A DNA stretch of 64,000 nt, taken from positions 20,354-84,353 of IMG/VR virus record IMGVR_UViG_3300048033_001554; one strand, written 5' to 3'. The notes below the pieces were generated by a model that saw nothing but the letters and a program-made list of their open reading frames with translations, had not been told where the DNA came from and did not search any database. The DNA comes from a virus. Of the stretch, positions 1 to 64,000 are shown one piece after another (the stretch's first letter is position 1; each line of letters opens with the position of its first letter). The position numbers and the translations under genes were made by a program.

Positions 1-3000
1 GGTCTAATATAAACTTTAATATTAGTTCCATTTGGTCTATAACCAGTTAAATAAAGATTTAAATCTTCTGCATCTAAATCTTCAGCTAATTCAACAGTTT
101 TAGAAATATATTTAGATGTTGTCGCTGCATCATTAGTTGCTTGATATTGATAAGCAATCAAAGTAGACAATTCTAAATCAATTATTGGAGTTGATGTTAC
201 ATTAGATCTGTTAGCCATTGCAATATTAATATCAAAAGATTTTGGATTAATAAAGTTGTTAGACTTACTGTATATAACAGCACCTTTGCGAGTAAATTCG
301 TTATTATCACCGAATCTCATTGGCATATTATAAGTTGTGCTTAAATCATTAGGATCAGTAAATGTACCGCTCATCTCTGTAGTAGTAATAGAGTCATTTG
401 ATTTTTGAATCAAAGGCTGAACATAACTAATATTAATGTTATCAACACTACCAATAGTAGCTTCGGTTCCACTTTCAAATCCATAAATGGTATCACCTGC
501 TTCAAATCTCTTAGCAAGAGTTGCAGAACTTTCTTTAATATGCAATTCGTTTGCAGTAAATTTATTATAGTGAGAAACTTCTCCAGCAATAACTGGCTTA
601 CCATTACCGTTTGAGAAATTAAATGGTGTTGGAAATGTAGTAGTCATTTGAGTAGCGCTATCAACACTTGCAATCTTAAAGATTTCTGAAGTATCATTCC
701 CACTATTTGTTACTAAGATGTAATCACCAGCAGAATAATCAGTTCTAAAGTCATTTCCTATAGTAGTAACCACGTTCGTATTTTGAACCATGTTTACAGT
801 ATAACCAGTTGCGTCTACTTCTTTGTATACAAATTCGCCAGGATTAAATCTACCATCCCAGTCGCTTAATGTAAAGAATTCAAGGTCATTTGGAGCAAGT
901 GCGATTGTACCCGTGGCGCTGTTAAAGTTATGACGATATAACGTAAATTTAATATCTTCATCTTGAACTGATTGCCATGCCCTGTTGTTTGTTGATGTAA
1001 ATAGAACACCGTCACCCCAGTCCATAACAACAGATTGGCCGTTTGTTGCACCTGGGCTTAGGTCAATACCGCCAACTTTAGATGTAAAGTGTAAGTAATT
1101 AGGATCGTTTGCATCAGGTATAATTACAACGGCATATTCTTTTTCAACGTCCATTCTAACCGGAGCATCAAATGTTACCTCAGTGATTGCTGAAGCGTCA
1201 TCAGATACATTCACTTCAGTTGCTGGTATATGCACTTTAGAGAAAGGTAATACTTCTGCTGAAGGATACCCATTAACTACTTCTCTTAATTGAATTGTTA
1301 CACCATTAACATTACTCTTACGCTTGAAGTACAAGTCAACTTTTGAAACAAAGATTGAATTAGATCCAGCACCCATACCTTTTTTGATAAAGAATGTTTG
1401 TGATAAAGGGTCTGTTGTTGTTCTGGGATCACCGGTATCTCGTTGTTCTGGGCGGGTCACGCTTGAGACTCTAGAAGGTAAGTTTCTAGTTGTAGCTCCG
1501 CCATCTACAATTGACAGTTCTGGAACACGTGTAGAAAGATTAGAACTATTTTGCGATATAGAATATGCGTGGTATTCGATTGCTGTAAGAGAAGTAGATC
1601 CTGAAGTAATAGCACCAAAAGAATCAACATCAGTGATAGTGATTGTTCTATCGCCTACATAAAAAGTATCGCTTGGAATAGTAAATACTGCTCTAATTAC
1701 ACCATTTGCATCTGTCATCACGGCTGCTTCAAGCTCACCAAATCTTCCTACAGATCTAGCATCCATAGCGTCAGTTGTACCTGGTCTAACGTGAGCGTTT
1801 ACATCAACGCCATCAAAGAAGAAATAATGTCGTGTATTAGGACGCAAGCCTGATGCATATATCTTAATATTTCTAGATCTCATAAATGGATTAAAATTAA
1901 CGTTAGTAAGGAAGTCACCTACTTTATTTAATCCGCCATCTTGAACATTTAAAACTTGTTCTATACCAGATTGAGTTACTGGTACAGTAGTTGTTGTAGT
2001 TCTACCTGCACGTGTTACAACTGGTCTACCATTAACTACTTCACCCCAGTTAACGCCAGTGACTGGCATTAACGATTGAAGCTCTTGGAAAGGAGAAAGC
2101 AAGTCAATTTCAACTGGAGTTGGATTAGCAATTGTATCAATACCCATATCATGACTAGGAGAAATTTGAGCTTGTCCTTGATATTTCCAAAAGTTACTTA
2201 CGCAGTTTCTAAAGCTTGTAGCATAAGGCTGACCAATTACTTTAATATTATCATTTCTTCCAAGTGTACCAATTTCAGCATCGTTAGTAGATGGGAAAAT
2301 AGAAGCACCCGTTCCAGACTTATATTTCAAGTCAATCATGAAAGTGTTTAACGCTGGAGTAAGAATTCTTTTGTCAAAGTGAATCGCTGCTTTATAATTA
2401 GGATCATTAATGTTTGCTATGTCAGAATCATTCATTGGATCTACAACATAACCATTTTTAAATCTTGTTAAACCGTTTTCATCAAGAATAAGTAAGTTTT
2501 CAGATTCTTGTTCTAACTGGTTCAAAGAAATATAATATTCTAATCCTTCAATTCTTTTTTCGATTTTTTCAATGTCTCGCATTGTGTAATTACGAGTTGC
2601 TTTCGCGGTAAGTTTAAGACCAGCTTCTACTTTTCCAGATTCCAAAGCTTCTCTAGGACTTAAAGCAGGATAGCCTGGAATTTTAATTTGACCGATAATT
2701 AATTTATCTTGATCAGTAACTGGAGTCAATGGTCTTTCTGATTCTTTACCTTTAATGATTTCCATTCCCCCGTAAGAATCTACTGCAATTGCATCAATTC
2801 TTGAAAGGTAATGTTCTAAATCTGCAGTAACATTAGATCTTAAAGCTGGTACTGTAGTATTACCAGTGAACTGGTTAGTATATCCGCCAACCGCAGTCGT
2901 AATTAAACCTGCATCCCCGGTTGTTGTATCCGAATAGCTAACAGCTGCGTCTATAGTTGCATGAGGTCTAAAGTCAACAGAGTTTCTTAAGTTATATACT

Positions 3001-5105
3001 TTTCCGTTTGTCGCGCGATAAGTTTCAATATCAATAGATCTAACAGTGTCTGCAGCTGGAGTATCGCTATCATCAACAGGGTAACTATTAATATTAAAGA
3101 AGTGTGTGCCAGAAGTAACAACTTTTTCAAAAGCTCTAAGCTTAATTTCAATAATGCCTGCGGCTGGTGCAGGTCTACCACTAATATATTCAATGTATGA
3201 AATATCGTAGAAATGGTCGTTTTGATTTGACTCGAGCCTAAAGCTATTTGTTACATCAGTATTTGTTGAATCTAAAATTCTTTCAATTTTAAATACATCT
3301 GGGAAGCCTACACTATACTTAGTAGTTCCAGGAACAAAAGCATTTCTTACATATAATGTTTTAACGCCTTTACTGGCTGGTATAGATTTGTCGGCATTGA
3401 GTCTTTTGTTGTAATATAATGTTCCGTTTCCAGCAGCGCCATCTGCAGGATCTAAATCTACTGTTAAGAATTGTTCTGATCCATTAATTGTAACATTATA
3501 ATTTGTGATACCAATAAGAGTATTTGTATCATCAACAAACACCATATCATCTTGGTTAATACCAAAATCTTCATTTGGCAATTGCTGAACATTTACTTGG
3601 TTACTAACGACTGTTAAGTTTGTTTGAGCTCTTACCGGAATAATAGCATCTGATATTTCTTTAAGATAGTTCGTGCCAGAATCAAATACCATAGGAGAGT
3701 TTTTAAACTCTTGTACTTTTGATCCAGCTGCTATTGTAATGATGCCAGATGTTCCAATAACACGAGTAACAGCTTCAAAAACATTTGGTGACTGCATTTT
3801 AATATTAAACAAATACAGTTTAGTTTCTGTAATATTTTTTACAATTGCAGAACCAATAGAAACTCCACCGGCATTTTGCAAGTCTACAGTTTCATAGTTA
3901 ATATCAATTCTGCCGCTAATATCAGTAATGTTTACATAAGAACCGTAATCAATTGAAATTGCTTGGTTTTGTTGAATATTAGTTTCAGTAACGTTATCTA
4001 TTTCAAAAGAGCGAGTACCAACATTTTCTGCGCGGTATCCTTTAACATACGCTGTACCTTTACCGACAAGCGCATTCAACGTTCCATTTCTTCTATCTAA
4101 ATCAATTTTAAATTTATCAGAGACATAGTTACCAGATTCTTCATATGTTCTTTTAGCCATTTCTTCATTAATAGAATTAAACTGAGTTACATCACGTAAC
4201 GTAACAGCATTACCATTATCATATCTAATTAAGCTAAAGAAGTTTGAATCTACGTCAGCTTCTGCGGCTGATTTAACAGCAAGCTTAGGAACCATTTTAA
4301 GTCTATCAGCGCCTGGTGCATTTTCGTTTAATGAACCATTTGCGTTGTCATATAATCTTCCATCTTGCAATGCGTTAATAAGTTGCTCTTCAACTACGAA
4401 GCCAACTGAAACATCTGTAGGTTGATTATCGTATTTAGAAACAACCAATGTTTGGTCGTCTGTAAATAGGAAGTGTCCTTTTTGGAAAACGATACCAGGT
4501 GTCGATTGAACACCAAACGAGTTTCCTACATGAGGAGAAAGAAGAGTGACGTTAATTTGTTCAACATTTAATTCTGTTAAATCTGTTCTTAAAGTAGAAC
4601 CTTCATAAATGTATTTGTTGATTGTTAGCGCTTCACCAGCTGAGAAAACAGCCCTGCCACCAGTTTCGGTGTTTAAGTAATTGACATAGAATGTGTTTAA
4701 GTTTGGTGGACGTGTTTCGAAACCACGAGAAGCTGTAACAATAGATGCCTTAAGTCCTGTTGAGCTTTCGAGTTCGTAAACTACGCTGATGTCTTTAACA
4801 ACACCACCTTCTGTAAGAGTATCTTCTCCGCCAATATACGATTCAACGTCAAATCCAGTTTTATCTACAAGTTTAACAAATTGAAGGCTGTCCAACTCAG
4901 TAAAGTTACACCCTTTAATAACACTACCTTCTTGGTAAATGTTATCGCCAAATTGCTCAATCTGATTTTGAAGAATCGTTTGAAGTTGAGTCAGCTCTCT
5001 TGCCTGCACGGCATATGCTGGTTTAAACAGAATTTTATAAAACTGTTTCTCGAGATCAAAGTCATCGAAATATGGAGCAATGTTTAAGTCTGTATTAATA
5101 GGCAT
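1..5105 (-). CDS. Large virion structural protein (DUF4815/VrlC-like), 3' end runs off the window
   Basis: Absent from the ORF track, as expected for a frame with no stop inside the window. ATG at 5105 gives MPINTDLNIAPYFDDFDLEKQFYKILFKPAYAVQARELTQLQTILQNQIEQFGDNIY, the typical N-terminus of this T4-like family. The same frame reads ...NLYLTGYRPNGTNIKVYIRP at the window edge. Confidence 0.85.
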   Translation of the reverse strand, partial: MPINTDLNIAPYFDDFDLEKQFYKILFKPAYAVQARELTQLQTILQNQIEQFGDNIYQEGSVIKGCNFTELDSLQFVKLVDKTGFDVESYIGGEDTLTEGGVVKDISVVYELESSTGLKASIVTASRGFETRPPNLNTFYVNYLNTETGGRAVFSAGEALTINKYIYEGSTLRTDLTELNVEQINVTLLSPHVGNSFGVQSTPGIVFQKGHFLFTDDQTLVVSKYDNQPTDVSVGFVVEEQLINALQDGRLYDNANGSLNENAPGADRLKMVPKLAVKSAAEADVDSNFFSLIRYDNGNAVTLRDVTQFNSINEEMAKRTYEESGNYVSDKFKIDLDRRNGTLNALVGKGTAYVKGYRAENVGTRSFEIDNVTETNIQQNQAISIDYGSYVNITDISGRIDINYETVDLQNAGGVSIGSAIVKNITETKLYLFNIKMQSPNVFEAVTRVIGTSGIITIAAGSKVQEFKNSPMVFDSGTNYLKEISDAIIPVRAQTNLTVVSNQVNVQQLPNEDFGINQDDMVFVDDTNTLIGITNYNVTINGSEQFLTVDLDPADGAAGNGTLYYNKRLNADKSIPASKGVKTLYVRNAFVPGTTKYSVGFPDVFKIERILDSTNTDVTNSFRLESNQNDHFYDISYIEYISGRPAPAAGIIEIKLRAFEKVVTSGTHFFNINSYPVDDSDTPAADTVRSIDIETYRATNGKVYNLRNSVDFRPHATIDAAVSYSDTTTGDAGLITTAVGGYTNQFTGNTTVPALRSNVTADLEHYLSRIDAIAVDSYGGMEIIKGKESERPLTPVTDQDKLIIGQIKIPGYPALSPREALESGKVEAGLKLTAKATRNYTMRDIEKIEKRIEGLEYYISLNQLEQESENLLILDENGLTRFKNGYVVDPMNDSDIANINDPNYKAAIHFDKRILTPALNTFMIDLKYKSGTGASIFPSTNDAEIGTLGRNDNIKVIGQPYATSFRNCVSNFWKYQGQAQISPSHDMGIDTIANPTPVEIDLLSPFQELQSLMPVTGVNWGEVVNGRPVVTRAGRTTTTTVPVTQSGIEQVLNVQDGGLNKVGDFLTNVNFNPFMRSRNIKIYASGLRPNTRHYFFFDGVDVNAHVRPGTTDAMDARSVGRFGELEAAVMTDANGVIRAVFTIPSDTFYVGDRTITITDVDSFGAITSGSTSLTAIEYHAYSISQNSSNLSTRVPELSIVDGGATTRNLPSRVSSVTRPEQRDTGDPRTTTDPLSQTFFIKKGMGAGSNSIFVSKVDLYFKRKSNVNGVTIQLREVVNGYPSAEVLPFSKVHIPATEVNVSDDASAITEVTFDAPVRMDVEKEYAVVIIPDANDPNYLHFTSKVGGIDLSPGATNGQSVVMDWGDGVLFTSTNNRAWQSVQDEDIKFTLYRHNFNSATGTIALAPNDLEFFTLSDWDGRFNPGEFVYKEVDATGYTVNMVQNTNVVTTIGNDFRTDYSAGDYILVTNSGNDTSEIFKIASVDSATQMTTTFPTPFNFSNGNGKPVIAGEVSHYNKFTANELHIKESSATLAKRFEAGDTIYGFESGTEATIGSVDNINISYVQPLIQKSNDSITTTEMSGTFTDPNDLSTTYNMPMRFGDNNEFTRKGAVIYSKSNNFINPKSFDINIAMANRSNVTSTPIIDLELSTLIAYQYQATNDAATTSKYISKTVELAEDLDAEDLNLYLTGYRPNGTNIKVYIR

Positions 5106-5119
5106 CTATTTTCGTTTCC

Positions 5120-6793
5120 TTAAAATTCTAAGACCAGTTTATATTCTTCTCGTGAAGTTACGCTTCTTTCTAAAGGAACAAAATCTTCCATGAAGTATAC
5201 TGTTCCTGATCTTTGAGTATATCTTGATTCAATTACATTGTTGGCTACAGGTGTATTTATCTGTAATGTTTGGCCAGTCTCGTTGATTAATGGCTTAGTG
5301 TAATCAAAAGATATATCGTTATTTGATTGATTAGTATAAGGACCGCTATAACTTGTAATAAAAATTGAGTTAGAGCTTGCTTGGACTGCGTGTACTCTAC
5401 CTTCAAACGTTTTGTTGTTGTTAATGTCAGTTTGTTTTACTAACGTATTAACTTCTACTTTGCCATAATCGTTTGTGATAATTTGAATTCTGTTATCAAA
5501 CACAAGAGGAGAAGCAGTATTTGCGTTGTCCGGATCTGCTGCAAACTCTGGGTTTTTAATTAAACCTACGGCAGAGTATGAATTTGATTGCCCAATTTGG
5601 TTATTGTCTGATTCTGTAATGTATGCATACATTAGTATATTTCTGCAATGCATTTCATCAATCAAATTAAAGTTATGACCACCAAACGGAGAAAGAACAG
5701 GTCTTAAAACAGCTCTAACGTCGATAGTGTTTCTATTTGATGGATCAAAGTTAATTTGTGGATCTACTACCGTTGCAGTAACGTTATTATAATCATTACC
5801 TGCTTGCAATACTTCGACGCCTGTTACTCGACCTTCTGTAACAATAGCAACTACTTCACCACCATGACCATCGCCTTCGAGTTTAATAGTTGGAACAATT
5901 CTAAAAGAAGAAGATCCAACAATTCCATCTCCAAGAGGATCGCCAATAACTCTAACTTTAGCAATGTCTGACGCTGGGTTTTCATCCCATCTGTATGTAT
6001 CAATTATATAGCTTTTAGATACTTCATTTGCTTTATTCGTAATGTAAATAGTCATCCCAGAATAAAAGTTAGAAGTTTCTGATAAGTTGGCATTTCTAAT
6101 CAAGAATGTGCCATCATTGTTTGGAGTATTAATAATGATTCCATTTTCAACTGATGGATACCCAAAGTTATCAAAAGCATTTTCTACTATAACGTCACTA
6201 ATTTGAGAACCAGTAATTTCAACATTAGTATTAGCCACAGGATCAAATCTTTCTGCAACTGGATTAATATCAAATACTTTTTCTAAAGGAATGTAACCAA
6301 CCGCGTTATATGCTTCAAACTCTTGTTCAGTCAAATAGTACATAAATTTCCAGACATATCCATCTGTTTCCGCGTATATTTGACCTTTAGTTTCAGCATT
6401 ATAGTTTGGAGGAGAAATTGATGCAGCTCCGTTGTTATTGTCTAAACACTTATAAACTCGATAATCGCCAGAGTCATTATTGTTTGGTCCAACTACCGCA
6501 TAAAACTTTTTATCTTCCAAGTTTGATTCGTCATCATATTGATCGTACACCGCGTCAGATTGCCAAGGATAATACTTAATCATAAACTTAATATCTTCTG
6601 GGTATACTTTTTTACCAAAAACGATATTTTCTTTAAATTGAGTTTTACTATTCAACGAATTTACAGCATTAACGCGCGAAAGCTCATCTATCGTAATAGA
6701 TGAAACTGCGAAATAGTATTCATTATTAAGAATGTCATCGTAGACTATTCTTATTGTATCATTCTTTAATTTTGTAGTTAATACTTCTGCCAT
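5120..6793 (-). CDS. gp8: Baseplate wedge protein gp8-like
   Basis: YRVYKCLDNN, DGYVWKFMY and C-terminal R..SREEYKLVLEF motifs; located in the baseplate module. Confidence 0.8.
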   Translation of the reverse strand: MAEVLTTKLKNDTIRIVYDDILNNEYYFAVSSITIDELSRVNAVNSLNSKTQFKENIVFGKKVYPEDIKFMIKYYPWQSDAVYDQYDDESNLEDKKFYAVVGPNNNDSGDYRVYKCLDNNNGAASISPPNYNAETKGQIYAETDGYVWKFMYYLTEQEFEAYNAVGYIPLEKVFDINPVAERFDPVANTNVEITGSQISDVIVENAFDNFGYPSVENGIIINTPNNDGTFLIRNANLSETSNFYSGMTIYITNKANEVSKSYIIDTYRWDENPASDIAKVRVIGDPLGDGIVGSSSFRIVPTIKLEGDGHGGEVVAIVTEGRVTGVEVLQAGNDYNNVTATVVDPQINFDPSNRNTIDVRAVLRPVLSPFGGHNFNLIDEMHCRNILMYAYITESDNNQIGQSNSYSAVGLIKNPEFAADPDNANTASPLVFDNRIQIITNDYGKVEVNTLVKQTDINNNKTFEGRVHAVQASSNSIFITSYSGPYTNQSNNDISFDYTKPLINETGQTLQINTPVANNVIESRYTQRSGTVYFMEDFVPLERSVTSREEYKLVLEF

Positions 6794-6815
6794 GTCACAC
6801 CTTGTGCTTTTCTAA

Positions 6816-6823
6816 TATTTATA
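6816..6823 (-). promoter_or_regulatory. T4-type late promoter TATAAATA
   Basis: Exact TATAAATA on the minus strand about 23 nt upstream of the gp8 ATG. Confidence 0.7.
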
Positions 6824-6830
6824 AACTATT

Positions 6831-8498
6831 TTAGCCGCGTCTTCTAATACGTGGCCTTGGATACGTTGCGCCAGACGATGGCCTTGGTTTAAAATTTCTT
6901 TGTGGAAAAGTAGATCCATTTATAGCTCTTTGATTAATCCACCTTAAATATCTATTTGGTGCTCCTTGGAGACTATTCACATCAGTTGAATCGTCAGTAC
7001 CAGTATCAAACATTTGATCTATTGAAGCATTGTCAATTAACCATTGTTGAGCTTCAGCCTGTGTAATACTTGGCCAAGATTCTGCTAATAAAGCCAAGAC
7101 TCCAGCTACTTGAGGTCCTGACATGCTCGTTCCTTGATATTTGTCAAAATTATAACCAGATAATCTTGGATCTGCAATATCACCAGTCCTAGCATGCACG
7201 CTACTTTGGATGGCTTCGCCCGCAGCATATATGTCTACTTGATTGCCACAATTAGAAAACGGAGCTTTTTCTTCAGTTGTTCTATTGGACGTTGCACCAA
7301 CAACAATAGCAGGTGCATAACCTGCGCCTGAACCGGTACCTTTGTTTAGTGCCCATTGTAAATTGAATCCGTTATAAGTCATGTAATATATGTTATTGAA
7401 ATCTTGATCTGAAGAATTTACGATTTTCCAAGAGTCATTACCAGCAGAAGCAACTACAATAATACCATCATTCATTGCATCTTGTATATCTGCTTCTCGT
7501 GAATTAAAATAATTTGGGATGCTTGTTGTAGTAGAAGTAGCATAAAACCCGCGAGAAGTCATTTCGTTCAATGTTAATTCTCTGCCTGGATTAAAATCAA
7601 CACCTCTATAATTTACTCTGGTTACTCCACCGGTAGTATACGCATCACTATAATTTGAAATAATAGTAGATCCATAGCTATTGTTCGTAATAGTTGGATT
7701 TCTTCTACCGGTTTCTGGATTGATTGGTTTACTGTTGTGCCAAGCACGTATGTAGTCCCACATAACGGCACTAGAGAGACTGTTAGGGTTCGTACCGTAT
7801 GGACTTATATTATAAATGTTAGCATCTCTAGCCCACCCCTGAGTGTTTCCAGCAACAGTTCCTGCGCAGTGACAACCATGATTATTATCTTCGGCATCTA
7901 TAGAATTAGTGTAAGAACCAGCTCTATCATAAACGTAAGTACCATTAGCACCACCCGTTACAGCATTTGTATGTTGAAACCAATTATATTGAACTACTCT
8001 AGATCCGCCAGATCCATCAGGATTAACTGCAAACTCTGGGTGATTAGGATCTATATGTCCATCAACAATTAAAACATCTACATTTTTACCTGATGCGGTG
8101 ATGGTTAAATTATCTGTTACTAGTGAAGAACCGTTGTCGCCCCAATTAGTTCTATTTGTTTCTTCGGTGTGTCTAAGCAAACCCCAGTTTAAATCACTAG
8201 CATCATCAAACCAGCTTTTATCAAATTCACCATTTGTGATAGAATAACCATGTGGTATTGTTGTTAACTCTAAAAGCTCAGCCAAATCAACGCCAACAAC
8301 TCTATCATCAGCTTTAATTAATTCTACTTCATCTAGTGTTAACATATAATGTGTATTTCTAGAAGTAGGTCTTTTGTTTACTACGTCAACGGCTCTATCT
8401 GGAATAAACAAATTGCCACCAGGTGTTTCCATGTCTTCATAAAAAGATTCTAAATCTTCTTTGCTACGAAGAGTAACAATCCATTCCATCAGTTCCAT
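6831..8498 (-). CDS. Subtilisin-like S8 serine peptidase
   Basis: Catalytic motifs VLIVDG, NHGCHCAGTVAG, ASAGNDS and GTSMSGP. Confidence 0.9.
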   Translation of the reverse strand: MELMEWIVTLRSKEDLESFYEDMETPGGNLFIPDRAVDVVNKRPTSRNTHYMLTLDEVELIKADDRVVGVDLAELLELTTIPHGYSITNGEFDKSWFDDASDLNWGLLRHTEETNRTNWGDNGSSLVTDNLTITASGKNVDVLIVDGHIDPNHPEFAVNPDGSGGSRVVQYNWFQHTNAVTGGANGTYVYDRAGSYTNSIDAEDNNHGCHCAGTVAGNTQGWARDANIYNISPYGTNPNSLSSAVMWDYIRAWHNSKPINPETGRRNPTITNNSYGSTIISNYSDAYTTGGVTRVNYRGVDFNPGRELTLNEMTSRGFYATSTTTSIPNYFNSREADIQDAMNDGIIVVASAGNDSWKIVNSSDQDFNNIYYMTYNGFNLQWALNKGTGSGAGYAPAIVVGATSNRTTEEKAPFSNCGNQVDIYAAGEAIQSSVHARTGDIADPRLSGYNFDKYQGTSMSGPQVAGVLALLAESWPSITQAEAQQWLIDNASIDQMFDTGTDDSTDVNSLQGAPNRYLRWINQRAINGSTFPQRNFKPRPSSGATYPRPRIRRRG

Positions 8499-8499
8499 C

Positions 8500-9414
8500 T
8501 TAAGCCTCCAGCTGGAGAACTGTGAGAGTTACTTGTACGGTTCCTGTTGAACCTGATTTGTTTGTAACTCTGCAAGGAATATTTGTAGTAGGAGTAGATT
8601 CCATGTTATATCCTATTGCACCTGGAGATACAAGTACTGTTTCGGCTCCAGTTGTAATTACTTCAGCAATAACTCCCGCGTCCGGCGCAGGGTCAGATGT
8701 TTCAGCTCTGCCAGCGTCAGCAGTTCTTGATGCGCCGTTTGCATAAATTCTTACCCAAGCTGCTTTATCGGTTTGGATTGATAAAAGACCATAGCCTTTA
8801 AATCCATCGATATCTAAATTTGCAGCAGCACCGTTTGCCAAAGATGAAGTTGTGCCCGCTTTAGCAGATCTTGTCTGCAATGATCCACCACTTAGCAATC
8901 CACCTGTATCTGTTAAATCACTAACATCAGCTGGAATAACTGGTGGTGTATAAGTGAATACGCCGTTTGTATTATTATATGCAATGCTGCCATCACCTGA
9001 AGCGGATCCTTCAGCACCAACACTTAAATCTGTTAATGCAATACCGCCGCCAGACGCTGCGTTTATCCAATCGTAATCTGTACCAGTCCAAGATAAAATC
9101 TGGTTATTTGATGCTGTACTTGTATTTAAATGTGCATCAACATCTGAGTTAAAATATCCAGCTGCGGTATTAGCAAATGTAAATCCGCCATCACCGTCTG
9201 TTGTAAGAACCTGCCCAGTATTTCCATCTGTTATTCCAAGATCTATTAATTCGGCTGGGATTACTGGTTTATCGGTAAGATCGTCATAACTCCCGCTGAA
9301 AGATAAATTGTATAATTCATCAAAATTAGAAACGATTTTAATCATGGCATTTCTTAGCGCATCGCCTGTACCATCGTTTTCGTTTAGGCCATAATTGATA
9401 ACTTGCTTAGCCAT
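8500..9414 (-). CDS. Baseplate/tail-fibre connector-like virion protein with gp9/gp10-type N-terminus
   Basis: MAKQVINYG..NDGTGDALRNAMIKIVSNFDELY N-terminus; GQVLTTDG fibre-type motif; Gly/Thr-rich. Confidence 0.65.
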   Translation of the reverse strand: MAKQVINYGLNENDGTGDALRNAMIKIVSNFDELYNLSFSGSYDDLTDKPVIPAELIDLGITDGNTGQVLTTDGDGGFTFANTAAGYFNSDVDAHLNTSTASNNQILSWTGTDYDWINAASGGGIALTDLSVGAEGSASGDGSIAYNNTNGVFTYTPPVIPADVSDLTDTGGLLSGGSLQTRSAKAGTTSSLANGAAANLDIDGFKGYGLLSIQTDKAAWVRIYANGASRTADAGRAETSDPAPDAGVIAEVITTGAETVLVSPGAIGYNMESTPTTNIPCRVTNKSGSTGTVQVTLTVLQLEA

Positions 9415-9445
9415 GATAGCTCCTGTTTAATTTATAGTTATTTAT

Positions 9446-11761
9446 CTAAGAGTTGTCTACGGTAATATTTATAGAATCTACAGAGTAAATAACACTATCA
9501 GATCTTACCGTTTGATCGCCGACATCTTGGTTTGGACCTACAATGTCTGCACCGCCTACAATATAATCGTCTTTCACTCTTATTGAGAACTTGTGTTTTA
9601 ATGTTGGGCCTACTGAGTTTTTGTACGTGAAGTTGCCGAACATTTTTGTTCCGGCAAGGTGCATAGTATCTTTTAACACTGTTTGATACTTATTAAGTGA
9701 TACAGTAGACTTTAGATCATAAGAATACTCTTGGTAGTAATCACTATCTTGAACTCTTTGGTTACTGTCGTAATATTCAAAAATATTTGTGTCGGGATTC
9801 GTTCTATAACCGTTGATATGTGAAGATCGACTACCCCAGAATCCTGCAGTAATACCCTGCGAATCAACTTGAAGTATACCTTCAGCAACTTTTCTTCCAT
9901 CATCATCAATTAAGTAACCGGTTTCTTCATTCAAATAACCAAAGCCAGAATTTTGTATCGAAACAGCGGCAATTTTACCTTGCGAAAACTCTGTTCTATT
10001 TTTAACAATCGCGTTCTCACCAAACTTTTTAGAAGTATAATCACGTTCAACTGCAATCAAATCATAAGTGTTGCCTTTGTATGTGATAGCATCACCTGCA
10101 CCGGTCTTAAACCCATAATAACTATATGGCCTTACGTAAAGAGCTTGCGCATCATTATCAATTTTGGTAATTAAACCAGACGTTCCTGTAAGTCCTTGAG
10201 ATACAGTATCACCAACTGAGAAACCAGCATTAAAATTATCAACTAATAGCACTTGGTCAAATCTTTCAAATGCTGCCATTTGTTCGTCGATAACAAGAGT
10301 GAACGTATCATTAACATAGTCTTCGCCAGGATTTATATTTTCAAATGATTTAATAGTACCAATATCAAATGGAGTTAAATCAAACGCTTGATTCATTGGC
10401 GTGGCTAATGTTACTGGGCTTGCAGTTCCTGACATTGCTGTTGGGCCTGCAGATGCAGTATTAAAATCTGAAGAATTTAATTGAACATCTTTAAATGGAT
10501 TAATAATATCTGTGATTAGTTCGATGTTTTCAATGTTTATTAATTCTTCAATTTTAGCATGATTAATGTCACCAGTGTTTGCATACAATGGCCCAGGAGA
10601 AGAATCGTTTTTAGGTGAAACACTTAATATGTCTCCCGTCATTGTTGCTATGTCATAAGGCAACAATGTGATATTAGTAGCTCTATCTCTTGTAGAAATA
10701 GCTCTCGTTTTATCAAACTCTTCTCCTGGCTCCATTTTAACGCCAACTGAAGAAGAGTTTTGTCCAATAACAGTACCTTCGTTACCTGCACTATCTCTTA
10801 AAACTTCTAATATTTCAAATTTAAAATCTGAATTATCTAAAATAACAACTTGGTTTGATGTTTGAATTTTAGTGTTTGGAATAGTATATCCAAAACCGCC
10901 ATCTTCTAATATGTACCTAATTGTGCCAGTAAATTCTTCAACTAGCTCAGTGACGATAACTTTACCGCCACCGCCATATTCACTTTCTATTCTAAGTATG
11001 TCGCCAATTTCGTTTCCAACGGTAGCCCATTGTGACTCAGTATCAATTTCCATGCCAGCAACAGATCCATTGAGTTTTCCAAAGTTGACGTCTTGGCCAC
11101 CAAATCTAGCAATAATATCGTCGTACTTTCTAAACTCACCTTTTACATCCACTAAGTAAATAATAGGAGTTAAAGTATTGTTTAAATATACGAAGTTAAT
11201 CTTATCAACAATAGCTTTTGCTTGCGAAATTGTGCCGTAAATATCTTTGCTTAAAAGATCTGCATAAGAGTATTCTGTTTGTCCATCAGGAGAAAAGAAT
11301 CTACCGTTATTAGAAAACATTTGCAAAAATGCACCCGTTCTCCATTTTGAGTCAGACGGCTTGAGCATATTTTTTGCTGGGTATTTAATTTCAACGTCTT
11401 CTTCGTAAAACATTCTAAAGAATAGTTTAATACCACTTTCAGTACCTTTACGTCTATAAAGGTCCATTATGTTTCTAATTACAAATCTTGCAGTTTTATC
11501 GTCTTCAATATTAGGAAGATCAGCCATGTATTTTTTCTTAAAGAAAATAATCATGTCTGAAAGTGTTGTGCCAATATCTCTGTATTCAAACATTCTACGA
11601 GTGTTATAAACACCCATGTTAGATTCGCTTTCAACAAATCTGTAATATTGCTCAACCATGTCAACGAGTTCCGGGCCTTGCTCTCTAAAGTAGGCGGGGA
11701 ACTGATTAGCAATTTTAAATGCTATATCCTTTTCAACTAATGTGACTTGGTTATCAGCCAT
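9446..11761 (-). CDS. gp7: Baseplate wedge initiator gp7-like
   Basis: DLYRRKGTESGIKLFFRMFY and QDSDYYQEYSY..HLAGTKMFG motifs; directly follows gp6. Confidence 0.7.
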   Translation of the reverse strand: MADNQVTLVEKDIAFKIANQFPAYFREQGPELVDMVEQYYRFVESESNMGVYNTRRMFEYRDIGTTLSDMIIFFKKKYMADLPNIEDDKTARFVIRNIMDLYRRKGTESGIKLFFRMFYEEDVEIKYPAKNMLKPSDSKWRTGAFLQMFSNNGRFFSPDGQTEYSYADLLSKDIYGTISQAKAIVDKINFVYLNNTLTPIIYLVDVKGEFRKYDDIIARFGGQDVNFGKLNGSVAGMEIDTESQWATVGNEIGDILRIESEYGGGGKVIVTELVEEFTGTIRYILEDGGFGYTIPNTKIQTSNQVVILDNSDFKFEILEVLRDSAGNEGTVIGQNSSSVGVKMEPGEEFDKTRAISTRDRATNITLLPYDIATMTGDILSVSPKNDSSPGPLYANTGDINHAKIEELINIENIELITDIINPFKDVQLNSSDFNTASAGPTAMSGTASPVTLATPMNQAFDLTPFDIGTIKSFENINPGEDYVNDTFTLVIDEQMAAFERFDQVLLVDNFNAGFSVGDTVSQGLTGTSGLITKIDNDAQALYVRPYSYYGFKTGAGDAITYKGNTYDLIAVERDYTSKKFGENAIVKNRTEFSQGKIAAVSIQNSGFGYLNEETGYLIDDDGRKVAEGILQVDSQGITAGFWGSRSSHINGYRTNPDTNIFEYYDSNQRVQDSDYYQEYSYDLKSTVSLNKYQTVLKDTMHLAGTKMFGNFTYKNSVGPTLKHKFSIRVKDDYIVGGADIVGPNQDVGDQTVRSDSVIYSVDSINITVDNS

Positions 11762-13561
11762 TTACTTGACCTCTTTCATGTTAACAGTTACGTCATCATC
11801 TTTAATCAAGAAAATTCTACCAGCTGGAGCTTTGATATCGTCGAGCTTAGTTGTAACCATAATTGTGATACCTGATCCATCAGCAAAGCCGCCAACTTTA
11901 AAGTTAGTCAAATTAACTTCACCTGTAGCATAGTTTACTTTACCAGCAATAGGGTTTACTACCTGCGGGTTTACAATATCGGATGTTACAATTTGAATGT
12001 TTCCTAAGCCATCATCTTGGAAGAATGAATCAACAAAGTTATATTCAAATACACTACTTTTAACCGCTGGTTTATAATCAGTAAAACCATTTGAATCTTT
12101 AAACGGATAAGGTTTAACTAATTCAGCATAAAACTTAAATGATGGAGATTCAGCTTGGTTTAAAGCAGGAGAATATCTTACATAAGGACATACTGATAAA
12201 CTATTACTTTCAATAGAAGATTCGGATGCATCGATGTCTTTAGAAAGCTTTGAAAGTCTTAAAGTAACATTAAAGTTATCCAAACTAGACGTATTGTAAT
12301 TTTCAATAGCAGATCTAACTAAATTTTCGATTTGACCGGCTGATTTGCCAGTAACTTTAGGATTGAAGTTAACATCTACGTTAACACAACCGTACATAAA
12401 TTCTGATTTAACAAATGTAGGTTCAACCGCAACTGGACTTTTATCTTTTAAGTAATCAATATAAGAAGCTGAAATAGTTTCTGATAATCCTTCTCGGCCT
12501 TCGCCAAGATAAACTGAAATAGCAACTCGTCCAAATTGAGGTGGATCTAGTTCTTCACCACCGTATGCAGCAATTGCTTTGATTTCTGGGAAACGCTGTT
12601 GTAATATAACTTCATAGTCTTTAGATGTTACAGCTCTTTCTTGAATTTGCAAAGACTTAGGAGCGTAATATCTAATACTTTCTAAAGTTTCTCTTTCAGC
12701 ACCACCTGCAGCAGGTTCAATAGTTACCGTACTAGATTGAGCGGTGTCTGATACTAATAATAACTCAAAAGTATTTGCGCCGTTGGATTCAGGACCTGAA
12801 GTAATACGATATCTTACGCGAACGTCTTGGAAAACTTCTGGTTGTATACCAAATTTATTATTGCCAAAGTAGATAACATAACGGCCATCATAATATGGTT
12901 CTACATAGAATACTTTATCTAAAGGCTGGACGCCGAAGATATCATTTTTACGAATAAACACGTTTTCGTTATCTGTTGCTTCGGCATCTACGAATACTAC
13001 AATTGAATCTGTATCAGCATTTTCGTTTGAAAGGATAACGCGAAGAACTCCGTCGTCACCAATAAAGTAGCCTTCTCTCTCAAAGCTTGCTAGCATCTCA
13101 CCTTCAAAGATTTCTACATTTTCGGCAACAAACGTTCCTGGGGCAGTTTTACGAGCAACGTAAGCTTTATCAGTAACATAATTAAATGTTTGGCCTTGGA
13201 AGTTAGTCTTAAACTGAGAATAAGCAGGAATAGTAATAGTCTGCCCTGCAATGCTCGTATCAGTAATAGTAGTTGTCACTACAGCTTTTGGCGACCTACG
13301 AGATCTAGGAACATAATTCAATTCCTTAGCGTGTGACATGACTGAGTTTTTAAGAACAGCTGAATCAAGGAACATCTCATTGATTGCCATGTTAGCATAA
13401 AAGTTATTTTGGAATGTATTATATGATAACACATCCAAGAATACACTCATATTCGACCCTTCAAAGTTATAATCTTTGAATTGAGTTTGGTTCCTCAGAT
13501 AAGTTTTAAACTGAGTTTTGATCTCTTCAAAGTCTAATTCTGAAATGTTTAACTTGGCCAT
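11762..13561 (-). CDS. gp6: Baseplate wedge subunit gp6
   Basis: SELDFEEIK..FKDYNFEGSNMSVFLDVLSYNT; QERAVTSKDY. Confidence 0.92.
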   Translation of the reverse strand: MAKLNISELDFEEIKTQFKTYLRNQTQFKDYNFEGSNMSVFLDVLSYNTFQNNFYANMAINEMFLDSAVLKNSVMSHAKELNYVPRSRRSPKAVVTTTITDTSIAGQTITIPAYSQFKTNFQGQTFNYVTDKAYVARKTAPGTFVAENVEIFEGEMLASFEREGYFIGDDGVLRVILSNENADTDSIVVFVDAEATDNENVFIRKNDIFGVQPLDKVFYVEPYYDGRYVIYFGNNKFGIQPEVFQDVRVRYRITSGPESNGANTFELLLVSDTAQSSTVTIEPAAGGAERETLESIRYYAPKSLQIQERAVTSKDYEVILQQRFPEIKAIAAYGGEELDPPQFGRVAISVYLGEGREGLSETISASYIDYLKDKSPVAVEPTFVKSEFMYGCVNVDVNFNPKVTGKSAGQIENLVRSAIENYNTSSLDNFNVTLRLSKLSKDIDASESSIESNSLSVCPYVRYSPALNQAESPSFKFYAELVKPYPFKDSNGFTDYKPAVKSSVFEYNFVDSFFQDDGLGNIQIVTSDIVNPQVVNPIAGKVNYATGEVNLTNFKVGGFADGSGITIMVTTKLDDIKAPAGRIFLIKDDDVTVNMKEVK

Positions 13562-13978
13562 TTACCTAGTCCTCTCTATGAATACATCAAGGTCGATAGG
13601 CTGTTCTACGTTTTTGATGTAAAAAGTAATTCGTATGTTCACTGCGTTGTCATCTATGTTAGATGTTACAGTAACGTCCTGGAGTTCTGCTCTAGGCTCG
13701 TATAGGTTAATTGTTGTTCTTACGTTTTCTTCTATTAGTTTAAGAACTGAAGGAGTAAGATTTTCAAATAGCATGGCTTGGATATTACCACCCAAGTTTG
13801 GCTGCATTAATCGTTCGCCGCGATCAGTAAGAATTAAATTTTTAATTGATTCTTTTACTGCGTCTTCATCTTTATTTAAAGTAAGATCTTGCGACAAAGG
13901 GCTAACCTCAAGATTTTTCTTGAAGTCCGAATAAATCGTTACCTTTTTAGTTTTAGGTGTAAATAACCTAGCTACCAT
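13562..13978 (-). CDS. gp25: Baseplate wedge subunit gp25
   Basis: AVKESIKNLILTDRGERLMQPNLG..LFE..YEPR. Confidence 0.92.
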   Translation of the reverse strand: MVARLFTPKTKKVTIYSDFKKNLEVSPLSQDLTLNKDEDAVKESIKNLILTDRGERLMQPNLGGNIQAMLFENLTPSVLKLIEENVRTTINLYEPRAELQDVTVTSNIDDNAVNIRITFYIKNVEQPIDLDVFIERTR

Positions 13979-13981
13979 TTC

Positions 13982-15619
13982 TTAACCTCGTTTATCCCAA
14001 GACCTTGCTGGTCCAATATCGCAATGAAGGAAACTGTTATAGTAACCAAATCCTTTGAATCCTACGCTTTGCGCTAATTTTACAAATTCTCTTAAATCAT
14101 TTCCTCTAGGATTAAACCCATCCCACTTCAGATCACATGCAGTGCCTTTGAGGTGTTGCGATGCTTTAGCACCCGGTGGTTTTATGATTGAATTATAGTA
14201 CGGACTTCTATAGCCACTATTTAAATATAGTGGGCCACTAATAATTCCTGCATCTTTAGCTAATCTTTGTAGCTGCATAATTTTTAACCTTACATCCGGA
14301 TCCATTTTAGTCCAGCCTTCGTGAGTTGGTATCATTCTAGTAGTCCACCCACCTCTAATTCGTAAATTAGGATGTGTGTTATCTTTTATTTCTTCCCAGC
14401 TTGGAACTCCATTAATATCTTCTATAGTAGGAGGAATAGGATTATTATTCGTTCCTTCAGGATGATCGTCAGTAATTCCATACCATGGTATCTTTGCTAT
14501 ATTTATTAAAGCTTGCCTGTTTTCTTCTGTAGCTCTGATGGCACCTGCTCGAACTGCTTCACTAGTAACTCTATTAGAAACGTTTGAAAGAGTATTAAAT
14601 ACTTCGTCGTAGCGATCCGCAAAATCATTTAATGGATCTTTAAGCTTTTTAAATAAACCTTCAATACCTGCAGCCATGCCACATAAGCGAGCTATAAGCA
14701 TAAAGATTTCTTCTATGGATGGGTTTTCGAATAAACCAACCGCGTAGTCAATAATACCTTGAATTTTAGCTTTAATTTTATCAGCGTTTTCATCACCACA
14801 AATATTTTGCAACGCTGATTTCTTTTCTTCAGCATCTGCTGCAACTTTAATTTGAGCAGGAGTTACTACTGGTAGATTTCTACCAATAATTGCTGATACA
14901 TCAAAGTTAGCTATTGATTGGCAAACTTTTTGAATAGCTTGCTTAACCATTTCACTGATTTTTTCTTTGATTGCTTCAATGATTGCTTTAACTTTAAGTG
15001 CTTCAAATGCTGCAAGTAATTCATTCTTAATGTTTTTAATTTTTCTAATAAAAGCAAATACATCTTGAATAAAGCCATCAATTTTATTAAGCATATTAAA
15101 GAAAGAATTAATAGCACCAAACACGCTATTAAACAATCCACAAAACCCGCCTAATATACTATCAGAAAAATCTCCATTATAATATTTGTCAAGCTCATCC
15201 AAGAATCTAGATCCTTTAGCATTACTAGATTCTATGGCTGATGCTGGAGTATAGTTGCTACTTTTCATAAAAGAAGCCCACTCTAAAGCAGTAATAGGAC
15301 CGTGCTTTAATCTTTCATTAAGTACTTCATATTGAGGCAATTGATCTCTTACATATTCTCTACCAAAAAAGTCTTGGTTAATCTGTTTAACAGTATCGTA
15401 GAAAGTAGGATATCTAGTAACATATTGAGATAAAGGATTATTATTTTGAACATCCTCTACAATAGTATCTCTAAATTTCTTTTCGAACTCTGATACTTGG
15501 TTTAAAGTGTATTCACCGTTTCCATTATCGGTCGGGCCGTTTTGAATGGCATTACGCTCATATACTGTTTGTAAACAGCTAGTACAAAGACCTTTTCCTG
15601 GCTGACATGTGCATGACAT
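13982..15619 (-). CDS. Virion-associated protein with C-terminal peptidase M15A (Zn peptidoglycan peptidase) domain
   Basis: C-terminal NSGYRSP..N..GAKASQHLKGTACD..GYYNSFLHCDIG; long helical N-terminal region. Confidence 0.75.
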   Translation of the reverse strand: MSCTCQPGKGLCTSCLQTVYERNAIQNGPTDNGNGEYTLNQVSEFEKKFRDTIVEDVQNNNPLSQYVTRYPTFYDTVKQINQDFFGREYVRDQLPQYEVLNERLKHGPITALEWASFMKSSNYTPASAIESSNAKGSRFLDELDKYYNGDFSDSILGGFCGLFNSVFGAINSFFNMLNKIDGFIQDVFAFIRKIKNIKNELLAAFEALKVKAIIEAIKEKISEMVKQAIQKVCQSIANFDVSAIIGRNLPVVTPAQIKVAADAEEKKSALQNICGDENADKIKAKIQGIIDYAVGLFENPSIEEIFMLIARLCGMAAGIEGLFKKLKDPLNDFADRYDEVFNTLSNVSNRVTSEAVRAGAIRATEENRQALINIAKIPWYGITDDHPEGTNNNPIPPTIEDINGVPSWEEIKDNTHPNLRIRGGWTTRMIPTHEGWTKMDPDVRLKIMQLQRLAKDAGIISGPLYLNSGYRSPYYNSIIKPPGAKASQHLKGTACDLKWDGFNPRGNDLREFVKLAQSVGFKGFGYYNSFLHCDIGPARSWDKRG

Positions 15620-17748
15620 TATCCAGCACCTCCACTAATTATATTTTGTTCAGTTGATTTTACTGCATCAATCGCGTTTAAGAATTCTTGTACCGTGGTA
15701 AGAGCTCTATTTCCAGCTGAATCACCTGCATATTTACTTCTACCTGTATTTGGACCTGTTACCAGTGGTAAGGAAGCCCATTCACTTGCAAGATTGTTTG
15801 CAAATTGCTCGCGTGTAAGTTCGCCTTTTAAGAATCTAGTTAAGCCTCTGCCTTCGAGTAGCACAATTGCCATTTTGTCTTGATTGATAGGACTAAACAA
15901 ATCACCCGCACTTAAGCCTGCTCTTACATACAATGGATTTCCAGGGCCTGTTGTTAAGTCATTGTTATAACCACGCAAGGTGTCTTCCATAATTTGGTAT
16001 CTACCAACTGCTTCTGAGTTTTGAGTTGCATCAATACTTTCTTGCCAATCTAGTACTTCCTGGATAGTCATTTCTATAATGGGCTTGGTAGGATACCTAG
16101 TTTTAGATACAAGACCAGATATGTCATCATAACCTTCTGATTCTTTATTACCAATAAAATCTAGCAATGGAGTTGCTGCTGATTGTATTTCAGCTGATAC
16201 GTTGCCAAGAGTTCCACCAAACGACGTGTTACCACCATTACCCTCACCAGCATGATCTTTTGAAACATAGCCAGTTCCACCCAACGAACCTTCATCACCT
16301 TCCGGCAAAATAGATGTTGATTTAGCAACTGGTTCTGGAGCTTCAACTTTAGCTGCGCGCCATGCAATTTCTGGAGTTTGAGATCCAGGAACAAACGGTA
16401 ATTGACCGATTGGTGGAATAGCAACCCTTGCAGTTGCAACTGTTGTTAAAGCACTCGCGAGATTAGGTCTTGCAAATCCACCGGCTAAGTTAACAAAAGT
16501 ATCTATGTTAACAATAGGCGAATTAATATTTGTCTGCACACCGCCGCCAATTGCAACGTCTATTCCTGCGCCAATATCAAATGTAACACCTGCGCTTAGC
16601 GCTGCTGATGTTGTTGATCTTGCTGCCCAAGTAAGTGACGATTGGTTGATTGCACCAAGTGGAGCGGTAATATTCATTTCAACGCCAGCTTGGATGTTAG
16701 TCTGCGTAAGACCTCTTAATCCTAATTTATCTGTAGCATCAACAAGAATCTTTTCACCTTTAATAGAAATACCGCCGTAAGTAGGTGGTAATCCTAGACC
16801 ACCCGCAGAAAGCTGCAATTCTTTATTTGCATTAATAGCAAGTGTACCTGCATTGGCATGAATTTTAACATCGCCACCACGAATTTGAGCCATTTCAGCG
16901 TTTATAGTAGATTGACCACCAACCGAAAGATGATGGTTACCATGTACTAATGTTTGCAAATCACCTTCAATTTCTTCAACTTTATTACCACGGACATAAA
17001 CATAACTATTACCCATAATAGTAACAGTGCTCATTCCACCAACAACTACGTGCTGCTTTCTATCCATTACATCGTATTGATCGCCGGTGGTTTTATTTGT
17101 GGTAGTACCACGAGAATCAATTTCAATAAATGAACCAGACTTATGCCTAACAGTAATACGCTCAGCTCCAGATGTATCATCTAATTCAATGCTATGATGG
17201 GCTGTTTCTATAACTTTATTATGAGGATATTCTGCGTTATAACTTGCGTTAGGCTGATCCCATGTTTCTTCTGAGCCACCAATTTTAACATCAACTGCTC
17301 TACCCATTTCTTGAGTAAGCACTGCAGTTTCTTGAATGTATTCACCACGGGCTAATCGGGATTGCTGTGGTTGCATTATATCTTCTGGTTTAGATCCATG
17401 TGCCAATTCGTTAGCATCTGTATCGGGCACTCTGCCCCATCCAGTCTTATCAGGGTCAATAACTGTAGCATATTGAGTTGGAATTAGACCAAGAACCATA
17501 GGCTCTTGCGCGTCTCTTCCGTCTAAGAAAACACCAAATACCCAGCTATTTACTTTTGGAATATTGTTTGGATTATAATCACCTTGAACAACAATAGCCC
17601 AAGGCAATTCATCAGATGGAACTTCTTTGTTTGTACCATGTACACCAAATGCACGTACTTGTGCTCTTCCTTCTTTACGAGGATCTACGTTATTTTCAAT
17701 TACGCCAATAAAAAATAAAGGATCTTTAATCCCTACACCGTTTTGCAT
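15619..17748 (-). CDS. gp5: Baseplate hub/spike gp5 with C-terminal lysozyme-like domain
   Basis: OB-fold FFIGVIENNVDPRKEGRAQVRAFGVH..LPWA; YPHNKV..HSIELDDT..ERI; C-terminal LLDFIGNKES..AVGRYQI..QDKMA..EWASLP (lambda-type muramidase-like). Confidence 0.85.
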   Translation of the reverse strand: MQNGVGIKDPLFFIGVIENNVDPRKEGRAQVRAFGVHGTNKEVPSDELPWAIVVQGDYNPNNIPKVNSWVFGVFLDGRDAQEPMVLGLIPTQYATVIDPDKTGWGRVPDTDANELAHGSKPEDIMQPQQSRLARGEYIQETAVLTQEMGRAVDVKIGGSEETWDQPNASYNAEYPHNKVIETAHHSIELDDTSGAERITVRHKSGSFIEIDSRGTTTNKTTGDQYDVMDRKQHVVVGGMSTVTIMGNSYVYVRGNKVEEIEGDLQTLVHGNHHLSVGGQSTINAEMAQIRGGDVKIHANAGTLAINANKELQLSAGGLGLPPTYGGISIKGEKILVDATDKLGLRGLTQTNIQAGVEMNITAPLGAINQSSLTWAARSTTSAALSAGVTFDIGAGIDVAIGGGVQTNINSPIVNIDTFVNLAGGFARPNLASALTTVATARVAIPPIGQLPFVPGSQTPEIAWRAAKVEAPEPVAKSTSILPEGDEGSLGGTGYVSKDHAGEGNGGNTSFGGTLGNVSAEIQSAATPLLDFIGNKESEGYDDISGLVSKTRYPTKPIIEMTIQEVLDWQESIDATQNSEAVGRYQIMEDTLRGYNNDLTTGPGNPLYVRAGLSAGDLFSPINQDKMAIVLLEGRGLTRFLKGELTREQFANNLASEWASLPLVTGPNTGRSKYAGDSAGNRALTTVQEFLNAIDAVKSTEQNIISGGAG

Positions 17749-19178
17749 TAACCGGCACCTCCTGAAGTAACAACATTATCAATAAAATCTTGTGATTGTT
17801 CTGGTTTATCGCCAGCATCCCAATCAAATTTAACAAGCTTCAAAGTAGTAGAAAGAGTGCTTGCTTCATCAACAGAATGGTTTGTTGCATACACTAAATA
17901 CCTACCGGCTAAACTATTATTTACAACCGACTTACCATCTGAATCTAAAGCTTTGATATCTAAATTAACAATTTCACCAGGAGTAATATCTAACCTTCCT
18001 TTTAAAGAAGCAGAAAGTGTAGTGTTATTTAAATGGTGATAGTAAGATACTCTATTTTGAACAATATCTGCATAGTGCTTATCTTGTGATAAGTTACTTG
18101 GAATATCGCCAGGGCTAGAATAATTTCTAAATACCATAAATCTTTTAGCATTTTCATCTGTAAATATATCTTGTCTAAAAGACTCACTATGCGGATTTGC
18201 ATCTGATTTTCTTTTAGTACCAGACATATCATAATATTCTGTATTGTCGAAATTAAACTTGCTAATAGTAAATTTTCTTCGTACTAAATCAACTTCTACT
18301 ACTTCGTTTCTATAAGAACCTGAAGCTAAATCCATTGCAGAATCAATACCTTTAGAAATAACATTAATTGCTTCTACTCTTTTAAACTGAGCTTCGATAT
18401 TTTGTGGACCAAGATCTACTACAGGTGCATAGAATAATTCGTGAACGACCTTAGGATCTTTAACAAAATATTCATCTGGGCAAAAATAGTAATTATTAAA
18501 GGTTTCAAAAAACCTAAATGTTTGAGAAGGTGTTCCTGGATTATATGATCTAGAACACATAAAGTTGATTGCTTCTGCTGGAGTCATATCAGGAATAATG
18601 AACTTGGCTACTCCGACTGTAGGAGTGATGAATAAGTTTCTTCCATATTGCTCGTCTTTTAATTCATATCTTTGAGTAGCAAACGGCAATACTTTTGTTT
18701 TGTCATCTGGGTCTAACGCATCGCCTTGAGCTTTGTTAGGCAGATTTCTATAATTATTTTTAAATACTTTATGAACCGCGCCTGATATTGAGCTAGTAAA
18801 AGGTTCTATTAAACTTTTGGTAGATGCATCAAATGTTGCTTCTGAAACAAAGTGTATTGTATAGGTTACTGAGTTAGAGTTTAATGATGGCTGAATATTG
18901 TTTATTCTAAATACTCTAACATTAAGTTTTACGAGAGTATCTAAATCGTAACTTCTAAACCAAAGATCTAATCTTTCTTCTCCTCTGAGAGGAAAGCTTT
19001 CAAGTATCCCAGTGGTATCTAATATGTTTGCAGATCCGGTGTACGCAACAGACCCCATTGATTGAGTTAACTCAAACGAGGTTATAAAGTTAGTAGATAG
19101 ATCTACTTTTTGCGTCAAGTCATGCGAACGAAATATCGCTCGTTCAATTTCACATCTTGTTGTGTTAATTTCTGCCAT
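17748..19178 (-). CDS. Baseplate hub protein (gp27-like)
   Basis: Lies between gp53 and gp5; FRFFETFNNYYF and C-terminal GRLDITPGEIVNL..LAGRYLVYATNH pattern. Confidence 0.55.
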   Translation of the reverse strand: MAEINTTRCEIERAIFRSHDLTQKVDLSTNFITSFELTQSMGSVAYTGSANILDTTGILESFPLRGEERLDLWFRSYDLDTLVKLNVRVFRINNIQPSLNSNSVTYTIHFVSEATFDASTKSLIEPFTSSISGAVHKVFKNNYRNLPNKAQGDALDPDDKTKVLPFATQRYELKDEQYGRNLFITPTVGVAKFIIPDMTPAEAINFMCSRSYNPGTPSQTFRFFETFNNYYFCPDEYFVKDPKVVHELFYAPVVDLGPQNIEAQFKRVEAINVISKGIDSAMDLASGSYRNEVVEVDLVRRKFTISKFNFDNTEYYDMSGTKRKSDANPHSESFRQDIFTDENAKRFMVFRNYSSPGDIPSNLSQDKHYADIVQNRVSYYHHLNNTTLSASLKGRLDITPGEIVNLDIKALDSDGKSVVNNSLAGRYLVYATNHSVDEASTLSTTLKLVKFDWDAGDKPEQSQDFIDNVVTSGGAG

Positions 19179-19435
19179 TAGCCTTGTCTAATCTTACGTG
19201 AAAAATCTGATTCAATAATAGGCAAATAAGTCCTATCAATTAGGAATATTTCTTTTTTGTTTTCGTTATCATAAAGTTCTTGGTCGTAAACTTTCCATTC
19301 TTTCCACTCGTTAGGAATAATACGCTTAATAATAATTTTACGACCTTGTTCAGTACGCAAAATAACCCGATCTTCTTTACGAAGGTAAATTGTTTGGAAA
19401 GATTCTGGCGCTAGCTTAATAATATCTACAGCCAT
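19178..19435 (-). CDS. gp53 C-terminal half encoded as a separate ORF
   Basis: YDQELYDNENKKEIFLID resembles the gp53 C-terminus; in frame with 19439..19810 across one TAA; has its own GAGGT SD. Confidence 0.6.
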   Translation of the reverse strand: MAVDIIKLAPESFQTIYLRKEDRVILRTEQGRKIIIKRIIPNEWKEWKVYDQELYDNENKKEIFLIDRTYLPIIESDFSRKIRQG

Positions 19436-19438
19436 TTG

Positions 19439-19810
19439 TTATACCTCTCTATAATAATAAATGATATTATCACCATTATCTTCTCGAGTCCAGTCAACAA
19501 CATCTTCACCAACTCTTCCTGATTCTTCTGAATACTTTTCAATTAAGTAGTCGTTAAACTCTGCTTCTGCCAAAGGCCATTGGTGATATGGATCTAAAAT
19601 ATTATTAGACAAATACACAAGCCAAACATAATCAACAGAACCGTAATAATAATTTGCAATATCTTCAGCACGTTCACCTTCTTTAATAGTAAAAGGCAAA
19701 TACAAAGCTGGATTAGAAACTACCAATTGAGTAAAATTAGTACGGCGAGTAATATCTTTTACTTTATAGCCTTCGTAATCTACTGTTGGAAAATTTTCGA
19801 AATATTTCAT
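19439..19810 (-). CDS. gp53: Baseplate wedge protein gp53, N-terminal part
   Basis: MKYFENFP..Y; IKEGERAEDIANYYYGSVDYVWLVYLSNNILDPYHQWPL. Confidence 0.85.
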   Translation of the reverse strand: MKYFENFPTVDYEGYKVKDITRRTNFTQLVVSNPALYLPFTIKEGERAEDIANYYYGSVDYVWLVYLSNNILDPYHQWPLAEAEFNDYLIEKYSEESGRVGEDVVDWTREDNGDNIIYYYREV

Positions 19811-20883
19811 TATTGAGCTCCTGGATCTTGTGGTGGAGTCTCAACAGCTTCGTCAACAGCACCACTTGTAGTGTCATCACCTTCTTCATAGTCGTCGGCC
19901 GTTTGAATAGAAAGTTCTTGTAATGACAGTGATATGCTAACTCCAGCAGGTTTACCACCTTTCATAATAGAAACACCGCCACCTGCACCATAGTCAACAG
20001 TAAAGTTTTGAACCATTGCTGGCTTAAAGCTCATAAAAGAGTTTTCATCAATACCAATTAAATATATCTTAACAACGTGCGGATATTTAAGAAAAGCTCT
20101 TTCAAAATCAACCACAGTACCAAGGCTAAAGTTTTCAGTTGCTGGAAGAACAGATCTTTTCATAACATTTATTATTTTGTTGATTTGATCTGAATCTTCT
20201 TTATTGCTTGGAAACAACTCCCAATTAAATTGATGGGATCTTAAACCAACACCTTCAAAAGCTAATGTTTCTTTTGGGTTTAAAGCTGAACCGAAAACTT
20301 GGTTTGCAGTAGATCCCATATTGTCACTAACATAAGGACTAAACTTTTGAAGCAAGTATTGAGCTGCTTTTGCTGTATTGGCAACACCCATATCAGACAG
20401 TGTTTTAGTTAAGCTTCCCATCACATCGCCGCTGCCACCTGCCATGGCACTACCCATGAACTGCGCAAAGTTTGCTCCACCTTGTTGTAGTTTTCCAGCC
20501 ACATCACCAATAGTAGTATCTCCGCCAGCTAAACCTGCAAGGCCTGACGCTAGCTTTTCTGCAATAGGATCCATACTAAAACCGTTTAAAGTAATATCAG
20601 TTGAGTCAGAAAGTTGTTTTGGAAATGGCAATTCTATTGCTCTACTATTTCTTAAATTGGCTCCAGATGTTCTGCCAGCTTCGCCAAGCGCATTAGCTGA
20701 TAATAGACCAGAGACGTATTCGCTAGATCCGCCATTATTTTTAGTATATCCTTTTTCAAAGCTATATTCTTCGAAAACTAAAAGCATAGTATGAGGATGT
20801 GGTTTAGAAGGAAATCTATAGATGTTAGCGGTAGCGCTTTGCTTTTCGCTTGCCCTTCTATATACCTCTGGTCTACTGCTCAT
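19810..20883 (-). CDS. gp48: Baseplate tail-tube cap gp48-like
   Basis: IELPFP; NPKETLAFEGVGLRSHQFNWELFP; FLKYP; SLSLQEL. Confidence 0.75.
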   Translation of the reverse strand: MSSRPEVYRRASEKQSATANIYRFPSKPHPHTMLLVFEEYSFEKGYTKNNGGSSEYVSGLLSANALGEAGRTSGANLRNSRAIELPFPKQLSDSTDITLNGFSMDPIAEKLASGLAGLAGGDTTIGDVAGKLQQGGANFAQFMGSAMAGGSGDVMGSLTKTLSDMGVANTAKAAQYLLQKFSPYVSDNMGSTANQVFGSALNPKETLAFEGVGLRSHQFNWELFPSNKEDSDQINKIINVMKRSVLPATENFSLGTVVDFERAFLKYPHVVKIYLIGIDENSFMSFKPAMVQNFTVDYGAGGGVSIMKGGKPAGVSISLSLQELSIQTADDYEEGDDTTSGAVDEAVETPPQDPGAQ

Positions 20884-20900
20884 TGTGTTGTGCCCTTGAT

Positions 20901-20928
20901 TATAAATAGTTTATTAGTTCTATTTATA
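20901..20928. promoter_or_regulatory. Pair of crossing late promoters
   Basis: TATAAATA at 20901-20908 (+, towards gp4) and at 20921-20928 (-, towards gp48). Confidence 0.75.
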
Positions 20929-20947
20929 ACAAATCGTGAGGTAACAT

Positions 20948-21403
20948 TTGGCGTATAATGGAAGGTTTCGGCCTAAAAACCCTCATAAATACAAGGGTGA
21001 TCCAACTAAGATTATTTATAGATCTTCTTGGGAGCTAAGATTTTTTAGCACTTGCGATAGACACCCAGATGTAATATGGTGGCAAAGTGAAGAAGTAGTT
21101 GTACCATATGTTTCTCCAATTGATGGGCGTAGGCATAGATATTTCCCTGATGTGATTACTCATGTTAGAACTTCTGATGGAAAGACAAAAACGATTATGA
21201 TTGAAATTAAACCGAAGGCTCAAACCAAGCCTCCGGATAGATCTAAAAAGAATACTGCCAAGGGACGAGTATCTAGAAGATATTTGAACGAGGTTAAAAC
21301 ATACGGGATTAACGAAGCAAAGTGGAAAGCAGCTAAAATATACTGCGCACAACGTGGATGGGAATTCAAAATTTATACTGAAGATACATTAGGAATCAAA
21401 TAG
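20948..21403 (+). CDS. gp4: Head completion nuclease gp4 (TnsA-like)
   Basis: YKGDPTKIIYRSSWE; HRYFPD; IEIKP; NEAKWKAA. Confidence 0.92.
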   Translation: MAYNGRFRPKNPHKYKGDPTKIIYRSSWELRFFSTCDRHPDVIWWQSEEVVVPYVSPIDGRRHRYFPDVITHVRTSDGKTKTIMIEIKPKAQTKPPDRSKKNTAKGRVSRRYLNEVKTYGINEAKWKAAKIYCAQRGWEFKIYTEDTLGIK

Positions 21404-22027
21404 ATGGCTGAAATATTTAACGATATATTGCTTAGAGGTATTAGATCAGGACAAGCTCCTGCTCGTTCAGCTGCTGCCCGCGATTGGTATAGAACACAAG
21501 CTAAAGAAGTTACACGAACAAAAAGAAATAGATCACAAGGTGATAAGCTTATTCGAGAGCTAAGATCTGATAAAGATCGTAGGCAGGATAGCAAATTTAT
21601 GATGGGTAATATGTACCTATTTGCTTATGATCCTAAACATAAAGACACACTACCATATTATGATAGGTTTCCACTCATATTTCCAATAAATAAAGCAAAG
21701 GGTGGATTTCTTGGAATTAACATGCATTATTTGCCACCGATATTAAGGGCAAAACTAATGGATCAATTATATACCATACTCAATAATAAGAATTTTGACG
21801 AATCAACAAGACTTACAGCATCATATAAAGTTTTAAATGGAGCAGCTAAATTTAAAGAATTTGGTCCTTGTATTAAACATTATTTGAATGCGCATGTAAG
21901 AGCAAAGCCAGCGTATATTAACCCAGCAGAATGGGATATCGCATTGTTCTTACCGACGCAGAAATTTGTTGGTGCTACTGCAAGTCAAGTATATGCTGAT
22001 TCTAGAAAAATCATAAGAGGCAAATAA
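21404..22027 (+). CDS. gp2: DNA end protector protein gp2
   Basis: YDPKHKDTLPYYDRFPLIF; GINMHYLPP; CIKHYL. Confidence 0.92.
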   Translation: MAEIFNDILLRGIRSGQAPARSAAARDWYRTQAKEVTRTKRNRSQGDKLIRELRSDKDRRQDSKFMMGNMYLFAYDPKHKDTLPYYDRFPLIFPINKAKGGFLGINMHYLPPILRAKLMDQLYTILNNKNFDESTRLTASYKVLNGAAKFKEFGPCIKHYLNAHVRAKPAYINPAEWDIALFLPTQKFVGATASQVYADSRKIIRGK

Positions 22028-22773
22028 TGGCATTTAGGATAAACGAATTTAAATCACAAATGGATTACTTTGGAGGTCCAGCTCGTGGATCTTTGTTTGA
22101 AGTGCAAATCGTTACTCCAAAAGGAGTTAAGTCTAGAGCAAATTCAAGAGACTTAATTTTCTTTTGTAAAAATGCTTCTATACCTGGAATGACCATCAAT
22201 GCTGCTCAAAATGAACAGGTTGGCCAGTTTCGTAAAATGATGCCACAATCTATACAAATTGAACCAGTACAAGCTATCTTTATGCTCGATTCAGATCACC
22301 AAGTATTATCTTTTTTCCATTCATGGATGCAAAACATTGTTAACTATGGTACTGCAGCTGGTGATTTTGCTGAGGTGGGTGGCAAACTTCCTTTTGAAAT
22401 TGGATATAAAGATGAATATTCTTGTCGTGTTATCATTAGACAATACTCAACAAACTATCAAACATCAGGTCAATATTATGAAGTAATATTAGATAATGCG
22501 TTTCCAATTGCGGTTGGTGACGTTGATCTCGCGTGGGAATCCAGCGACAGCTATTCAGTACTACCAGTGAGTTTCCAGTATGATCGTATTGAAGTTACTG
22601 GCGAACAAATTGGTTCACCTACTGCTCGGTTTGGTAGAGGTAATGGTGTACTTGATTTATTCAATGCAATCGGATCTTTTGGGCAATTGATTGGTCAAAA
22701 CTTGGTTCCACGCTCAGTACAAGAAGCAGTAGATAAATATACGCGCGTCAGAAACGCAATTGATAGATTTTAA
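22027..22773 (+). CDS. Tail tube initiator gp54 / gp19-like protein
   Basis: GPARGSLFEVQI; ASIPG; NAFPIAVGDVDLAW tube-fold motifs. Confidence 0.7.
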   Translation: MAFRINEFKSQMDYFGGPARGSLFEVQIVTPKGVKSRANSRDLIFFCKNASIPGMTINAAQNEQVGQFRKMMPQSIQIEPVQAIFMLDSDHQVLSFFHSWMQNIVNYGTAAGDFAEVGGKLPFEIGYKDEYSCRVIIRQYSTNYQTSGQYYEVILDNAFPIAVGDVDLAWESSDSYSVLPVSFQYDRIEVTGEQIGSPTARFGRGNGVLDLFNAIGSFGQLIGQNLVPRSVQEAVDKYTRVRNAIDRF

Positions 22774-22795
22774 AATGAATTTGGAGAAATAAATT

Positions 22796-23497
22796 ATGGC
22801 ATTACCTAAGATTGACTTACCTATTTTTGAAGTAAAACTTCCTTCTACCCGTGAAAAGGTAAAACTTAGACCTTTTACTGTTAAAGAAGAAAAAATACTT
22901 TTGGTTGCTCGGGAATCTGGAGCAGGTGAAGATACTATTATTGGTATTAAACAAGTAGTTAATAATTGCTTAATTGATAAAGATGTGTCAGAACTTGCGA
23001 TGTTTGATTTAGAATTTGTATTAGTTGTTTTAAGATCAAGATCAGTAGACAACAACGTTTCTTTCCAAATCCAAGATCCTGATACTGAAGAAGTAGTAGA
23101 CTTATCAGTTGACCTAGACGATATTACTATTGTTAGAAAAGAAGATCACACTAATAAAGTTCAAATTAACGAAGATTATACTTTATTTTTAAAGTATCCA
23201 ACGATAGACGAATTTATTAAGATTTCTTCTTTGGATGATGGCGATCCATTGGCAAGTTATTTTATTATGATTTCTTGTTTGGATAGTGTAGTATCTGAAG
23301 ATGAAGTACACTATTTTAAAGACTACACTGAAGAAGAAATTAATGATTTCATGGAAAATACATCCGGTGAAGTTATTAAAGGAATTCAACATTTCTTTGA
23401 AACAGTTCCAAAGCTTAGACATGAAATGAAATATACGAATAAAAATGGCGATGAAAAAACTTTCGTACTTGAAGGAATGAATAGTTTTTTTATCTAG
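22796..23497 (+). CDS. gp26: Baseplate hub assembly protein gp26
   Basis: MALPKIDLP..LPST..RPFTVKEEKILL; FDLEFVLVVLRSRSV; ends LEGMNSFFI. Confidence 0.88.
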   Translation: MALPKIDLPIFEVKLPSTREKVKLRPFTVKEEKILLVARESGAGEDTIIGIKQVVNNCLIDKDVSELAMFDLEFVLVVLRSRSVDNNVSFQIQDPDTEEVVDLSVDLDDITIVRKEDHTNKVQINEDYTLFLKYPTIDEFIKISSLDDGDPLASYFIMISCLDSVVSEDEVHYFKDYTEEEINDFMENTSGEVIKGIQHFFETVPKLRHEMKYTNKNGDEKTFVLEGMNSFFI

Positions 23498-23664
23498 TGC
23501 TGTGCCACATCAATTTAGGGGATTACTATAAAATGATATTTTCTATGGCACAGCACCATAAATATTCTATATCTGAGATTGAAAGTATGCTACCTTATGA
23601 AAGAGATTTATATTTTGGTATGTTAGTTGATTATATAGAAAAACAAAACGAAAAAAATAGTTAA
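23497..23664 (+). CDS. gp51: gp51-like baseplate hub assembly chaperone; small ORF in the -1 frame relative to gp26
   Basis: Translated by hand: VLCHINLGDYYKMIFSMAQHHKYSISEIESMLPYERDLYFGMLVDYIEKQNEKNS*; too short for the ORF track. Confidence 0.75.
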   Translation: MLCHINLGDYYKMIFSMAQHHKYSISEIESMLPYERDLYFGMLVDYIEKQNEKNS

Positions 23665-23678
23665 ATAGGAATAATTTA

Positions 23679-25628
23679 ATGGCCGAGCTGTCAGACGAAA
23701 CAAAAGCTATATTAAAAGGACTAAAAGATGAAGGGTTGCTTACCAGGAATACTGGTGCTAACTCTATCAAGTCTTTGGGCATTAAATTTGATAAATTTTC
23801 CGGAGTTCTTAATAGTATTAATACTAACATTATTTCTCAAAATGAAATGATGGCTAAACAATTAGACATATCTTATGATGCTGCTGCAGCGGCTAGAAAT
23901 AAAGAACAATTCGATGAAATTGATTCATCAAATGATAGTAAGCCTTCTTTACCGCAGACAGACACTGGAGGTGAAGATAAAACATATAAAGTTATTGATA
24001 CGATAGGTGAGAAAATGGCGAGTGCATTTTCTCTCAAAAACATAGCAATGGGTTTAGCGGGCGGTTTTGTAGGATACAACCTGTTAAAAGGATTTGTGGA
24101 TGAAAAAACGAATGGTGGATTTACTGCATTTGAAAGCAATATTGGAAAGATAATTACCGATATTTCTGCAGTAGACTTTAGCAAGTTTGCTCCTAGTATG
24201 GAAACTTTAACTGCAACTATTGATAAAATGAAAGAAGCAGTAGATAAAATATCAGACACAATAACAAAAATTACAGAGTTTGGTTGGGATGATTTGTTTG
24301 GTGCTTTATGGAATACTATGGGTGCTATTACTGCGTATAACTTGACTATGGGTGTTCTTAATAAAGTCATGGCGGGCAGAGCAGGTAAAGCGTCTGGGGC
24401 AGGTAAAAAAGGACTACTCAAAAAACTATTAGCAGGTGGACTTGGCGTAGGAGCAATCGCGGCGTCTGGTGCATTAACACCGGATGAAATTAAAGCGGGC
24501 AAAGCAGAAATAGATGCAGATAAAGCAAACTTAGAAAAATCACGAGCAGCACAAGCTAAATATTCAAGAGGCGGAGCTGGTAATACTAGCATTACACCAA
24601 GACCCGGCGCTATACCAGACGCGGATGGAAACGTAACTTCTAAAAGTGGTAAAGTATACGCAGCTGATAGCCCACAAGGCAAAATGATAACAACAGCCGG
24701 TGGTACCATAACACCAGATCAAAGAGCAGCACTTGGTGGGTATGATAACTATAGACCAAATGCGGCGGTGCCTTCACCAAGGGCAGCTGCAGGCGTGGCG
24801 GCAGATGCAGTAGCTGATAGCGGTGGTACTGTAGGTAAAGAAGTTTTAGCTAGAAATAAAGGTAGAATAGCTAAATTAGTTGCACAAAAAATTAGTGGTG
24901 TATTCATTAAAGCAGTTCCTGGTTTGGGTATGATAGCTGGAGCTGGTTTTGCTTTGTGGAGTTTAGCTCGTGGTGATTTTACTACAGCAGCTTTAGAAGC
25001 AGCTTCTATCCCGGCTCCTTCATTAGCTGGTGCTCCATTAGACGTAGGAGCTGTTGCTACTGCAGTATTCTTTGAAGTTACTGGTGAAACTTACAACCAA
25101 GGAAATGAAGACCACCGAGCAATTATGATTGGAATTGGTGAAGAAGTTGCTAAGCAATGGGAAGAGTGGAAAGCTAAAAGAGAACAAGAAGGCAAAGATT
25201 TTGAGCAAAAAGTTAACCAAATGGCAGCTGATGAAAGAATGGCTGGCGGTGGTGTAGATACTTCTACTACTGTTGGTGCATTTAGCGGTCAAACTCCTGA
25301 GGAATACTTCCAAAGCTTATCTGACGATCCTAACTTTAAAGGAAACTATACTTATGATAAGTATGGTACTCAATACGTCACTCGTCCAGGTAATCCTATG
25401 CGCCAAAGAGTATCATCTAGACAAGAAAGAGCGGCGCAACTGTCTTCTGTAGGAAACGGTGCAGGTGGCGGAGGTGCGGTAATAGTTAACAACAATACTA
25501 GCGCTCCAAACTATGTAACTAATGTTTCAAATGGTGGAGATACAGTAGCAGTTTCTCAAAATAGCGTTAGCGGTGGAGGTGATGGAAGTGCAACTAATTT
25601 CTATAATCTGCCAGGTGGAATCCAATAA
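23679..25628 (+). CDS. Tape-measure / gp29-like baseplate hub protein
   Basis: Ala/Gly-rich and helical; follows gp26/gp51; C-terminal IVNNNTSAP..NVSN low-complexity tail. Confidence 0.55.
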   Translation: MAELSDETKAILKGLKDEGLLTRNTGANSIKSLGIKFDKFSGVLNSINTNIISQNEMMAKQLDISYDAAAAARNKEQFDEIDSSNDSKPSLPQTDTGGEDKTYKVIDTIGEKMASAFSLKNIAMGLAGGFVGYNLLKGFVDEKTNGGFTAFESNIGKIITDISAVDFSKFAPSMETLTATIDKMKEAVDKISDTITKITEFGWDDLFGALWNTMGAITAYNLTMGVLNKVMAGRAGKASGAGKKGLLKKLLAGGLGVGAIAASGALTPDEIKAGKAEIDADKANLEKSRAAQAKYSRGGAGNTSITPRPGAIPDADGNVTSKSGKVYAADSPQGKMITTAGGTITPDQRAALGGYDNYRPNAAVPSPRAAAGVAADAVADSGGTVGKEVLARNKGRIAKLVAQKISGVFIKAVPGLGMIAGAGFALWSLARGDFTTAALEAASIPAPSLAGAPLDVGAVATAVFFEVTGETYNQGNEDHRAIMIGIGEEVAKQWEEWKAKREQEGKDFEQKVNQMAADERMAGGGVDTSTTVGAFSGQTPEEYFQSLSDDPNFKGNYTYDKYGTQYVTRPGNPMRQRVSSRQERAAQLSSVGNGAGGGGAVIVNNNTSAPNYVTNVSNGGDTVAVSQNSVSGGGDGSATNFYNLPGGIQ

Positions 25629-25654
25629 AAAAGGGAGCGTTAAGCTCCCTTTCT
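25627..25654. terminator. Bidirectional rho-independent terminator
   Basis: AAAGGGAGC-GTTAA-GCTCCCTTT stem with A/T tracts, between convergent genes. Confidence 0.8.
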
Positions 25655-25669
25655 CTTGTTCTTTAAATG

Positions 25670-25891
25670 TTAGTCTTTCTTAGATACGAAAGAATACATC
25701 TCTTTAGCTTTTTCCATCAAATCATCCATGCTATATGGAGTCATTGCTTCTTTAAGCTCTTCAGCATTCTTTTTTCCAGCTTCAAACATTTTTGTAGCGA
25801 ACTCGACGTTCATTTGAGTTTGCTTATCCATATAATCTTTAGCCATTTCAAGGACTTCAGTACGGATTTCGAATGGGTTTTTATTTGACAT
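25670..25891 (-). CDS. Hypothetical protein
   Basis: 73 aa; AGGAG SD upstream of the ATG. Confidence 0.7.
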   Translation of the reverse strand: MSNKNPFEIRTEVLEMAKDYMDKQTQMNVEFATKMFEAGKKNAEELKEAMTPYSMDDLMEKAKEMYSFVSKKD

Positions 25892-25918
25892 AATAGTTCT
25901 CCTAGTGTGTGTATGTGT

Positions 25919-26107
25919 TTAACCAGAAATGTATACACCTTTTGGTCTATACCAGTTTTTCTGGTGGAAAATCTTAGCTTTAAGATCTTCGATTGATTGA
26001 ACCTCAAATCCTACTGATCCCATGCGTTGATGTTGTAGTAGTATAAGAGCTTCTTCTATTAAGTTGATGTCTTCAACATCTAACTCAAATGTTGTATTTG
26101 GTTTCAT
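25919..26107 (-). CDS. Hypothetical protein
   Basis: 62 aa, co-oriented with neighbours. Confidence 0.6.
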   Translation of the reverse strand: MKPNTTFELDVEDINLIEEALILLQHQRMGSVGFEVQSIEDLKAKIFHQKNWYRPKGVYISG

Positions 26108-26126
26108 AATATAGCTTTCAATAAAT

Positions 26127-26148
26127 GAGACGACCCGAAGGCCGTCTC
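26127..26148 (-). terminator. Terminator-like hairpin after hsp20
   Basis: GAGACGGCC-TTCG-GGTCGTCTC followed by ATTTATT on the minus strand. Confidence 0.65.
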
Positions 26149-26159
26149 TTTAGAGTTAT

Positions 26160-26630
26160 TTATCCTTTAAGAAGTTCTTTCTCAGTATTGCCAATAGGGA
26201 TTTTACGAGGTTTCTTCTCTTCAGGAATTACATTCTCTAGATCAATGTACAACATTCCGTGGCTAAGATCTGCGCCTCGAACTACAATTGTATCTGAGAG
26301 TGTAAAGCTTCTACAAAAAGAACGAGTTGAAATACCCTTATGCAAGTAATGTGCTTCTTCTTGATCTTCTTTTTTACCCTCGACGTGTAGAACGCCTTCT
26401 CTTACTTCGATATTAATTTCGTCTTCAAGAAAACCAGCTACAGCTATGTCGATAGTGTAGTTGTTTTCATCTACTTTAATAATATTGTATGGAGGGTAAT
26501 TGTTTGTTTGACCTGGAGTTGATGCATGCATCTTGTTTAGAATTTTATCTAATCCAATAAACATTGGGTCGTTGAGCATGCTCGCGTTTATTCTACGTGT
26601 TTGCGGATCAACTGGTTTAGTGTATGTCAT
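26160..26630 (-). CDS. hsp20: Small heat-shock protein Hsp20 (IbpA-like)
   Basis: NYPPYNIIK; AVAGF; YLHKGISTRSF; GMLYIDL..IPEEKKPRKIPI; start moved to ATG 26630 behind an AAGGAG SD. Confidence 0.93.
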   Translation of the reverse strand: MTYTKPVDPQTRRINASMLNDPMFIGLDKILNKMHASTPGQTNNYPPYNIIKVDENNYTIDIAVAGFLEDEINIEVREGVLHVEGKKEDQEEAHYLHKGISTRSFCRSFTLSDTIVVRGADLSHGMLYIDLENVIPEEKKPRKIPIGNTEKELLKG

Positions 26631-26726
26631 ATTGCTATCTCCTTTATTAAGCAAGATTTATGTTTGCCGTTATAAACCGGCGATTAAAGTGTAGGAACCC
26701 GAAGCATTCCTACACTATTATTTATA
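26631..26726 (-). promoter_or_regulatory. Late promoter plus ROSE-like RNA-thermometer leader of hsp20
   Basis: TATAAATA at 26719-26726, two hairpins, then AUCUUGCUU-AAUA-AAGGAGAU, which masks the SD. Confidence 0.6.
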
Positions 26727-26730
26727 TAGC

Positions 26731-27243
26731 TTATTCTGTTCCTGTGCTACCAAAACCACCATTTCGGTCAGTTTTTTGTACTGGTTTTTCTTTTGTTTCA
26801 GTAATTTTAACTCGAAGAGTTTTTTCAATCAAACATTGAGCAATGCGCTCGCCATGTTCAATTGTTGCCATACTGTCTGAAACATTCTCCAACATCATGA
26901 AAGATTCTTCCACATAGTCTGAGTCAATTATACCAACTCCATTCGCCATTGTCAATCCTTTTTTAAGAGCTTGACCAGAACGAATATACATTTTCATTAC
27001 ATGTTTTTCAGGAATATCAAAGATAAGACCTGTTGGCACAAGTACTCGAATGCCTGGCGGTAATTGAAAGGAATTTGGAATTGCGCCAACACCTTTAACA
27101 ACAATAGACATTTCTTTGTTGAAGGCGTTAAAAGATTTTAAACGTTGTCCATTTTGAATACATGCTTTAATATCAAAACAGGCCGATCCATCTGTAGCAT
27201 ACTCAGGTAGCTCTGCTCTATCATTCACTTTATATACGTTCAT
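26731..27243 (-). CDS. dut: Trimeric dUTPase
   Basis: GSACFDI; VPTGL; IRSG; GIIDSDY; ERIAQ; RNGGFGSTG. Confidence 0.95.
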   Translation of the reverse strand: MNVYKVNDRAELPEYATDGSACFDIKACIQNGQRLKSFNAFNKEMSIVVKGVGAIPNSFQLPPGIRVLVPTGLIFDIPEKHVMKMYIRSGQALKKGLTMANGVGIIDSDYVEESFMMLENVSDSMATIEHGERIAQCLIEKTLRVKITETKEKPVQKTDRNGGFGSTGTE

Positions 27244-27246
27244 AAT

Positions 27247-27648
27247 TTATTTCTTCCCAATGTTATATTTTGCTTCAAGTGTCCAATTTGATTTTTCTTT
27301 GTGAGAAAGAATCTTAACTTGATTTAACGGAGCAATTGGATCGTTAGAACTTTCAGGATCTACGACCTCAATAAGTTCCCACTCTTCTAGCAGGTTTACA
27401 ATCGTGTTTCTTCTTGCTTCGTCTTCGTCAGTAAATGTATTCTTCTTTCCATCTAAAATAAACAACTCTTTAAAATGAAGAATTGCATAACGACCTTGTT
27501 TATGTAGAATGTGGCATGTTTGATATAGCTTCTTTTCTTTACGAGAAGAAATGCCAATTCGAGTTAAAGTTTCTTTAACTTTTAGAAAACTGTCTGGAGA
27601 AGGAAGTGAGATTTCTATACCGACACCTTTAAAAATGTCTTCTTGCAT
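27247..27648 (-). CDS. regA: Translational repressor RegA
   Basis: FLKVKETLTRIGI..KLYQTCHILHKQGRYAILHFKELF. Confidence 0.95.
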   Translation of the reverse strand: MQEDIFKGVGIEISLPSPDSFLKVKETLTRIGISSRKEKKLYQTCHILHKQGRYAILHFKELFILDGKKNTFTDEDEARRNTIVNLLEEWELIEVVDPESSNDPIAPLNQVKILSHKEKSNWTLEAKYNIGKK

Positions 27649-27721
27649 AACAACAGCACCTTATTATTAATTGTTTTTTATGGTTTCACGATGCTCACTT
27701 TGACCATCAATTATATTTATT

Positions 27722-28126
27722 TTATTTTGAAACTCCACCTGTAGTCATCTTATTATGGATTGACTTCAGGTCTTCCTTCGAAAGAGCTTTTAAATAAAGT
27801 TTAGCAACGGTGCGGTTGCATTGATATACATGTTGAATTGCGTCTAGGTCGCCGCTTTTATCAGCCTTAGGCCATTTAGAAAAACGTTTACGTTTACGCA
27901 ATGCTCCACGGTAATATTGAAACTGAGCATCATGGAATAGATGATGTCTCATATTCATTTCGTTTGCATGAAGAACAGTATCTTCAAAGTTTGTGAAACC
28001 TTTATTAACAAGATAAGGTGTGTATTGCTTTTCAATTAAATCGGGAGTTTCATGGCTATGTATGAGGTCTTCCTTTGAGAAAGAAACAGCGTTCATAAAA
28101 TCAAATGGGCTATAGTCCTTCGCCAT
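27722..28126 (-). CDS. gp62: Clamp loader small subunit gp62
   Basis: YTPYLVNKG..DTVLHANEMN; LRKRKRFSKWPK; syntenic with gp44 and regA. Confidence 0.88.
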   Translation of the reverse strand: MAKDYSPFDFMNAVSFSKEDLIHSHETPDLIEKQYTPYLVNKGFTNFEDTVLHANEMNMRHHLFHDAQFQYYRGALRKRKRFSKWPKADKSGDLDAIQHVYQCNRTVAKLYLKALSKEDLKSIHNKMTTGGVSK

Positions 28127-28316
28127 ACTTAACCTCCTCAATAGCTTTTAGCACATCATTCACATCGTCAGCACATTGTTGGCATGCTTTAAGAGTAAGC
28201 AAACCTTCAGCTGTATTTAATTTTACATTAAAAGCAGTCTTTTTGTCAACTCTTTCTTTGCAATAAAAGCATTCAACAGTACGAGAACCGATGAGCTTTT
28301 TCATCCACTCACTCAT
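28110..28316 (-). CDS. Small protein with two CxxC motifs
   Basis: CFYC and CQQC. Confidence 0.6.
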   Translation of the reverse strand: MSEWMKKLIGSRTVECFYCKERVDKKTAFNVKLNTAEGLLTLKACQQCADDVNDVLKAIEEVKYGEGL

Positions 28317-28467
28317 TGTTTTTACCAATTGGATTATCGTAGTAATCAGTCAAGCCTTTACGTTGGCGTTCTTTCTTTTCTTCGATTATCACAGACGATT
28401 GCCAAACGGCGATTGCACCTAAAACTAAGATTGGCAATCCAATCAAGTATTGGATAATAGTTTCCAT
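28309..28467 (-). CDS. Small single-pass membrane protein (52 aa)
   Basis: Translated by hand: METIIQYLIGLPILVLGAIAVWQSSVIIEEKKERQRK...; ATG overlaps the gp44 stop. Confidence 0.55.
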   Translation of the reverse strand: METIIQYLIGLPILVLGAIAVWQSSVIIEEKKERQRKGLTDYYDNPIGKNNE

Positions 28468-29420
28468 TATTGATACTCCGATTCCATCATAACTTCAGTA
28501 AGGAAAGCTACCATGTTAACTTCAAGGTCAGCCACAAAGTTTGCTTTGTACATATAGTCAGCAAGTGTTACAACAAATCCTGGCATTGATTTAAGCTGAA
28601 CTTTGTCTGTTGCCATGTCATAGATACGACGGAACATTTCGTTCATATCTTGGTCAGAGTTAGATGCAACCCACTTACGCATACCAGTAAAGTTTTTTGT
28701 TTTAAGAAGATTGAACAATTCATCCATAGATTCTTGTTTAAGGTTAACAAAGATACCTTCATCAATTTTACCAGAGCCAGCATATGTTTGAAGCTCGGTT
28801 AGTACTCGACGAAAATCTGGGAAGTGGCGTTCAATTACTTTAGCAACTACAGCTTTGTCATATGCTACAGATTCGTTATCAAGTACGTTACATACTCGTT
28901 TAAAGAATTGCATAGCCATTTTAGGACGTTGTGTTGTTTCAATTGTGAAGTCAACTTCAGACAACCGAGAACGAAGTGGTTCAATAATACGATTTTTAAA
29001 ATTACAAGTAAAGATAAAACCACAGTTAGAGGAATATTCTTCAATAAAGTTACGAAGAGCTGGTTGAACAGACGCAGCGTTTAGATAATCAGCTTCATCA
29101 AAGATAACATACTTACGACCACCGGATAGAGACATAGAGGAAGCGTATGTAGAGATTTCATATCGAAGTGTATCGATATTAACATTAAGTGAACCATTCT
29201 TAACGATATAATCGCAACCTAGCTCTTCGAGCATAGCTTTTGCGATTGTAGTTTTACCTACGCCAGGTCCACCAGTAAGAAGGAGGTTAGGAATACTTTC
29301 ATCTTCAACAAACTTTTTGAAAGCAGCCTTTGTTTTTTCAGGAAGGATTGTATCATCAATCTTTTGTGGGCGATACTTTTCGACCCAGAGTACTTCATTT
29401 GCTTTTGCATCAATAGACAT
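28467..29420 (-). CDS. gp44: Clamp loader large subunit gp44 (AAA+)
   Basis: LWVEKYRP; GPGVGKTT; IFDEAD; PLRSR; FPDFRR. Confidence 0.95.
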   Translation of the reverse strand: MSIDAKANEVLWVEKYRPQKIDDTILPEKTKAAFKKFVEDESIPNLLLTGGPGVGKTTIAKAMLEELGCDYIVKNGSLNVNIDTLRYEISTYASSMSLSGGRKYVIFDEADYLNAASVQPALRNFIEEYSSNCGFIFTCNFKNRIIEPLRSRLSEVDFTIETTQRPKMAMQFFKRVCNVLDNESVAYDKAVVAKVIERHFPDFRRVLTELQTYAGSGKIDEGIFVNLKQESMDELFNLLKTKNFTGMRKWVASNSDQDMNEMFRRIYDMATDKVQLKSMPGFVVTLADYMYKANFVADLEVNMVAFLTEVMMESEYQ

Positions 29421-29508
29421 GTCATCACCATCATAATATAAAAATAAGATGCAGGTTTGTTTAGCAACGAGAGCCTGCTTCGTTCGGTCCCTAGGTAGCG
29501 CCTAGTTA

Positions 29509-29778
29509 TTAGTTTGCTACTTTATCAGCAAGTGGTGCTTCGTCAGGTACAGCAGCTGGTGCTTCTGCTGGCATTTGACCTTCAGGTACTTCACCCTGTG
29601 GCGCATTTTGACGAAGGAACAATTCAAGCTTATTACGCAGCATACCTACGCCTGCCATTTCATTGCCTTCAAATCCACCGCGACGTGATACCACGTCTAC
29701 CATTTGTACTACAGTAGCAATATCTTGTAGAGAAAGCTGTACTGGTTCTTGCTGTTGTGCTTGTTCACTCATTTTCAT
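29509..29778 (-). CDS. Hypothetical protein
   Basis: LSLQDIATVVQMVDVVSRRGGFEGNE; between gp45 and gp44. Confidence 0.7.
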   Translation of the reverse strand: MKMSEQAQQQEPVQLSLQDIATVVQMVDVVSRRGGFEGNEMAGVGMLRNKLELFLRQNAPQGEVPEGQMPAEAPAAVPDEAPLADKVAN

Positions 29779-30447
29779 TTATCCTTTTTTATAAGTCGAC
29801 TTAGTATCGATAGCAATAAAGTATTTCACATTGCCATCACTGCTTTTAAACTCAGAGATACCCTTCGCGCAAAGAGTAACATTATAGTCCTGAGGTAAAA
29901 GTTTAAGATTATCAGTTTTTACAATAATCTTAAATTCATCAGATGTAGTGCCAATTTCAACACCATAATCATCTGAGTTGCTGTTATTGCTATCAATGGC
30001 TTTAAGGAAGATTTTACCATCTTCACCAACGAAAGCAATCTCACCAAATTGGAGAACGCCGGCTGCTTTGATAACAGACTGCATATCATCCCATGAAACA
30101 TCAACTTCAACATCAGTTGTTGGTAGCTGAATTTCTTTCTTTGGAGCTGCATGGATCATAGAAACATCAGCATAAACATACTTTGTACGCTGTTTACCAT
30201 CTCTAATCATAAAGTATTTATCTTCAAATTCTACATCTGGATCCTTATAAAGGCTAAGGATTGACAAGAAACGAGATAGATCGTAAACACAAGCCTGGGC
30301 TGGAATTTGATCGGGAATTGTTGCTGACGCAACCAATGTTTTTTCTGGTGTTACAGTTTTAAGAACATTACCTTCCTCCATAAGAATGGATTTGTTAATG
30401 GTTGAAAAACTTTTAAGAATCGTAAGAGTACGTTCACTAAATTTCAT
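29779..30447 (-). CDS. gp45: Sliding clamp gp45
   Basis: MKFSERTLTILKSFSTINKSI; VYDLSRFLSILSL; NLKLLPQDYNV. Confidence 0.93.
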   Translation of the reverse strand: MKFSERTLTILKSFSTINKSILMEEGNVLKTVTPEKTLVASATIPDQIPAQACVYDLSRFLSILSLYKDPDVEFEDKYFMIRDGKQRTKYVYADVSMIHAAPKKEIQLPTTDVEVDVSWDDMQSVIKAAGVLQFGEIAFVGEDGKIFLKAIDSNNSNSDDYGVEIGTTSDEFKIIVKTDNLKLLPQDYNVTLCAKGISEFKSSDGNVKYFIAIDTKSTYKKG

Positions 30448-30484
30448 TATGTAGAGCTCCTTGTTTCACGTTTGGTATTGATTA

Positions 30485-30513
30485 ATAATATAACAGTATT
30501 CATTGAATGTCAA
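30485..30513 (-). promoter_or_regulatory. Sigma70-like early promoter
   Basis: TTGACA-17 nt-TATTAT upstream of gp45. Confidence 0.7.
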
Positions 30514-31368
30514 CTACTTTTTGTAGGTTTTTTTGCGGCTAGCTTGGTTTGCCGTTGCAGACATTCCAAGCTGTCCCATGTCGGCCAAAGATCCTTTGAA
30601 GATATAAGAACCAATATGATGTAGATTCATCCACGGGCACATCCATACTTGCATCCCAGCTTTACGAGCCCACTTACAAAAGAAATAATCTTCAGACAAG
30701 TAACGCTTTGTTTCTGGATCAATGACGCAGTCAAAGAAAGCCGTAATTTCTCTACTACCATCAAAGTTATCAGTACGAACATGATCTGGCTTATAGCTTA
30801 ATTCAGGATAAGCTTCTTTGAATTTTTCAAGAGTAGCTCGTGGAATAAGCATAAATCCTGTACCTGCTTCAGCTACTTCAAGCGGCTCAGCCACATTAAA
30901 AGATGCTTGCTTTTTAACAGGATTAAATACGTAATCGGCTGTATATTTTTCAAGATCAAAAGGATTATCTTTTCCTTTACCTTGCTGAGCAGCTTGAGAA
31001 ACTTTTTCCCATGCAATTGTTTTCTTAGGATATGGTCCTGTTACGATGTTATACTTATCAGGATCTTGGAGGTTAACTGCCATCAATCCTAAAATATCTC
31101 TTGGATTAAAACCAATGTCTGCATCAATAAACAATAGATGAGTACAATCAGAACGAAGGAATTCATCTACAATATAGTTACGTGCTCGTTGGATCAAGCT
31201 TTCATTAAACAAAAAGTAAAACTGTACTTGAATGCCATTAGCACCAGCCATTAAGGCCAAATCAGTGCAAGCTTTTGTATATGTACCGGCCGCTTGTGCG
31301 CCATACATTGGCGTACCAATAAAGATTTTATGCTTTCTTAGCTCATCGATACTTAATTCGATTTTCAT
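30514..31368 (-). CDS. GT-A fold glycosyltransferase-like protein
   Basis: IFIGTPMYG; ESLIQRARN; LLFIDADI (DxD); GTGFMLI; LSEDYFFC. Confidence 0.7.
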   Translation of the reverse strand: MKIELSIDELRKHKIFIGTPMYGAQAAGTYTKACTDLALMAGANGIQVQFYFLFNESLIQRARNYIVDEFLRSDCTHLLFIDADIGFNPRDILGLMAVNLQDPDKYNIVTGPYPKKTIAWEKVSQAAQQGKGKDNPFDLEKYTADYVFNPVKKQASFNVAEPLEVAEAGTGFMLIPRATLEKFKEAYPELSYKPDHVRTDNFDGSREITAFFDCVIDPETKRYLSEDYFFCKWARKAGMQVWMCPWMNLHHIGSYIFKGSLADMGQLGMSATANQASRKKTYKK

Positions 31369-32009
31369 ATTTCTACTTGCTCCAAATCTGCTTCTGCTCT
31401 TACAATGGCCTGCAGCCGCAGAATATCTGCTGCAACATCATGTTTAGCGTCGTGTGCGTTAAAATTATAATTCCATTTTTCAATGTCTGATACAGGAATG
31501 AATCCGTTGTTGCCGCCAGGAACATTAAAATCAAATTTAGCATCAATAAATGTTCGTGTATCTCTTACCAAGTAATACTTTAAGAAAGAACTAAGTAGAT
31601 CAGCCTTATTAGCATTATGTGCAAGACGATCTAATACTACCGGATCAAACGAATTTGATCTTGACCACCAGTAATCAATCTTACCAGCAGCACGTAGATA
31701 GTTAATTAAACCTTCAATAAATTGCGGTGCTTTCATATCATCACTTGAAGGCTTTAAGTTTCTTCTAAGTTCAGCTGGTTTATCCAACCACCATTGCAAA
31801 TCACTTTGGCTATACTTACATCCATGGTTTTCCATTTGATCTTTAATATCAAACTTAGCATGCTCCATACCAAGAACTAACTCTTTAAAAGAGTATGGGT
31901 TATCACAAAACCTATCCCACTCAAAAGTCGTGTATGCGACATCAATAGCTGGAATTTCACGAGAGCATCCGCCAATAGTTTCAAAATCAAGAATAAAATG
32001 TGTGCTCAT
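31365..32009 (-). CDS. dexA: Exonuclease A (DexA-like, DEDD)
   Basis: FILDFET; WWSRSNSFD; RDTRTFID; HDAKHDVAADILRLQ. Confidence 0.85.
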   Translation of the reverse strand: MSTHFILDFETIGGCSREIPAIDVAYTTFEWDRFCDNPYSFKELVLGMEHAKFDIKDQMENHGCKYSQSDLQWWLDKPAELRRNLKPSSDDMKAPQFIEGLINYLRAAGKIDYWWSRSNSFDPVVLDRLAHNANKADLLSSFLKYYLVRDTRTFIDAKFDFNVPGGNNGFIPVSDIEKWNYNFNAHDAKHDVAADILRLQAIVRAEADLEQVEI

Positions 32010-33211
32010 AAAAATGCCTCTAATGTATTACCGCGTTCAATATAATCTGCCTTCTGTCTATGATTATACTGCAAAATGTAGTCTGTGTCAACCATTACTA
32101 ACTCATTATTCAAATATTTTTTAACTTCAGTTGCCATGTCAGTAGCAGTTTGAACTGGTACGTTTTGACAAATATGGTTAGCAACCTTAGGACCAGCATT
32201 TACGAGTTCAAAATCTTCGGGCAAACCCATGATTGTCATAGCTTCTCGATAGTTAATAAAGCGATCTTCATCTGGATGGGCAAGCATAAGAGGATAGTGG
32301 CCAACAAAAGCACCAATGCGATCCTTAGGAATGGTTACACCACGGCGCATAATACTTTTACCTGATTCGAGTTTTGCATGTTTGTATTTGCATTTCTCTA
32401 CTTCACGATCAAAACCATTTTCAGCCATCCAATCAGCAACTTGCAAATAGCTATATCCTTGTTGTTCAATGTAACTGTAAACACAAGCGCCACGAGCTGA
32501 TGTTGGTTCAATCAAAGCAGCATGTTCTTTATGAGTACGACCACCGTGAATATGTTCTAAGATGAAACGGTAATAAGGATTGTCTGTTGGTTTCTTTTTA
32601 TGGTTAATTACTTCAGTTTGGAAGTTAGATGTAACACCTCGGATTACCTCTTCGATGGGCGTATGAGGCTTGTTATAGTAGTTTAAGAGAGGAGTTTTAG
32701 TACCTTTCCAGAAAAAGTAGAATGATCTCTCGCGTACCTGTGGTGCACCGTGCAATAGAGATTTAGTTCTATATACAGACATTGTATATCCATTTTCTCT
32801 ACCAATTTCTTTTAACTGGGTACGAACTTTAGCTCCAATTTTACCAGCAAACCCCGGTGCATTCTCTCCCCAAAACACTTTTGGTTTATACTCGCCAAGG
32901 ATATATTTAGCGGTTTCTACCATCCACTTGTTGTTTTCATTGTCATCACCATATCCCATAGACATAGTTGATAGACCGGCACATGGGCAAACTGAAGATA
33001 CAACATCAGCTCTTTCATTGGTTGGTGGAGCCATTCCTTTATCTAAAACATAGTAGGGAATTTCGTTATTATAGTAATTTAGGATGTGACTATCATTAGA
33101 AGCAAAAGCCTCATATGACATAAAATGCAATGGCTTAGTGCCAAAAGCATTTTGTGATCCAATTGTTTCACCGCCAATTAGTGGTACAATGGCTGCATGT
33201 GTTATGCTCAT
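32006..33211 (-). CDS. C5 DNA cytosine methyltransferase-like protein with atypical motif I
   Basis: Motif IV CPCAGLS, VI WGENAPG, VIII PQVRERS, IX RFINYREAMTIMGLP, X CQNVPV; motif I reads IVPLIGG. Confidence 0.82.
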   Translation of the reverse strand: MSITHAAIVPLIGGETIGSQNAFGTKPLHFMSYEAFASNDSHILNYYNNEIPYYVLDKGMAPPTNERADVVSSVCPCAGLSTMSMGYGDDNENNKWMVETAKYILGEYKPKVFWGENAPGFAGKIGAKVRTQLKEIGRENGYTMSVYRTKSLLHGAPQVRERSFYFFWKGTKTPLLNYYNKPHTPIEEVIRGVTSNFQTEVINHKKKPTDNPYYRFILEHIHGGRTHKEHAALIEPTSARGACVYSYIEQQGYSYLQVADWMAENGFDREVEKCKYKHAKLESGKSIMRRGVTIPKDRIGAFVGHYPLMLAHPDEDRFINYREAMTIMGLPEDFELVNAGPKVANHICQNVPVQTATDMATEVKKYLNNELVMVDTDYILQYNHRQKADYIERGNTLEAFL

Positions 33212-33675
33212 AATTTACCTTTCAAGCTCGCGTCAGCAACACGCTTTCTCAAATCAGTTGATGAGAAAGAATGTTTTCGTTTATTGTAATGGATCGGACA
33301 AAGACCTTTTGCGGTGTGCTCAGTATCACGGTATTCTTCACCAACAATACGGACATGAGGCTGAATAGTTAGCACCATATCAACAATTTCTTGTTCTGTT
33401 GTAAAAGGAATTACCTCGTCAACAAATCGACAAGCCGATAGTTGAACATATCTTTCAAAGGGAGTTTGAACGGGTTTTTGTTTGCTGTCTGGACGGTCTA
33501 CTGTTGGATCTACTAGCAGACCGCAAATGAGGTAGTCACAAAGGCTTTTAGCTTCTTGTAACATTACAATATGACCTGCATGTAGCAAATCAAAAGTAGA
33601 ACAAGTAAAACCAATTTTAACTTCATCAGCTGGTTTACCCAAACGCTGAGCAATCTCAGAGATATTCGTAAACAT
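33208..33675 (-). CDS. Cytidylyltransferase (TagD/HIGH family)
   Basis: STFDLLHAGH; KPVQTPFER; VDEVIP; RKHSFSSTDLR. Confidence 0.88.
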   Translation of the reverse strand: MFTNISEIAQRLGKPADEVKIGFTCSTFDLLHAGHIVMLQEAKSLCDYLICGLLVDPTVDRPDSKQKPVQTPFERYVQLSACRFVDEVIPFTTEQEIVDMVLTIQPHVRIVGEEYRDTEHTAKGLCPIHYNKRKHSFSSTDLRKRVADASLKGKL

Positions 33676-34693
33676 TATTCATACACTCCATAATAAAATC
33701 TTTATTAGGGTGGTATTTGTACACCCTAGTAATTTCAGCACCAACCAACGCTGACAGCATACCTTTATTTATATCATTTGCTAGCGCCATATATTTAAAA
33801 GACTTAACAACTTTATCCATATCATATTTGTTAATCAATAGACTTGCAATAAATTTAGCAGCATCCAACTCAGTGCAACCAAACACACCACAAATAGGAT
33901 CAATCAGCGTAACGTTGCAATCTTTAAAGAGCATATTTTTAATGCCAAAATCACCGTGAGAAAATGTTCTTTTTAAATCAAACTTATAAAGCTTAAAGGC
34001 ATTATCACGGAAAATCTCATGGCCACCGTGATTATATGCGTTCTCAGCATGCTGTTCAATTCGATGAATATAAGATACGTAGCTTAATTCGTCTTTTACT
34101 TTAAGTGATTTAAGCTTATCCAATTGAGTTTGAATAATGCCAAGCGCCATGTGAATATTATTTTCAAAGTAGTTTTCATCGTTATCAATATAATCCATTG
34201 TAATCGTTTCGCCAACAACACGGTGTACTACTGGAACTTTAACGTTAACAATTTCAGCCTGTTCAAACCATTCACGAGTAGCATGAGCTGCTGAATCTTG
34301 CTTATGGACTACTTTACCATCTGTATAAATTTCAGTACCTGACAAACCACCTTCAAGCTCGCGAATATCTACCTCAAGGAAGTCCTCAGGCATAATACCT
34401 TTATCGTCGATGTAATAAGCTGCCAAAGGTTTATCAAACGAAAGCATATTATATTTTACATTATACTTTTTAAGCCAAGCTACAATGCTTGACTCATATT
34501 TTTCTCGAGCTTCTTCACGAGTATTACATGAAATAGAACCACGAGCTGTGAAGATATCAATCTGCCAACCTTGATCGTATAAGTGATTAAGTTTATTAAT
34601 CAAAACTTCATTTGGTTGAGCAGAATCGAACTTACGACCTTGATGGAACGCTAGTGTGTCGTCAAAGTCAACAACGATTCGTTTATGATACAT
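33656..34693 (-). CDS. HAD phosphatase fused to an APH/choline-kinase-like domain
   Basis: N-terminal VVDFDDTL..FTARG..KP..YYIDDK; C-terminal GGLSG, HGDFGIKNML and LIDP. Confidence 0.8.
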   Translation of the reverse strand: MYHKRIVVDFDDTLAFHQGRKFDSAQPNEVLINKLNHLYDQGWQIDIFTARGSISCNTREEAREKYESSIVAWLKKYNVKYNMLSFDKPLAAYYIDDKGIMPEDFLEVDIRELEGGLSGTEIYTDGKVVHKQDSAAHATREWFEQAEIVNVKVPVVHRVVGETITMDYIDNDENYFENNIHMALGIIQTQLDKLKSLKVKDELSYVSYIHRIEQHAENAYNHGGHEIFRDNAFKLYKFDLKRTFSHGDFGIKNMLFKDCNVTLIDPICGVFGCTELDAAKFIASLLINKYDMDKVVKSFKYMALANDINKGMLSALVGAEITRVYKYHPNKDFIMECMNNVYEYL

Positions 34694-36117
34694 TAGAAAA
34701 ATCCTTCAAGAGTAGATCCAACTTGCTTAGGCTCTTTAATTTCATTTTGTCTTCCATCAACAAGAGTATAAGCCTTTTCAAGTAGTACACTGCCGGGAGT
34801 TGAAACAATAATTTCCCCGCGTTCACGACGTTCTCGAGCACTTGGAAAGTAACTCGAAATCCTATCTATAAAATCTACTTTATCATGTCTTTTACCTTTT
34901 GTCAACACAAAATCTAAGAATTTTGGACCAAGGACTTCAATATCATTAAACTTGTAAATTAGTTCACGGCATGCTTCAGTACGAGCTTTCCATTCCTTAG
35001 GATTATTAGCAATACGGTTCAATTCAGCAGCAAGTTCTTCTTCCTTAGTAGCTTCTGAAATAAGTGGACCATAATATTCTCCCCACTTTTTACCTTCAGG
35101 AGATACAGCGTTTTCAGCAAAGTGACGGCTAATAACAGGTAGAGACAATAGGAATGATTCAATTACTGTATATTCCATGCGGTGGCCATACTCTTTTGGA
35201 TCGCCAAGACGGTAACCACACCATGCAGCCATAGAAGAACCAAGTTCACCCATGCCAAAATCATACTTATAACCATCGTACGCAGTAATTGTAGTACCGG
35301 TCTTTTCTTTCTCTTTACCTGGGAGGTAATGTTCGCCAGCTGAGTTTGTTCCAATGAACCTAATTTTTGGCTGATAAGATTTATGGTATGGAGCTGGATC
35401 TGTTGCAAGAGTTTTAGAATCAGGATCTCCAATAGAAGAAATAGAACGTTCACAACCCATCAAGGTAAGATCCCATTCATTTTTCAAAAATGGTTCAATA
35501 CGGCAAATCATTCCTGGATCTTTAAGTGTTGACATACGACCCATGTACATAAAGTGTTTACGACGTTCTTCAAGGTCAGCACGATATTGATCGTAGTCTC
35601 CTGTACGAACCCAAATAGGATTCTCAAGTAATCTACCTTCAAGGCCAAGATCAGTTGCTAGATAACACTCTTGTGAATACCCTTCAAATGACTGGGTAAT
35701 ACCAATGTCTGCCAAAGCAAACAACTCACCAGCACCGGTTTGGCGATTAATAGTATTTTTAGTAATAGCATGATCGTGTACTACAATAATTGGATCATTA
35801 ATCTCTTCTACAAATTCACGGAATCGATCAATGTATTTCCCATTCTTGCGAGTTGGAAATGAATGCACAATAGCAATATCGCAAGTATTAACCGCATCAA
35901 CCACCGGTTGTACATCTTTTACTTCTTGGTTGCTTTCAACACGAAGCACTTCACCGTGCCATGAAACGTTTTGTGCTCGACCAAATTTTTGTTTGTTATC
36001 AAAATCAATAACCATTGTTTCATGGCCTTGAGATACTAGCCAATCTTCGAAGATATTAGCGCCTTTAGTAACACCACAACCTTCAATGCCTTTTCCAAAG
36101 ATAAAAGCAACCTTCAT
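34693..36117 (-). CDS. a-gt: DNA alpha-glucosyltransferase homologue (T4 a-gt family, GT-B)
   Basis: GKGIEGCGVTK (T4 ARGLEGCGVTK); VNTCDIAIVHS.P; HDH; MGCERS; RMEYTVIE. Confidence 0.85.
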   Translation of the reverse strand: MKVAFIFGKGIEGCGVTKGANIFEDWLVSQGHETMVIDFDNKQKFGRAQNVSWHGEVLRVESNQEVKDVQPVVDAVNTCDIAIVHSFPTRKNGKYIDRFREFVEEINDPIIVVHDHAITKNTINRQTGAGELFALADIGITQSFEGYSQECYLATDLGLEGRLLENPIWVRTGDYDQYRADLEERRKHFMYMGRMSTLKDPGMICRIEPFLKNEWDLTLMGCERSISSIGDPDSKTLATDPAPYHKSYQPKIRFIGTNSAGEHYLPGKEKEKTGTTITAYDGYKYDFGMGELGSSMAAWCGYRLGDPKEYGHRMEYTVIESFLLSLPVISRHFAENAVSPEGKKWGEYYGPLISEATKEEELAAELNRIANNPKEWKARTEACRELIYKFNDIEVLGPKFLDFVLTKGKRHDKVDFIDRISSYFPSARERRERGEIIVSTPGSVLLEKAYTLVDGRQNEIKEPKQVGSTLEGFF

Positions 36118-36121
36118 AATA

Positions 36122-36451
36122 TTATCCTTCTACAAATTGTTCCCATTTGTTTGGCATACCATCGAACAATTCAGCATCCTCGAGAGGTTCTTTTTGTTCA
36201 TTGATGTTTGGCCAAACCTGAGAGTATTTAGTATTTCTTTCCATCCATATAATCTTATCTGGTTCTGGCAAATCTACGTCAGCAACAATAGCACTAACAG
36301 GACATTCAGGAACGCAAACTCCACAGTCAATACATTCATCAGGATTAATTACTAAAGTATCTTCACCTTCATAAAAACAATCAACTGGACATACAGCAAC
36401 GCAATCGGTGTGTTTACACTTAACACAATTATCCGTTACCAGATAAGTCAT
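36122..36451 (-). CDS. fdxA: 7Fe/8Fe ferredoxin, FdxA type
   Basis: [46 protein letters not shown]; GGAGG SD before ATG 36451. Confidence 0.93.
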
Positions 36452-36452
36452 A

Positions 36453-37019
36453 TTATACCTCCAAAAGAGTGATTTGTACACCACTTTCTTTAAACATTAA
36501 AGAACTTTGTTCTTCCCAAATTTCTTGCCAATTACCTTTGTCTGTTTTAGTACTAGGAATTACTACACGCTTAATGCCAGCTTGGATAATGCATTTAGTA
36601 CAAGACGGACAAATAGGTAATCCATAGACATACAATGTAGCATCTTTAACGGCAACACCATTATATAGAGCGTTCATTAATGCATTCATTTCAGCATGGA
36701 TGATACGAGGATATTTTTCCTCCCTACTATTTAGCCTTTCTGGAGTATCCGAAATACCACGAGGAAAGCCATTGTAGCCGGTGGCTAGAATACGTCGTTC
36801 ATCATTAACAATTACAGCACCAATTTTACTTGATGGATCTTTACTCCAACTTGCAATAAGCTCAGCCTGCTCCATGAAACGTCGATCCCATTTAGTAATG
36901 TTATCTTCTACTTCTTTATTCATACGTCGCATGTAGTCTTCGTAAAATTCGTATTCGCCCATGTACTCTTCTTTCTCTTGAAGTTCCATTACATATTGTC
37001 CAATTTTACTCATAATCAT
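36453..37019 (-). CDS. cd: dCMP deaminase
   Basis: [13 protein letters not shown]; GYNGFPRG; HAEMNA; PICPSCTK. Confidence 0.92.
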
Positions 37020-37693
37020 TTTACTAAGTGGAAATGGCGGCTATACACGTGCAGGTTCATTACTTGCCAGATTAGATCACCTTTCGTAAGTTCATAACCG
37101 AGATCTGCTTCATTTAGATTATCAATAGCACGATCCATAAGATGTTGTGCCCAAGCATAATCATTCTTATAGCCAAAGACTACATCATTTGAACGCATTT
37201 GCGATACCATATGCAGTTTACCATCACGAATATAAAACGTTTGAGCGTTGGTACAGATGAAATCAGACTTACCACCTTCATTGAATTCAACCCAGATAGA
37301 TGGACGGTTATAGATCATTTGAGCACGGCGGCTATCTGGATTTGCAATCAATTCATCAATTGCGTTGTAATATTGATTATAAAACTTTGGTGAGTCTACA
37401 AGATGCCCGTAGTTTGAGTTGATATTACCATGTGCATCAGCTGCATATTTCCAGGCGGCAGGCGGTTCTTTGTCTTTGCCATGGATATCGTTAATGTTAG
37501 TACTTTGGCTTTCATACCAAGCCAATTCAGAATCGATATAAGATTGTACTGGAGTACCAAAGATAGCAGGTTCATCAGCAATAAAGCTTGCGCCTAGAAT
37601 TTCAATTGTTTTAGCACCAGTTTTGTCAGTTGTAAATCGTTCAGCTTTAAGTTCATTAATAAAGTACTGACGAATATCAGTTACAGTTTTCAT
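37016..37693 (-). CDS. gp42: dCMP hydroxymethyltransferase (T4 gp42 homologue)
   Basis: DKTGAKTIEILGASFIADEP.IFG; INSNYG; NPDSRR; SDFICTN; MRSNDVVFGYKNDYAW (Asp at the dCMP-specificity position); LHVYSRHF. Confidence 0.92.
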   Translation of the reverse strand: MKTVTDIRQYFINELKAERFTTDKTGAKTIEILGASFIADEPAIFGTPVQSYIDSELAWYESQSTNINDIHGKDKEPPAAWKYAADAHGNINSNYGHLVDSPKFYNQYYNAIDELIANPDSRRAQMIYNRPSIWVEFNEGGKSDFICTNAQTFYIRDGKLHMVSQMRSNDVVFGYKNDYAWAQHLMDRAIDNLNEADLGYELTKGDLIWQVMNLHVYSRHFHLVK

Positions 37694-38019
37694 TCCATTT
37701 CCTCCGGTTTAAAGCGATCATCAACGTCAGTGCCTTGCATTTCGCACATAACTAAAATCATAAGTTGTGTAAGAGCATGGTGTGTATGAGGAAGACCACT
37801 TTCGGGATCAGTATCCTCGCCACTAAACCAAGCCAATAGATGACGTTGAATAGAACCATAGTGACGTGAATAAGGAAACTTATTTAGATCCTTACGCCAA
37901 TTGTTTTCACCATACTTTTGAGCACCAAAAGCATAAACTTGCGAAGCCGCAAGGATTACTTCTGGTGGAACAAGGTTAACAGGTGGTTTGCCATTATCAA
38001 ATTTCATTATTTTCTCCAA
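37690..38019 (-). CDS. DUF5664-like dNTP diphosphohydrolase domain protein
   Basis: KFDNGKPP..LVPP; FGAQKYGENNWRK; RHLLAW..GEDTDPESGLPHTHHA. Confidence 0.8.
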   Translation of the reverse strand: MEKIMKFDNGKPPVNLVPPEVILAASQVYAFGAQKYGENNWRKDLNKFPYSRHYGSIQRHLLAWFSGEDTDPESGLPHTHHALTQLMILVMCEMQGTDVDDRFKPEEME

Positions 38020-38828
38020 GTTGAAATATCTTTAGAATTATCATATATGATTTTAGATTGTTCTGGAGTCATTATAAACTGCTTAAGACAGCTTGTCAAC
38101 GGATAATTCCGCAACTTGTTGCCTTTGTTATTATAAACGTAATTATAGCAAGTTTTATGATTAACACAAAGATAAGCTACAGCAAGATCGGTTTCCTTAT
38201 GAGGAACTCTAATAAAGAAAAGTATGTCAACGCCATCAAGTTTTTTCCATTGAGATTGATCAATCCAAAAACCTTGCTCTCTTTGGTTCAACTGAATTGT
38301 TTTAAGCTCGTAAGTAAGCTCGCCAATCATGCCATCTTTTTTGCTGTCATACCAGTCTTCAGAACGTTCGGCTCCGTAAAACTTTTCTATAGCCATTTCG
38401 CCGATGTCACCAATTTTTACCGCGGTGGTTTCTTTTGGCATTGACGGTGTATCTACAAATCCTACTACAGGAATAGTACCCTTTTCTGTAACTTCAAATT
38501 TCTTACTATAGAGCTTAAACAAACCATTGCGATGCATTAGTAATGTTGGAAACCACGGATATCCACTTGAGTTCTTAGCAATTACATTTTTTACTGTAGA
38601 ATGGCGTTGAATATCAGACCAGCTAGAATATTCTGCGACTATTTTGCCTTTTTGCAAAACTCGCAAAGGCTTATTAGACATTTTCCAGTATTTATCCTGC
38701 CCACGGTGATAGTGAAAAATATTAGAAACTTCCGCCGCGGTCAACGGAAGTTCCAGTTCAAAGTATGCTGTTTCAACAAGATCTTCAAGCATTTTTTGTG
38801 TTCCAGTTTTTTTCAAATTGAGTTTCAA
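38007..38828 (-). CDS. Protein with C-terminal PD-(D/E)xK nuclease-like domain
   Basis: KIGDIGEMAI..DSKKDG..YELKT; true start may be the ATG near 38792. Confidence 0.5.
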   Translation of the reverse strand: MKLNLKKTGTQKMLEDLVETAYFELELPLTAAEVSNIFHYHRGQDKYWKMSNKPLRVLQKGKIVAEYSSWSDIQRHSTVKNVIAKNSSGYPWFPTLLMHRNGLFKLYSKKFEVTEKGTIPVVGFVDTPSMPKETTAVKIGDIGEMAIEKFYGAERSEDWYDSKKDGMIGELTYELKTIQLNQREQGFWIDQSQWKKLDGVDILFFIRVPHKETDLAVAYLCVNHKTCYNYVYNNKGNKLRNYPLTSCLKQFIMTPEQSKIIYDNSKDISTWRK

Positions 38829-39060
38829 AGTGATAGTTATTAGAATTAAGATTCCAAAAACCAGGACAGGATTTTTGTTGTCTGTTGAAATACCAATATT
38901 TGATCAAATCTTTAAGTTTAGGTGATTTTGTATTGATATGACATTTCTCAAGAATTTGAAATAGTTGGTTGAGTTGCGATTCACAGGTTTTATTTTGAGG
39001 ATTAAGTGTAGCGATGAGATAAGCACCGTCAAAGTCGTGACTGAGTTTAGAATTTAACAT
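38785..39060 (-). CDS. Hypothetical protein
   Basis: AGGAG SD and its own sigma70-like promoter. Confidence 0.6.
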   Translation of the reverse strand: MLNSKLSHDFDGAYLIATLNPQNKTCESQLNQLFQILEKCHINTKSPKLKDLIKYWYFNRQQKSCPGFWNLNSNNYHFETQFEKNWNTKNA

Positions 39061-39084
39061 TGTTGTTTCTCCTTAACAGGATAT

Positions 39085-39113
39085 TTTATAACACATTTAA
39101 AAACGTTTGTCAA
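39085..39113 (-). promoter_or_regulatory. Sigma70-like early promoter
   Basis: TTGACA-17 nt-TATAAA. Confidence 0.65.
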
Positions 39114-39757
39114 CCGCAAAGTTCATTTTGCCATTCTTTAGGCAGGTTGTTAATAGCTTTTTTCCAACAACGAAGAATGCCGTTTACAAGAGTATCGTAA
39201 GCTTCTTCGTAAGAACGTTCAATAGCGTTAGAAGCTTTCTCTTTAGTCCAGTTGATTTGTAAACAATTAGCAATATTAGCATTTTCGCCGTAATTAGCAA
39301 TCTGCTTAGCACCACGTACCATTACATTAGAAGAGTCTTTTTTATCTACAGACAAAAACCAGTAGTCTTTATTTGGAATATCTGCTTTGTTTTCGTTTAT
39401 CAAATCAACATACTTTTTCCATCCCATCGCAAATGGAATTTGATCAAAATCTAGATCAGTAAGAGCATAAACAAAACCACCTTTAGAAGTAGCGTTATCA
39501 GAACTACCAATAGATGTTTTGATATTAACAGGATGAGTAGTTACACCATCATAGTCGATCACAAACATATCAGCCGAGTGGCGTGGCTTTTCAGTATCGA
39601 TATGTTTACTGAGTGTAGGATGTGATTGAAGAAAACGAATTACTGAACCTTCATCCTGAAGAGAAGCTACGCGACCTTCACCTTCAATTTTTTCAGCAAT
39701 TTTGATTTTTTCTTCTTTAAGAGCTGCTACAACGTCAATTAAGATTTGTGGTGTCAT
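39110..39757 (-). CDS. Restriction-endonuclease-like protein (PD-(D/E)xK variant)
   Basis: EGRVASLQDE..PRHSADMF..PVNIKTS..DN; KDYWFL; NCLQINW; start moved to ATG 39757 behind AAGGA. Confidence 0.55.
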   Translation of the reverse strand: MTPQILIDVVAALKEEKIKIAEKIEGEGRVASLQDEGSVIRFLQSHPTLSKHIDTEKPRHSADMFVIDYDGVTTHPVNIKTSIGSSDNATSKGGFVYALTDLDFDQIPFAMGWKKYVDLINENKADIPNKDYWFLSVDKKDSSNVMVRGAKQIANYGENANIANCLQINWTKEKASNAIERSYEEAYDTLVNGILRCWKKAINNLPKEWQNELCG

Positions 39758-39786
39758 AATATAATATTCCTTTTGTTGATAAATCA

Positions 39787-39814
39787 ATTATACCATACAA
39801 TCAGAGTTTGTCAA
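39787..39814 (-). promoter_or_regulatory. Sigma70-like early promoter
   Basis: TTGACA-16 nt-TATAAT. Confidence 0.65.
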
Positions 39815-39821
39815 CTGTTTT

Positions 39822-40055
39822 TTAGTAGTATTTTTTCTTCCAAGCAGAACCAACAGTAGCAAGACCACTACCGGACAAATACACTTGCCACATGATACGA
39901 GACACTTCAGCTGAGTTCGGAGCCTTAGAGATGTCGTACTGAAGACGTTCTAGAACACGCTGCTTAGTCTTCTTTGGATCTATTAGGTTCACTGCAGCAA
40001 AGCGAGCTTCATTCAGAGGTAGCTTATCTAGCTTTTGTAGCATGTTCATATCCAT
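39822..40055 (-). CDS. Hypothetical protein
   Basis: Early-region ORF; ATG 40055 overlaps the upstream stop. Confidence 0.65.
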   Translation of the reverse strand: MDMNMLQKLDKLPLNEARFAAVNLIDPKKTKQRVLERLQYDISKAPNSAEVSRIMWQVYLSGSGLATVGSAWKKKYY

Positions 40056-40177
40056 TAGTCTTCTCCAATCCAAATATTCAAGTGAGCGATAGTTTCATCT
40101 TTACGAGTTACTACATAATCCAAACCAGCTTTTCTTAACGCTGCTTTGAGCTTTTCGAGTTTTTCGTTATCAGACAT
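40055..40177 (-). CDS. Small hypothetical protein (40 aa)
   Basis: Translated by hand: MSDNEKLEKLKAALRKAGLDYVVTRKDETIAHLNIWIGED*; AGGA SD. Confidence 0.55.
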   Translation of the reverse strand: MSDNEKLEKLKAALRKAGLDYVVTRKDETIAHLNIWIGED

Positions 40178-40185
40178 TGATTATC

Positions 40186-40440
40186 CTATCGTGTGTAAAC
40201 GTAAACGTCAGCAGTAGTAGCCATACCAAGTGGCAAAGACTGATGGAAGCGACGTGAAGGGCGAGGACCGCGACCTTGAAGTTTTACATACATTTGATCA
40301 CTAAACAATCTGTTGCTTTGCTTAACAAGCTGACGAAGCTCTGCAACCAATTCTGCATCTTTTCCAACTGGACGACCGTCTTTCATTTCAACAGTAAAAC
40401 GGTAAGCATCTGAGGTGCGGTTTGTAGAAGTGAATTTCAT
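40186..40440 (-). CDS. Hypothetical early protein
   Basis: YVKLQGRGPR..QSLPL..ADVYVY; own promoter and AAGGA SD. Confidence 0.7.
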   Translation of the reverse strand: MKFTSTNRTSDAYRFTVEMKDGRPVGKDAELVAELRQLVKQSNRLFSDQMYVKLQGRGPRPSRRFHQSLPLGMATTADVYVYTR

Positions 40441-40470
40441 GATGTATTCCTTATTTGATTTGATAAGACT

Positions 40471-40499
40471 ATATTATATCATACTAGAACGAATGTCAA
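40471..40499 (-). promoter_or_regulatory. Sigma70-like early promoter
   Basis: GTTGACATTC..GATATAATAT followed by TCTTATCAAAT. Confidence 0.65.
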
Positions 40500-40512
40500 C
40501 AGTTAATTTCAT

Positions 40513-40689
40513 TTAATTTGAAATATTTTTTGTAACACTCTTAGTTGCATTTGATTTAGTACTGCATTTTTCACAGTAGTGATACTTATCTTCGTGTTTA
40601 ATGCCGGTGGCAATGATAACATCACATCCGTTACAGAGCAATGCACCACGACCTCCATTAAATTTCACTTGTGCTTTTTTGAAACTCAT
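40513..40689 (-). CDS. Small Zn-finger-like protein (58 aa)
   Basis: Translated by hand: MSFKKAQVKFNGGRGALLCNGCDVII..YCEKC. Confidence 0.55.
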   Translation of the reverse strand: MSFKKAQVKFNGGRGALLCNGCDVIIATGIKHEDKYHYCEKCSTKSNATKSVTKNISN

Positions 40690-40949
40690 CCTTTCATACC
40701 CAACTTCATAAACTCAGTTGCCTCATCGGCAGTTACACCTGAAGTTTTAAGAATATCTTGAACCTTTGAAGGACCAAAGATAGCTCCTACACGAGTAAGA
40801 GTATCGCCAAAAGAAGCCATTCGATTGTAACGACCAATTTCAGCATCCTTCAAACCTTTCATAGGAGTGGTTGCTGCGATATCCATTAGACGACGGCCAA
40901 TGCCAGCAAGTTTGATTTCGTTTGGAGTTGGATCATAGTAGCTTTTCAT
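40686..40949 (-). CDS. Hypothetical early protein
   Basis: Start moved to ATG 40949 (MKSYYDPTP), downstream of a promoter and AAGGTG SD. Confidence 0.65.
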   Translation of the reverse strand: MKSYYDPTPNEIKLAGIGRRLMDIAATTPMKGLKDAEIGRYNRMASFGDTLTRVGAIFGPSKVQDILKTSGVTADEATEFMKLGMKG

Positions 40950-40979
40950 AATGTTCACCTTTTTTGATTTGATAAGATA

Positions 40980-41008
40980 ATTATAAACAATTTGAGAGTG
41001 AATGTCAA
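40980..41008 (-). promoter_or_regulatory. Sigma70-like early promoter
   Basis: Perfect TTGACA-17 nt-TATAAT followed by TATCTTATCAAAT. Confidence 0.8.
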
Positions 41009-41027
41009 CGGTTATTTTCAATTATTT

Positions 41028-41249
41028 TCAATTAATTTCTTCTACAGTAACTCGGTAAGATTTGCCATTAAAATCAGTGACTACAATGGTCCTCTTAGTA
41101 GACAGAAAGTAACCTTCAGTAGGATGTAGATCCATAGATGGATTACCTACATGTTCTAGAATAGCGTCTCCGGTGCTCTCTGCATCAATCATTTCACGCT
41201 TTAGCAGTACACTAATGATATCTGCAATGTAATCACAATATGCTAACAT
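41028..41249 (-). CDS. Hypothetical protein
   Basis: 73 aa, co-oriented with neighbours. Confidence 0.65.
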   Translation of the reverse strand: MLAYCDYIADIISVLLKREMIDAESTGDAILEHVGNPSMDLHPTEGYFLSTKRTIVVTDFNGKSYRVTVEEIN

Positions 41250-41251
41250 AA

Positions 41252-41626
41252 TTAAGCCGCCATCTTAGGGTTAAAGGAAAATGCTACGAAACCAACCGGA
41301 GCAACCACTGCGCATTGACCTTCTTCGTCAACAATGACATCACCAACAGACAAGGAAGACATACGAGACAGACGTTCGATGTTTTCTTCTGGACCAATAT
41401 TGCCAACTTCGAAGCAATCGTTATAGTCATTGGCTGTGATGTTTGCAACATGAGTGTAAAGGCCGGTTTCAAATGCGTCAGAAGCAATACCACCAATTTT
41501 GTGGCCATCAAAGTCCATCATCATTTTCAATTTGGCTGATTGAGCTGGGACAGCATCATGGCCTTCAGCATTTATAAGGTCGATTTGAGCTTCTGTCAGC
41601 TGGATCTGGTAAATTGCAAATTTCAT
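41252..41626 (-). CDS. Hypothetical early protein with YodL-like motif
   Basis: MKFAIYQI; MSSLSVGDVIV. Confidence 0.65.
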   Translation of the reverse strand: MKFAIYQIQLTEAQIDLINAEGHDAVPAQSAKLKMMMDFDGHKIGGIASDAFETGLYTHVANITANDYNDCFEVGNIGPEENIERLSRMSSLSVGDVIVDEEGQCAVVAPVGFVAFSFNPKMAA

Positions 41627-41656
41627 GTTTGACACCTTTTTTCATTTGATAAGATA

Positions 41657-41685
41657 ATTATATATCATCTAAAAACGAATGTCAA
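41657..41685 (-). promoter_or_regulatory. Sigma70-like early promoter
   Basis: Perfect TTGACA-17 nt-TATAAT followed by TATCTTATCAAAT. Confidence 0.8.
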
Positions 41686-41694
41686 CAACTTTTT

Positions 41695-42786
41695 TCATTT
41701 TATTTCAAGTTTTTTAGTATGTTTTAAGCTATTTTTCCATCTGCCATTTCTTTTGTTACATGTCTGTGCACAAACTCTGAATGGAACACTACTCCAAGAT
41801 TCTTCTATATGCTTAAACAAACCAGCGTTAAGAATATCTGTGATATCGTGTTTAGTTACATTATTGAATTCTCGGTCTAGTTTTAGCTCAGTGTAAAGCT
41901 TTTTAGAAAGCAATCCTTCTGTATTCTTTAAGACATCACTTTGGACTTCTTGCCCTATCCAACAACAAGGCCACAATTTCTTTTCAGCGGACAAGTAAAC
42001 CATAGCATCTTGATCTGCTTGACATTGAATATCAGCTGTAATATCATAGCTTTCGTCATATGTTTTGGGATATTGCGGTTGAAAATCCCTAACGGTGTCA
42101 TTTCGCCTGTGCTTATAGTTATCTTCGATCGCTGACGCAGGTTCTAAAGAGTATTCTGGTTTGTGCTTCTTATCATATACTATAAGATCCTTGGTGCCCC
42201 ATCTCATAGACACCCTAGATTTAAATTGTTTAAATCCATATTGCTTCGCAAGTTCACGGCATTCTTGTTCTTGGTGCTCATTATGTTTAAAGATGGTCAT
42301 AGCCCAATTCGCCTCTCCACCTGCGTCTATGTAGGCTTTAGCATTTTTCATTACAACACTAAATAACGTATTTCTTCTGTATAAATGATGCGTATCTTCG
42401 AGACCATCTATACCAAATTCTACATTGACGTTATGTTGTTTACCTAACCAAGCCCAAAAATCTGTAGATAAAGCTCCACCATTTGTGTTAATTTTTATAC
42501 GCATACTACGATTTAATAAAACTTCAATTAATCCTTTTGGATTTGAATGTTTAACTATATCTCCAAAATTTCCATTTACTACTACAGTAAAAACATTAGA
42601 AAAATATTCGTGGTCAAGAACCTTTTCTAGCTCTTCTGTAGACCACTCATTTATTTCTAATCCTGGCATTGTTTTAAAAAAAGTATCATAAGTTCTTGGG
42701 CACTGAGGGCATCGAGCATTACATCCGCTAGTAGGCTCTAAGTGTATAGTTCTAATAAGCCTTTTGTATATTCCATAATCAACCAT
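41695..42786 (-). CDS. Radical SAM protein with SPASM/twitch-like C-terminus
   Basis: CNARCPQC; GNFGD; NTNGG; FGIDG; C-terminal IQC..LWPCCW..CAQTC. Confidence 0.88.
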   Translation of the reverse strand: MVDYGIYKRLIRTIHLEPTSGCNARCPQCPRTYDTFFKTMPGLEINEWSTEELEKVLDHEYFSNVFTVVVNGNFGDIVKHSNPKGLIEVLLNRSMRIKINTNGGALSTDFWAWLGKQHNVNVEFGIDGLEDTHHLYRRNTLFSVVMKNAKAYIDAGGEANWAMTIFKHNEHQEQECRELAKQYGFKQFKSRVSMRWGTKDLIVYDKKHKPEYSLEPASAIEDNYKHRRNDTVRDFQPQYPKTYDESYDITADIQCQADQDAMVYLSAEKKLWPCCWIGQEVQSDVLKNTEGLLSKKLYTELKLDREFNNVTKHDITDILNAGLFKHIEESWSSVPFRVCAQTCNKRNGRWKNSLKHTKKLEIK

Positions 42787-42806
42787 TTGTACGCCTATAT
42801 TTGATT

Positions 42807-43706
42807 TTAACCAAAAGCTTCTACTCTATCTATGATATTGTAGTTGCATAAATTTTTTATAATTTTTGTATAGCTCTCGTTTGTATCAATAAACGCAACT
42901 GGAATATTTCCAATAGCATTCTTAGGATCGCCTTTAGTAAAACCCAGAGCAGTAAGATAATTGTTATTTTGATCCCACCAATTATTCATTCCTTCTAAGA
43001 ATTTATTAACGTTGTCTTCTTGCCTATTATGAAAGTAAGCGGTGAAATCTGGGCTATACCATCTTAGTGGACGAATATTATCTTCGCCAACTACGTCGTC
43101 GCCATCTTTAAACACATCATATAAAGGCTTTCCTACTTCACAATAGTTTATATAGACTTCTCCAAATTTTCTTTTTAGAGTGAACAACTCATAATCTGAA
43201 TCTTGTAGATTCAATCTATTTCTGTTATTGAATGTTACAACTATTCTTGGGTAATAACTAGTCTTGCTTTGAAAAGCATTTGCGTAATAATTTTCAGCTC
43301 TATGTATTATTACGTTGTATCTTTCTAAAGCTATTTTTTGAGCATCGTCGCATTCCATAAAAAAGTCAGAAGGTAGCAGAGTGCTACCTCTTAGGTTTTC
43401 AAAATAATGGTGTAAATGATTTAGCTGCTCTTGAGGCATACCAACATATGCTTCATGATGAATTACTTTTTTGTTTTTGTTTATTGTGCTAATACAAGAA
43501 TTTAATTCTTCAACCAGTCTTTCTTCAGTCCATTCACCAGAAGGAAAATTATACATTCTATCCGGTTCTTTTGCAGTATTATCTTTTTCAATTACTTGCT
43601 CTTTTAAACATTGAAACCATCTAATTGCAATGTCGGTATTGTAAACAGTATAGCTTAAGCGATATTCGCCGCCATTGCTGTTCTTAAAAATCACATCAAA
43701 ATACAT
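42807..43706 (-). CDS. Hypothetical protein
   Basis: 299 aa with LNHLHHYFE and YINYCEVGK motifs; AAGGAG SD. Confidence 0.7.
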   Translation of the reverse strand: MYFDVIFKNSNGGEYRLSYTVYNTDIAIRWFQCLKEQVIEKDNTAKEPDRMYNFPSGEWTEERLVEELNSCISTINKNKKVIHHEAYVGMPQEQLNHLHHYFENLRGSTLLPSDFFMECDDAQKIALERYNVIIHRAENYYANAFQSKTSYYPRIVVTFNNRNRLNLQDSDYELFTLKRKFGEVYINYCEVGKPLYDVFKDGDDVVGEDNIRPLRWYSPDFTAYFHNRQEDNVNKFLEGMNNWWDQNNNYLTALGFTKGDPKNAIGNIPVAFIDTNESYTKIIKNLCNYNIIDRVEAFG

Positions 43707-43718
43707 AATATCTCCTTA

Positions 43719-43732
43719 TATAAATATTTATT
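43719..43732. promoter_or_regulatory. Overlapping divergent late promoters
   Basis: TATAAATA (+) at 43719-43726 and AATAAATA (-) at 43725-43732, between divergent genes. Confidence 0.6.
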
Positions 43733-43742
43733 GGAGGAAGAC

Positions 43743-44414
43743 ATGGACAATTTTTTAAAATCAATAGATAGAGAAGAATTCAGAAATTATATAGATAATT
43801 CTGTATTCAAAGCTCAAGCGTGCCAACGAAATTGGGACCTATCTAAATTTGTTAATGAAAAGGATTTAGAGTCTATAATTGGTGCTGGAATGAATTGCCC
43901 ATCAAAACAAAATCAAGATTTTTATAATCTTCACGTGATAACTAATAGAGACATCATACAAAAATTATATGAGAGCTCAATTATACCAAATGGAAGAAGA
44001 AAAAATCCTCAATTATTAGCTAATGCAGTTATTCTATTTGAAAGCAAAGAAGTAGAAACTCCTAGATCTGACGAGCAAAAAAAGCTTGCTCTTGCCAAGA
44101 AGGGAATAATATCTCTTACTCAAAAAGATTTAGATGATTGCGAAAAAATAGTGTATAGAGATACTAATCAAAGTTTAGGAATAGCCGCTGGCTTTATTAA
44201 TATTACCTCAGCTATGCTTGGATATGAAACTGGATTTTGCGCATGTTTTGATGATGAAACTGTAAAATCTTTACTTGATATTCGTGGAAAACCATTGCTA
44301 GCAATAGGAATAGGAATAAAGGATGCAAGTAAAGATAGAACAGAAGATCATATAACTGGCGAACTGATATCTAAATATAAAAAAGGTCCTATAGGACTTA
44401 GTTTGCACAAATAA
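43743..44414 (+). CDS. Nitroreductase-family flavoprotein
   Basis: CQRNWD; CPSKQNQ; SLGIAAG..AMLGYETGFCACFD; IGIG. Confidence 0.85.
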   Translation: MDNFLKSIDREEFRNYIDNSVFKAQACQRNWDLSKFVNEKDLESIIGAGMNCPSKQNQDFYNLHVITNRDIIQKLYESSIIPNGRRKNPQLLANAVILFESKEVETPRSDEQKKLALAKKGIISLTQKDLDDCEKIVYRDTNQSLGIAAGFINITSAMLGYETGFCACFDDETVKSLLDIRGKPLLAIGIGIKDASKDRTEDHITGELISKYKKGPIGLSLHK

Positions 44415-44417
44415 GAT

Positions 44418-44696
44418 CTACTTCTTATTTCTTTGAGCATCCTCTGCTTCGATTACTCCTCTAAGTTCAGCGATGAGTTCTTCTGCAAGCTCAACTTGTC
44501 TTAAAGTAATTCTATGAGGTGTATTAGGAAATAAAAATGGCACAAACGCGTGGATGTATCCAGTGATTGCATTGGCCAAACCAAACGTGCTTAGCTTTAT
44601 TGCAAACCACATATGGGTAAAGTATCCGCTGCGAACTTCCTTCAAATGCTCAGTATTAATCAAATAGCCATATCGGCCTAAGTTGCCAAATTTCAT
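44418..44696 (-). CDS. Small membrane-associated protein (DUF6356-like)
   Basis: HLKEVRSGYFTHMWFA..IHAFVPFLF. Confidence 0.65.
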   Translation of the reverse strand: MKFGNLGRYGYLINTEHLKEVRSGYFTHMWFAIKLSTFGLANAITGYIHAFVPFLFPNTPHRITLRQVELAEELIAELRGVIEAEDAQRNKK

Positions 44697-44697
44697 G

Positions 44698-44910
44698 TTA
44701 AACCTCGTGGTGCTCAAATGTTTCGTGTACTAAGCTAGCTAATTTCTTTGCAGCATTCATAGATGCTTTTTCTAAAGCGAACGGAAAGATAGCATGAATT
44801 GAACTCGTAACAAAAACCGCTAATGACCAAATGACCATGTTAAGTCCAATTTTAATGTGACCAAAATAACCAGTGTTTGCTTTATTTAAATGTGCTACTA
44901 ATGTTGTCAT
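44698..44910 (-). CDS. Small membrane-associated protein (DUF6356-like), paralogue of its neighbour
   Basis: HLNKANTGYFGHIKIG..IHAIFPFAL. Confidence 0.65.
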   Translation of the reverse strand: MTTLVAHLNKANTGYFGHIKIGLNMVIWSLAVFVTSSIHAIFPFALEKASMNAAKKLASLVHETFEHHEV

Positions 44911-44922
44911 ATTTTTCTCCTT

Positions 44923-45600
44923 TTAGTATCCAAAAATTCCTGGAATTAACGTCCTATGGTTTACGTTAACTTTCATGTAGTTAAACCCGTCAGTTAATCC
45001 GTGTTCTATATATAAATCGTAATTAGAGTATCTTTTTATAGATTCTTTAAGGTACTCAGTATCAATCGCAGTCCACATTACTTTGTCTTTACTTGTAATA
45101 TAGGAAAGCTTTTTGTTTTGTATTTCTTCTATATTTGATATATCTATTGCATACTTGCTTTGAAGTATATCGAATATTTTTTGATTAGAAGGATCTATGT
45201 AGGTGAAACATACTTGTTTAGACACGTGACACAATTGCGCTATGCAATATAACATTTCATTTAACTCGTGGTGAGTAAATACACTATTAGCAAATGCAAT
45301 ATCAAATTGGTTTAATTTTGGAAAGTTTTCATTTTTGTTGCCGTGAGGATTGTATGCTTCGTGGTATCTGTTCCAATAAACTACGCCTGCATTTGGATGA
45401 TCTTCAAGCAATTCATTTAATGCGCTTTTACTTATATCTAAGCAAGTATAGTTTTCTTCTAAGATTTTACCTTTTGAATACCACAAAAGGTTTCCTCTGT
45501 TTCCACCAAAGTCAAGAATTTTTTTATCTTCGTAACCATCAACAAATTGATTGAAGATATTAAAGGCGTCAATTCTTTTGAATACAGAATATTTGTTCAT
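44923..45600 (-). CDS. Class I SAM-dependent methyltransferase
   Basis: KILDFGGNRG; YTCLDIS; FDIAFANSVFTH; TAATG coupling to the upstream gene. Confidence 0.8.
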   Translation of the reverse strand: MNKYSVFKRIDAFNIFNQFVDGYEDKKILDFGGNRGNLLWYSKGKILEENYTCLDISKSALNELLEDHPNAGVVYWNRYHEAYNPHGNKNENFPKLNQFDIAFANSVFTHHELNEMLYCIAQLCHVSKQVCFTYIDPSNQKIFDILQSKYAIDISNIEEIQNKKLSYITSKDKVMWTAIDTEYLKESIKRYSNYDLYIEHGLTDGFNYMKVNVNHRTLIPGIFGY

Positions 45601-45845
45601 TAGTATATAGTGGAATTGCCCACTTTGCTCCAATCAATTTCAACTAACCAGTGTGGCTTTTTTCTTTCAATAATCAACAGTAATAAGTATACATCACTTA
45701 TAATCGGAAATGCATAGAATACAAATCTTTCTACAATATTACATCTATTTATTGCCCCACCAATAAGACCGAGTGGATTTTGCATTCTTTCTTTTTCTAA
45801 AATAATAGAACAAACTATAAAACTAACTAATATCAAATACGTCAT
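45600..45845 (-). CDS. Small hydrophobic protein
   Basis: Two hydrophobic stretches; coupled to neighbours on both sides. Confidence 0.55.
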   Translation of the reverse strand: MTYLILVSFIVCSIILEKERMQNPLGLIGGAINRCNIVERFVFYAFPIISDVYLLLLIIERKKPHWLVEIDWSKVGNSTIY

Positions 45846-47365
45846 TCGTCTAGCCCTAAAAACTTATCTACTTTATCATAGTAACTTCTTTTCATATAAT
45901 CATGAGCTCTTTCTTTAATAGCAGGATCTATGAACAGTTCCGTAAACGTCATTTTGCGCAATGTTTCAAAATCAAAACCTAAACATTGATAGAACATCAA
46001 AAAGAATGTAGCAACTTTAATGTCGTCAATAAAATTCTCTTGAAGGTTTTTAACGTACTCAACAGCTTCAACACTCGACCAATCGTCTCTTATCCATCTG
46101 TTTGTTTTTTCGTCTATATAAAAACCATAGTCTTTGTAATTTTTTGAAAGCTCAGATGCGGTGCCAAGCTCTAATGGACTAAAAGAAAATGAATCAAATA
46201 AATGCTTGTGCGCAAACAAATCTTTTGACCATTCGTTTATAGTTTCTTCGTTATCTCCTGGAAGACCAGCAATAAAACTACCATATACACTTAAAGAATC
46301 ATTAAACGCCTCTTTTGATTTTTCTATTGTCTCAAAAATCTTTTCTTTGGGGCAGCTTTTGCCAATTGCTTTTGCTGCTTCATAGTTTAGTGACTCAACT
46401 CCTAGAAACCATGCGCATACATTAATCTTTTTAAGTAGCGGCAATTGCTCTGGGAATCTAGCAACTAAATCAATTCTTATGAATGCTGCAAATTCTAGCT
46501 TTTCTGGCAAAGCTAATTCTTCAATAGCATCGGCAATAGCTTGCAGTTTTACTGTTTGTTCATTGAATGTATCATCTATAATTACATATTTAGTTGTACC
46601 ATACAAATCGTAATTTTGCTTGAGCTCATGTTTGATACGCTCTTTTTCTCGTAAAAAAGAATCATCGCCTTTGCGTTTACCAATTAAAGGGTATGCACAA
46701 AACTTACATTTAAAAATGCATCCACGACCAAACTCGATTCCCATCGCATCCTCTGGATTCCAAAAATCCTCGGGTACATAGTTTATAAATGAATTTCTAA
46801 AATCAAATTGATTTCCTTTTGGATCAAAATCAATTACTTTGCATTTACTGCCATACGCAATATTGTAATTTAATTTTGTTCCGTTTTTTTCATGATTAGT
46901 GATATGCTCAGCCATTGCTTCACCCATACCAACTACATAGTAATCAATGCATTCTTCAACTATTGGTTTACGTTGAGTATCCATCATACCGCCGTATACC
47001 GTTTTTGCACCTTTTGAACGAATATAATCTGTCATAGATTTAATATCTTCATCTTGACTTGGCCAATGCCATAGGATATTCATTCTTGCCCCATCACGGG
47101 TATGTCTTTTAGTATAAACATCGTCGCCTCTTCTCATAAAAAGAGTAGAACTAAAACCAACCCATAATGTGTTTGGCCCCATTAATTTATCAAGCAGTTC
47201 GTTAATTTTGCCTTTTTTAATCCAATGAGTAAAGTTATTTAAAACAAACACACTATATCCAAGGTTGCGCATATGAGATGCGATTTTGTAACCGCCTACT
47301 GCACGCGCAACATTAAAGACAGGATCGCCTCCTTCAGTCATTATAATTATGTCGTATGTTTTCAT
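45842..47365 (-). CDS. Cobalamin-binding radical SAM enzyme (class B methyltransferase-like)
   Basis: N-terminal WVGFSSTL..VYGG..VGMGE domain; IEFGRGCIFKCKFC; IIDDTFN; LGVES; SFIAGLPGD. Confidence 0.88.
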   Translation of the reverse strand: MKTYDIIIMTEGGDPVFNVARAVGGYKIASHMRNLGYSVFVLNNFTHWIKKGKINELLDKLMGPNTLWVGFSSTLFMRRGDDVYTKRHTRDGARMNILWHWPSQDEDIKSMTDYIRSKGAKTVYGGMMDTQRKPIVEECIDYYVVGMGEAMAEHITNHEKNGTKLNYNIAYGSKCKVIDFDPKGNQFDFRNSFINYVPEDFWNPEDAMGIEFGRGCIFKCKFCAYPLIGKRKGDDSFLREKERIKHELKQNYDLYGTTKYVIIDDTFNEQTVKLQAIADAIEELALPEKLEFAAFIRIDLVARFPEQLPLLKKINVCAWFLGVESLNYEAAKAIGKSCPKEKIFETIEKSKEAFNDSLSVYGSFIAGLPGDNEETINEWSKDLFAHKHLFDSFSFSPLELGTASELSKNYKDYGFYIDEKTNRWIRDDWSSVEAVEYVKNLQENFIDDIKVATFFLMFYQCLGFDFETLRKMTFTELFIDPAIKERAHDYMKRSYYDKVDKFLGLDE

Positions 47366-47366
47366 A

Positions 47367-48131
47367 TTAACCTTTTCTAGGATTGTTGAAATCTACTGGC
47401 GTTCCGTCTCTTCCGGTATAAAAGAAGCATCCATTTTTTTCTATTACTTTGTCTTTAGTATTGTACCAATCTTCGTACACACATGAATCACCACTCACCC
47501 ACAAAATATTCCTATCCATAATCTTTACCCAACAATTGAAAATATTACCAACGATGGTTGAGTTTGGTGGAGTAAAAGATTTTACTTTATCCACTTCTTC
47601 TTTAGTATTAAATACGTGCATAATTGCATTTACACCAACTTCAGTCATTCCCCATATGCAAATCACCTTAGCGCCTCTTTCAATAAAAGCATCAATGATA
47701 TCATATGTGACTGGCTCGGATCCAACCATAAATGTTTTGCCACTCAAATTAAGATCCTTGAAGCCTTTAGTCATCATTACGCCTTTAGCTTGTTTAGGAG
47801 TCAAGTGTGTATGAGTATATTTATCAACTGCTCTTACATACTGGTAAGGGCTGAAAGGCTCAATCGTTAGTTTAGCACCCGCAATCAAAGCTGGTATAGA
47901 CTGTGCAAATAAACCACCGGCTCTTTCAAGGCTTAAACACGTATATACTGAACTGTCTTTAGTTATTTCTTGTACCTTTATAGCATTTAAAGCATCAGCT
48001 TTTATTTTTGCGGGAGGTTGATACACTTCTTTTGGGATACCAGAAGAACCAGAGGTTTTAATTGTGATACCTTTATCTATTACATCAAGTAAATATTTGT
48101 GCTGGCTATCGTTCAAAGTAGTTGAACCCAA
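47367..48131 (-). CDS. Truncated AMP-binding (ANL adenylation) domain protein
   Basis: TSGSSGIPK (A3); VGSEP; WGMTE (A5); YNTKD (A7); YTGR (A8); the C-terminal subdomain is missing. Confidence 0.78.
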   Translation of the reverse strand: MGSTTLNDSQHKYLLDVIDKGITIKTSGSSGIPKEVYQPPAKIKADALNAIKVQEITKDSSVYTCLSLERAGGLFAQSIPALIAGAKLTIEPFSPYQYVRAVDKYTHTHLTPKQAKGVMMTKGFKDLNLSGKTFMVGSEPVTYDIIDAFIERGAKVICIWGMTEVGVNAIMHVFNTKEEVDKVKSFTPPNSTIVGNIFNCWVKIMDRNILWVSGDSCVYEDWYNTKDKVIEKNGCFFYTGRDGTPVDFNNPRKG

Positions 48132-49236
48132 ACTCTCGGTCTACGTAACGTAAGACATGATGGCCCATAAAGCGTTCAGTGATTGTCTTAAACATTTCAT
48201 CGTTTTGGTCTGCAACATATCTTTTAAGTACATTAGTTTCTTCTAGGTTATTAGAAGCTCTATGTGTTGCCCACATCCAAAAATCGTTTTCGTAAATAGA
48301 ACCACCGTGGTAGATTAAATTGATTAAATCTTCAACTGCTCGATAGTTTAATATGCAAAGTTCATTTGCTTCATCTTGGGTAATCTCACCACGAATATAT
48401 TGGGAATGTATTTGAGCATTCTTAACTGTCATATACAAAGAGTTGGCACTCATTGGTTCAAAGAATACGGCACGATTACCACTCTTTAATATTTTTCCAT
48501 CTATTGTCTTCTTACAATAATACGGTTTTAAACTAAATGTTCGGAAGTCTTTAATGTCTTTTTCGGTAGCATTTGTAATACGAATAAGTTCTTGTTCGGC
48601 TTCTAGTCTTGTAGCAAATGCGTCATTATATAAAAGCCCGTGAGACGTGCGATGCTGTAATGGAATCACAAACATCCACCCATACTTATGAGCAACGTGG
48701 CGAGTAAAGCCAAAGTCAGACGGTTCAGGATCATCATAAACAAGAGCAGAATTTAGAATTAAATCACATTCTTTGTAATCGGTAAAATCAGTTGGTCTAC
48801 CACGGCAATCAATTACGTAGTCATATTCTTCTAAGTCTTCGTATTCTACGTTTGCATTTAATAGTTTATAATTTGGATATAACTTCTTTAATCTTTCCAA
48901 CCCCATTTTTGCAAAGTCACGAGCATCAAAATGAACAGCATGATAACCTGATTGGAATGGAAATATAATATCATCTTTACGCCAATCAATATAGTGTGTA
49001 CCATATTTTGTAGTACTATTTAATTCTTTAGATTCAGTAGCAAATATGAAATCAAATGCTTGACCAATCGCAAAGGTAACTTCTGATGTCGTGCTTTCAC
49101 CAACACCAAGGATTGGAATGTTTGGATCAAAAATATGAGTAACTTCGCAATCAATACCACGATTTTTAAAATCTCTTAGAATACATCCGGTAGTTAGTAT
49201 GCCAGCGCTTCCTGCACCTAATATTGCAATTTTCAT
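48106..49236 (-). CDS. Tryptophan-halogenase-family flavoprotein
   Basis: GAGSAG; GVGESTT; STTKYG (catalytic Lys position); IDCRG; GWMFVIP; FFEPMSA. Confidence 0.82.
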   Translation of the reverse strand: MKIAILGAGSAGILTTGCILRDFKNRGIDCEVTHIFDPNIPILGVGESTTSEVTFAIGQAFDFIFATESKELNSTTKYGTHYIDWRKDDIIFPFQSGYHAVHFDARDFAKMGLERLKKLYPNYKLLNANVEYEDLEEYDYVIDCRGRPTDFTDYKECDLILNSALVYDDPEPSDFGFTRHVAHKYGWMFVIPLQHRTSHGLLYNDAFATRLEAEQELIRITNATEKDIKDFRTFSLKPYYCKKTIDGKILKSGNRAVFFEPMSANSLYMTVKNAQIHSQYIRGEITQDEANELCILNYRAVEDLINLIYHGGSIYENDFWMWATHRASNNLEETNVLKRYVADQNDEMFKTITERFMGHHVLRYVDREFGFNYFER

Positions 49237-49748
49237 TCTTCACCTCTTGCTTCTAAATACTTTTTATTATTTAATTTCCATATGTTTTGATTAACACCAA
49301 ACACTTCTTCGTTACTTACATGCTCAACAAGCCCATTCTTTTCAAGTATATAATATAGCTTATTTAATCTTAACATACTTCCGCTTGCATCATTATCAGT
49401 ATTTGTTGTGATATAGATTGGTTCTCCATTAGCCAGATCAATAACTATTGGAAGGTGATAATAAAACATCCAACAATTCATGTGATTGCGGCTTAACCCG
49501 CCAGGCCTAGAATATAATTGAGCACCTCGATATAAAGCTCTATACCCGTCTTTAAATCCATGAAGACCGCTTATCCCAACAATTTTATCGTCTACATATG
49601 TGGCAAACCAAATACCACGATTTTCTATAGTTTCCTCAAACCTCATAGCTTCAAGTGAGTTGTTATTTTTAAACCCAAGTTTATCACACTCGTTAATAAA
49701 TTCTATCAACGCAGGTGAAGTGCCAAATAGAAGACTAGTTTCAATCAT
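49233..49748 (-). CDS. GNAT-like protein
   Basis: WFATYVDDKIVGISGLH..YRALYRGA; IYITTN. Confidence 0.5.
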   Translation of the reverse strand: MIETSLLFGTSPALIEFINECDKLGFKNNNSLEAMRFEETIENRGIWFATYVDDKIVGISGLHGFKDGYRALYRGAQLYSRPGGLSRNHMNCWMFYYHLPIVIDLANGEPIYITTNTDNDASGSMLRLNKLYYILEKNGLVEHVSNEEVFGVNQNIWKLNNKKYLEARGEE

Positions 49749-50992
49749 GAGAATTTAAACTCTAAGTCCTTATAAACTGTCGTACTGCCGAACATTGCTG
49801 GTAATAATTCTGGTTCTTTTGTCATTTCGAAGGTATCAAATCGATCTAGCATTTCGTTAATAATGATTTCAAGAAAATGCTTTACGAGAAAATCGCCAGT
49901 ACAATGGTGAGGACCATAAGCAAGAGTAACTGGTAACGGTTCATCATCACGCTCTAATTTAAATTCGTGTGGATCTTTAAAATACTTAGGATCTCTATTA
50001 GCACCATACGTATATAATAGAACACGTCCGTTTTGATCAAACTTATATCCGTGGTAATCTATTGTTTCAGTAATGTCACGAATGCCACCTTTAAGAGGTG
50101 CAAGCCTCATAGACTCTCGTGCAAATTTAGGAACTAAAGATCTATCAGCTTTTACTCTCTTCACAATTTCCGGATACTTACAAAAATTCATACAAAGGTT
50201 TTGATACATACTTAATGCAAAGGTTGGAATAACTACTGTCCATAGTGATTGGATAAACATATATCCCATTAGCTTTGGGTTGTCGTTATATTCTGTTTGT
50301 TTATCATTTAAGTTATACGCCATGTTTACCATGGTGTCTTTATCTCGACCTTCAAGCATATAGTACTCTAATGACTCACCTACGATCCGAGCAAACATAT
50401 GGTAGAATTCTGTAGTTTCAGCTACTGGCTTATCATAGTCAAAGTCAGGATTAAAATTAGAGAATACGTTCCCAGGTCTCATCCATTCATGAAAGCCATC
50501 TTTAACATAATCTTCGGTAACATCTAATTCTGAGAATGGAAACTCTATTGTTTGAATTTGAGTATCAGTTACAATACGACCAATGTAATCATATGATTTA
50601 AATGATTTGCCTTTTGGTATTCTATCTAAATGATTTGTTAAGTTGTTTTTAAAGATTTCGGTAAAATCACCTGCCCGGCGTTTGATCCAATCTAAACTAT
50701 GCTTTTTTGCTAAATGATGGTGAGGACCTTCACGCAATGTTAATGCGTAACCGGCACGCCAAATTCCACCGAGCGGCGTAGGATCAAAAGGTGCAGGAGA
50801 TGTTTTTGCAAGGCTAAATGTTTCATTCATCTTGGAAGCTTCTTTGAGCTTATCCATAGAAAAAATAATCCAATGCCTATAAACAGGGTGCCAGAAAAAA
50901 CCACGTTCTTCATTTTCAAATAAGAACTGAGTGTGCTCTTCCATTTTATACAAGAAATCTGGATTTACAATATCAAAATCAATTTTACGCAT
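49745..50992 (-). CDS. Cytochrome P450
   Basis: K-helix ESMR (ExxR); ANRDPKYFKDPHEFKLER meander; heme ligand loop AYGPHHCTG; EGPHHH in the C-helix region. Confidence 0.9.
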   Translation of the reverse strand: MRKIDFDIVNPDFLYKMEEHTQFLFENEERGFFWHPVYRHWIIFSMDKLKEASKMNETFSLAKTSPAPFDPTPLGGIWRAGYALTLREGPHHHLAKKHSLDWIKRRAGDFTEIFKNNLTNHLDRIPKGKSFKSYDYIGRIVTDTQIQTIEFPFSELDVTEDYVKDGFHEWMRPGNVFSNFNPDFDYDKPVAETTEFYHMFARIVGESLEYYMLEGRDKDTMVNMAYNLNDKQTEYNDNPKLMGYMFIQSLWTVVIPTFALSMYQNLCMNFCKYPEIVKRVKADRSLVPKFARESMRLAPLKGGIRDITETIDYHGYKFDQNGRVLLYTYGANRDPKYFKDPHEFKLERDDEPLPVTLAYGPHHCTGDFLVKHFLEIIINEMLDRFDTFEMTKEPELLPAMFGSTTVYKDLEFKFS

Positions 50993-51011
50993 TATATAAA
51001 GTCCGTGTTAA

Positions 51012-51314
51012 TTAAAGATCAGCGGTTTCCGGTGTAAATGTGATAGACCATCCTTCAGATCGCAACTGAGCTTTAACACCCTCAGAAACATCTGCCATCA
51101 TTATTTGGTATTCTTCAACTGCGGCATCATTCCATTCAGTTACAACTGTATGCGTATTGCCGTCACTGCTTATTACCGTACTCCTATTTCCGTTTTCTAG
51201 ACAAACATCTAAATAATATGTTACTTCTAACGGCAATAGAGATGATATGTATTGCAATGCTTCTCGAGCGGTGAGCTCTGTGCTTGGTGTGAAAACAACT
51301 TGTTGTGATATCAT
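51012..51314 (-). CDS. Hypothetical acidic protein (100 aa), first gene of the P450 operon
   Basis: GAGGA SD; GATAAATA late-promoter variant at 51340-51347. Confidence 0.65.
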   Translation of the reverse strand: MISQQVVFTPSTELTAREALQYISSLLPLEVTYYLDVCLENGNRSTVISSDGNTHTVVTEWNDAAVEEYQIMMADVSEGVKAQLRSEGWSITFTPETADL

Positions 51315-51338
51315 AGTAATCCTCGTCTATTAATACTT

Positions 51339-52013
51339 CTATTTATCTAGTTTTCCTATAATAGTAAACCTTTTAACGTCTTCTTCAAAGCGATGATCTA
51401 TTTCATCCGAATAAATTATATCAAACATTGGATGCATTTGGTCTTCAAATTCTTCTAAAGTATCTACAGTATTAATGTGATCTTTTAATCCATGCATATT
51501 ATTTGATTGAAAAATAAAAGTTGGGTTGTTTTTAAAATCATATTTTTTCCAGCCAGGCCAATGTTTCATAGGAGGCATATGTTCGCAAGAAGTGTTTATT
51601 ACTACATCACAATTATTAAAATGCCATAGCCTATTTAACCATACATCTGCTTCAAAAAATTCAGGCCTTTTTATCTCTTTGAATAGTTCATTTGCTAATT
51701 CTATAGCATATTTGTCCATATCCCAGCCATAAACTTTGCGAGCATCTCTACTAAGTAAAAGAGGAACAAGTATAGATCCAAACCAGCAACCCATTATTCC
51801 ATAAGTTTGATCTGGCTTTGTTAGCTCGTATTCGTCCATTAATTCAATTAAATGTTTTTTAGAATCACATTGATTTAAAGAAAACGAATCAACAAGTTCT
51901 TTAGATTTACCCCAAATGTTTTTGCGTGCATCAATTTCTATAATGCTTATAACTCTTCTAAAAAGCTTTCTAGAGTATTCATCGTTTAATAAAAACTCAC
52001 TATTAATCATCAA
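51339..52013 (-). CDS. Class I SAM-dependent methyltransferase-like protein
   Basis: WGKSKEL; IMGCWFG; YGWDMD; INTSCEHM; FQSNN. Confidence 0.75.
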   Translation of the reverse strand: MMINSEFLLNDEYSRKLFRRVISIIEIDARKNIWGKSKELVDSFSLNQCDSKKHLIELMDEYELTKPDQTYGIMGCWFGSILVPLLLSRDARKVYGWDMDKYAIELANELFKEIKRPEFFEADVWLNRLWHFNNCDVVINTSCEHMPPMKHWPGWKKYDFKNNPTFIFQSNNMHGLKDHINTVDTLEEFEDQMHPMFDIIYSDEIDHRFEEDVKRFTIIGKLDK

Positions 52014-52734
52014 AAGACTCCCAGTATTCTATAGCCCAATTAGTATTAGAGTCATGTATGTCGTCACCTTCACCGTGCGAATTATTAAAAAGGCATACTT
52101 TGTAGTCAGGCCTATACTTACCTTTTTCCATATCTTCTGGCCAAGAGGCTCCACCGTTAAATGAATAAACTAGTTTTTTGTCATTATGGAATTGTATTAT
52201 TGATAGGAATCTATAGAATAGCGTTTTATCTAAAGATCTATATTTTAAAGAGTAATAATTATAGTTACTATTGAATAGCTTATCACTAAGATCTTCGGTG
52301 GATTGTTTGTTACCAATCACAAAAGAGCTATTTACATCGCATGTAATTTTACCGTAATTTCTTTTGATGTTATCTTGGTCTGCCCATTCGTTCCTAATGA
52401 AGTATGGCTTATCTTCTAACTCTACGCTATCTACGTAAGAAGTAATGTCACTTAAAATAAGAATATCTAAATCTAAAAGGAGTGTTTTTGTTTTAAAGTA
52501 ATTGAGTAGTTTAATTTTTTCTGCAGTAAAAACTTTGCCGCCCCATTGACCTTCGGCAACCTCAAATTCTTTTAAATCAAGAATGTTTATTTCTGGCTTA
52601 ATTCCAAATTGATTGTCTGTTGCGCAATAAAAGGTAAACGGATTGTCATAGAACTTTGCACACATATTGTATAATCTATTAACGTATTCGGGTCCATACT
52701 TATCACCCCATTTTAAACATACTATATTTAGCAT
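52003..52734 (-). CDS. GT-A glycosyltransferase-like protein
   Basis: VCLKWGDKYGPEYVNRL; FYCATD; LLLDLDILI; VNSS. Confidence 0.72.
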   Translation of the reverse strand: MLNIVCLKWGDKYGPEYVNRLYNMCAKFYDNPFTFYCATDNQFGIKPEINILDLKEFEVAEGQWGGKVFTAEKIKLLNYFKTKTLLLDLDILILSDITSYVDSVELEDKPYFIRNEWADQDNIKRNYGKITCDVNSSFVIGNKQSTEDLSDKLFNSNYNYYSLKYRSLDKTLFYRFLSIIQFHNDKKLVYSFNGGASWPEDMEKGKYRPDYKVCLFNNSHGEGDDIHDSNTNWAIEYWESFDD

Positions 52735-52771
52735 AATATACCTTTTCGCTGTAACATAATGTATTATATCA

Positions 52772-52803
52772 TATTTATATGTGATCGTAAACACTTATAA
52801 ATA
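52772..52803. promoter_or_regulatory. Divergent late promoters
   Basis: TATAAATA (-) at 52772-52779 and (+) at 52796-52803. Confidence 0.75.
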
Positions 52804-52820
52804 TTATAGGAGGATATATC

Positions 52821-53402
52821 ATGCTTAGAGTTATTGCAGTTAGAACCGGAAACAAATACGATCAATGGTACGAAGACAATTTAAAACACATGATAGATAC
52901 TTATTCTGGTTTAAAATATGACGAGTTCGTTGTAATACGTGAAGATTTATATGACGATGAAAGAGGCGTATTTAACAAATTGCAAATGTTTGATAGATTC
53001 AAAGATGGTCAAAACATTTACTTTGATTTAGATATGATTATTAAAGGTGATTGTAACCATTTATTAAGAAAAGAATTTACTCTTTGCCATGCTCATTGGA
53101 GAGAACCAGATCATACTCCTCTTAATTCGTCTATAGTATCTTGGGAAGGTGATGTGTCTTATATAACTAACGTATTCCACAAAGATCACGAGTATGCTTT
53201 TACAAAATATTACCGCGGAATAGATCAATACATATATGAAAACGTAGCTTATAAGACTTATTCAGAAGATGATGGATACGTATCATTTCAAACAATAACT
53301 GAAGAAACAAAAGCTCCTGTATACTTGTTTAATCAAAGATACGAAGAATTAGTTAAAGAAGATTGGTACACTAAGTATCAAATACCAACCCAAAGTTCTT
53401 AG
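52821..53402 (+). CDS. GT-A glycosyltransferase-like protein
   Basis: VRTGNKY; FNKLQMF; IYFDLDMII; LNSSIVSW; GIDQY. Confidence 0.72.
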   Translation: MLRVIAVRTGNKYDQWYEDNLKHMIDTYSGLKYDEFVVIREDLYDDERGVFNKLQMFDRFKDGQNIYFDLDMIIKGDCNHLLRKEFTLCHAHWREPDHTPLNSSIVSWEGDVSYITNVFHKDHEYAFTKYYRGIDQYIYENVAYKTYSEDDGYVSFQTITEETKAPVYLFNQRYEELVKEDWYTKYQIPTQSS

Positions 53403-55068
53403 AAATAAAATGAACTAATACGACATTATCTTTTGCGCATTCGGCTTTAAATTTATCCAAGGCTCTTCCATGATCTGGTGTTCCTTTTTCTAAAGCTTTA
53501 ACTCTACCCAAAAAATCTTGATAGTGCCAACATTCTGGTATATTAATAAAAGGAGCGTTTCCTTTTTTTAATTTAAATGAAAATATAGTTTCATTATCGT
53601 ATCCGAAAGCTTTTCTCACATTTTCATGATACAAAGAGTACTCGTCTTCTTTTAGCTCTTTCATTTGTGTTATTACATCTTCTATATCAGAAAAGTAATC
53701 TAATTTTTCCATACCATATCTAGAAGCACAAACAACTCCAGTATTGAAAACGTTGTTGTCACCATTTAGTCCATTTTCAACTAGCAAAGCATGAGTATTC
53801 CAGTACTTAGATCGTTGATTTCTAAAATCGTAATCGTATACTTTAAAGTACAAGTTTAAATTTTTAGCTGGTATCATCAAATCTTTTTTAGTTGCGTATT
53901 TGCAACATATAGCATAGTCTAAAGGAAAATAATCAAATATATTATATTGTTGTCTAAAGTAGACATCTAAATCTACGTAGGCTACATGGTCGTACTCATG
54001 TGTTAGTTCATCTAGTAAATATATTTTATATAGGTTTACTACGTCATACTCAGATAAATCTGGAAACCTGGCTTTAAAAGATTCGTACTTATCATCTCTT
54101 CCGTAATGCTTATATGTTGCGCCAATATTACCAGCATATTTGTTATGATTAGAAATTAGATTATCATAGTACTTAATGAGTTGTTGTTTTACCATTAAGC
54201 TTTTTGGTATTTTCGAATCATTATAATTTTTTGGATTATCTAATCTATCGTCTGGTATTTCAATATGAATGCTAAATATACATTGAGTTTTATCTTTAAA
54301 AAACGCATTAAACTGTTTATTGATAAAGTGCAAACAATGCCCTTTAATATCTTTGGGTTTTTCATTTAATATATTGTGCCACTCATCTTTTAATATAACG
54401 TATGGAATATTATATTTCTCTATGATATAAGAGAATATGCTTTCGTTATTAGGATAATATTGTTTTTCAATGATTGCGGTTTTTGCATTTTTAAGATCAT
54501 TGATTTTATTAATAGCTTCTTTAGAATTTTCTATAAAGTTTAGTTGTTTGATATGTTTGCTTGACCCGATAATAACGCCAGTATTAATTACGTTATTATC
54601 TTTACCATCTAATAAATCTTTTGTTATGTGGTATTTTAATGTAGGATTTCTAAGACCCAAGTAACCAAATAGCATAGAATGCTTTTCTTTGGAATATATT
54701 TCATCATTTGTATCTTTAAAGTGAATGCCTTTACTAATGTCATGTTCGGTAAACACGTTTAAATTTGTATTAAATACTACATCCATATCAACGTACATAA
54801 CTTCATCGTACTTATCAGATAGGTCTAGCATTAAATGATGCTTATGCAAATTAGTTCTTGTAAATTCGAGTTCTTTATCTAATTTAAAATCATTCATTGT
54901 ATTACGATACAGCACAAAGTCTACGCCGATAGAGTCAGCGTAGTCTTTTTTGTTTTGAACTAATCTGTCGAAATATTCTTCAACTAATAATTGCTTAGCT
55001 TGCGACTCATGTGGTAAGTCATCATTATGCAAATCATCGTATGAAGTAAAAATAACACGTTTTATCAT
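53371..55068 (-). CDS. Tandem two-domain GT-A glycosyltransferase-like protein
   Basis: Duplicated YD.V.YVD.DV.F, NTGV, NE(S/T)IFS, WH and HFI.K.F motifs. Confidence 0.78.
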   Translation of the reverse strand: MIKRVIFTSYDDLHNDDLPHESQAKQLLVEEYFDRLVQNKKDYADSIGVDFVLYRNTMNDFKLDKELEFTRTNLHKHHLMLDLSDKYDEVMYVDMDVVFNTNLNVFTEHDISKGIHFKDTNDEIYSKEKHSMLFGYLGLRNPTLKYHITKDLLDGKDNNVINTGVIIGSSKHIKQLNFIENSKEAINKINDLKNAKTAIIEKQYYPNNESIFSYIIEKYNIPYVILKDEWHNILNEKPKDIKGHCLHFINKQFNAFFKDKTQCIFSIHIEIPDDRLDNPKNYNDSKIPKSLMVKQQLIKYYDNLISNHNKYAGNIGATYKHYGRDDKYESFKARFPDLSEYDVVNLYKIYLLDELTHEYDHVAYVDLDVYFRQQYNIFDYFPLDYAICCKYATKKDLMIPAKNLNLYFKVYDYDFRNQRSKYWNTHALLVENGLNGDNNVFNTGVVCASRYGMEKLDYFSDIEDVITQMKELKEDEYSLYHENVRKAFGYDNETIFSFKLKKGNAPFINIPECWHYQDFLGRVKALEKGTPDHGRALDKFKAECAKDNVVLVHFISKNFGLVFDT

Positions 55069-55085
55069 AATATACTTTATTTAGT

Positions 55086-55574
55086 TTATAACATAGTATC
55101 GTAAATAGCAATAGCTTTCATAAGTGTTGGTGCTTTTCTAAGTGCTCTTTTAACATCAGCATCTGCAGTTTTCATTGCTTCCGACTCAAACGCCCAAATT
55201 TTAAATTTAAAGATTTCATCTTTATCTTCGTTTAGTTCTAAAAAGTCTTCCCACAAAATAGATCCTGATGAATTTGAATTGCTTGCTGAGCTAAAGTCTT
55301 CACCAAACTTTTCCTCTAGCATTATTTTCGCTGCGTTTTCTATTTCAATGTTATAAGCCAAAGACTGGGCTTGTTTAAATTCTACCGTGGCATCAAGAAT
55401 CTTTTCAGAATCCCAACCTTCAGCAACTAATGCTTTGTAATCCTCATCGTCAGGATTAGCCTCAAGATTATATACAGCTAAATTACCAGCTGAGTCTTCA
55501 TAACGTATTTTAACAATGCTGTACTCTTCATTCACGTATACAGCATCTACTATTTTTCCACTAAATTCTGCCAT
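55086..55574 (-). CDS. Hypothetical acidic protein
   Basis: AGGAG SD; directly downstream of the fibre-like gene. Confidence 0.7.
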   Translation of the reverse strand: MAEFSGKIVDAVYVNEEYSIVKIRYEDSAGNLAVYNLEANPDDEDYKALVAEGWDSEKILDATVEFKQAQSLAYNIEIENAAKIMLEEKFGEDFSSASNSNSSGSILWEDFLELNEDKDEIFKFKIWAFESEAMKTADADVKRALRKAPTLMKAIAIYDTML

Positions 55575-55586
55575 TATATTCTCCTA

Positions 55587-57554
55587 TTATGCTCCGCCTT
55601 CGTATTGATTTCTATAATAACCAGTTGCGAGTATTCCTGGTATTGTTTGATCTACGCCATAAGAAAAGCCACCAATCATCACGGTAGTACTGCCACGCGT
55701 ATATGTATATCCATCTAATCCTGTGATCTCGGTTACGGTATCTCTAGTAGCGTAACCGTCCTGCTCATACACCTTAGCGCCGTCCCACCAAACAGTGTAT
55801 CTCCAGTTATTAGTTGCAACTTCTGTTGTTGTCCAATCAGTTCGGTTTGGAGGATAATCTTGCCAAACTCCCGCTGTGAAGATGTCTGATCCAGTTGGAC
55901 TAGCAGATATTTCAATCTTGTAGGTCAGATCCCGATATCCATAACTGGCTGTTGGGCTATTATCCTGGAATCTAAAGGTTCTACCACTTGCAAGCGAAAT
56001 CCACGTGTTTAATGATTGCCCTGTCTGCGAAGCACTTCCTTGGGTGCCATCGTTATCAACGGTAGCACGAATATAATAAGTTGTGCTTGGAGTTGAAGTG
56101 TTAACCCAATCTACGTGACCGGCGGCGCTAAGCTGAAGAGTTCTGTCTATGTCGTAATCTTCAACCGTACCGTTGGAACTAAATCTCCAACCTAGCTCAA
56201 CAGACCCATCTGATATTGGTATAGAAGTACTAAACTCCGGCGTACCTGAAATGCCTTCAAGTGATACAAGCTCAAATCCAATATCATTGACTGTTACATT
56301 CAAAGTTTGACCTGCGCAAGTGAAGGTAATTGTTTCGTTTTCTACTCCGTCATTTGCTACTAATGTAATTTGTGTAGTTCCAGATCCACCGCTGCCAATA
56401 GTTACAGATCCAGTTAAACTTCCTGATGAAATATCAGCGGCTGTTATGCCAGTAATAGCGTAATTAAATGTCGTACCAACTAGAACATTTGTCGTATTCA
56501 ACCCAAATGTAATGCTTTGACCTTCATCTTGAGATCCTGATGGTGTTGCAACAGCTTGATAAGTAGAACTAGTACCACCTATTTCAAGTCTTAGTTGTTT
56601 TGATGTTCCAGCAATAGTTGCTTCTGTACCGGTTGGAAATTCCTGTGTACGATAATCGTTAGCATTAACATATCTTGTAGTATATCCAGTGCCAGTAGGA
56701 GTTCTTCTTGAATCTGTAAATAGAGATCCTCTGTTAGAACCAGCGCCATTAATATTATAATTAAGACTATATTCAGAGTTTGTCATGTAATATTGCAAGA
56801 AAGGGCCAAGCAACGCAGCCCAAGATGCTGTAGTATGCATTCTAATTTGCTCTGTACCTGCATCAAAATATAAGGGCAATACAAGCTCTATAGGGTCGTA
56901 ATCTGTTAGTGGATATTCTACTTTTGCAATATAGTAATTAATATCAGTTGTTTGTTTAGTAGCTTCTGGAATTCCGCCTGAAGTATATGCTGCTAAGTTA
57001 GCAACACTGTTTACCGCCGCAGGTGTTGGTAAAATAGTACCTCCAGTCGGAGCAGCTGACGTAGTCATAAAATACGTTCCGCCATTAACCAAAGCTGTAC
57101 CATTAGACGCAATCAATGGAATAACAGGTGTAACAAAAGTATCAACAAAATCTTGGCGAGTCATAGCTCTCAGATCACCGGTGTTAGTTAAGTACAGCGG
57201 AAATTGTAAATTGTTAGCATCACCGGTTGGTTCTGTTCCACCGTTTTGAATTTGTCTGATGCGGCTATAAGTGTCAGTCACCATTGAGATGTTTGGTGTT
57301 TCTGCTTCTGTAGAAAATCTATCTACCCGAGTAGTATACGCGCCAGCAACGTAGTATGTATCAGTAAAATTTTGGTTTGATAATAATGTTCCAGATGTTC
57401 CAGTCGTTACTAGTTCTACCGATGGATATTGAGAATGTACCCAACCAGCAAACGTATTCATATCAGTCATAAAAGCATCAGTGTACTCAAATATGTCTTC
57501 TGATTGGTCAAAAACAACAGCTCTACCAATGTATACGGGTCTTCTTACCGCCAT
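55587..57554 (-). CDS. Putative virion fibre/appendage protein
   Basis: MAVRRPVY; Thr/Gly-rich; YRTQEFPTG; Calx-beta/Ig-like segment EGQSITF..NYAITGITAADIS. Confidence 0.6.
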   Translation of the reverse strand: MAVRRPVYIGRAVVFDQSEDIFEYTDAFMTDMNTFAGWVHSQYPSVELVTTGTSGTLLSNQNFTDTYYVAGAYTTRVDRFSTEAETPNISMVTDTYSRIRQIQNGGTEPTGDANNLQFPLYLTNTGDLRAMTRQDFVDTFVTPVIPLIASNGTALVNGGTYFMTTSAAPTGGTILPTPAAVNSVANLAAYTSGGIPEATKQTTDINYYIAKVEYPLTDYDPIELVLPLYFDAGTEQIRMHTTASWAALLGPFLQYYMTNSEYSLNYNINGAGSNRGSLFTDSRRTPTGTGYTTRYVNANDYRTQEFPTGTEATIAGTSKQLRLEIGGTSSTYQAVATPSGSQDEGQSITFGLNTTNVLVGTTFNYAITGITAADISSGSLTGSVTIGSGGSGTTQITLVANDGVENETITFTCAGQTLNVTVNDIGFELVSLEGISGTPEFSTSIPISDGSVELGWRFSSNGTVEDYDIDRTLQLSAAGHVDWVNTSTPSTTYYIRATVDNDGTQGSASQTGQSLNTWISLASGRTFRFQDNSPTASYGYRDLTYKIEISASPTGSDIFTAGVWQDYPPNRTDWTTTEVATNNWRYTVWWDGAKVYEQDGYATRDTVTEITGLDGYTYTRGSTTVMIGGFSYGVDQTIPGILATGYYRNQYEGGA

Positions 57555-57580
57555 GATTTGCTACCTCACTTTCAGTTAAA

Positions 57581-57766
57581 TTACCCGCCGTTTGCGCAAT
57601 ACAATGTCTTGACTGCTACACCGGCTGAATCGTAAATAGTGAGAGTAAAATTTTGTGTTACAATCGCGTTGTTGATTGTGTTAGCAGTTACTTGGTCGGT
57701 GTTAGTAATTTGCTGAAGAACATATGCATCGGTAATGACTTCATTACCTGAGAGTTTAATTGCCAT
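57581..57766 (-). CDS. Small putative virion protein
   Basis: MAIKLSGNEVITD..LTIYDSAG.AVKTLY; AGGAGG SD. Confidence 0.6.
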   Translation of the reverse strand: MAIKLSGNEVITDAYVLQQITNTDQVTANTINNAIVTQNFTLTIYDSAGVAVKTLYCANGG

Positions 57767-57813
57767 CTTCGTCTCCTCCTGAAAATTTGACTATTAGCAT
57801 TGTTGATATATTC

Positions 57814-57825
57814 TATTTATAAATA
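57814..57825. promoter_or_regulatory. Palindromic bidirectional late promoter
   Basis: TATTTATAAATA gives TATAAATA on both strands, between divergent genes. Confidence 0.75.
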
Positions 57826-57880
57826 TTAATATTGAGTTCTTTGTCATGTATGAAATTAAATTATACCGTAGGAGATAATT

Positions 57881-58216
57881 ATGACGGCAAAGAAAACAAT
57901 CGACGCAGATGCTGTAGCAGGCATGGATGCTGACGGTGATGGCCACATTACAAAGGCAGAAATGGATATGGCTCTTGAGTTTAAACGTAAAGCTTTAGAA
58001 GACCAAGATGCACAACGCGATGCTATGCGTCGTATGACATGGTTTGCTTTATTTGGCATGCTATTGTATCCATTTGCTATTGTTCTTACTGCGTTCTTAG
58101 GATTAGAATCTGCGGCTACTATTGTAGGTGACATTGCTCCAACATATTTTGTTGCAATCTCAGCCTTAGTTGCTGCATTCTTTGGTGCTGACGCATTCAA
58201 AAACAAAGGTAGTTAA
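57881..58216 (+). CDS. Membrane protein with N-terminal EF-hand-like loop (holin-like)
   Basis: DADGDGHITKAE; two hydrophobic segments; basic C-terminus. Confidence 0.6.
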   Translation: MTAKKTIDADAVAGMDADGDGHITKAEMDMALEFKRKALEDQDAQRDAMRRMTWFALFGMLLYPFAIVLTAFLGLESAATIVGDIAPTYFVAISALVAAFFGADAFKNKGS

Positions 58217-58221
58217 ACGAC

Positions 58222-58250
58222 AAAAAGGGAGAGCAAAAACTCTCCCTTTC
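58222..58250. terminator. Bidirectional rho-independent terminator
   Basis: AAAGGGAGAG-CAAAAA-CTCTCCCTTT. Confidence 0.8.
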
Positions 58251-58257
58251 CATATAG

Positions 58258-58341
58258 TGGTAGCATTTATGTCAGCATACAACCTCAATCACCCGAAAGC
58301 GGAAAACTTAATTTCCCATTGAGAGCATCACTAGCTACCAT
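58258..58341 (-). ncRNA. Candidate structured RNA between tRNA-Asn and the terminator
   Basis: Closing stem UGGUAGC/GCUACCA, inner CUCAAU/AUUGAG and two small hairpins with G-U pairs. Confidence 0.35.
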
Positions 58342-58356
58342 GACCCGATTGCAAAA

Positions 58357-58432
58357 TGGCTCCTCGTGCTGGGCTCGAACCAGCGACAACCTGATTAACA
58401 GTCAGATGCTCTACCAACTGAGCTAACGAGGA
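58357..58432 (-). tRNA. tRNA-Asn(GTT)
   Basis: 76-nt cloverleaf: acceptor TCCTCGT/ACGAGGA, anticodon loop CTGTTAA, T-loop TTCGAGC, encoded CCA. Confidence 0.96.
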
Positions 58433-58449
58433 ATAAACTCTACTTATAT

Positions 58450-58728
58450 TTAGAATTGAAACTCAACTGCTTGTTTAGCATCTGAATCCCAACGAGAAAA
58501 ACTAGCTGTATCAGGATCTCCCCACTGAAAGTCAACAGCAACATCAACGACGCGCTCATAGTAATCACGGTCAACACCAACCCACGCAACTACTATATCA
58601 TCAACACCGGCAAATGTATCGGCTGGCTCATTACGCATAGCTTCAAACGCTTTTTCAACACTTGAGAACATAGATGTCCAAACAGTACCTTCGTAATCGC
58701 GCTGTGCAGAAACTTGAACTACTTTCAT
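58450..58728 (-). CDS. Hypothetical protein
   Basis: 92 aa; GGAG SD. Confidence 0.65.
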   Translation of the reverse strand: MKVVQVSAQRDYEGTVWTSMFSSVEKAFEAMRNEPADTFAGVDDIVVAWVGVDRDYYERVVDVAVDFQWGDPDTASFSRWDSDAKQAVEFQF

Positions 58729-58919
58729 TTGACTCTCCGTGTGTAATGTGTTGCCCAGCTACTTTTTCTAACGTGGCCCAGGCTACCACAAGCAATATAT
58801 CTCTTTACGTCGTTTTCCATACTTCAGCATGGGGGAGTCGACAACCACTCAATATGCTCCGCTTTATAAGGATTGAGTTCTTACCGCCTGATCGGGTTTT
58901 CCTCAATCCTTATATTAGT

Positions 58920-58947
58920 AATATATACCTTTCTAAGAGAATGTCAA
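58920..58947 (-). promoter_or_regulatory. Sigma70-like early promoter
   Basis: GTTGACATTC..TATATT with a 16-nt spacer. Confidence 0.6.
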
Positions 58948-59126
58948 CCGTTAAATTGATGTTTTTCAAAAAGAATATCTAAGATTTCATCAATTGTTTC
59001 TCTGTCTGTTGCAAGTATCGGATGATCTTTTAGAAGGATTTCCTTGATAGCCCAAATTTGATCATAACGGTCAGCTGACTTTTGAAGAGTTTGAGCTACT
59101 TGGAAAGCGATTTGTGTATGAATCAT
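58944..59126 (-). CDS. Hypothetical early protein
   Basis: Start moved to ATG 59126 behind AAGGAGGT. Confidence 0.65.
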   Translation of the reverse strand: MIHTQIAFQVAQTLQKSADRYDQIWAIKEILLKDHPILATDRETIDEILDILFEKHQFNG

Positions 59127-59150
59127 TTGGTACCTCCTTTTGATATATCT

Positions 59151-59179
59151 AATATAGTACATCTAAGAAGGAATGTCAA
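59151..59179 (-). promoter_or_regulatory. Sigma70-like early promoter
   Basis: TTGACA-17 nt-TATATT. Confidence 0.7.
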
Positions 59180-59187
59180 CGGTTAAT

Positions 59188-59442
59188 TTAGTAAATTCCG
59201 TAAATAAATTCTTCGGAAATTAGGATGGCTTTTTCACCTTCAACTGTAACTGGCATTCCTTTACCCCAGTCTAATGCTACTTTGTCTAATGATTTGATGC
59301 TTGTTACATCAGGTCCGACTACTAAAACTAATGCTGGTTTTGATCCAGTTTCAATGTCGGTTTGTAGGATAATACCACCGGCTGTGGTTTTTGATTGCTC
59401 GCCTGCGTCTACTGCTAAAACAAAGTTTTTTAAAGGCTTCAT
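59188..59442 (-). CDS. groES: Co-chaperonin GroES-like
   Basis: MKPLKNFVL; KTTAGGIIL; VLVVGPDV; LISEEFIYG. Confidence 0.85.
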   Translation of the reverse strand: MKPLKNFVLAVDAGEQSKTTAGGIILQTDIETGSKPALVLVVGPDVTSIKSLDKVALDWGKGMPVTVEGEKAILISEEFIYGIY

Positions 59443-59465
59443 AAGTCTCCATGATATAGTTAAGT

Positions 59466-59655
59466 AATTAGGCCCGCCCTATGCCACGGAAGTACGGTCC
59501 GCTAGCATTTAGATTTCTTCCTACACCGACGGGCAATGTAGGGATATGCCATCACCTAGGTTACGAATATTGCAATTGATGGCCTAAACTGCATTATCCG
59601 CTCTGAGATAGATTGCGATCGCCAATTAGTTGCGATGCTTATGGCCTCAGAGAAT
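59466..59655 (-). ncRNA. Candidate pseudoknotted RNA upstream of groES
   Basis: GC-rich intergenic stretch without a long ORF; five stems and a 7-bp loop-to-3' pairing. Confidence 0.45.
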
Positions 59656-59672
59656 TCTTACTATTTTATTTA

Positions 59673-59948
59673 TTAATCTGCAAACAGGTCTTCTTCGACA
59701 TCCAAATCATGGATTATTAGTCTAGGATCCCCCTGCAAATCAAAATCAACAAACGCATGGTTTACAACATAAGATCCTGCTTGACTTGAATCATACATTA
59801 CTTCATACTGGTATTCATGCGAAGCATTTTTTCCAATATATCGTGCTTCATCTACAATGATATCAGATCCTGCCTCGTCGATCAACCAATTGACCTGTTC
59901 AACAGATAGTTCTTGTAGATTTGTATTTGCATTCACTAAGTTTGTCAT
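59673..59948 (-). CDS. Hypothetical acidic protein
   Basis: 91 aa behind its own promoter. Confidence 0.65.
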   Translation of the reverse strand: MTNLVNANTNLQELSVEQVNWLIDEAGSDIIVDEARYIGKNASHEYQYEVMYDSSQAGSYVVNHAFVDFDLQGDPRLIIHDLDVEEDLFAD

Positions 59949-59972
59949 GCTTTTTCCCTAATTGATATATCT

Positions 59973-60001
59973 AATATAATATACTATTTATCATTTGTCA
60001 A
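59973..60001 (-). promoter_or_regulatory. Sigma70-like early promoter
   Basis: TTGACA-17 nt-TATATT. Confidence 0.65.
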
Positions 60002-60014
60002 CTGTTTATTGCAA

Positions 60015-61145
60015 TTAATCTTCTCTTTTTCCATAGCCATAATCAATTACAACTGGGAAACGTGGAATACCGTCAGGTGTTAACTCAAAGTAACGTAGAG
60101 TTGCCCACTCAGGCTGTTTACCAGATTCTAATAGTGCTTTCATTTGATCTTGAGTACCACGAACACCAGCATCGAATGTTGTACCTTTTGTATCAACCAA
60201 GTGGAATCTTTTGATACATCCACTCCAGTTACCCTGTCCTTCTGATATACCAGTAACTTTGTATTCTTCTGTAATAAACTCTTTTCGTTTCAAAAGAAAC
60301 TTAGATCGTTTATTTTGCTGATATGGTTCGTTTTGTCGGACCATTTGGCCTTCATATCCTGACCCAATGTATTGAGCATAAAAATCGTCTAATTGCCCTT
60401 GGGTTTTAGCTTCATCAGTTTTAACGAGCTTAATAGAATCTCCAAAATTAGAATCGACGTTTAGATCAAACCATCGATCTATAAAATTAGATGCTGAACT
60501 AATCAAATCGTAAACGTGATATTGAACTAGCTCTTTTGCTTCTTCAATATCTTCTGGTTTTGGCTTAGTTTTACGAACCAAAGAAGTAATCTTATTGAAA
60601 TCGTCTTTAAGATCGTGGTTATATAATTCGCCATCAAGAATATCATTAGGATTATCCTCAAAGAACTTCTTAAGGTCCTTTACTACATGTGGAACTGAAA
60701 CCAATTCTTTTCCAGCACGAGTCCATAATCCATCGGCACGAGCAATGCATCGAATGCCATCTAATTTTGGCTGCGTAATATAAGTTTTAGTAGTAAAGTC
60801 TAAAGCAACATCTTCGTATTTAGCAGCAAGCATTGGTTTAATTTTTGTATACTTATCTACATCATTAATATCTTCAAAATAACCTTTATCTTTTTGCTTG
60901 GTTATTTGAGCCTCGGCTTCTGCGATTGCTTGGGATGTTACGGTAGTAGCATTTGCTTTACCAACATTTTTAGCGGTTACTGTTTTCCATTCTGAAGTTA
61001 CAAGTTTCATATCTTTAAGACCGGCTATAACTCGCCAAGCTCCAAGATTGTTGCCAAATCCTACTTCAACAGACCATTCTCGGATTTTACCTTTACTGTC
61101 TCTTTTATATAGAGTTCCAAGACTTTTTACTTCAGTTATCATCAT
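60015..61145 (-). CDS. gp30: ATP-dependent DNA ligase
   Basis: PMLA; QPKLDGIR; LDGELY; YHVYD; YEGQMVR; LLKRK; GIPRFP. Confidence 0.93.
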   Translation of the reverse strand: MMITEVKSLGTLYKRDSKGKIREWSVEVGFGNNLGAWRVIAGLKDMKLVTSEWKTVTAKNVGKANATTVTSQAIAEAEAQITKQKDKGYFEDINDVDKYTKIKPMLAAKYEDVALDFTTKTYITQPKLDGIRCIARADGLWTRAGKELVSVPHVVKDLKKFFEDNPNDILDGELYNHDLKDDFNKITSLVRKTKPKPEDIEEAKELVQYHVYDLISSASNFIDRWFDLNVDSNFGDSIKLVKTDEAKTQGQLDDFYAQYIGSGYEGQMVRQNEPYQQNKRSKFLLKRKEFITEEYKVTGISEGQGNWSGCIKRFHLVDTKGTTFDAGVRGTQDQMKALLESGKQPEWATLRYFELTPDGIPRFPVVIDYGYGKRED

Positions 61146-61576
61146 CTAATCCTATTAAAATTGACATTTAAATCTTTGAAACATTCTAAGGCTAACTTCT
61201 CTTCTAGCTTAAAAGCTTCTTTTTCCCACGGTTGATCCATGTAATCAGTATCAACATGGAGTTTGTTTTTCCAAGTATGTTCAATACCTCGATGAGCTAA
61301 CTCTTTGCGGTAATACTGTTTTACATGAACCATTTCGTGGCATATTGTGCTGATCAAATCATAAAGTTTCATACCTTTTTGTATTTCTATTTCAAAGGTC
61401 TTATGATTATCAGTACACAAAGCGTAACCATACGCGTTACATTTTGTTAACTTAAGTTCTATATCTAGAGTACGAACCCTAGGTAGTAGCTTTTTAATAC
61501 ACCAATGAACTGTTGCTTCAGCTATTTCTCTTTCCTTTGCAGGACCTCCAAATACTTCAACTTGATTCATAGACAT
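61142..61576 (-). CDS. HExxH zinc metallopeptidase-like protein
   Basis: TICHEMVHVKQY; YMDQPWEKEA. Confidence 0.75.
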   Translation of the reverse strand: MSMNQVEVFGGPAKEREIAEATVHWCIKKLLPRVRTLDIELKLTKCNAYGYALCTDNHKTFEIEIQKGMKLYDLISTICHEMVHVKQYYRKELAHRGIEHTWKNKLHVDTDYMDQPWEKEAFKLEEKLALECFKDLNVNFNRIR

Positions 61577-61595
61577 TTCTCCATTTTGTAAGTAT

Positions 61596-61625
61596 ATTAT
61601 AACATACTTTACGGAGAAATGTCAA
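61596..61625 (-). promoter_or_regulatory. Sigma70-like early promoter
   Basis: TTGACA-18 nt-TATAAT. Confidence 0.65.
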
Positions 61626-61670
61626 CTGTTATTTCATTTTAAATTGTTAACAAAATCAACTACTTAGAAA

Positions 61671-62150
61671 TTATTTTTTCTCATTTGCCTCAGCGATGAC
61701 CATTTTTTCATATTCTGCTTGGTCTACCACGCCTTCAGCAAGTAATCTTTGGCGATTTACCTCATGCTGAGCCTGAGTATCTTCTTTAGATCCACCGAAG
61801 TATGGTACGCAGTGGCCTTCTTCAATCATAATCTCAGTTACTAGACGGCCATTTGCTGCTCTGAAATCACCAAGGATACGGCCAAATTTGCCTTTCATGT
61901 CTTCGCCAGACTTATCTTCAGTGGTAATGAGTTTAGCATCTTTTTCTAGCAAAGAGTAAAGACGCTCTTTAGCGGCTAATCCAAATAGCTTTTCAACTCT
62001 ATCGGACGTACGAGATTCTGGAGTATCAATACCCATAATACGTACACGCTCGTCTTTCAAGCAGATACCGAAACCAAGATCAATATCTACATCTACTGTG
62101 TCGCCGTCGACTACTTTAACAACGGTTACGTCATATTCGTTTGTATTCAT
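61671..62150 (-). CDS. Thermonuclease (SNase-like)
   Basis: KVVDGDTVDV; RVRIMGIDTPES; GKFGRILG. Confidence 0.9.
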   Translation of the reverse strand: MNTNEYDVTVVKVVDGDTVDVDIDLGFGICLKDERVRIMGIDTPESRTSDRVEKLFGLAAKERLYSLLEKDAKLITTEDKSGEDMKGKFGRILGDFRAANGRLVTEIMIEEGHCVPYFGGSKEDTQAQHEVNRQRLLAEGVVDQAEYEKMVIAEANEKK

Positions 62151-62206
62151 TTTTATTATTATCCTTAACGAAATTGTTTATGTCACACTTATTGTGCTCG
62201 AGTAAT

Positions 62207-62241
62207 TATTTATAGTATTGAATGATGCTCAGTTATAAATA
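62207..62241. promoter_or_regulatory. Divergent late promoters
   Basis: TATAAATA (-) at 62207-62214 and (+) at 62234-62241. Confidence 0.7.
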
Positions 62242-62279
62242 CTAGGAATGAATTGCGTTATTTAATATTGGAGGATATA

Positions 62280-62855
62280 ATGAAATTACTAAGTGCGGTA
62301 TTTTTTGCAATGTTTACATTATTCATTGCTACGAGCGCGCAAGCTCAAGATGCTGCGTGTCCTGAAGGTTATGTGTGTACAAAATCTGGTACGGATAGTA
62401 ACATTACAACAAACGGCAATATGAATACTAACATCACTCAACCACCACCATCAGCTATTTCACCACAATTTAGTGCTGGATCAAACAACGATCTTTGTAC
62501 TATTGGTGTTGCTGGTGCGGTGCAGACACAAATTCTAGGTATTTCAGCCGGTGGTACATTTACTGAAGAAAACTGTATGCGTTTAAAAAATGCTAAAGTA
62601 ATGTATGACATGGGAATGAAAGTAGCTGCCGTATCTGTCATGTGCCAAGATCCAAAAGTCTTTGATGCAATGATGAATGCCGGAACACCTTGCCCATATG
62701 ATGGGCAAATTGGCGAAGCTGCGAAACTTGGCTGGGAAACACATGTACAAGAAACCGAAAAAGAACTTAAAGGTATGGGACCGTTATTTAAAGATGCTGA
62801 GAAAGCTGCTCCTGTTATTGGTGGTGGTATTTTGGCCCTCTTACTCTTACTCTGA
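62280..62855 (+). CDS. Secreted Cys-containing protein with C-terminal hydrophobic anchor
   Basis: Signal peptide MKLLSAVFFAMFTLFIATSAQA; PPPSAISP..DLC; ENCMRLK; AGTPCP; ends GGGILALLLLL. Confidence 0.75.
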   Translation: MKLLSAVFFAMFTLFIATSAQAQDAACPEGYVCTKSGTDSNITTNGNMNTNITQPPPSAISPQFSAGSNNDLCTIGVAGAVQTQILGISAGGTFTEENCMRLKNAKVMYDMGMKVAAVSVMCQDPKVFDAMMNAGTPCPYDGQIGEAAKLGWETHVQETEKELKGMGPLFKDAEKAAPVIGGGILALLLLL

Positions 62856-63690
62856 GAGTATAAAGCCATACTACGGATCCACCGGCAATGCGATTACAGA
62901 TCAATCGCTGCGTTGGTCTATGCCTAATGTTCTACCTAATCCAGCTGGGTTAGAAATTGATAATGTAATATACAGATATAGAATACAAAAACAAACTGAA
63001 GATCATGTAGATGTATTCGTTTATAATGAAAATGCTAATGGAACTGGTTATATTTTTAGAGAACATGACGAATGGCGATCAGGTTCTTTAAGTGGAACTG
63101 AAATTAATAAAGTAATTCCATTAGGAAGACTACATAGAGATTTATTTGGTGATGGTGGTATTGATGTGGAAGGTCCTGGATCAGTATATGATGCTAACGT
63201 AGTTTATACATATAGGGTGGATCCTTGTTATGATCCTCAATTCGATCCAAACTGTCCTGGTTATGTTATACCAGTACCTGATATACCCGTAGTAAATTTA
63301 GATGATTTATATGATGCTACAAAAGACGAAAATGTTGATTTAGATCGTAAAGTATCATTAGAGCAAGATGAAGAAAATCTTGACGAAAACGAAAAGAAAA
63401 AGAAAGAAAAAGAAGAAGAGCTTAAAAGGAAATATAGATTAGAAAAAGCGTTGTCTGCAACAGATGCTGCAGCCTTATTTGCTGAAAGTCAACGAATTCA
63501 ACAAATGAATGCAATCATGCAAACAGCAGTTACTAATCAATATCTTGGTGTGAATATTCCTGGAGGGGAATATAAAGAAAGTATAACCTTAGTTGATAAA
63601 GATTTACCTGATGCTAAGAATGGTTTACGCAATGGACTAGCGCAACAATTACTTCACCAACAAATGGTGAATTCACAATATAAACAATAG
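62794..63690 (+). CDS. Secreted protein
   Basis: Likely start MLRKLLLLLVVVFWPSYSYS (signal peptide); DPCYDPQFDPNCPGY; charged helical C-terminus. Confidence 0.7.
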   Translation: MLRKLLLLLVVVFWPSYSYSESIKPYYGSTGNAITDQSLRWSMPNVLPNPAGLEIDNVIYRYRIQKQTEDHVDVFVYNENANGTGYIFREHDEWRSGSLSGTEINKVIPLGRLHRDLFGDGGIDVEGPGSVYDANVVYTYRVDPCYDPQFDPNCPGYVIPVPDIPVVNLDDLYDATKDENVDLDRKVSLEQDEENLDENEKKKKEKEEELKRKYRLEKALSATDAAALFAESQRIQQMNAIMQTAVTNQYLGVNIPGGEYKESITLVDKDLPDAKNGLRNGLAQQLLHQQMVNSQYKQ

Positions 63691-63699
63691 GAGAACATT

Positions 63700-64000
63700 A
63701 TGTTCAAAGGATTAAAAATAGGAGCAGCAGCTTCAATTGCTATATTCGGGGCAACAAGTGTACTCGCAGAGTCAGCACCAATTAATGGTACTGTTCAGTC
63801 TCGTTGCATCATTCAAACTGACACTGCTGGTACATATGCTAACCCGAATGCTTATACGCTTACAACTGATTCTGCCGAAGGTGGCGAAGATGCGCGTATA
63901 CGTGTTGATGTATCGTTAGCAGATGCGTACTACGTAGAAATTACGCCTCCAACTGAGTTTTCATCTTCGCCAAGCTTGCCAGATCAAGTAGCGTTTACTG
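63700..64000 (+). CDS. Secreted fimbrial-subunit-like protein, truncated by the window end
   Basis: Translated by hand: MFKGLKIGAAASIAIFGATSVLA-ESAPINGTVQSRCIIQTDTAGTYANP...; AGGAG SD. Confidence 0.6.
   Translation, partial: MFKGLKIGAAASIAIFGATSVLAESAPINGTVQSRCIIQTDTAGTYANPNAYTLTTDSAEGGEDARIRVDVSLADAYYVEITPPTEFSSSPSLPDQVAFT

Follow-up and report, generated by a model that had tools for sequence, protein, structure and literature searches.

A T4-like marine phage locus predicted to join hydroxymethylcytosine synthesis to a phage-made sugar donor

Phage T4 modifies its cytosines without any donor-synthesis genes of its own and relies on host UDP-glucose for glucosylation. Metagenomic GT-B enzymes are described as encoded near thymidylate synthase (TS) homologues and APH phosphotransferases (10.1101/2023.12.21.572611). 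For the subclass III cluster of contig 53, 5hmC carrying one or two heptoses is described as the product in E. coli (Pyle, Lund, O'Toole, Saleh, 10.1101/2023.12.21.572611), with the HAD-APH fusion, the cytidylyltransferase and the GT-B all required for heptosyl-5hmC (449 and 641 amu; Pyle et al., 10.1101/2023.12.21.572611). In the arabinosyl-5-hydroxycytosine pathway of RB69, DLP3 and HY126 (AfhE/AfhF; PMC13326640), the described route runs from a sugar phosphate through a 1,omega-bisphosphate and a sugar-1-phosphate to an NDP-sugar.

We propose that an uncultured marine T4-like phage, represented by a contig of 84 kb that is about 39% complete, probably replaces its cytosines before replication and then glycosylates them with an activated sugar donor of its own making, all from an early operon. 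The window analyzed is a stretch of 64,000 nucleotides, in which ten minus-strand open reading frames abut or overlap between 30514 and 38019, with the genes for the clamp and clamp loader directly downstream; the gene run and its neighbors are thus in place as the earlier note had read them:

38071..38099, minus strand: perfect TTGACA-N17-TATAAT promoter ahead of the DUF5664 gene
37690..38019, minus strand: DUF5664/PF18909 dNTP pyrophosphohydrolase-family protein (1.3e-29)
37016..37693, minus strand: TS homologue, predicted gp42-type dCMP hydroxymethylase (50% identity to T4 gp42, E 9e-79)
36453..37019, minus strand: dCMP deaminase, T4 cd analogue (PF00383 7e-24)
36122..36484, minus strand: FdxA-type 7Fe ferredoxin (NF045490 3.5e-44)
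34693..36117, minus strand: a-gt homologue, GT-B (PF11440 5.6e-7, over the cut-off, residues 1-146 only)
33656..34693, minus strand: HAD and kinase fusion (TIGR01689 1.8e-12; PDB 9iqw and 1xpj; AF2 model)
33208..33675, minus strand: cytidylyltransferase-like nucleotidyltransferase (PF01467 1e-12; rfaE_dom_II 9e-21, below its cut-off)
32063..32091, minus strand: another perfect sigma-70 consensus promoter, lying within the MTase-like gene at its 3' end and ahead of the DexA and GT-A genes
32006..33211, minus strand: C5-MTase-like protein (PF00145 1.9e-19)
31365..32009, minus strand: DexA-like 3'-5' exonuclease (PF16473 4e-10; phrog_255)
30514..31368, minus strand: GT-A-like protein (phrog_1574 7e-59)
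29779..30447, minus strand: gp45-like sliding clamp
28467-29420 and 27722-28141: clamp-loader subunits

The window contains seven perfect TTGACA-N17-TATAAT sites where 0.09 would be expected, and every one of them lies on the minus strand. To judge from its sequence, the site at 38071..38099 is likely the early promoter of an eight-gene unit that starts with the DUF5664 gene, and the ten-gene run is more than one transcription unit, with perfect promoters before the DUF5664 gene and before the DexA gene. Two of the frames probably start inside the limits listed above, the ferredoxin at the ATG at 36451 and the DUF5664 protein at the ATG at 38007.

The TS homologue carries L143D and N177D at the corresponding E. 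coli ThyA positions and keeps C146 and D169, and this D143/C146/D169/D177 signature is that of T4 gp42, whereas RB69 gp48 differs by N169. The same signature is found in 37/37 locus homologues of a first set and in 34/34 of a second. According to the D169N rule described as separating 5-hydroxycytosine from hmC enzymes (Lee et al., NAR 2026, PMC13326640), the signature is of the hmC type, and sequence strongly supports a gp42-type enzyme that would convert dCMP to 5-hydroxymethyl-dCMP (5hmdCMP). The original assignment as a gp42 dCMP hydroxymethylase is therefore upheld by the identity to T4 gp42 together with the identical active-site signature. The DUF5664 protein would act one step earlier as a dCTPase that yields dCMP, in the manner of T4 gp56, to which it has no similarity; characterized DUF5664/PF18909 family members are described as hydrolyzing dNTPs to dNMPs (PMC12884076). 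Its gene is present in 16/32 loci, and in two of the loci that lack it the TS gene has MazG- or PRA-PH-type proteins in its vicinity, while the dCMP deaminase is a facultative neighbor (25/32 loci). The hydroxymethylated nucleotide would then be phosphorylated and incorporated by the phage polymerase. A search for Tet_JBP gave no match here, but the control for that search was silent too.

The linkage of these genes was assessed in 60 loci with distinct HAD-kinase DNA. The HAD-kinase gene is accompanied by the nucleotidyltransferase in 52/52 loci with enough flank, the MTase-like gene in 31/31, the TS homologue in 31/32 and a GT-B enzyme in 27/27 (13 a-gt-like and 14 of a second family, X/Y). 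The neighborhood comparison that had been suggested thus returns a recurring core of five co-travelling genes, namely the hydroxymethylase, the a-gt-like GT-B, the HAD-kinase fusion, the nucleotidyltransferase and the MTase-like enzyme, with the HAD-kinase and nucleotidyltransferase always beside a DNA-type GT-B. Because the linked loci belong to related T4-like phages, the order of genes they share does not count as independent support. A gut phage fragment (MT837767.1) that carries a TS, an X/Y GT, a nucleotidyltransferase and a HAD-kinase is of an independent lineage, as is Bacillus phage G with its analogous gene set. The ferredoxin (4/32 loci), DexA (14/22) and the GT-A protein (11/19) had also been counted as pathway members, and these frequencies do not support that reading; DexA and GT-A are facultative, at about 60%, and the FdxA ferredoxin probably lies outside the pathway.

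The HAD-kinase fusion has no Pfam match. Its residues 4-113 match PDB 9iqw and 1xpj, and the protein divides into a HAD phosphatase (residues 1 to about 115, 1xpj/AfhF-like) and a kinase of the APH/choline-kinase fold (about 120-345); in the AF2 model (pLDDT 88) the C-terminal half matches APH(3'), APH(2''), choline kinase and fructosamine-3-kinase. All 23 aligned homologues (23/23) have unchanged HAD motifs (DxDxT, T49, K88 and DD) as well as K131, HGDxxxxN and D265 of the kinase. With RB69 gp51 the HAD half shares 30% identity (E 8e-11), and its characterized relatives are described as using a pentose 5-phosphate as substrate (Lee et al., NAR 2026, PMC13326640). The nucleotidyltransferase retains HxGH and a C-terminal RxxxxSST-type motif, scores 74 bits with rfaE_dom_II, far below the 181.5-bit cut-off, and has as its best solved relatives phospho-alcohol cytidylyltransferases (ECT 6e-20, TagD 3e-13), not the heptose enzyme. 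Fold, motifs and the published analogues suggest that three reactions would turn a host sugar phosphate into the donor, in which the APH-like kinase half would phosphorylate the anomeric hydroxyl to give a 1,omega-bisphosphate, the HAD half would remove the distal phosphate, and the protein of cytidylyltransferase fold, as a putative NDP-sugar pyrophosphorylase, would join the sugar-1-phosphate to an NTP to give the NDP-sugar. The locus had been called self-contained, a description that the searches do not support. G000-G003 yielded no isomerase of the SIS type (GmhA or KdsD), and the sugar phosphate must be host-supplied; likewise, a search of the 84-kb contig and of G001, a complete relative of 170.7 kb, turned up neither a gp1-type nor a Tmk-type dNMP kinase.

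The closest solved relatives of the nucleotidyltransferase, which act on ethanolamine phosphate and glycerol-3-phosphate, and its match to TIGR01518 (TagD, 3.5e-13) could also be taken to indicate an NDP-polyol or phospho-alcohol donor of the CDP-glycerol, CDP-ribitol or CDP-ethanolamine type, with an adduct that is a polyol or phosphodiester-linked and not a glycoside; TagF-type phosphotransferases do have a GT-B-like fold. We regard this as the least probable of the alternatives, since glycerol-3-phosphate and phosphoethanolamine require no anomeric-type kinase with a distal phosphatase, the GT belongs to the glycosyl-transfer family of T4 AGT, and the sole tested system of the same architecture yielded heptose.

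With an NDP-sugar as donor, the alpha-glucosyltransferase-like GT-B would place the sugar on the 5hmC hydroxyl in duplex DNA. The a-gt homologue matches 1xv5 (1.5e-10), but direct alignment with T4 AGT covers only N-terminal residues 1-146, at about 28-30% identity, and the C-terminal, donor-binding half has no direct similarity to T4 AGT. Over its full length it is 24% identical to gp313 of Bacillus phage G, which itself matches T4 AGT full-length. The N-terminal identity would equally suit plain T4-like glucosylation, in which the a-gt homologue uses host UDP-glucose while the HAD-kinase and nucleotidyltransferase have another task, for instance in supplying the GT-A enzyme, in making glycans of the virion or host envelope, or in host metabolism. 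Homologues of the HAD and the cytidylyltransferase do occur in cyanophages beside other sugar genes, in cyanomyophages away from any TS homologue, and in Vibrio phage Va1 and Acinetobacter phage Ab1-TPeters the nucleotidyltransferase gene has neither an annotated GT nor an annotated TS close to it. Set against this are the overlap of the HAD-kinase and nucleotidyltransferase genes with that of the GT inside a single unit delimited by its promoter, the persistence of the donor genes beside a DNA-type GT-B in all 27 loci even after the GT family is swapped, the dissimilar donor-binding half, and the need of contig 53 for all three enzymes, and we consider plain glucosylation improbable. The claim that the phage makes its own donor draws support from the retained catalytic motifs, the linkage to GT-B enzymes and the published trio of the same architecture, which is described as sufficient as well as necessary for heptosyl-5hmC. 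It is plausible yet precedented, because that architecture made heptosyl-5hmC in E. coli, and the asserted novelty beyond the T4 pathway is weakened by the Pyle et al. 2023 preprint and the RB69/DLP3 work (NAR 2026).

As to which sugar is added, heptose is a tentative candidate by analogy with contig 53, a sugar that is neither heptose nor pentose is just as conceivable, and a pentose such as arabinose or ribose, to which the AfhF-like HAD points, appears slightly less so; heptose and pentose taken together are the likeliest outcome. A second sugar may be attached by the GT-A enzyme where it is present. Its Pfam GT matches are all sub-threshold, its AF2 model (pLDDT 67) matches GT-A glycosyltransferases, and its D82-A-D84 motif is invariant in 15/15 aligned homologues. 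By analogy, the adduct might have an anti-restriction and anti-CRISPR role.

The MTase-like protein keeps motifs IV (PC), VI (ENA) and VIII (QVRER), and motif IX and the motif X Asn are conserved as well, but IVPLIGG stands in place of motif I (FxGxG), the first glycine of which is replaced. The family is deep, with P-L-x-G-G in place of SAM motif I in at least 131 of its 150 best representatives, and the acidic residues of motifs II and III are not conserved. The earlier note coupled the sugar genes to a methyltransferase and considered a further modified adduct possible; nothing in the analysis points to the MTase-like enzyme as modifying the adduct, and SAM motif I is replaced. It could instead be an ordinary SAM-dependent C5 DNA methyltransferase, directed at residual cytosines or a host-mimicking motif and clustered here by synteny only, a reading that draws on the PF00145 score above its cut-off, the conserved catalytic motifs, a distant family member with a fused CXXC zinc finger, and cyanophage S-TIM5, which has the gene without a HAD-kinase or nucleotidyltransferase. 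We find this doubtful in view of the altered motifs I to III and of the dCMP-specific (N177D) TS homologue in all examined carriers, in which C5 should therefore already be occupied. Moreover, the gene is tied to GT-B enzymes in 68/80 loci of a distant clade whose donor module is of another kind. A sister clade of the phages bearing the MTase-like gene has an AfhE-like NTP_transferase-kinase fusion and a stand-alone HAD.

The GT ends in STLEGFF and the MTase-like protein in NTLEAFL, which resemble clamp-binding peptides, and such a motif ends only these two of the 264 ORFs of the contig. The tail recurs in MTase-like, a-gt-like and X-family GT proteins and is absent from the kinase, nucleotidyltransferase, DexA and GT-A proteins. 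It is like the clamp-binding peptide of T4/RB69 gp43 (T4 gp43 ends in SLDFLFG, and the DNA polymerases of relatives G001 and G003 in SLEDFFGQV), but here it sits on DNA-modifying enzymes, and T4 AGT and BGT are without it. Clamp-type C-terminal peptides are also known on gp33 and gp55, and DNMT1-PCNA is a case in animals. When the clamp was modelled in complex with the GT tail, the median score was 0.54, compared to 0.00 for the best of three controls; the runs had at least 63% of their contacts in common, and the partner's pLDDT was at least 42. The mark applied is reached by 58/80 solved complexes and 2/110 mismatched pairs, but at scores of 0.60 or below only 7 of the 80 solved complexes pass while both passing mismatches do, and the pass may be memory because a like complex is already solved; the prediction weakly suggests that the GT tail binds the clamp. 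From the shared polymerase-type peptide we infer that both enzymes ride the sliding clamp encoded by the adjacent gene, and we propose the gp45-like clamp as their docking platform, on which they would act on newly copied DNA.

Compared with T4, the locus has in common the gp42 homologue, the dCMP deaminase, the AGT-family N-terminal domain of the GT and the vicinity of clamp and clamp-loader genes (in T4, genes 45, 44 and 62 are close to a-gt); it differs in the added kinase/phosphatase and nucleotidyltransferase, in DUF5664 in place of gp56, in the lack of a detectable gp1 and in the extra C5-MTase-like enzyme. The RB69/DLP3/HY126 pathway, as described, shares the order of donor intermediates, an APH-type kinase and a HAD of the 1xpj fold family. 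Its base is 5hoC (D169N in RB69) and not 5hmC, its kinase is fused to the nucleotidyltransferase and not to the HAD, its nucleotidyltransferase is RmlA/LicC-like and not of the HxGH cytidylyltransferase fold, and the arabinose-5-phosphate isomerase was not found here (G000-G003 searched). Bacillus phage G gp301-gp319 comprise two a-gt-like genes, a nucleotidyltransferase, a HAD, an APH-motif protein, an MTase-like protein (24% identity), a dCMP deaminase and a TS with the gp42 signature, in a jumbo phage with a Gram-positive host, an RmlA-like nucleotidyltransferase and unfused genes. Contig 53, likened here by its described architecture, also has a HAD-like/APH-like enzyme, a cytidylyltransferase and a GT-B that acts on 5hmC; its GT is described as T4-beta-GT-like whereas the GT here is T4-alpha-GT-like, and its 5hmC is described as arising after replication, at specific motifs, by a C5-methyltransferase and a TET-like dioxygenase, while the gp42-type enzyme here should replace every cytosine before replication. 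Hence the locus appears to be a variant of a pathway reported to work in 2023, together with a conserved MTase-like enzyme that lies outside what that pathway, as described, explains.

The gene run proposed in the earlier note is borne out by the ORF coordinates, and its gene names are borne out for nearly all ORFs by Pfam, PHROG and NCBIfam scans. Ten minus-strand ORFs, overlapping or abutting, fill positions 30514-38019 of the window. Reading down from 38019 they encode a DUF5664 protein, a gp42-type TS homologue, a dCMP deaminase, a ferredoxin, a homologue of T4 a-gt, a HAD-kinase fusion, a nucleotidyltransferase, a methyltransferase-like (MTase-like) enzyme, DexA and a GT-A enzyme, and genes for a gp45-like clamp and for gp44-like and gp62-like loader subunits lie directly downstream. 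The source of the window is an 84-kb viral contig rated 39% complete, the clamp loader of which is closest to that of Methylophilales phage Melnitz (54.5% identity) and then to those of other T4-like phages, including cyanophages; when the locus was compared by megablast with 50,697 phage records, no near-identical DNA from cultured phages turned up. The window has seven perfect TTGACA-N16-18-TATAAT sites, every one of them on the minus strand, whereas shuffling predicts 0.09, and the set resembles strong early promoters for host sigma-70:

26927-26955, minus strand, perfect promoter site
32063-32091, minus strand, perfect promoter site (reading 32091-32063), upstream of DexA and GT-A, within the end of the MTase-like gene
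38071-38099, minus strand, perfect promoter site (reading 38099-38071), upstream of the DUF5664 gene
39787-39814, minus strand, perfect promoter site
40980-41008, minus strand, perfect promoter site
41657-41685, minus strand, perfect promoter site
61596-61625, minus strand, perfect promoter site

Given the promoters at 38099-38071 and 32091-32063, the stretch of eight genes that begins with DUF5664 and ends with the MTase-like gene looks like a single early unit, and DexA and GT-A look like a second. A 273-aa ORF (38007-38828) with a TTG start and no family match is conserved in no related locus, and within it a GC-rich 13-bp hairpin (38754-38725) is followed by a T-run. This ORF may not be a real gene, and the stretch could instead end an upstream transcription unit.

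The earlier note had suggested a search for the same gene set in related phages. Two IMG/VR scans, one with the a-gt homologue and one with a HAD-kinase profile as the query, yielded 98 loci, and linkage was counted over the 60 loci with distinct HAD-kinase DNA, each gene being scored only where the flank was long enough.

Table. Genes found beside the HAD-kinase gene in related loci (loci with the gene/loci scored)
Nucleotidyltransferase: 52/52
MTase-like enzyme: 31/31
TS homologue: 31/32
Any GT-B enzyme: 27/27
dCMP deaminase: 25/32
DUF5664 protein: 16/32
Ferredoxin: 4/32
DexA: 14/22
GT-A enzyme: 11/19

The nucleotidyltransferase, the MTase-like enzyme, a GT-B enzyme and the TS homologue stay with the HAD-kinase in all or nearly all loci scored; the ferredoxin is scarce, and DexA and GT-A are facultative. 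Conservation of order alone is weak evidence, since the loci belong to related phages, and a change of glycosyltransferase (GT) family around a constant donor pair is more telling. The GT-B enzymes fall into two unrelated families, one a-gt-like (13 loci) and the other of 420 aa (14 loci), which we call X/Y and the gene of which lies upstream of the HAD-kinase gene in some loci and separates the nucleotidyltransferase and MTase-like genes in others; three of the four X/Y members tested had no Pfam match and that of locus L080 gave weak, sub-threshold glycosyltransferase matches. Analogous gene sets are also present in two distant lineages. In the gut phage fragment MT837767.1 the nucleotidyltransferase and HAD-kinase genes are accompanied by those for a TS homologue, an X/Y GT that is split and a thymidylate-kinase-like protein. 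Bacillus phage G has a nucleotidyltransferase, a HAD protein and a protein with the APH motif HGD...N...D, together with two a-gt-like genes, an MTase-like gene, a dCMP deaminase and a TS homologue. For Vibrio phage Va1 and Acinetobacter phage Ab1-TPeters, the surroundings of the nucleotidyltransferase gene gave no useful information.

The related loci also differ in what they add. Between the TS and GT genes the content varies: some loci have a protein weakly similar to class-I aldolases, others a GNAT with DUF6552 or an HD-domain protein. In one lineage the MTase-like gene is followed by a truncated gene of the UDP-glucose/GDP-mannose-dehydrogenase type, and the TS gene is preceded by a further copy of the nucleotidyltransferase gene. 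Such genes may tailor the sugar. A conserved protein without a Pfam match, 305-316 aa long and 41-50% identical between copies, is encoded between the HAD-kinase and nucleotidyltransferase genes in 12 of the 60 loci and is a candidate for an extra step of donor synthesis. Examples of both are:

L004 8913-9713, variable-slot or added gene
L029 9085-9976, variable-slot or added gene
L080 6572-7321, variable-slot or added gene
L011 14092-14910 and 8357-8764, variable-slot or added genes
L020 12431-13348, 305-316-aa insert protein
L080 10011-10928, 305-316-aa insert protein
L066 2386-3336, 305-316-aa insert protein

The base to which a sugar would be attached is indicated by the TS homologue, which is 50% identical to T4 gp42 (E 9e-79), matches PF00303 (3.5e-15) and has a catalytic Cys that aligns with E. 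coli C146. Aligned with E. coli ThyA, T4 gp42 and RB69 gp48, it has D143, C146, D169 and D177, a signature identical to that of T4 gp42, whereas RB69 gp48 has N169 instead of D169. Lee et al. (NAR 2026, PMC13326640) report that N177D makes these enzymes specific for dCMP, that non-methyl products go with an acidic residue at position 143, a position linked to water access, and that D169N is the mark of 5-hydroxy-dCMP synthases. The gp42 signature, D169 included, is kept in all 37 homologues of the first set of loci and in 34/34 of a second set, and the base is therefore taken as 5hmC and not 5hoC, the TS homologue being a gp42-type dCMP hydroxymethylase with 5hmdCMP as its predicted product. 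Two other routes to a modified base were considered. A 5-hydroxycytosine/arabinose pathway of the RB69 type is rejected, as D169 is kept and no SIS isomerase is encoded in G000-G003, the genome set searched, which includes the relatives G001 and G003. A TET-dependent origin of 5hmC is set aside, a gp42-type enzyme being present instead, and Tet_JBP (PF12851) had no match in G000-G003, which is weak evidence as the control genomes were silent too. A role for the ferredoxin as redox partner of the TS homologue is rejected, since no more than 4/32 loci have it.

The DUF5664 protein matches PF18909 with 102.5 bits against a cut-off of 27 and has no similarity to T4 gp56, so a gp56-like dCTPase was discarded. 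The family is described as dNTP pyrophosphohydrolases, the characterised members of which prefer dATP, dGTP and dUTP (PMC12884076). We propose that the protein serves as a dCTPase, a role that fits because its gene precedes the TS gene and because MazG- or PRA-PH-type proteins are found near the TS gene in two relatives without DUF5664 (L095 and L080). Further along the nucleotide pathway, G000-G003 have the gp42-type enzyme yet no detected gp1-like or Tmk-like kinase for hmdCMP: a T4 gp1 search, run without a positive control, and PF02223 both failed to find one, including in the 84-kb contig and in the complete 170.7-kb G001. ThyX was found in G002 only.

Donor synthesis is the task that we assign to the HAD-kinase and the nucleotidyltransferase. 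The 345-aa HAD-kinase had no Pfam match. Over residues 1-113 it resembles two HAD phosphatases of known structure, 9iqw and 1xpj, and also TIGR01689, and an AlphaFold model made with 23 homologues (pLDDT 88.4) gives residues ~120-345 an APH(3')/APH(2'')/choline-kinase/fructosamine-kinase fold. Both halves keep their motifs in 23/23 homologues, with DxDxT, T49, K88 and DD invariant in the HAD half and K131, HGDxxxxN and D265 in the kinase half, and the HAD half is 30% identical to RB69 gp51 (E 8e-11). The nucleotidyltransferase has the HxGH and C-terminal motifs of the cytidylyltransferase family. The leads on the sugar that would be activated point in different directions: NCBIfam places a heptose-1-phosphate adenylyltransferase domain first, far under its cut-off, solved structures place phospho-alcohol cytidylyltransferases first, characterised HAD relatives are described as acting on a pentose phosphate (Lee et al., NAR 2026, PMC13326640), and G000-G003 encode no SIS isomerase.

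TRANSFERASES (the a-gt homologue) matches PF11440 with 29.4 bits against a cut-off of 25 over residues 14-146 only and PDB 1xv5 at 1.5e-10 over residues 1-146, and its direct alignment to T4 AGT ends there as well. Full-length similarity shows only by way of two phage G proteins, gp313 and gp306, each with 24% identity to the a-gt homologue and with 22-24% to T4 AGT. In GT-B enzymes the donor-binding site is the C-terminal half, and the divergence of that half therefore fits the use of a donor other than UDP-glucose. The 284-aa GT-A protein has only sub-threshold GT matches in Pfam, but GT-A glycosyltransferases are what its model (pLDDT 67) resembles, and its D-A-D motif is invariant in 15/15 homologues. 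This facultative enzyme could add a further sugar.

Two proteins of the locus share a polymerase-type C-terminal motif. Among the 264 ORFs of at least 50 aa on the 84-kb contig, only the MTase-like enzyme (NTLEAFL) and the a-gt homologue (STLEGFF) end in this tail, which recurs in MTase-like, a-gt-like and X-family GT homologues and is absent from the kinase, nucleotidyltransferase, DexA and GT-A homologues. The family-B DNA polymerases of G001 and G003 end in SLEDFFGQV and T4 gp43 ends in SLDFLFG. A complex prediction for the clamp with GT residues 420-474 gave a median of 0.54, against 0.00 for the best of three controls, with at least 63% contact agreement between runs and a partner pLDDT of at least 42. 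The mark used was reached by 58/80 solved complexes and by 2/110 mismatched pairs, and passes at 0.60 or below comprised only 7 of the 80 solved complexes and both passing mismatches. The prediction lends weak support to binding of the GT tail by the clamp, and the pass may be a memory of solved clamp-peptide complexes. The shared polymerase-type tail suggests a physical coupling between DNA modification and the replisome.

Of all parts of the locus, the MTase-like family has the best chance of holding new chemistry. The METHYLTRANSFERASE-like enzyme matches PF00145 over the cut-off from residue 67 on, and across 46 homologues of 24-91% identity it keeps motifs IV (CPC), VI (GENA), VIII (QVRER) and IX, as well as the Asn of motif X, which reads QN versus the canonical GN. 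Motif I reads IVPLIGG versus the LFAGIGG of E. coli Dcm, so the canonical FxGxGG SAM loop is absent, and the acidic residues of motifs II and III vary. A profile search of 1.84 billion representatives returned 436 clusters at E 1e-30 or better, and P-L-x-G-G is found near the N-terminus in at least 131 of the best 150 of these. The replacement therefore defines an old family under selection and is not a sign of decay. At E 1e-5 a metagenome search gave >2,300 homologues. Four extended members (P0224, P0179, P0160 and P0196) include one of 598 aa with a C-terminal CXXC zinc finger, the others being of 653, 768 and 1462 aa with extensions that lack a Pfam match.

Distant MTase-like members were used to collect a second set of 80 loci, which has an X/Y GT in 68, a stand-alone HAD in 50 and a 507-aa NTP_transferase-APH-kinase fusion in 47, the last resembling AfhE of the arabinosyl-5hoC (Afh) system. 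Together with the gp42 signature of the TS homologues in this set, this linkage indicates that the MTase-like enzyme accompanies hmC glycosylation irrespective of the donor module. It is not tied to the donor genes, however, since cyanophage S-TIM5 (L105) has it with a dCMP-specific TS homologue and without a HAD-kinase or nucleotidyltransferase homologue. In that phage (genes at 5775-6611 and 8995-10212) ~2.4 kb separate the MTase-like gene from the TS homologue, and the TS homologue has N177D and D169 with Cys at 143, which would suit a dCMP-modifying enzyme. With either donor module, the family is always accompanied by predicted dCMP-specific TS homologues and nearly always by a DNA glycosyltransferase.

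C5-methyltransferases without SAM exchange or remove C5 substituents in vitro, and for this reason we raise, as a distinctly long-shot proposal, that the enzymes of the P-L-x-G-G family, tethered to the clamp, form a new class of enzyme acting on DNA cytosines, one that has kept the covalent C6-attack machinery, lost canonical SAM use and acts on 5hmC or glycosyl-hmC behind the fork. Such an enzyme would, for example, swap or extend the C5 substituent just behind the replication fork, and abundant ocean phages would then carry an undescribed cytosine derivative. On the role of C5-MTase-like genes beside TS-type hmC enzymes, our literature search found only the preprint of Pyle et al. (bioRxiv 10.1101/2023.12.21.572611), and in the pelagimyophage paper PMC7029224 the topic was met in the reference list only.

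If a phage-made donor and a non-glucose adduct on hmC are the right reading, marine T4-like phages of a large and abundant group cover their DNA with a sugar other than glucose that they supply themselves, which would have effects on sequencing and on restriction, CRISPR and type IV targeting of phage DNA, and the tool kit for 5hmC labelling would gain further glycosyltransferases and donor enzymes. The modular swaps, in which two GT families and two donor architectures are arranged around a constant hydroxymethylase and a constant MTase-like enzyme, are a natural experiment in pathway evolution.

Two described systems are close to this locus. In the contig 53 cluster none of the three enzymes is reported to be dispensable for the 449 and 641 amu products, which were interpreted as 5hmC with one and two heptoses (Pyle et al., bioRxiv 10.1101/2023.12.21.572611). 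From its described architecture, that cluster shares with the window a bifunctional HAD-like/APH-like enzyme, and in both a cytidylyltransferase is accompanied by a GT-B DNA glycosyltransferase, encoded in the window by adjoining genes. The GT of contig 53 is BGT-like whereas that of the window is AGT-like, and contig 53 obtains 5hmC from a C5-MT and a 5mYOX/TET enzyme, unlike the window with its gp42-type TS homologue. In RB69, DLP3 and HY126, the described route runs from arabinose 5-phosphate through the 1,5-bisphosphate to UDP-arabinose by means of AfhE, an APH-type kinase-NTP_transferase fusion, and AfhF, a 1xpj-like HAD (Lee et al., NAR 2026, PMC13326640). An AfhF-like HAD is common to RB69 and the window, as the identity to RB69 gp51 and the 1xpj and 9iqw matches indicate. 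In contrast, the Afh kinase is fused to the NTP_transferase, whereas in the window it is fused to the HAD and the nucleotidyltransferase is of the HxGH fold; the Afh system also uses a D169N 5hodCMP synthase and an arabinose-5-phosphate isomerase, whereas the window homologue keeps D169 and no SIS domain is found in G000-G003. The central proposal of the earlier note, a donor activated by the phage itself and a non-glucose adduct on hmC, remains the preferred reading. It has precedents in kind, because a donor-plus-GT trio was shown to function in 2023 and the RB69 family follows the same logic. As judged from its genes, the locus differs from these precedents in that the trio is joined to a predicted pre-replicative, genome-wide hmC, in that the transferase is of the alpha-GT family, and in that a P-L-x-G-G MTase-like enzyme is present which, like the GT, has a putative polymerase-type clamp tail.

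Follow-up and report, generated by a model that had tools for sequence, protein, structure and literature searches.

A co-linear enzyme cassette in a 64,000-nt viral sequence

What might a phage produce with a run of tailoring-type enzymes that includes neither an NRPS nor a PKS? This question is raised by positions 41695-52013 of the 64,000-nt stretch of viral DNA analysed here (hereafter the window), for which an initial annotation had proposed a cluster that makes a small molecule, matures a peptide or decorates virion proteins or glycans. The tight minus-strand run that it had described is indeed present: ten genes occupy positions 44418-51314, each junction being either an overlap (4-34 nt) or a gap (1-19 nt), and the enzyme types are backed by Pfam and fold searches. 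The Pfam domain search covered 20 ORFs and detected no carrier, condensation or ketosynthase domain among them, in agreement with the annotated absence of NRPS, PKS and carrier protein.

The gene order P450, GNAT-fold transferase, halogenase-like protein (where present), truncated adenylate-forming enzyme (mini-ANL), class-B-like radical SAM enzyme, methyltransferase and two DUF6356 proteins was found in 19/19 related IMG/VR contigs, showing that the homologues are not randomly assorted and that their arrangement is far beyond chance. Among ten representative variants, the P450, GNAT-fold, mini-ANL and radical SAM genes were kept in all ten and the methyltransferase gene MT1 in nine, the exception being cut by a contig end; these five are the invariant members of the cassette. 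Comparing nine genes gave pN values of 0.04-0.45 versus pS values of 0.57-0.87: the cassette is an operon under purifying selection, with saturated synonymous sites. The proposed multi-enzyme tailoring module is a genuine and co-linear unit under selection. A profile scan with the GNAT-fold protein recovered the same contigs plus one fragment and nothing else, the P450 and the radical SAM enzyme had no match among 50,697 GenBank phages, and searches for a bacterial copy of the cassette found none.

Another 39 viral contigs carry a sister cassette, in which the P450 (0/39) and the halogenase give way to a class IV aminotransferase (30/39) and an IMPDH-like enzyme (34/39). Homologues of the GNAT-fold protein (28-41% identical) occur in 30 of these loci and B12-type radical SAM-like genes in 21, while the mini-ANL is found in all 39 by construction, this family having been assembled via the mini-ANL. 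The GNAT-fold protein and the mini-ANL, together with the B12-type radical SAM enzyme in part of the loci, are the deepest shared unit of both cassettes.

Enzymes of the cassette

The cytochrome P450 (49745-50992; minus strand, as are all ten genes of the run) matched Pfam p450 (E 2.6e-11), and both an ExxR-type stretch and one for the Cys ligand can be recognised in its translation. Its best PDB match was P450tol (E 8.4e-21), followed by CYP153-type hydroxylases. Its relatives form 46 clusters at 68-90% identity with none above 32% beyond these, and judged from such comparisons it is a member of an isolated viral family. The halogenase-like gene (48106-49236), kept in eight of the ten variants, encodes a short (376 aa) flavin-dependent-halogenase-like protein that matched Pfam Trp_halogenase (E 4.4e-28), phrog_2928 (E 1.3e-60) and, in the PDB, halogenases from E 1.4e-12 and VirX1 at 7.5e-9; the GAGSAG, GVGEST, WMFVIP and FFEPMSANS stretches and the Lys of STTKYG were invariant across 11 sequences. 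MT1 (44923-45633) is a SAM-dependent methyltransferase by its Methyltransf_12 match (E 1.1e-7) and was present in 17/19 loci, both loci without it being cut by contig ends.

Although the Pfam search gave no match for orf171 (49233-49748), its AlphaFold2 model (pLDDT 85.8) had 153 Foldseek matches at E <= 0.001, of which those listed were all acetyltransferase or GNAT proteins (TM 0.44-0.63), so that the predicted structure upholds the GNAT label given earlier. The closest structural matches were acetyl-CoA-dependent N-acetyltransferases, and the modelled enzyme may simply acetylate. Two genes further on, the halogenase-like gene standing between them, lies the mini-ANL gene (47367-48131), whose product is an adenylate-forming enzyme from which the N-terminal ~145 residues and the entire C-terminal domain are missing: its Pfam AMP-binding match (E 6.6e-13) spans only profile positions 170-348 of 384, and in the PDB it aligns with a CoA ligase of 491 aa over residues 148-302 of the latter. 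This family (21 representative clusters at E <= 1e-30) stops at the GR hinge in 18/18 aligned members and retains the nucleotide-binding residues, with G28, G31, K34, E164, T225, D227 and R241 invariant. Since canonical ANL enzymes need the missing C-terminal domain for catalysis, adenylation by the mini-ANL is a putative activity.

The class-B-like (cobalamin-type) radical SAM enzyme (45842-47365) matched Radical_SAM (E 6.6e-17) and has C216, C220 and C223 invariant across 23 sequences. Its earlier "B12" label holds in part, in that its best NCBIfam families were B12-dependent enzymes (PhpK family, 3.1e-19; the ladderane-lipid enzyme; HpnJ) and that PF02310 is recorded for its homologues, but the window protein itself scored below the cut-off of each B12-type family. 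Relatives have a cupin domain fused to the enzyme or cupin oxygenases encoded next to it, further along, and PF05118 cupins adjoin its distant homologues. The next gene, orf81 (45600-45845), is a small hydrophobic ORF without a match in family searches and with homologues in only two loci (L002 and L003); its place is taken in relatives by two cupin genes and a small hydrophobic ORF, or by small ORFs of 62-90 aa in L009, L010, L013 and L016. Contigs from four marine runs of four studies bridge the junction from the radical SAM gene through orf81 to MT1. The run ends with a pair of overlapping genes for DUF6356 paralogues, whose hydrophobic segments contain His (44698-44910 and 44418-44717; PF19883, E 4.3e-10 and 4.2e-7), found in 14 and 13 of the 19 loci; ORFs resembling the second also follow the GNAT-fold gene in 9/39 sister loci.

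At the other end of the run, orf100 (51012-51314) had been proposed as a candidate substrate or partner. Its 54 homologues are all about 100 aa long, and G88, F93, P95, T97, D99 and L100 in its C-terminal end are invariant in 45/45 sequences. Its AlphaFold2 model (pLDDT 94.3, tail included) has a beta-alpha-alpha-beta-beta-alpha-alpha-beta layout that resembles ABM/DABB proteins at the fold level only (VIA Z 5-6.9). The gene was found in six of the ten variants and in one of five whole relative records searched, and adjoins the P450 gene in only 9/19 loci. Considering this compact ferredoxin-like fold and its absence from four of the ten variants, we regard a precursor role for orf100 as unlikely and count it as an accessory.

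A hypervariable island in a constant position

The flanking genes had been counted as parts of the cluster, but relatives lack them or carry them in a different arrangement: the nitroreductase, orf299, SPASM-like radical SAM and MT2 genes belong to the shuffled accessories of an island that is hypervariable in content and fixed in position. The nitroreductase-family gene (43731-44414, plus strand; PF00881, E 9.7e-9) has a homologue in a single locus of the same family (L013) and in 4/39 sister loci. Since such genes occur in islands that have no halogenase, namely these four sister loci and that of phage Mosig, the idea that it is a flavin reductase serving the halogenase is weakened. The product of orf299 (42807-43706, minus strand) had no match in Pfam, NCBIfam, PHROG or Atlas; the gene travels with these cassettes, as a 62% identical homologue adjoining the P450 gene in L009 and as 27-41% identical homologues near radical SAM or mini-ANL genes in L032, L080 and L107. 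The SPASM-like radical SAM enzyme (41695-42786, minus strand; Radical_SAM, E 5.6e-8) is encoded at varying positions among loci. Its SPASM label is only half sustained: PF13186 was found in 31%-identical relatives but not in the window protein, whose NCBIfam matches to SPASM maturases were weak and far below cut-off. MT2 (51339-52013, minus strand), a probable methyltransferase by a weak, below-cut-off Methyltransf_25 match (E 0.0014), is separated from the ten-gene block by 24 nt and forms the joint with the upstream module; it was present in 7/10 variants, usually adjoining orf565.

This upstream part of the island (52003-57554) comprises orf263, orf193 (plus strand), orf565, orf162 and orf655, and the layout orf655/orf162/orf263/MT2/orf565 recurs in L002, L004 and L075. 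Of the paralogues orf263 and orf193, the latter is a glycosyltransferase candidate through a weak PHROG match (E 0.0012), with no Pfam match even at E <= 1. No fibre annotation was found for orf655, whose N-terminal half is 35% identical to Mosig_00097, encoded two genes after VrlC in phage Mosig within an island that also carries an epimerase, a nitroreductase, a methyltransferase, a carbamoyltransferase, a MoaA-like radical SAM enzyme and an aminotransferase. Whereas the Mosig homologue lies just after VrlC, ~36 kb of replication and DNA-modification genes separate the island from the VrlC/baseplate genes in the window. The right border of the island is fixed and its content variable, homologues of g41252 to g39822 directly following the cassette in L004, L104 and L105. 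We read the region as one swappable cassette within a hypervariable enzyme island, whose locus is constant across a group of uncultured marine T4-like phages.

Possible products of the cassette

Among the outcomes first proposed, the evidence favours a tailored acid and its attachment, and does not otherwise separate the three. We tentatively suggest, at somewhat less than an even chance, that the putative pathway makes a tailored acid and attaches it as an acyl group. This would be a custom carboxylic acid with an amino acid, a keto acid or an aromatic as its probable source; the radical SAM enzyme would C-methylate it, the P450 (in relatives also cupin hydroxylases) would oxidise it, the flavoprotein might halogenate or hydroxylate it, and MT1 would add a methyl group. 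Activation as an acyl-adenylate by the mini-ANL would follow, and the GNAT-fold enzyme would then pass the acyl group on to an acceptor with no carrier protein, NRPS or PKS involved, while a role at the membrane would fall to orf81 and the two DUF6356 proteins. The most likely acceptor would be a glycan or a protein, either on the virion or on the surface of the infected cell, since a possible glycosyltransferase/fibre-like module adjoins the cassette and related phages swap the cassette among themselves, as they do host-recognition islands. Counting against acyl transfer are the N-acetyltransferases nearest to the GNAT-fold protein, the missing C-terminal domain of the mini-ANL and the halogenase-like gene between the two; against a surface acceptor, that the glycosyltransferase call on the neighbours comes from one PHROG match, that orf655 carries no fibre annotation and that the island lies far from the VrlC/baseplate genes in the window.

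The cassette could instead make a small molecule that stays free, for example an aromatic or amino acid derivative that has been halogenated, methylated or oxidised and serves as a toxin, signal or anti-competitor, released unattached at lysis, with the mini-ANL forming an amide or ester and the GNAT-fold enzyme providing N-acylation or self-protection. Solved members of the tryptophan-halogenase family use free substrates, and this family, the P450tol/CYP153-like P450 and the DABB-like orf100, whose fold resembles that of small enzymes of natural-product pathways, suit such a product equally well; the aminotransferase of the sister cassettes belongs to small-molecule metabolism, and biosynthetic clusters typically show this layout of a constant core surrounded by variable tailoring genes. 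Still, the likeness of orf100 stops at the fold, the scanned ORFs include no enzyme that would form a scaffold (NRPS, PKS, terpene synthase or cyclodipeptide synthase), no transporter was recognised, and cassette exchange at a fixed locus, beside a module that is fibre-like or may hold a glycosyltransferase, fits surface decoration better, which makes a free product rather unlikely. We find it improbable that the radical SAM enzymes, P450, flavoprotein, cupin hydroxylases and methyltransferases mature residues of a RiPP-like peptide or a protein, whether the target is orf100 at its C-terminal end or a protein of the virion or the host. The enzyme types do match RiPP tailoring sets, as do weak NCBIfam matches (SPASM peptide maturases, RiPP radical SAM methyltransferases, the RiPP P450 ApyO, QhpG), relatives carry PF05118 Asp/Asn hydroxylases, and the end of orf100 is invariant. 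But these NCBIfam matches all fall far below curated cut-offs, orf100 is a compact domain that four of the ten variants and four of the five records lack, the 20 ORFs scanned with Pfam gave no RRE/PqqD-like domain, the core of the SPASM-like enzyme already starts at residue 17, core gene gaps of at most 24 nt would not fit a hidden precursor gene, and the sister cassettes, with their aminotransferase and IMPDH-like enzyme, suggest small substrates.

Very improbable, in our view, is a role in nucleotide or phage-DNA modification extending the hmC-type hypermodification locus (~30-38 kb), or a mere pooling of unrelated auxiliary genes in a plastic region. The island is hypervariable, a block ~4 kb away has PHROG alpha-glucosyltransferase and DNA methyltransferase matches, and relatives carry QueC-like PP-loop genes; however, the cassette accompanies the orf655/orf565 module in relatives rather than DNA-modification genes, and no DNA-binding or base-flipping domain was detected among the 20 scanned ORFs. 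Unrelated genes would hardly show strict co-occurrence, fixed order, overlapping frames and purifying selection despite saturated synonymous divergence.

Promoter-like motifs

Late-type promoters had been noted nearby. Two exact copies of the T4-late-type motif TATAAATA are indeed present, yet the window shows no enrichment of this motif (14 copies versus 10.2 expected). One copy, a consensus match only, lies upstream of the minus-strand unit (52772-52779, minus strand), among the opening codons of orf263 in its longest frame and before an internal ATG, and the other (43719-43726, plus strand) precedes the nitroreductase gene. A sigma70-like promoter with a 12/12 match (41657-41685, minus strand) marks the border to the conserved genes from g41252 onward.

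A compact block of tailoring-type genes on the minus strand

All the ORFs called in the initial annotation were recovered at the same coordinates of the window, which belongs to an IMG/VR virus record that spans 84,353 bases, carries T4-type baseplate genes and has a completeness estimate of 39%. From 51314 down to 44418, ten minus-strand genes encode a 100-aa protein (orf100), a P450, a GNAT-like protein (orf171, 49233-49748), a halogenase-like protein, a truncated AMP-binding enzyme (mini-ANL, 47367-48131), a 507-aa class-B-like radical SAM protein (rSAM, 45842-47365), the small orf81, a methyltransferase (MT1) and two DUF6356 paralogues. Calculated from ORF coordinates, neighbours among these ten genes either overlap by 4-34 nt or lie 1-19 nt apart, and the spacing between core genes is at most 24 nt.

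Pfam searches bore out the enzyme types that had been proposed, with matches to p450, Trp_halogenase, AMP-binding (partial), Radical_SAM (two), Methyltransf_12, DUF6356 (two) and nitroreductase. The Methyltransf_12 match secures MT1 as one of the two proposed methyltransferases, while the other, MT2 (51339-52013), gave only a weak Pfam match. The GNAT-like assignment of orf171 found no Pfam match, but is backed by a predicted structure and Foldseek comparisons, which both indicate a GNAT fold. The proposed lack of NRPS, PKS or carrier protein also held, in that Pfam detected no carrier protein, condensation or ketosynthase domain in the 20 ORFs between 39110 and 55068. Curated NCBIfam cut-offs were reached by no cassette enzyme, all matches lying far below, and therefore none of these enzymes can be assigned to a named equivalog.

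Within the cassette, hydrophobic, membrane-like proteins are encoded only by the DUF6356 pair (44418-44910) and by orf81 (45600-45845). Each DUF6356 paralogue has two histidines inside a hydrophobic segment, which are kept in all relatives, and judging by these features a metal- or heme-binding role at a membrane is conceivable for the paralogues or orf81.

Gene order is conserved among related phages

When 2.9 million viral contigs were scanned with the 507-aa rSAM, 19 distinct loci (family A) were recovered at 64-88% identity, and 26 window proteins were run against them by tblastn. All 19 loci share the order (orf100), P450, orf171, (halogenase-like), mini-ANL, rSAM, MT1, DUF6356b, DUF6356a. 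Both orf171 and mini-ANL are present in 19/19 loci, the P450 in 18 (L003 begins within orf171), MT1 in 17 (L008 and L020 end at contig edges), DUF6356a in 14, DUF6356b in 13 and orf100 in nine. The halogenase-like gene is found in 15 and is missing from L015, L018, L019 and L020, where the GNAT gene abuts the mini-ANL gene. Near-duplicates are many among these loci, and the collapsed set consists of the window and nine representatives. In these ten, the P450, GNAT, mini-ANL and rSAM genes are always present, followed by MT1 (9/10), the halogenase-like gene, a 192-aa PF05118 cupin and DUF6356a (8/10 each), MT2 and DUF6356b (7/10 each), the SPASM-like rSAM and orf100 (6/10 each), and the orf193/263, orf565 and orf162 families (5/10 each). 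A scan with a GNAT profile returned the same contigs again, plus one fragment.

The outcome that had been set beforehand as speaking against a cluster, random assortment of the homologues in other phages, is thus not what was found: order is fixed in 19 related contigs, and the cluster is thus a real module. Comparisons of nine genes between the window and L002, L004 and L007 gave saturated pS values of 0.57-0.87 and pN values of 0.04-0.45, and therefore all nine are under purifying selection. On this comparative sequence evidence, the operon is conserved, selected and phage-specific, with an anchor of two or three genes and swappable tailoring enzymes.

The stretch or part of it occurs in 20 seawater/marine metagenome runs of 11 studies, one run possibly being the source, with no RNA run among those listed. 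Close homologues of cassette proteins are also encoded on contigs of 209-223 kb. Among GenBank phages, neither megablast of 44400-52100 nor tblastn with the rSAM or P450 protein found a match. A scan of genome contigs with the rSAM alignment for a bacterial copy gave 23 loci at 25-32% identity, mostly short MAG contigs, none of which holds the P450, halogenase or mini-ANL gene. On short MAG-binned contigs, rSAM homologues at 30% identity are accompanied by PF05118 cupins, by an orf171-like gene, or by genes like orf299 and MT2. As for cultured bacteria, rSAM homologues were found only in two Enhygromyxa salina strains (L034 and L035, 29% identity); at L034:9707-16837 the gene adjoins a DUF3050/heme-oxygenase-like gene and two asparagine-synthase-family genes, in a separate bacterial cluster that tells little about the phage cassette.

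A sister cassette exchanges tailoring genes around the same anchors

A 38%-identical mini-ANL (P0276) was found in 39 more viral contigs (L072-L110). An orf171-like GNAT gene lies upstream on the same strand in 30/39 of these and a B12-rSAM homologue is present in 21/39, while a DUF6356b-like ORF follows the GNAT gene in 9/39. The P450 is found in none and the halogenase-like gene in one, as a weak match. The sister loci instead encode a class IV aminotransferase (30/39; PF01063, with three scanned at E 1e-33 to 1e-37) and an IMPDH/GMP-reductase-like protein (34/39), both of which are missing from the window and from all 19 family-A loci. Their order, for example at L082:1444-9256 and L108:6351-8663, is GNAT, small DUF6356-like ORF, class IV aminotransferase, further genes, methyltransferase, B12-type rSAM, IMPDH/GMP-reductase-like protein and mini-ANL. 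Past the mini-ANL, L104 and L105 carry homologues of window genes g41252 to g39822 at 41-78% identity, and L075 is laid out as the window, with orf655, orf162, orf263, MT2, orf565 and GNAT, then, further on, mini-ANL and nitroreductase. These counts, the border in L104 and L105 and the layout of L075 identify, at the level of sequence, the GNAT and mini-ANL genes (with the class-B-like rSAM) as the anchors, between and around which tailoring genes are exchanged at one locus.

Relatives also differ from the window between rSAM and MT1, where they have two extra oxygenase genes, for an Asp/Asn-hydroxylase-family cupin of about 192 aa and a cupin-like protein of about 168 aa. The latter domain, of about 168-170 aa with an HxD...H pattern, is fused to the C-terminus of rSAM in L005-L013, L016 and L017, giving products of 673-691 aa (for example L007:9998-12049), and is a separate gene in L002, L004 and L018; to judge from these ORFs, rSAM and oxygenase are tied by gene fusion in relatives. 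Both cupins are absent from the whole 84-kb record of the window, where small orf81 stands alone at that spot, and have been lost. This cupin-less junction is not an assembly error, because the rSAM/orf81/MT1 junction is bridged by contigs of four marine runs from four studies, about 96-97% identical by listed differences (X3 record 11, 43318-47387; X5 record 20, 44849-48691; X8 record 26, 42143-46018; X2 record 3, 44836-46320).

Features of the individual enzymes

Both hallmark motifs of P450s, the heme-thiolate Cys loop and ExxR, are seen in the P450 translation, in which the Pfam p450 match covers residues 286-392. Close relatives form 46 clusters at 68-90% identity, below which matches are at most 32% identical, mostly over one third of the protein. 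Against the PDB, 266 P450 sequences matched at E <= 0.001, with P450tol as the best solved relative (E 8.4e-21). One phage P450, that of Mycobacterium phage Adler, is named in PMC9405906.

The rSAM matches Radical_SAM (E 6.6e-17), and the cysteines of its CxxxCxxC motif (C216, C220 and C223) do not vary across 23 sequences. All 346 homologues are unnamed or have generic names ("hypothetical", rSAM), and only one PDB match was obtained (1.5e-6). The B12-binding domain PF02310 was not found in the window protein by Pfam at E <= 0.01; it is on record for several homologues at 30-35% identity and for the Enhygromyxa homologue, and NCBIfam B12-rSAM families align to the window protein from about residue 105, far below cut-offs.

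The 376-aa halogenase-like protein belongs to phrog_2928 (E 1.3e-60). It has the GxGxxG motif as GAGSAG, and in the alignment with solved halogenases the lysine of its STTKYG stretch falls on their Lys-bearing stretch, both being invariant in 11 sequences. WMFVIP, with the second Trp replaced, stands at the WxWxIP site and FFEPMSANS at the tunnel-motif site, also invariant in 11 members. In PMC8407142, GxGxxG and a lysine at the tunnel end are given as motifs of flavin-dependent halogenases (FDHs), every active FDH is said to have Fx.Px.Sx.G, and WxWxIP is missing from some active ones. The same source describes VirX1 of cyanophage Syn10 as the first characterised viral halogenase, of which the natural substrate is not known. 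VirX1 (PDB 6QGM) is matched at E 7.5e-9 and shares the Pfam and PHROG family, GxGxxG and the aligned lysine with the window protein; it differs in length (531 versus 376 aa), and the window protein has WMFVIP for WxWxIP and FFEPMSANS at the conserved tunnel stretch. Halogenase homologues at up to 32% identity occur in 49 GenBank phage records, including the "tryptophan halogenase" genes of cultured cyanomyophages; unlike here, the homologue of S-SSM7 stands alone among unrelated genes, with no cassette. By sequence, the window protein may halogenate or may hydroxylate, and a product would be only perhaps halogenated.

ANL enzymes have an N-terminal core with a phosphate-binding loop and a nucleotide-binding Asp, and a mobile C-terminal domain of about 120 aa with a catalytic lysine. 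Pfam AMP-binding matches mini-ANL at E 6.6e-13 over profile positions 170-348 of 384, and the protein aligns with residues 148-302 of a 491-aa ligase, so that the first ~145 residues and the C-terminal domain are missing and the protein ends at the hinge. The same hinge end is seen in 18/18 diverse aligned members, and G28, G31, K34, E164, T225, D227 and R241 are invariant. When 1.84 billion representatives were searched with a profile, 951 matches were obtained at E <= 0.001, of which 21 reached E <= 1e-30; the strongest are short proteins of 225-345 aa ending at the same point, full-length ANLs appearing only from about E 1e-20.

With the orf171 model (pLDDT 85.8) as query, Foldseek gave 153 matches at E <= 0.001 with TM values of 0.44-0.63, HP0935 ranking first (1.2e-5); among the matches listed every one is a GNAT, and one Atlas cluster is named N-acetyltransferase. 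A predicted complex of mini-ANL and GNAT scored 0.00, which lends no support to such an association and does not speak against it.

An island with likenesses to host recognition clusters

Besides the cassette, the genes that had been proposed to flank it are indeed there, as a nitroreductase (43731-44414) and a SPASM-like rSAM (41695-42786, core from residue 17) on one side and MT2 on the other; orf299 (42807-43706) lies between the first two. None of these four is a fixed part of the cluster by comparison with relatives: the cassette of L004 stops at DUF6356a with the g41252 homologue directly after it, L009 has an orf299 homologue (62%) ahead of its P450 gene on the upstream side, and L013 and L018 have added rSAMs, QueC-like PP-loop proteins and a GDSL-like protein. 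No usable ESM Atlas match was found for orf299. Upstream of MT2, the island continues with orf263, orf193, orf565, orf162 and orf655 to 57554. For the first four of these Pfam found nothing at E <= 1, and for orf655 a chance-level match only; the identities of orf193, orf263 and orf565 as glycosyltransferases and of orf655 as a fibre come from weak matches only.

The host recognition cluster (HRC) of marine T4-like phages is a large non-syntenic island in which fibre-type genes are mixed with glycosyltransferases, defined in pelagimyophages and cyanomyophages between VrlC and the neck gene gp14 (Zaragoza-Solas et al. 2020, PMC7029224). The island described here likewise combines a fixed border with swapped enzyme cassettes and variable content, and in the cultured pelagimyophage Mosig the orf655 homologue lies just after VrlC, beside a methyltransferase, a nitroreductase, a MoaA-like rSAM and an aminotransferase. 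It differs in position: at 41.7-57.6 kb, it is not between VrlC and gp14 but about 36 kb from a VrlC-like gene, past replication and DNA-modification genes, and is placed between DNA-metabolism genes and a tRNA/ligase region. The VrlC-like gene, a minus-strand 1701-aa ORF open at the window edge (3-5105; DUF4815 E 2.6e-44) that adjoins the baseplate wedge gene, is by its domain match probably the counterpart of VrlC, a baseplate protein of marine T4-like phages. Baseplate genes occupy 0-19 kb of the window, and the wedge protein is at most 28% identical to those of cultured T4-like phages, to which the phage is, by this sequence measure, only distantly related.

Radical SAM cassettes in the hypervariable island are already in print (PMC7029224); the main text of that paper never uses the terms P450, halogenase or oxygenase and does not describe the cassette. 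A wider literature search, which covered mostly open-access papers and their main texts, found no description of it either. Tailoring cassettes in phage hypervariable islands are of a known kind, and the mini-ANL and GNAT core of this one appears to be undescribed.

What the cassette may make and where its product may go

Many enzyme classes of the cassette recall proteusin/polytheonamide-type and other RiPP sets, where B12-rSAM C-methyltransferases, Fe/2OG hydroxylases, methyltransferases and P450s form the tailoring palette, and orf100 had been put forward as a candidate substrate. The family matches behind this likeness are weak, all lying below curated cut-offs, and unlike RiPP sets the cassette has no detected leader/core precursor or RRE: no PqqD-like RRE was found by Pfam among 20 ORFs, a scan that can miss divergent ones, and core gaps are at most 24 nt. 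The orf100 product is modelled as a compact ferredoxin-like domain (pLDDT 94.3), and the gene is dispensable, being missing from 4/10 variants and found by profile search in 1/5 whole relative records. Precursor peptide or carrier was therefore rejected as the main reading of orf100, and the proposal that the 100-aa ORF is a peptide substrate is not supported. The small-molecule enzymes found in the sister cassettes further weaken the case for a RiPP-like system. The orf100 protein is known only as a protein of about 100 aa in 54 clusters with an invariant C-terminal end, whose source names are "hypothetical" only. Foldseek against the PDB gave no match at E <= 0.001, and a VIA-wide comparison showed a resemblance to ABM/DABB proteins, small enzymes of about 100 aa with a dimeric alpha+beta barrel, at the fold level only, with Z scores in a range that the tool calls common (2od6 6.9, the best; SnoaB 6.2; IsdG 6.0; ActVA-Orf6 5.5).

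We rather propose that the cassette would make a tailored carboxylic acid, with the aminotransferase of the sister cassette pointing to amino or keto acids; mini-ANL would adenylate this acid and the GNAT-fold enzyme would transfer the acyl group. ANL enzymes are known to activate and attach acids without an NRPS, as in stand-alone amide synthetases and in the DltA-type D-alanylation of envelope polymers. Like these systems, the cassette combines a conserved ANL central core, phosphate-binding loop and ribose-binding Asp with an acyltransferase and very small hydrophobic proteins; unlike them, its mini-ANL lacks the C-terminal domain and the first ~145 residues, there is no carrier protein, and the proposed partner has a GNAT fold rather than being an MBOAT or condensation domain. 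The GNAT may also simply use acetyl-CoA, and the truncated mini-ANL has only putative activity, both of which speak against activation and attachment. As acceptor, a surface macromolecule is favoured, because the cassette travels with the orf655/orf162/orf565 module, because the Mosig orf655 homologue comes shortly after VrlC, in an island that encodes sugar-type and tailoring enzymes, and because cassette swapping at a fixed site is the behaviour of marine myophage host-recognition islands (PMC7029224). Against such an acceptor stand the weak glycosyltransferase and fibre assignments and the position of the island outside the VrlC-gp14 interval, and the main rival is that the cassette makes a free small molecule, which would amount to a natural-product pathway in a lytic phage.

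Attachment to a surface can be developed into a more specific scheme, which we consider speculative and rather unlikely as a whole: a so far undescribed kind of carrier-protein-free "activate-and-attach" machine, in which an ANL devoid of its C-terminal domain would make the adenylate of a custom acid (C-methylated, oxidised, perhaps halogenated) and the GNAT would use this acyl-adenylate directly, in place of acyl-CoA, so as to label a fibre of the virion, a glycan or the infected-cell surface, with phages swapping tailoring genes between the anchors (P450 and halogenase versus aminotransferase and IMPDH-like protein) and so diversifying the tag in a host-recognition/exclusion arms race. If the cassette does decorate virions or host surfaces, a chemical layer would be added to host recognition by abundant marine phages, and the rSAM cassettes already seen in their hypervariable islands would be explained. 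P450s are barely known in phages, and here a viral P450 and a halogenase-like gene share one selected operon with a cobalamin-type rSAM and a truncated adenylating enzyme; mini-ANL and GNAT form a compact two-gene unit that is directly accessible to bench work.

Promoters and neighbouring features

Between 41 and 58 kb, sigma70 matches (68 versus 78.3 in shuffles) and terminators (11 versus 7.9) were not above shuffles. The border to g41252 is marked by a sigma70-like promoter at 41685-41657 with 12 of 12 matching positions. Between the divergent paralogues orf263 and orf193, two exact TATAAATA motifs are placed back to back, one at 52772-52779 (minus) and one at 52796-52803 (plus), and by sequence this pair looks like divergent late promoters.

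In L018:1349-7478 and L013:2799-6319, the cassette is preceded by up to three more radical SAM genes (one SPASM-type) together with GDSL-like and QueC-like PP-loop genes. CheckV rates relatives of this type as 23% complete at 91 kb and 12% at 50 kb, and this low completeness suggests jumbo genomes, far larger than that of the window phage.

Just beyond the island lies the only tRNA gene of the window, a tRNA-Asn (GTT) on the minus strand (58357-58432), and further on a staphylococcal-nuclease-like ORF (61671-62150, minus strand; PF00565 E 8e-11) is found near an ATP-dependent DNA ligase gene (60015-61145).
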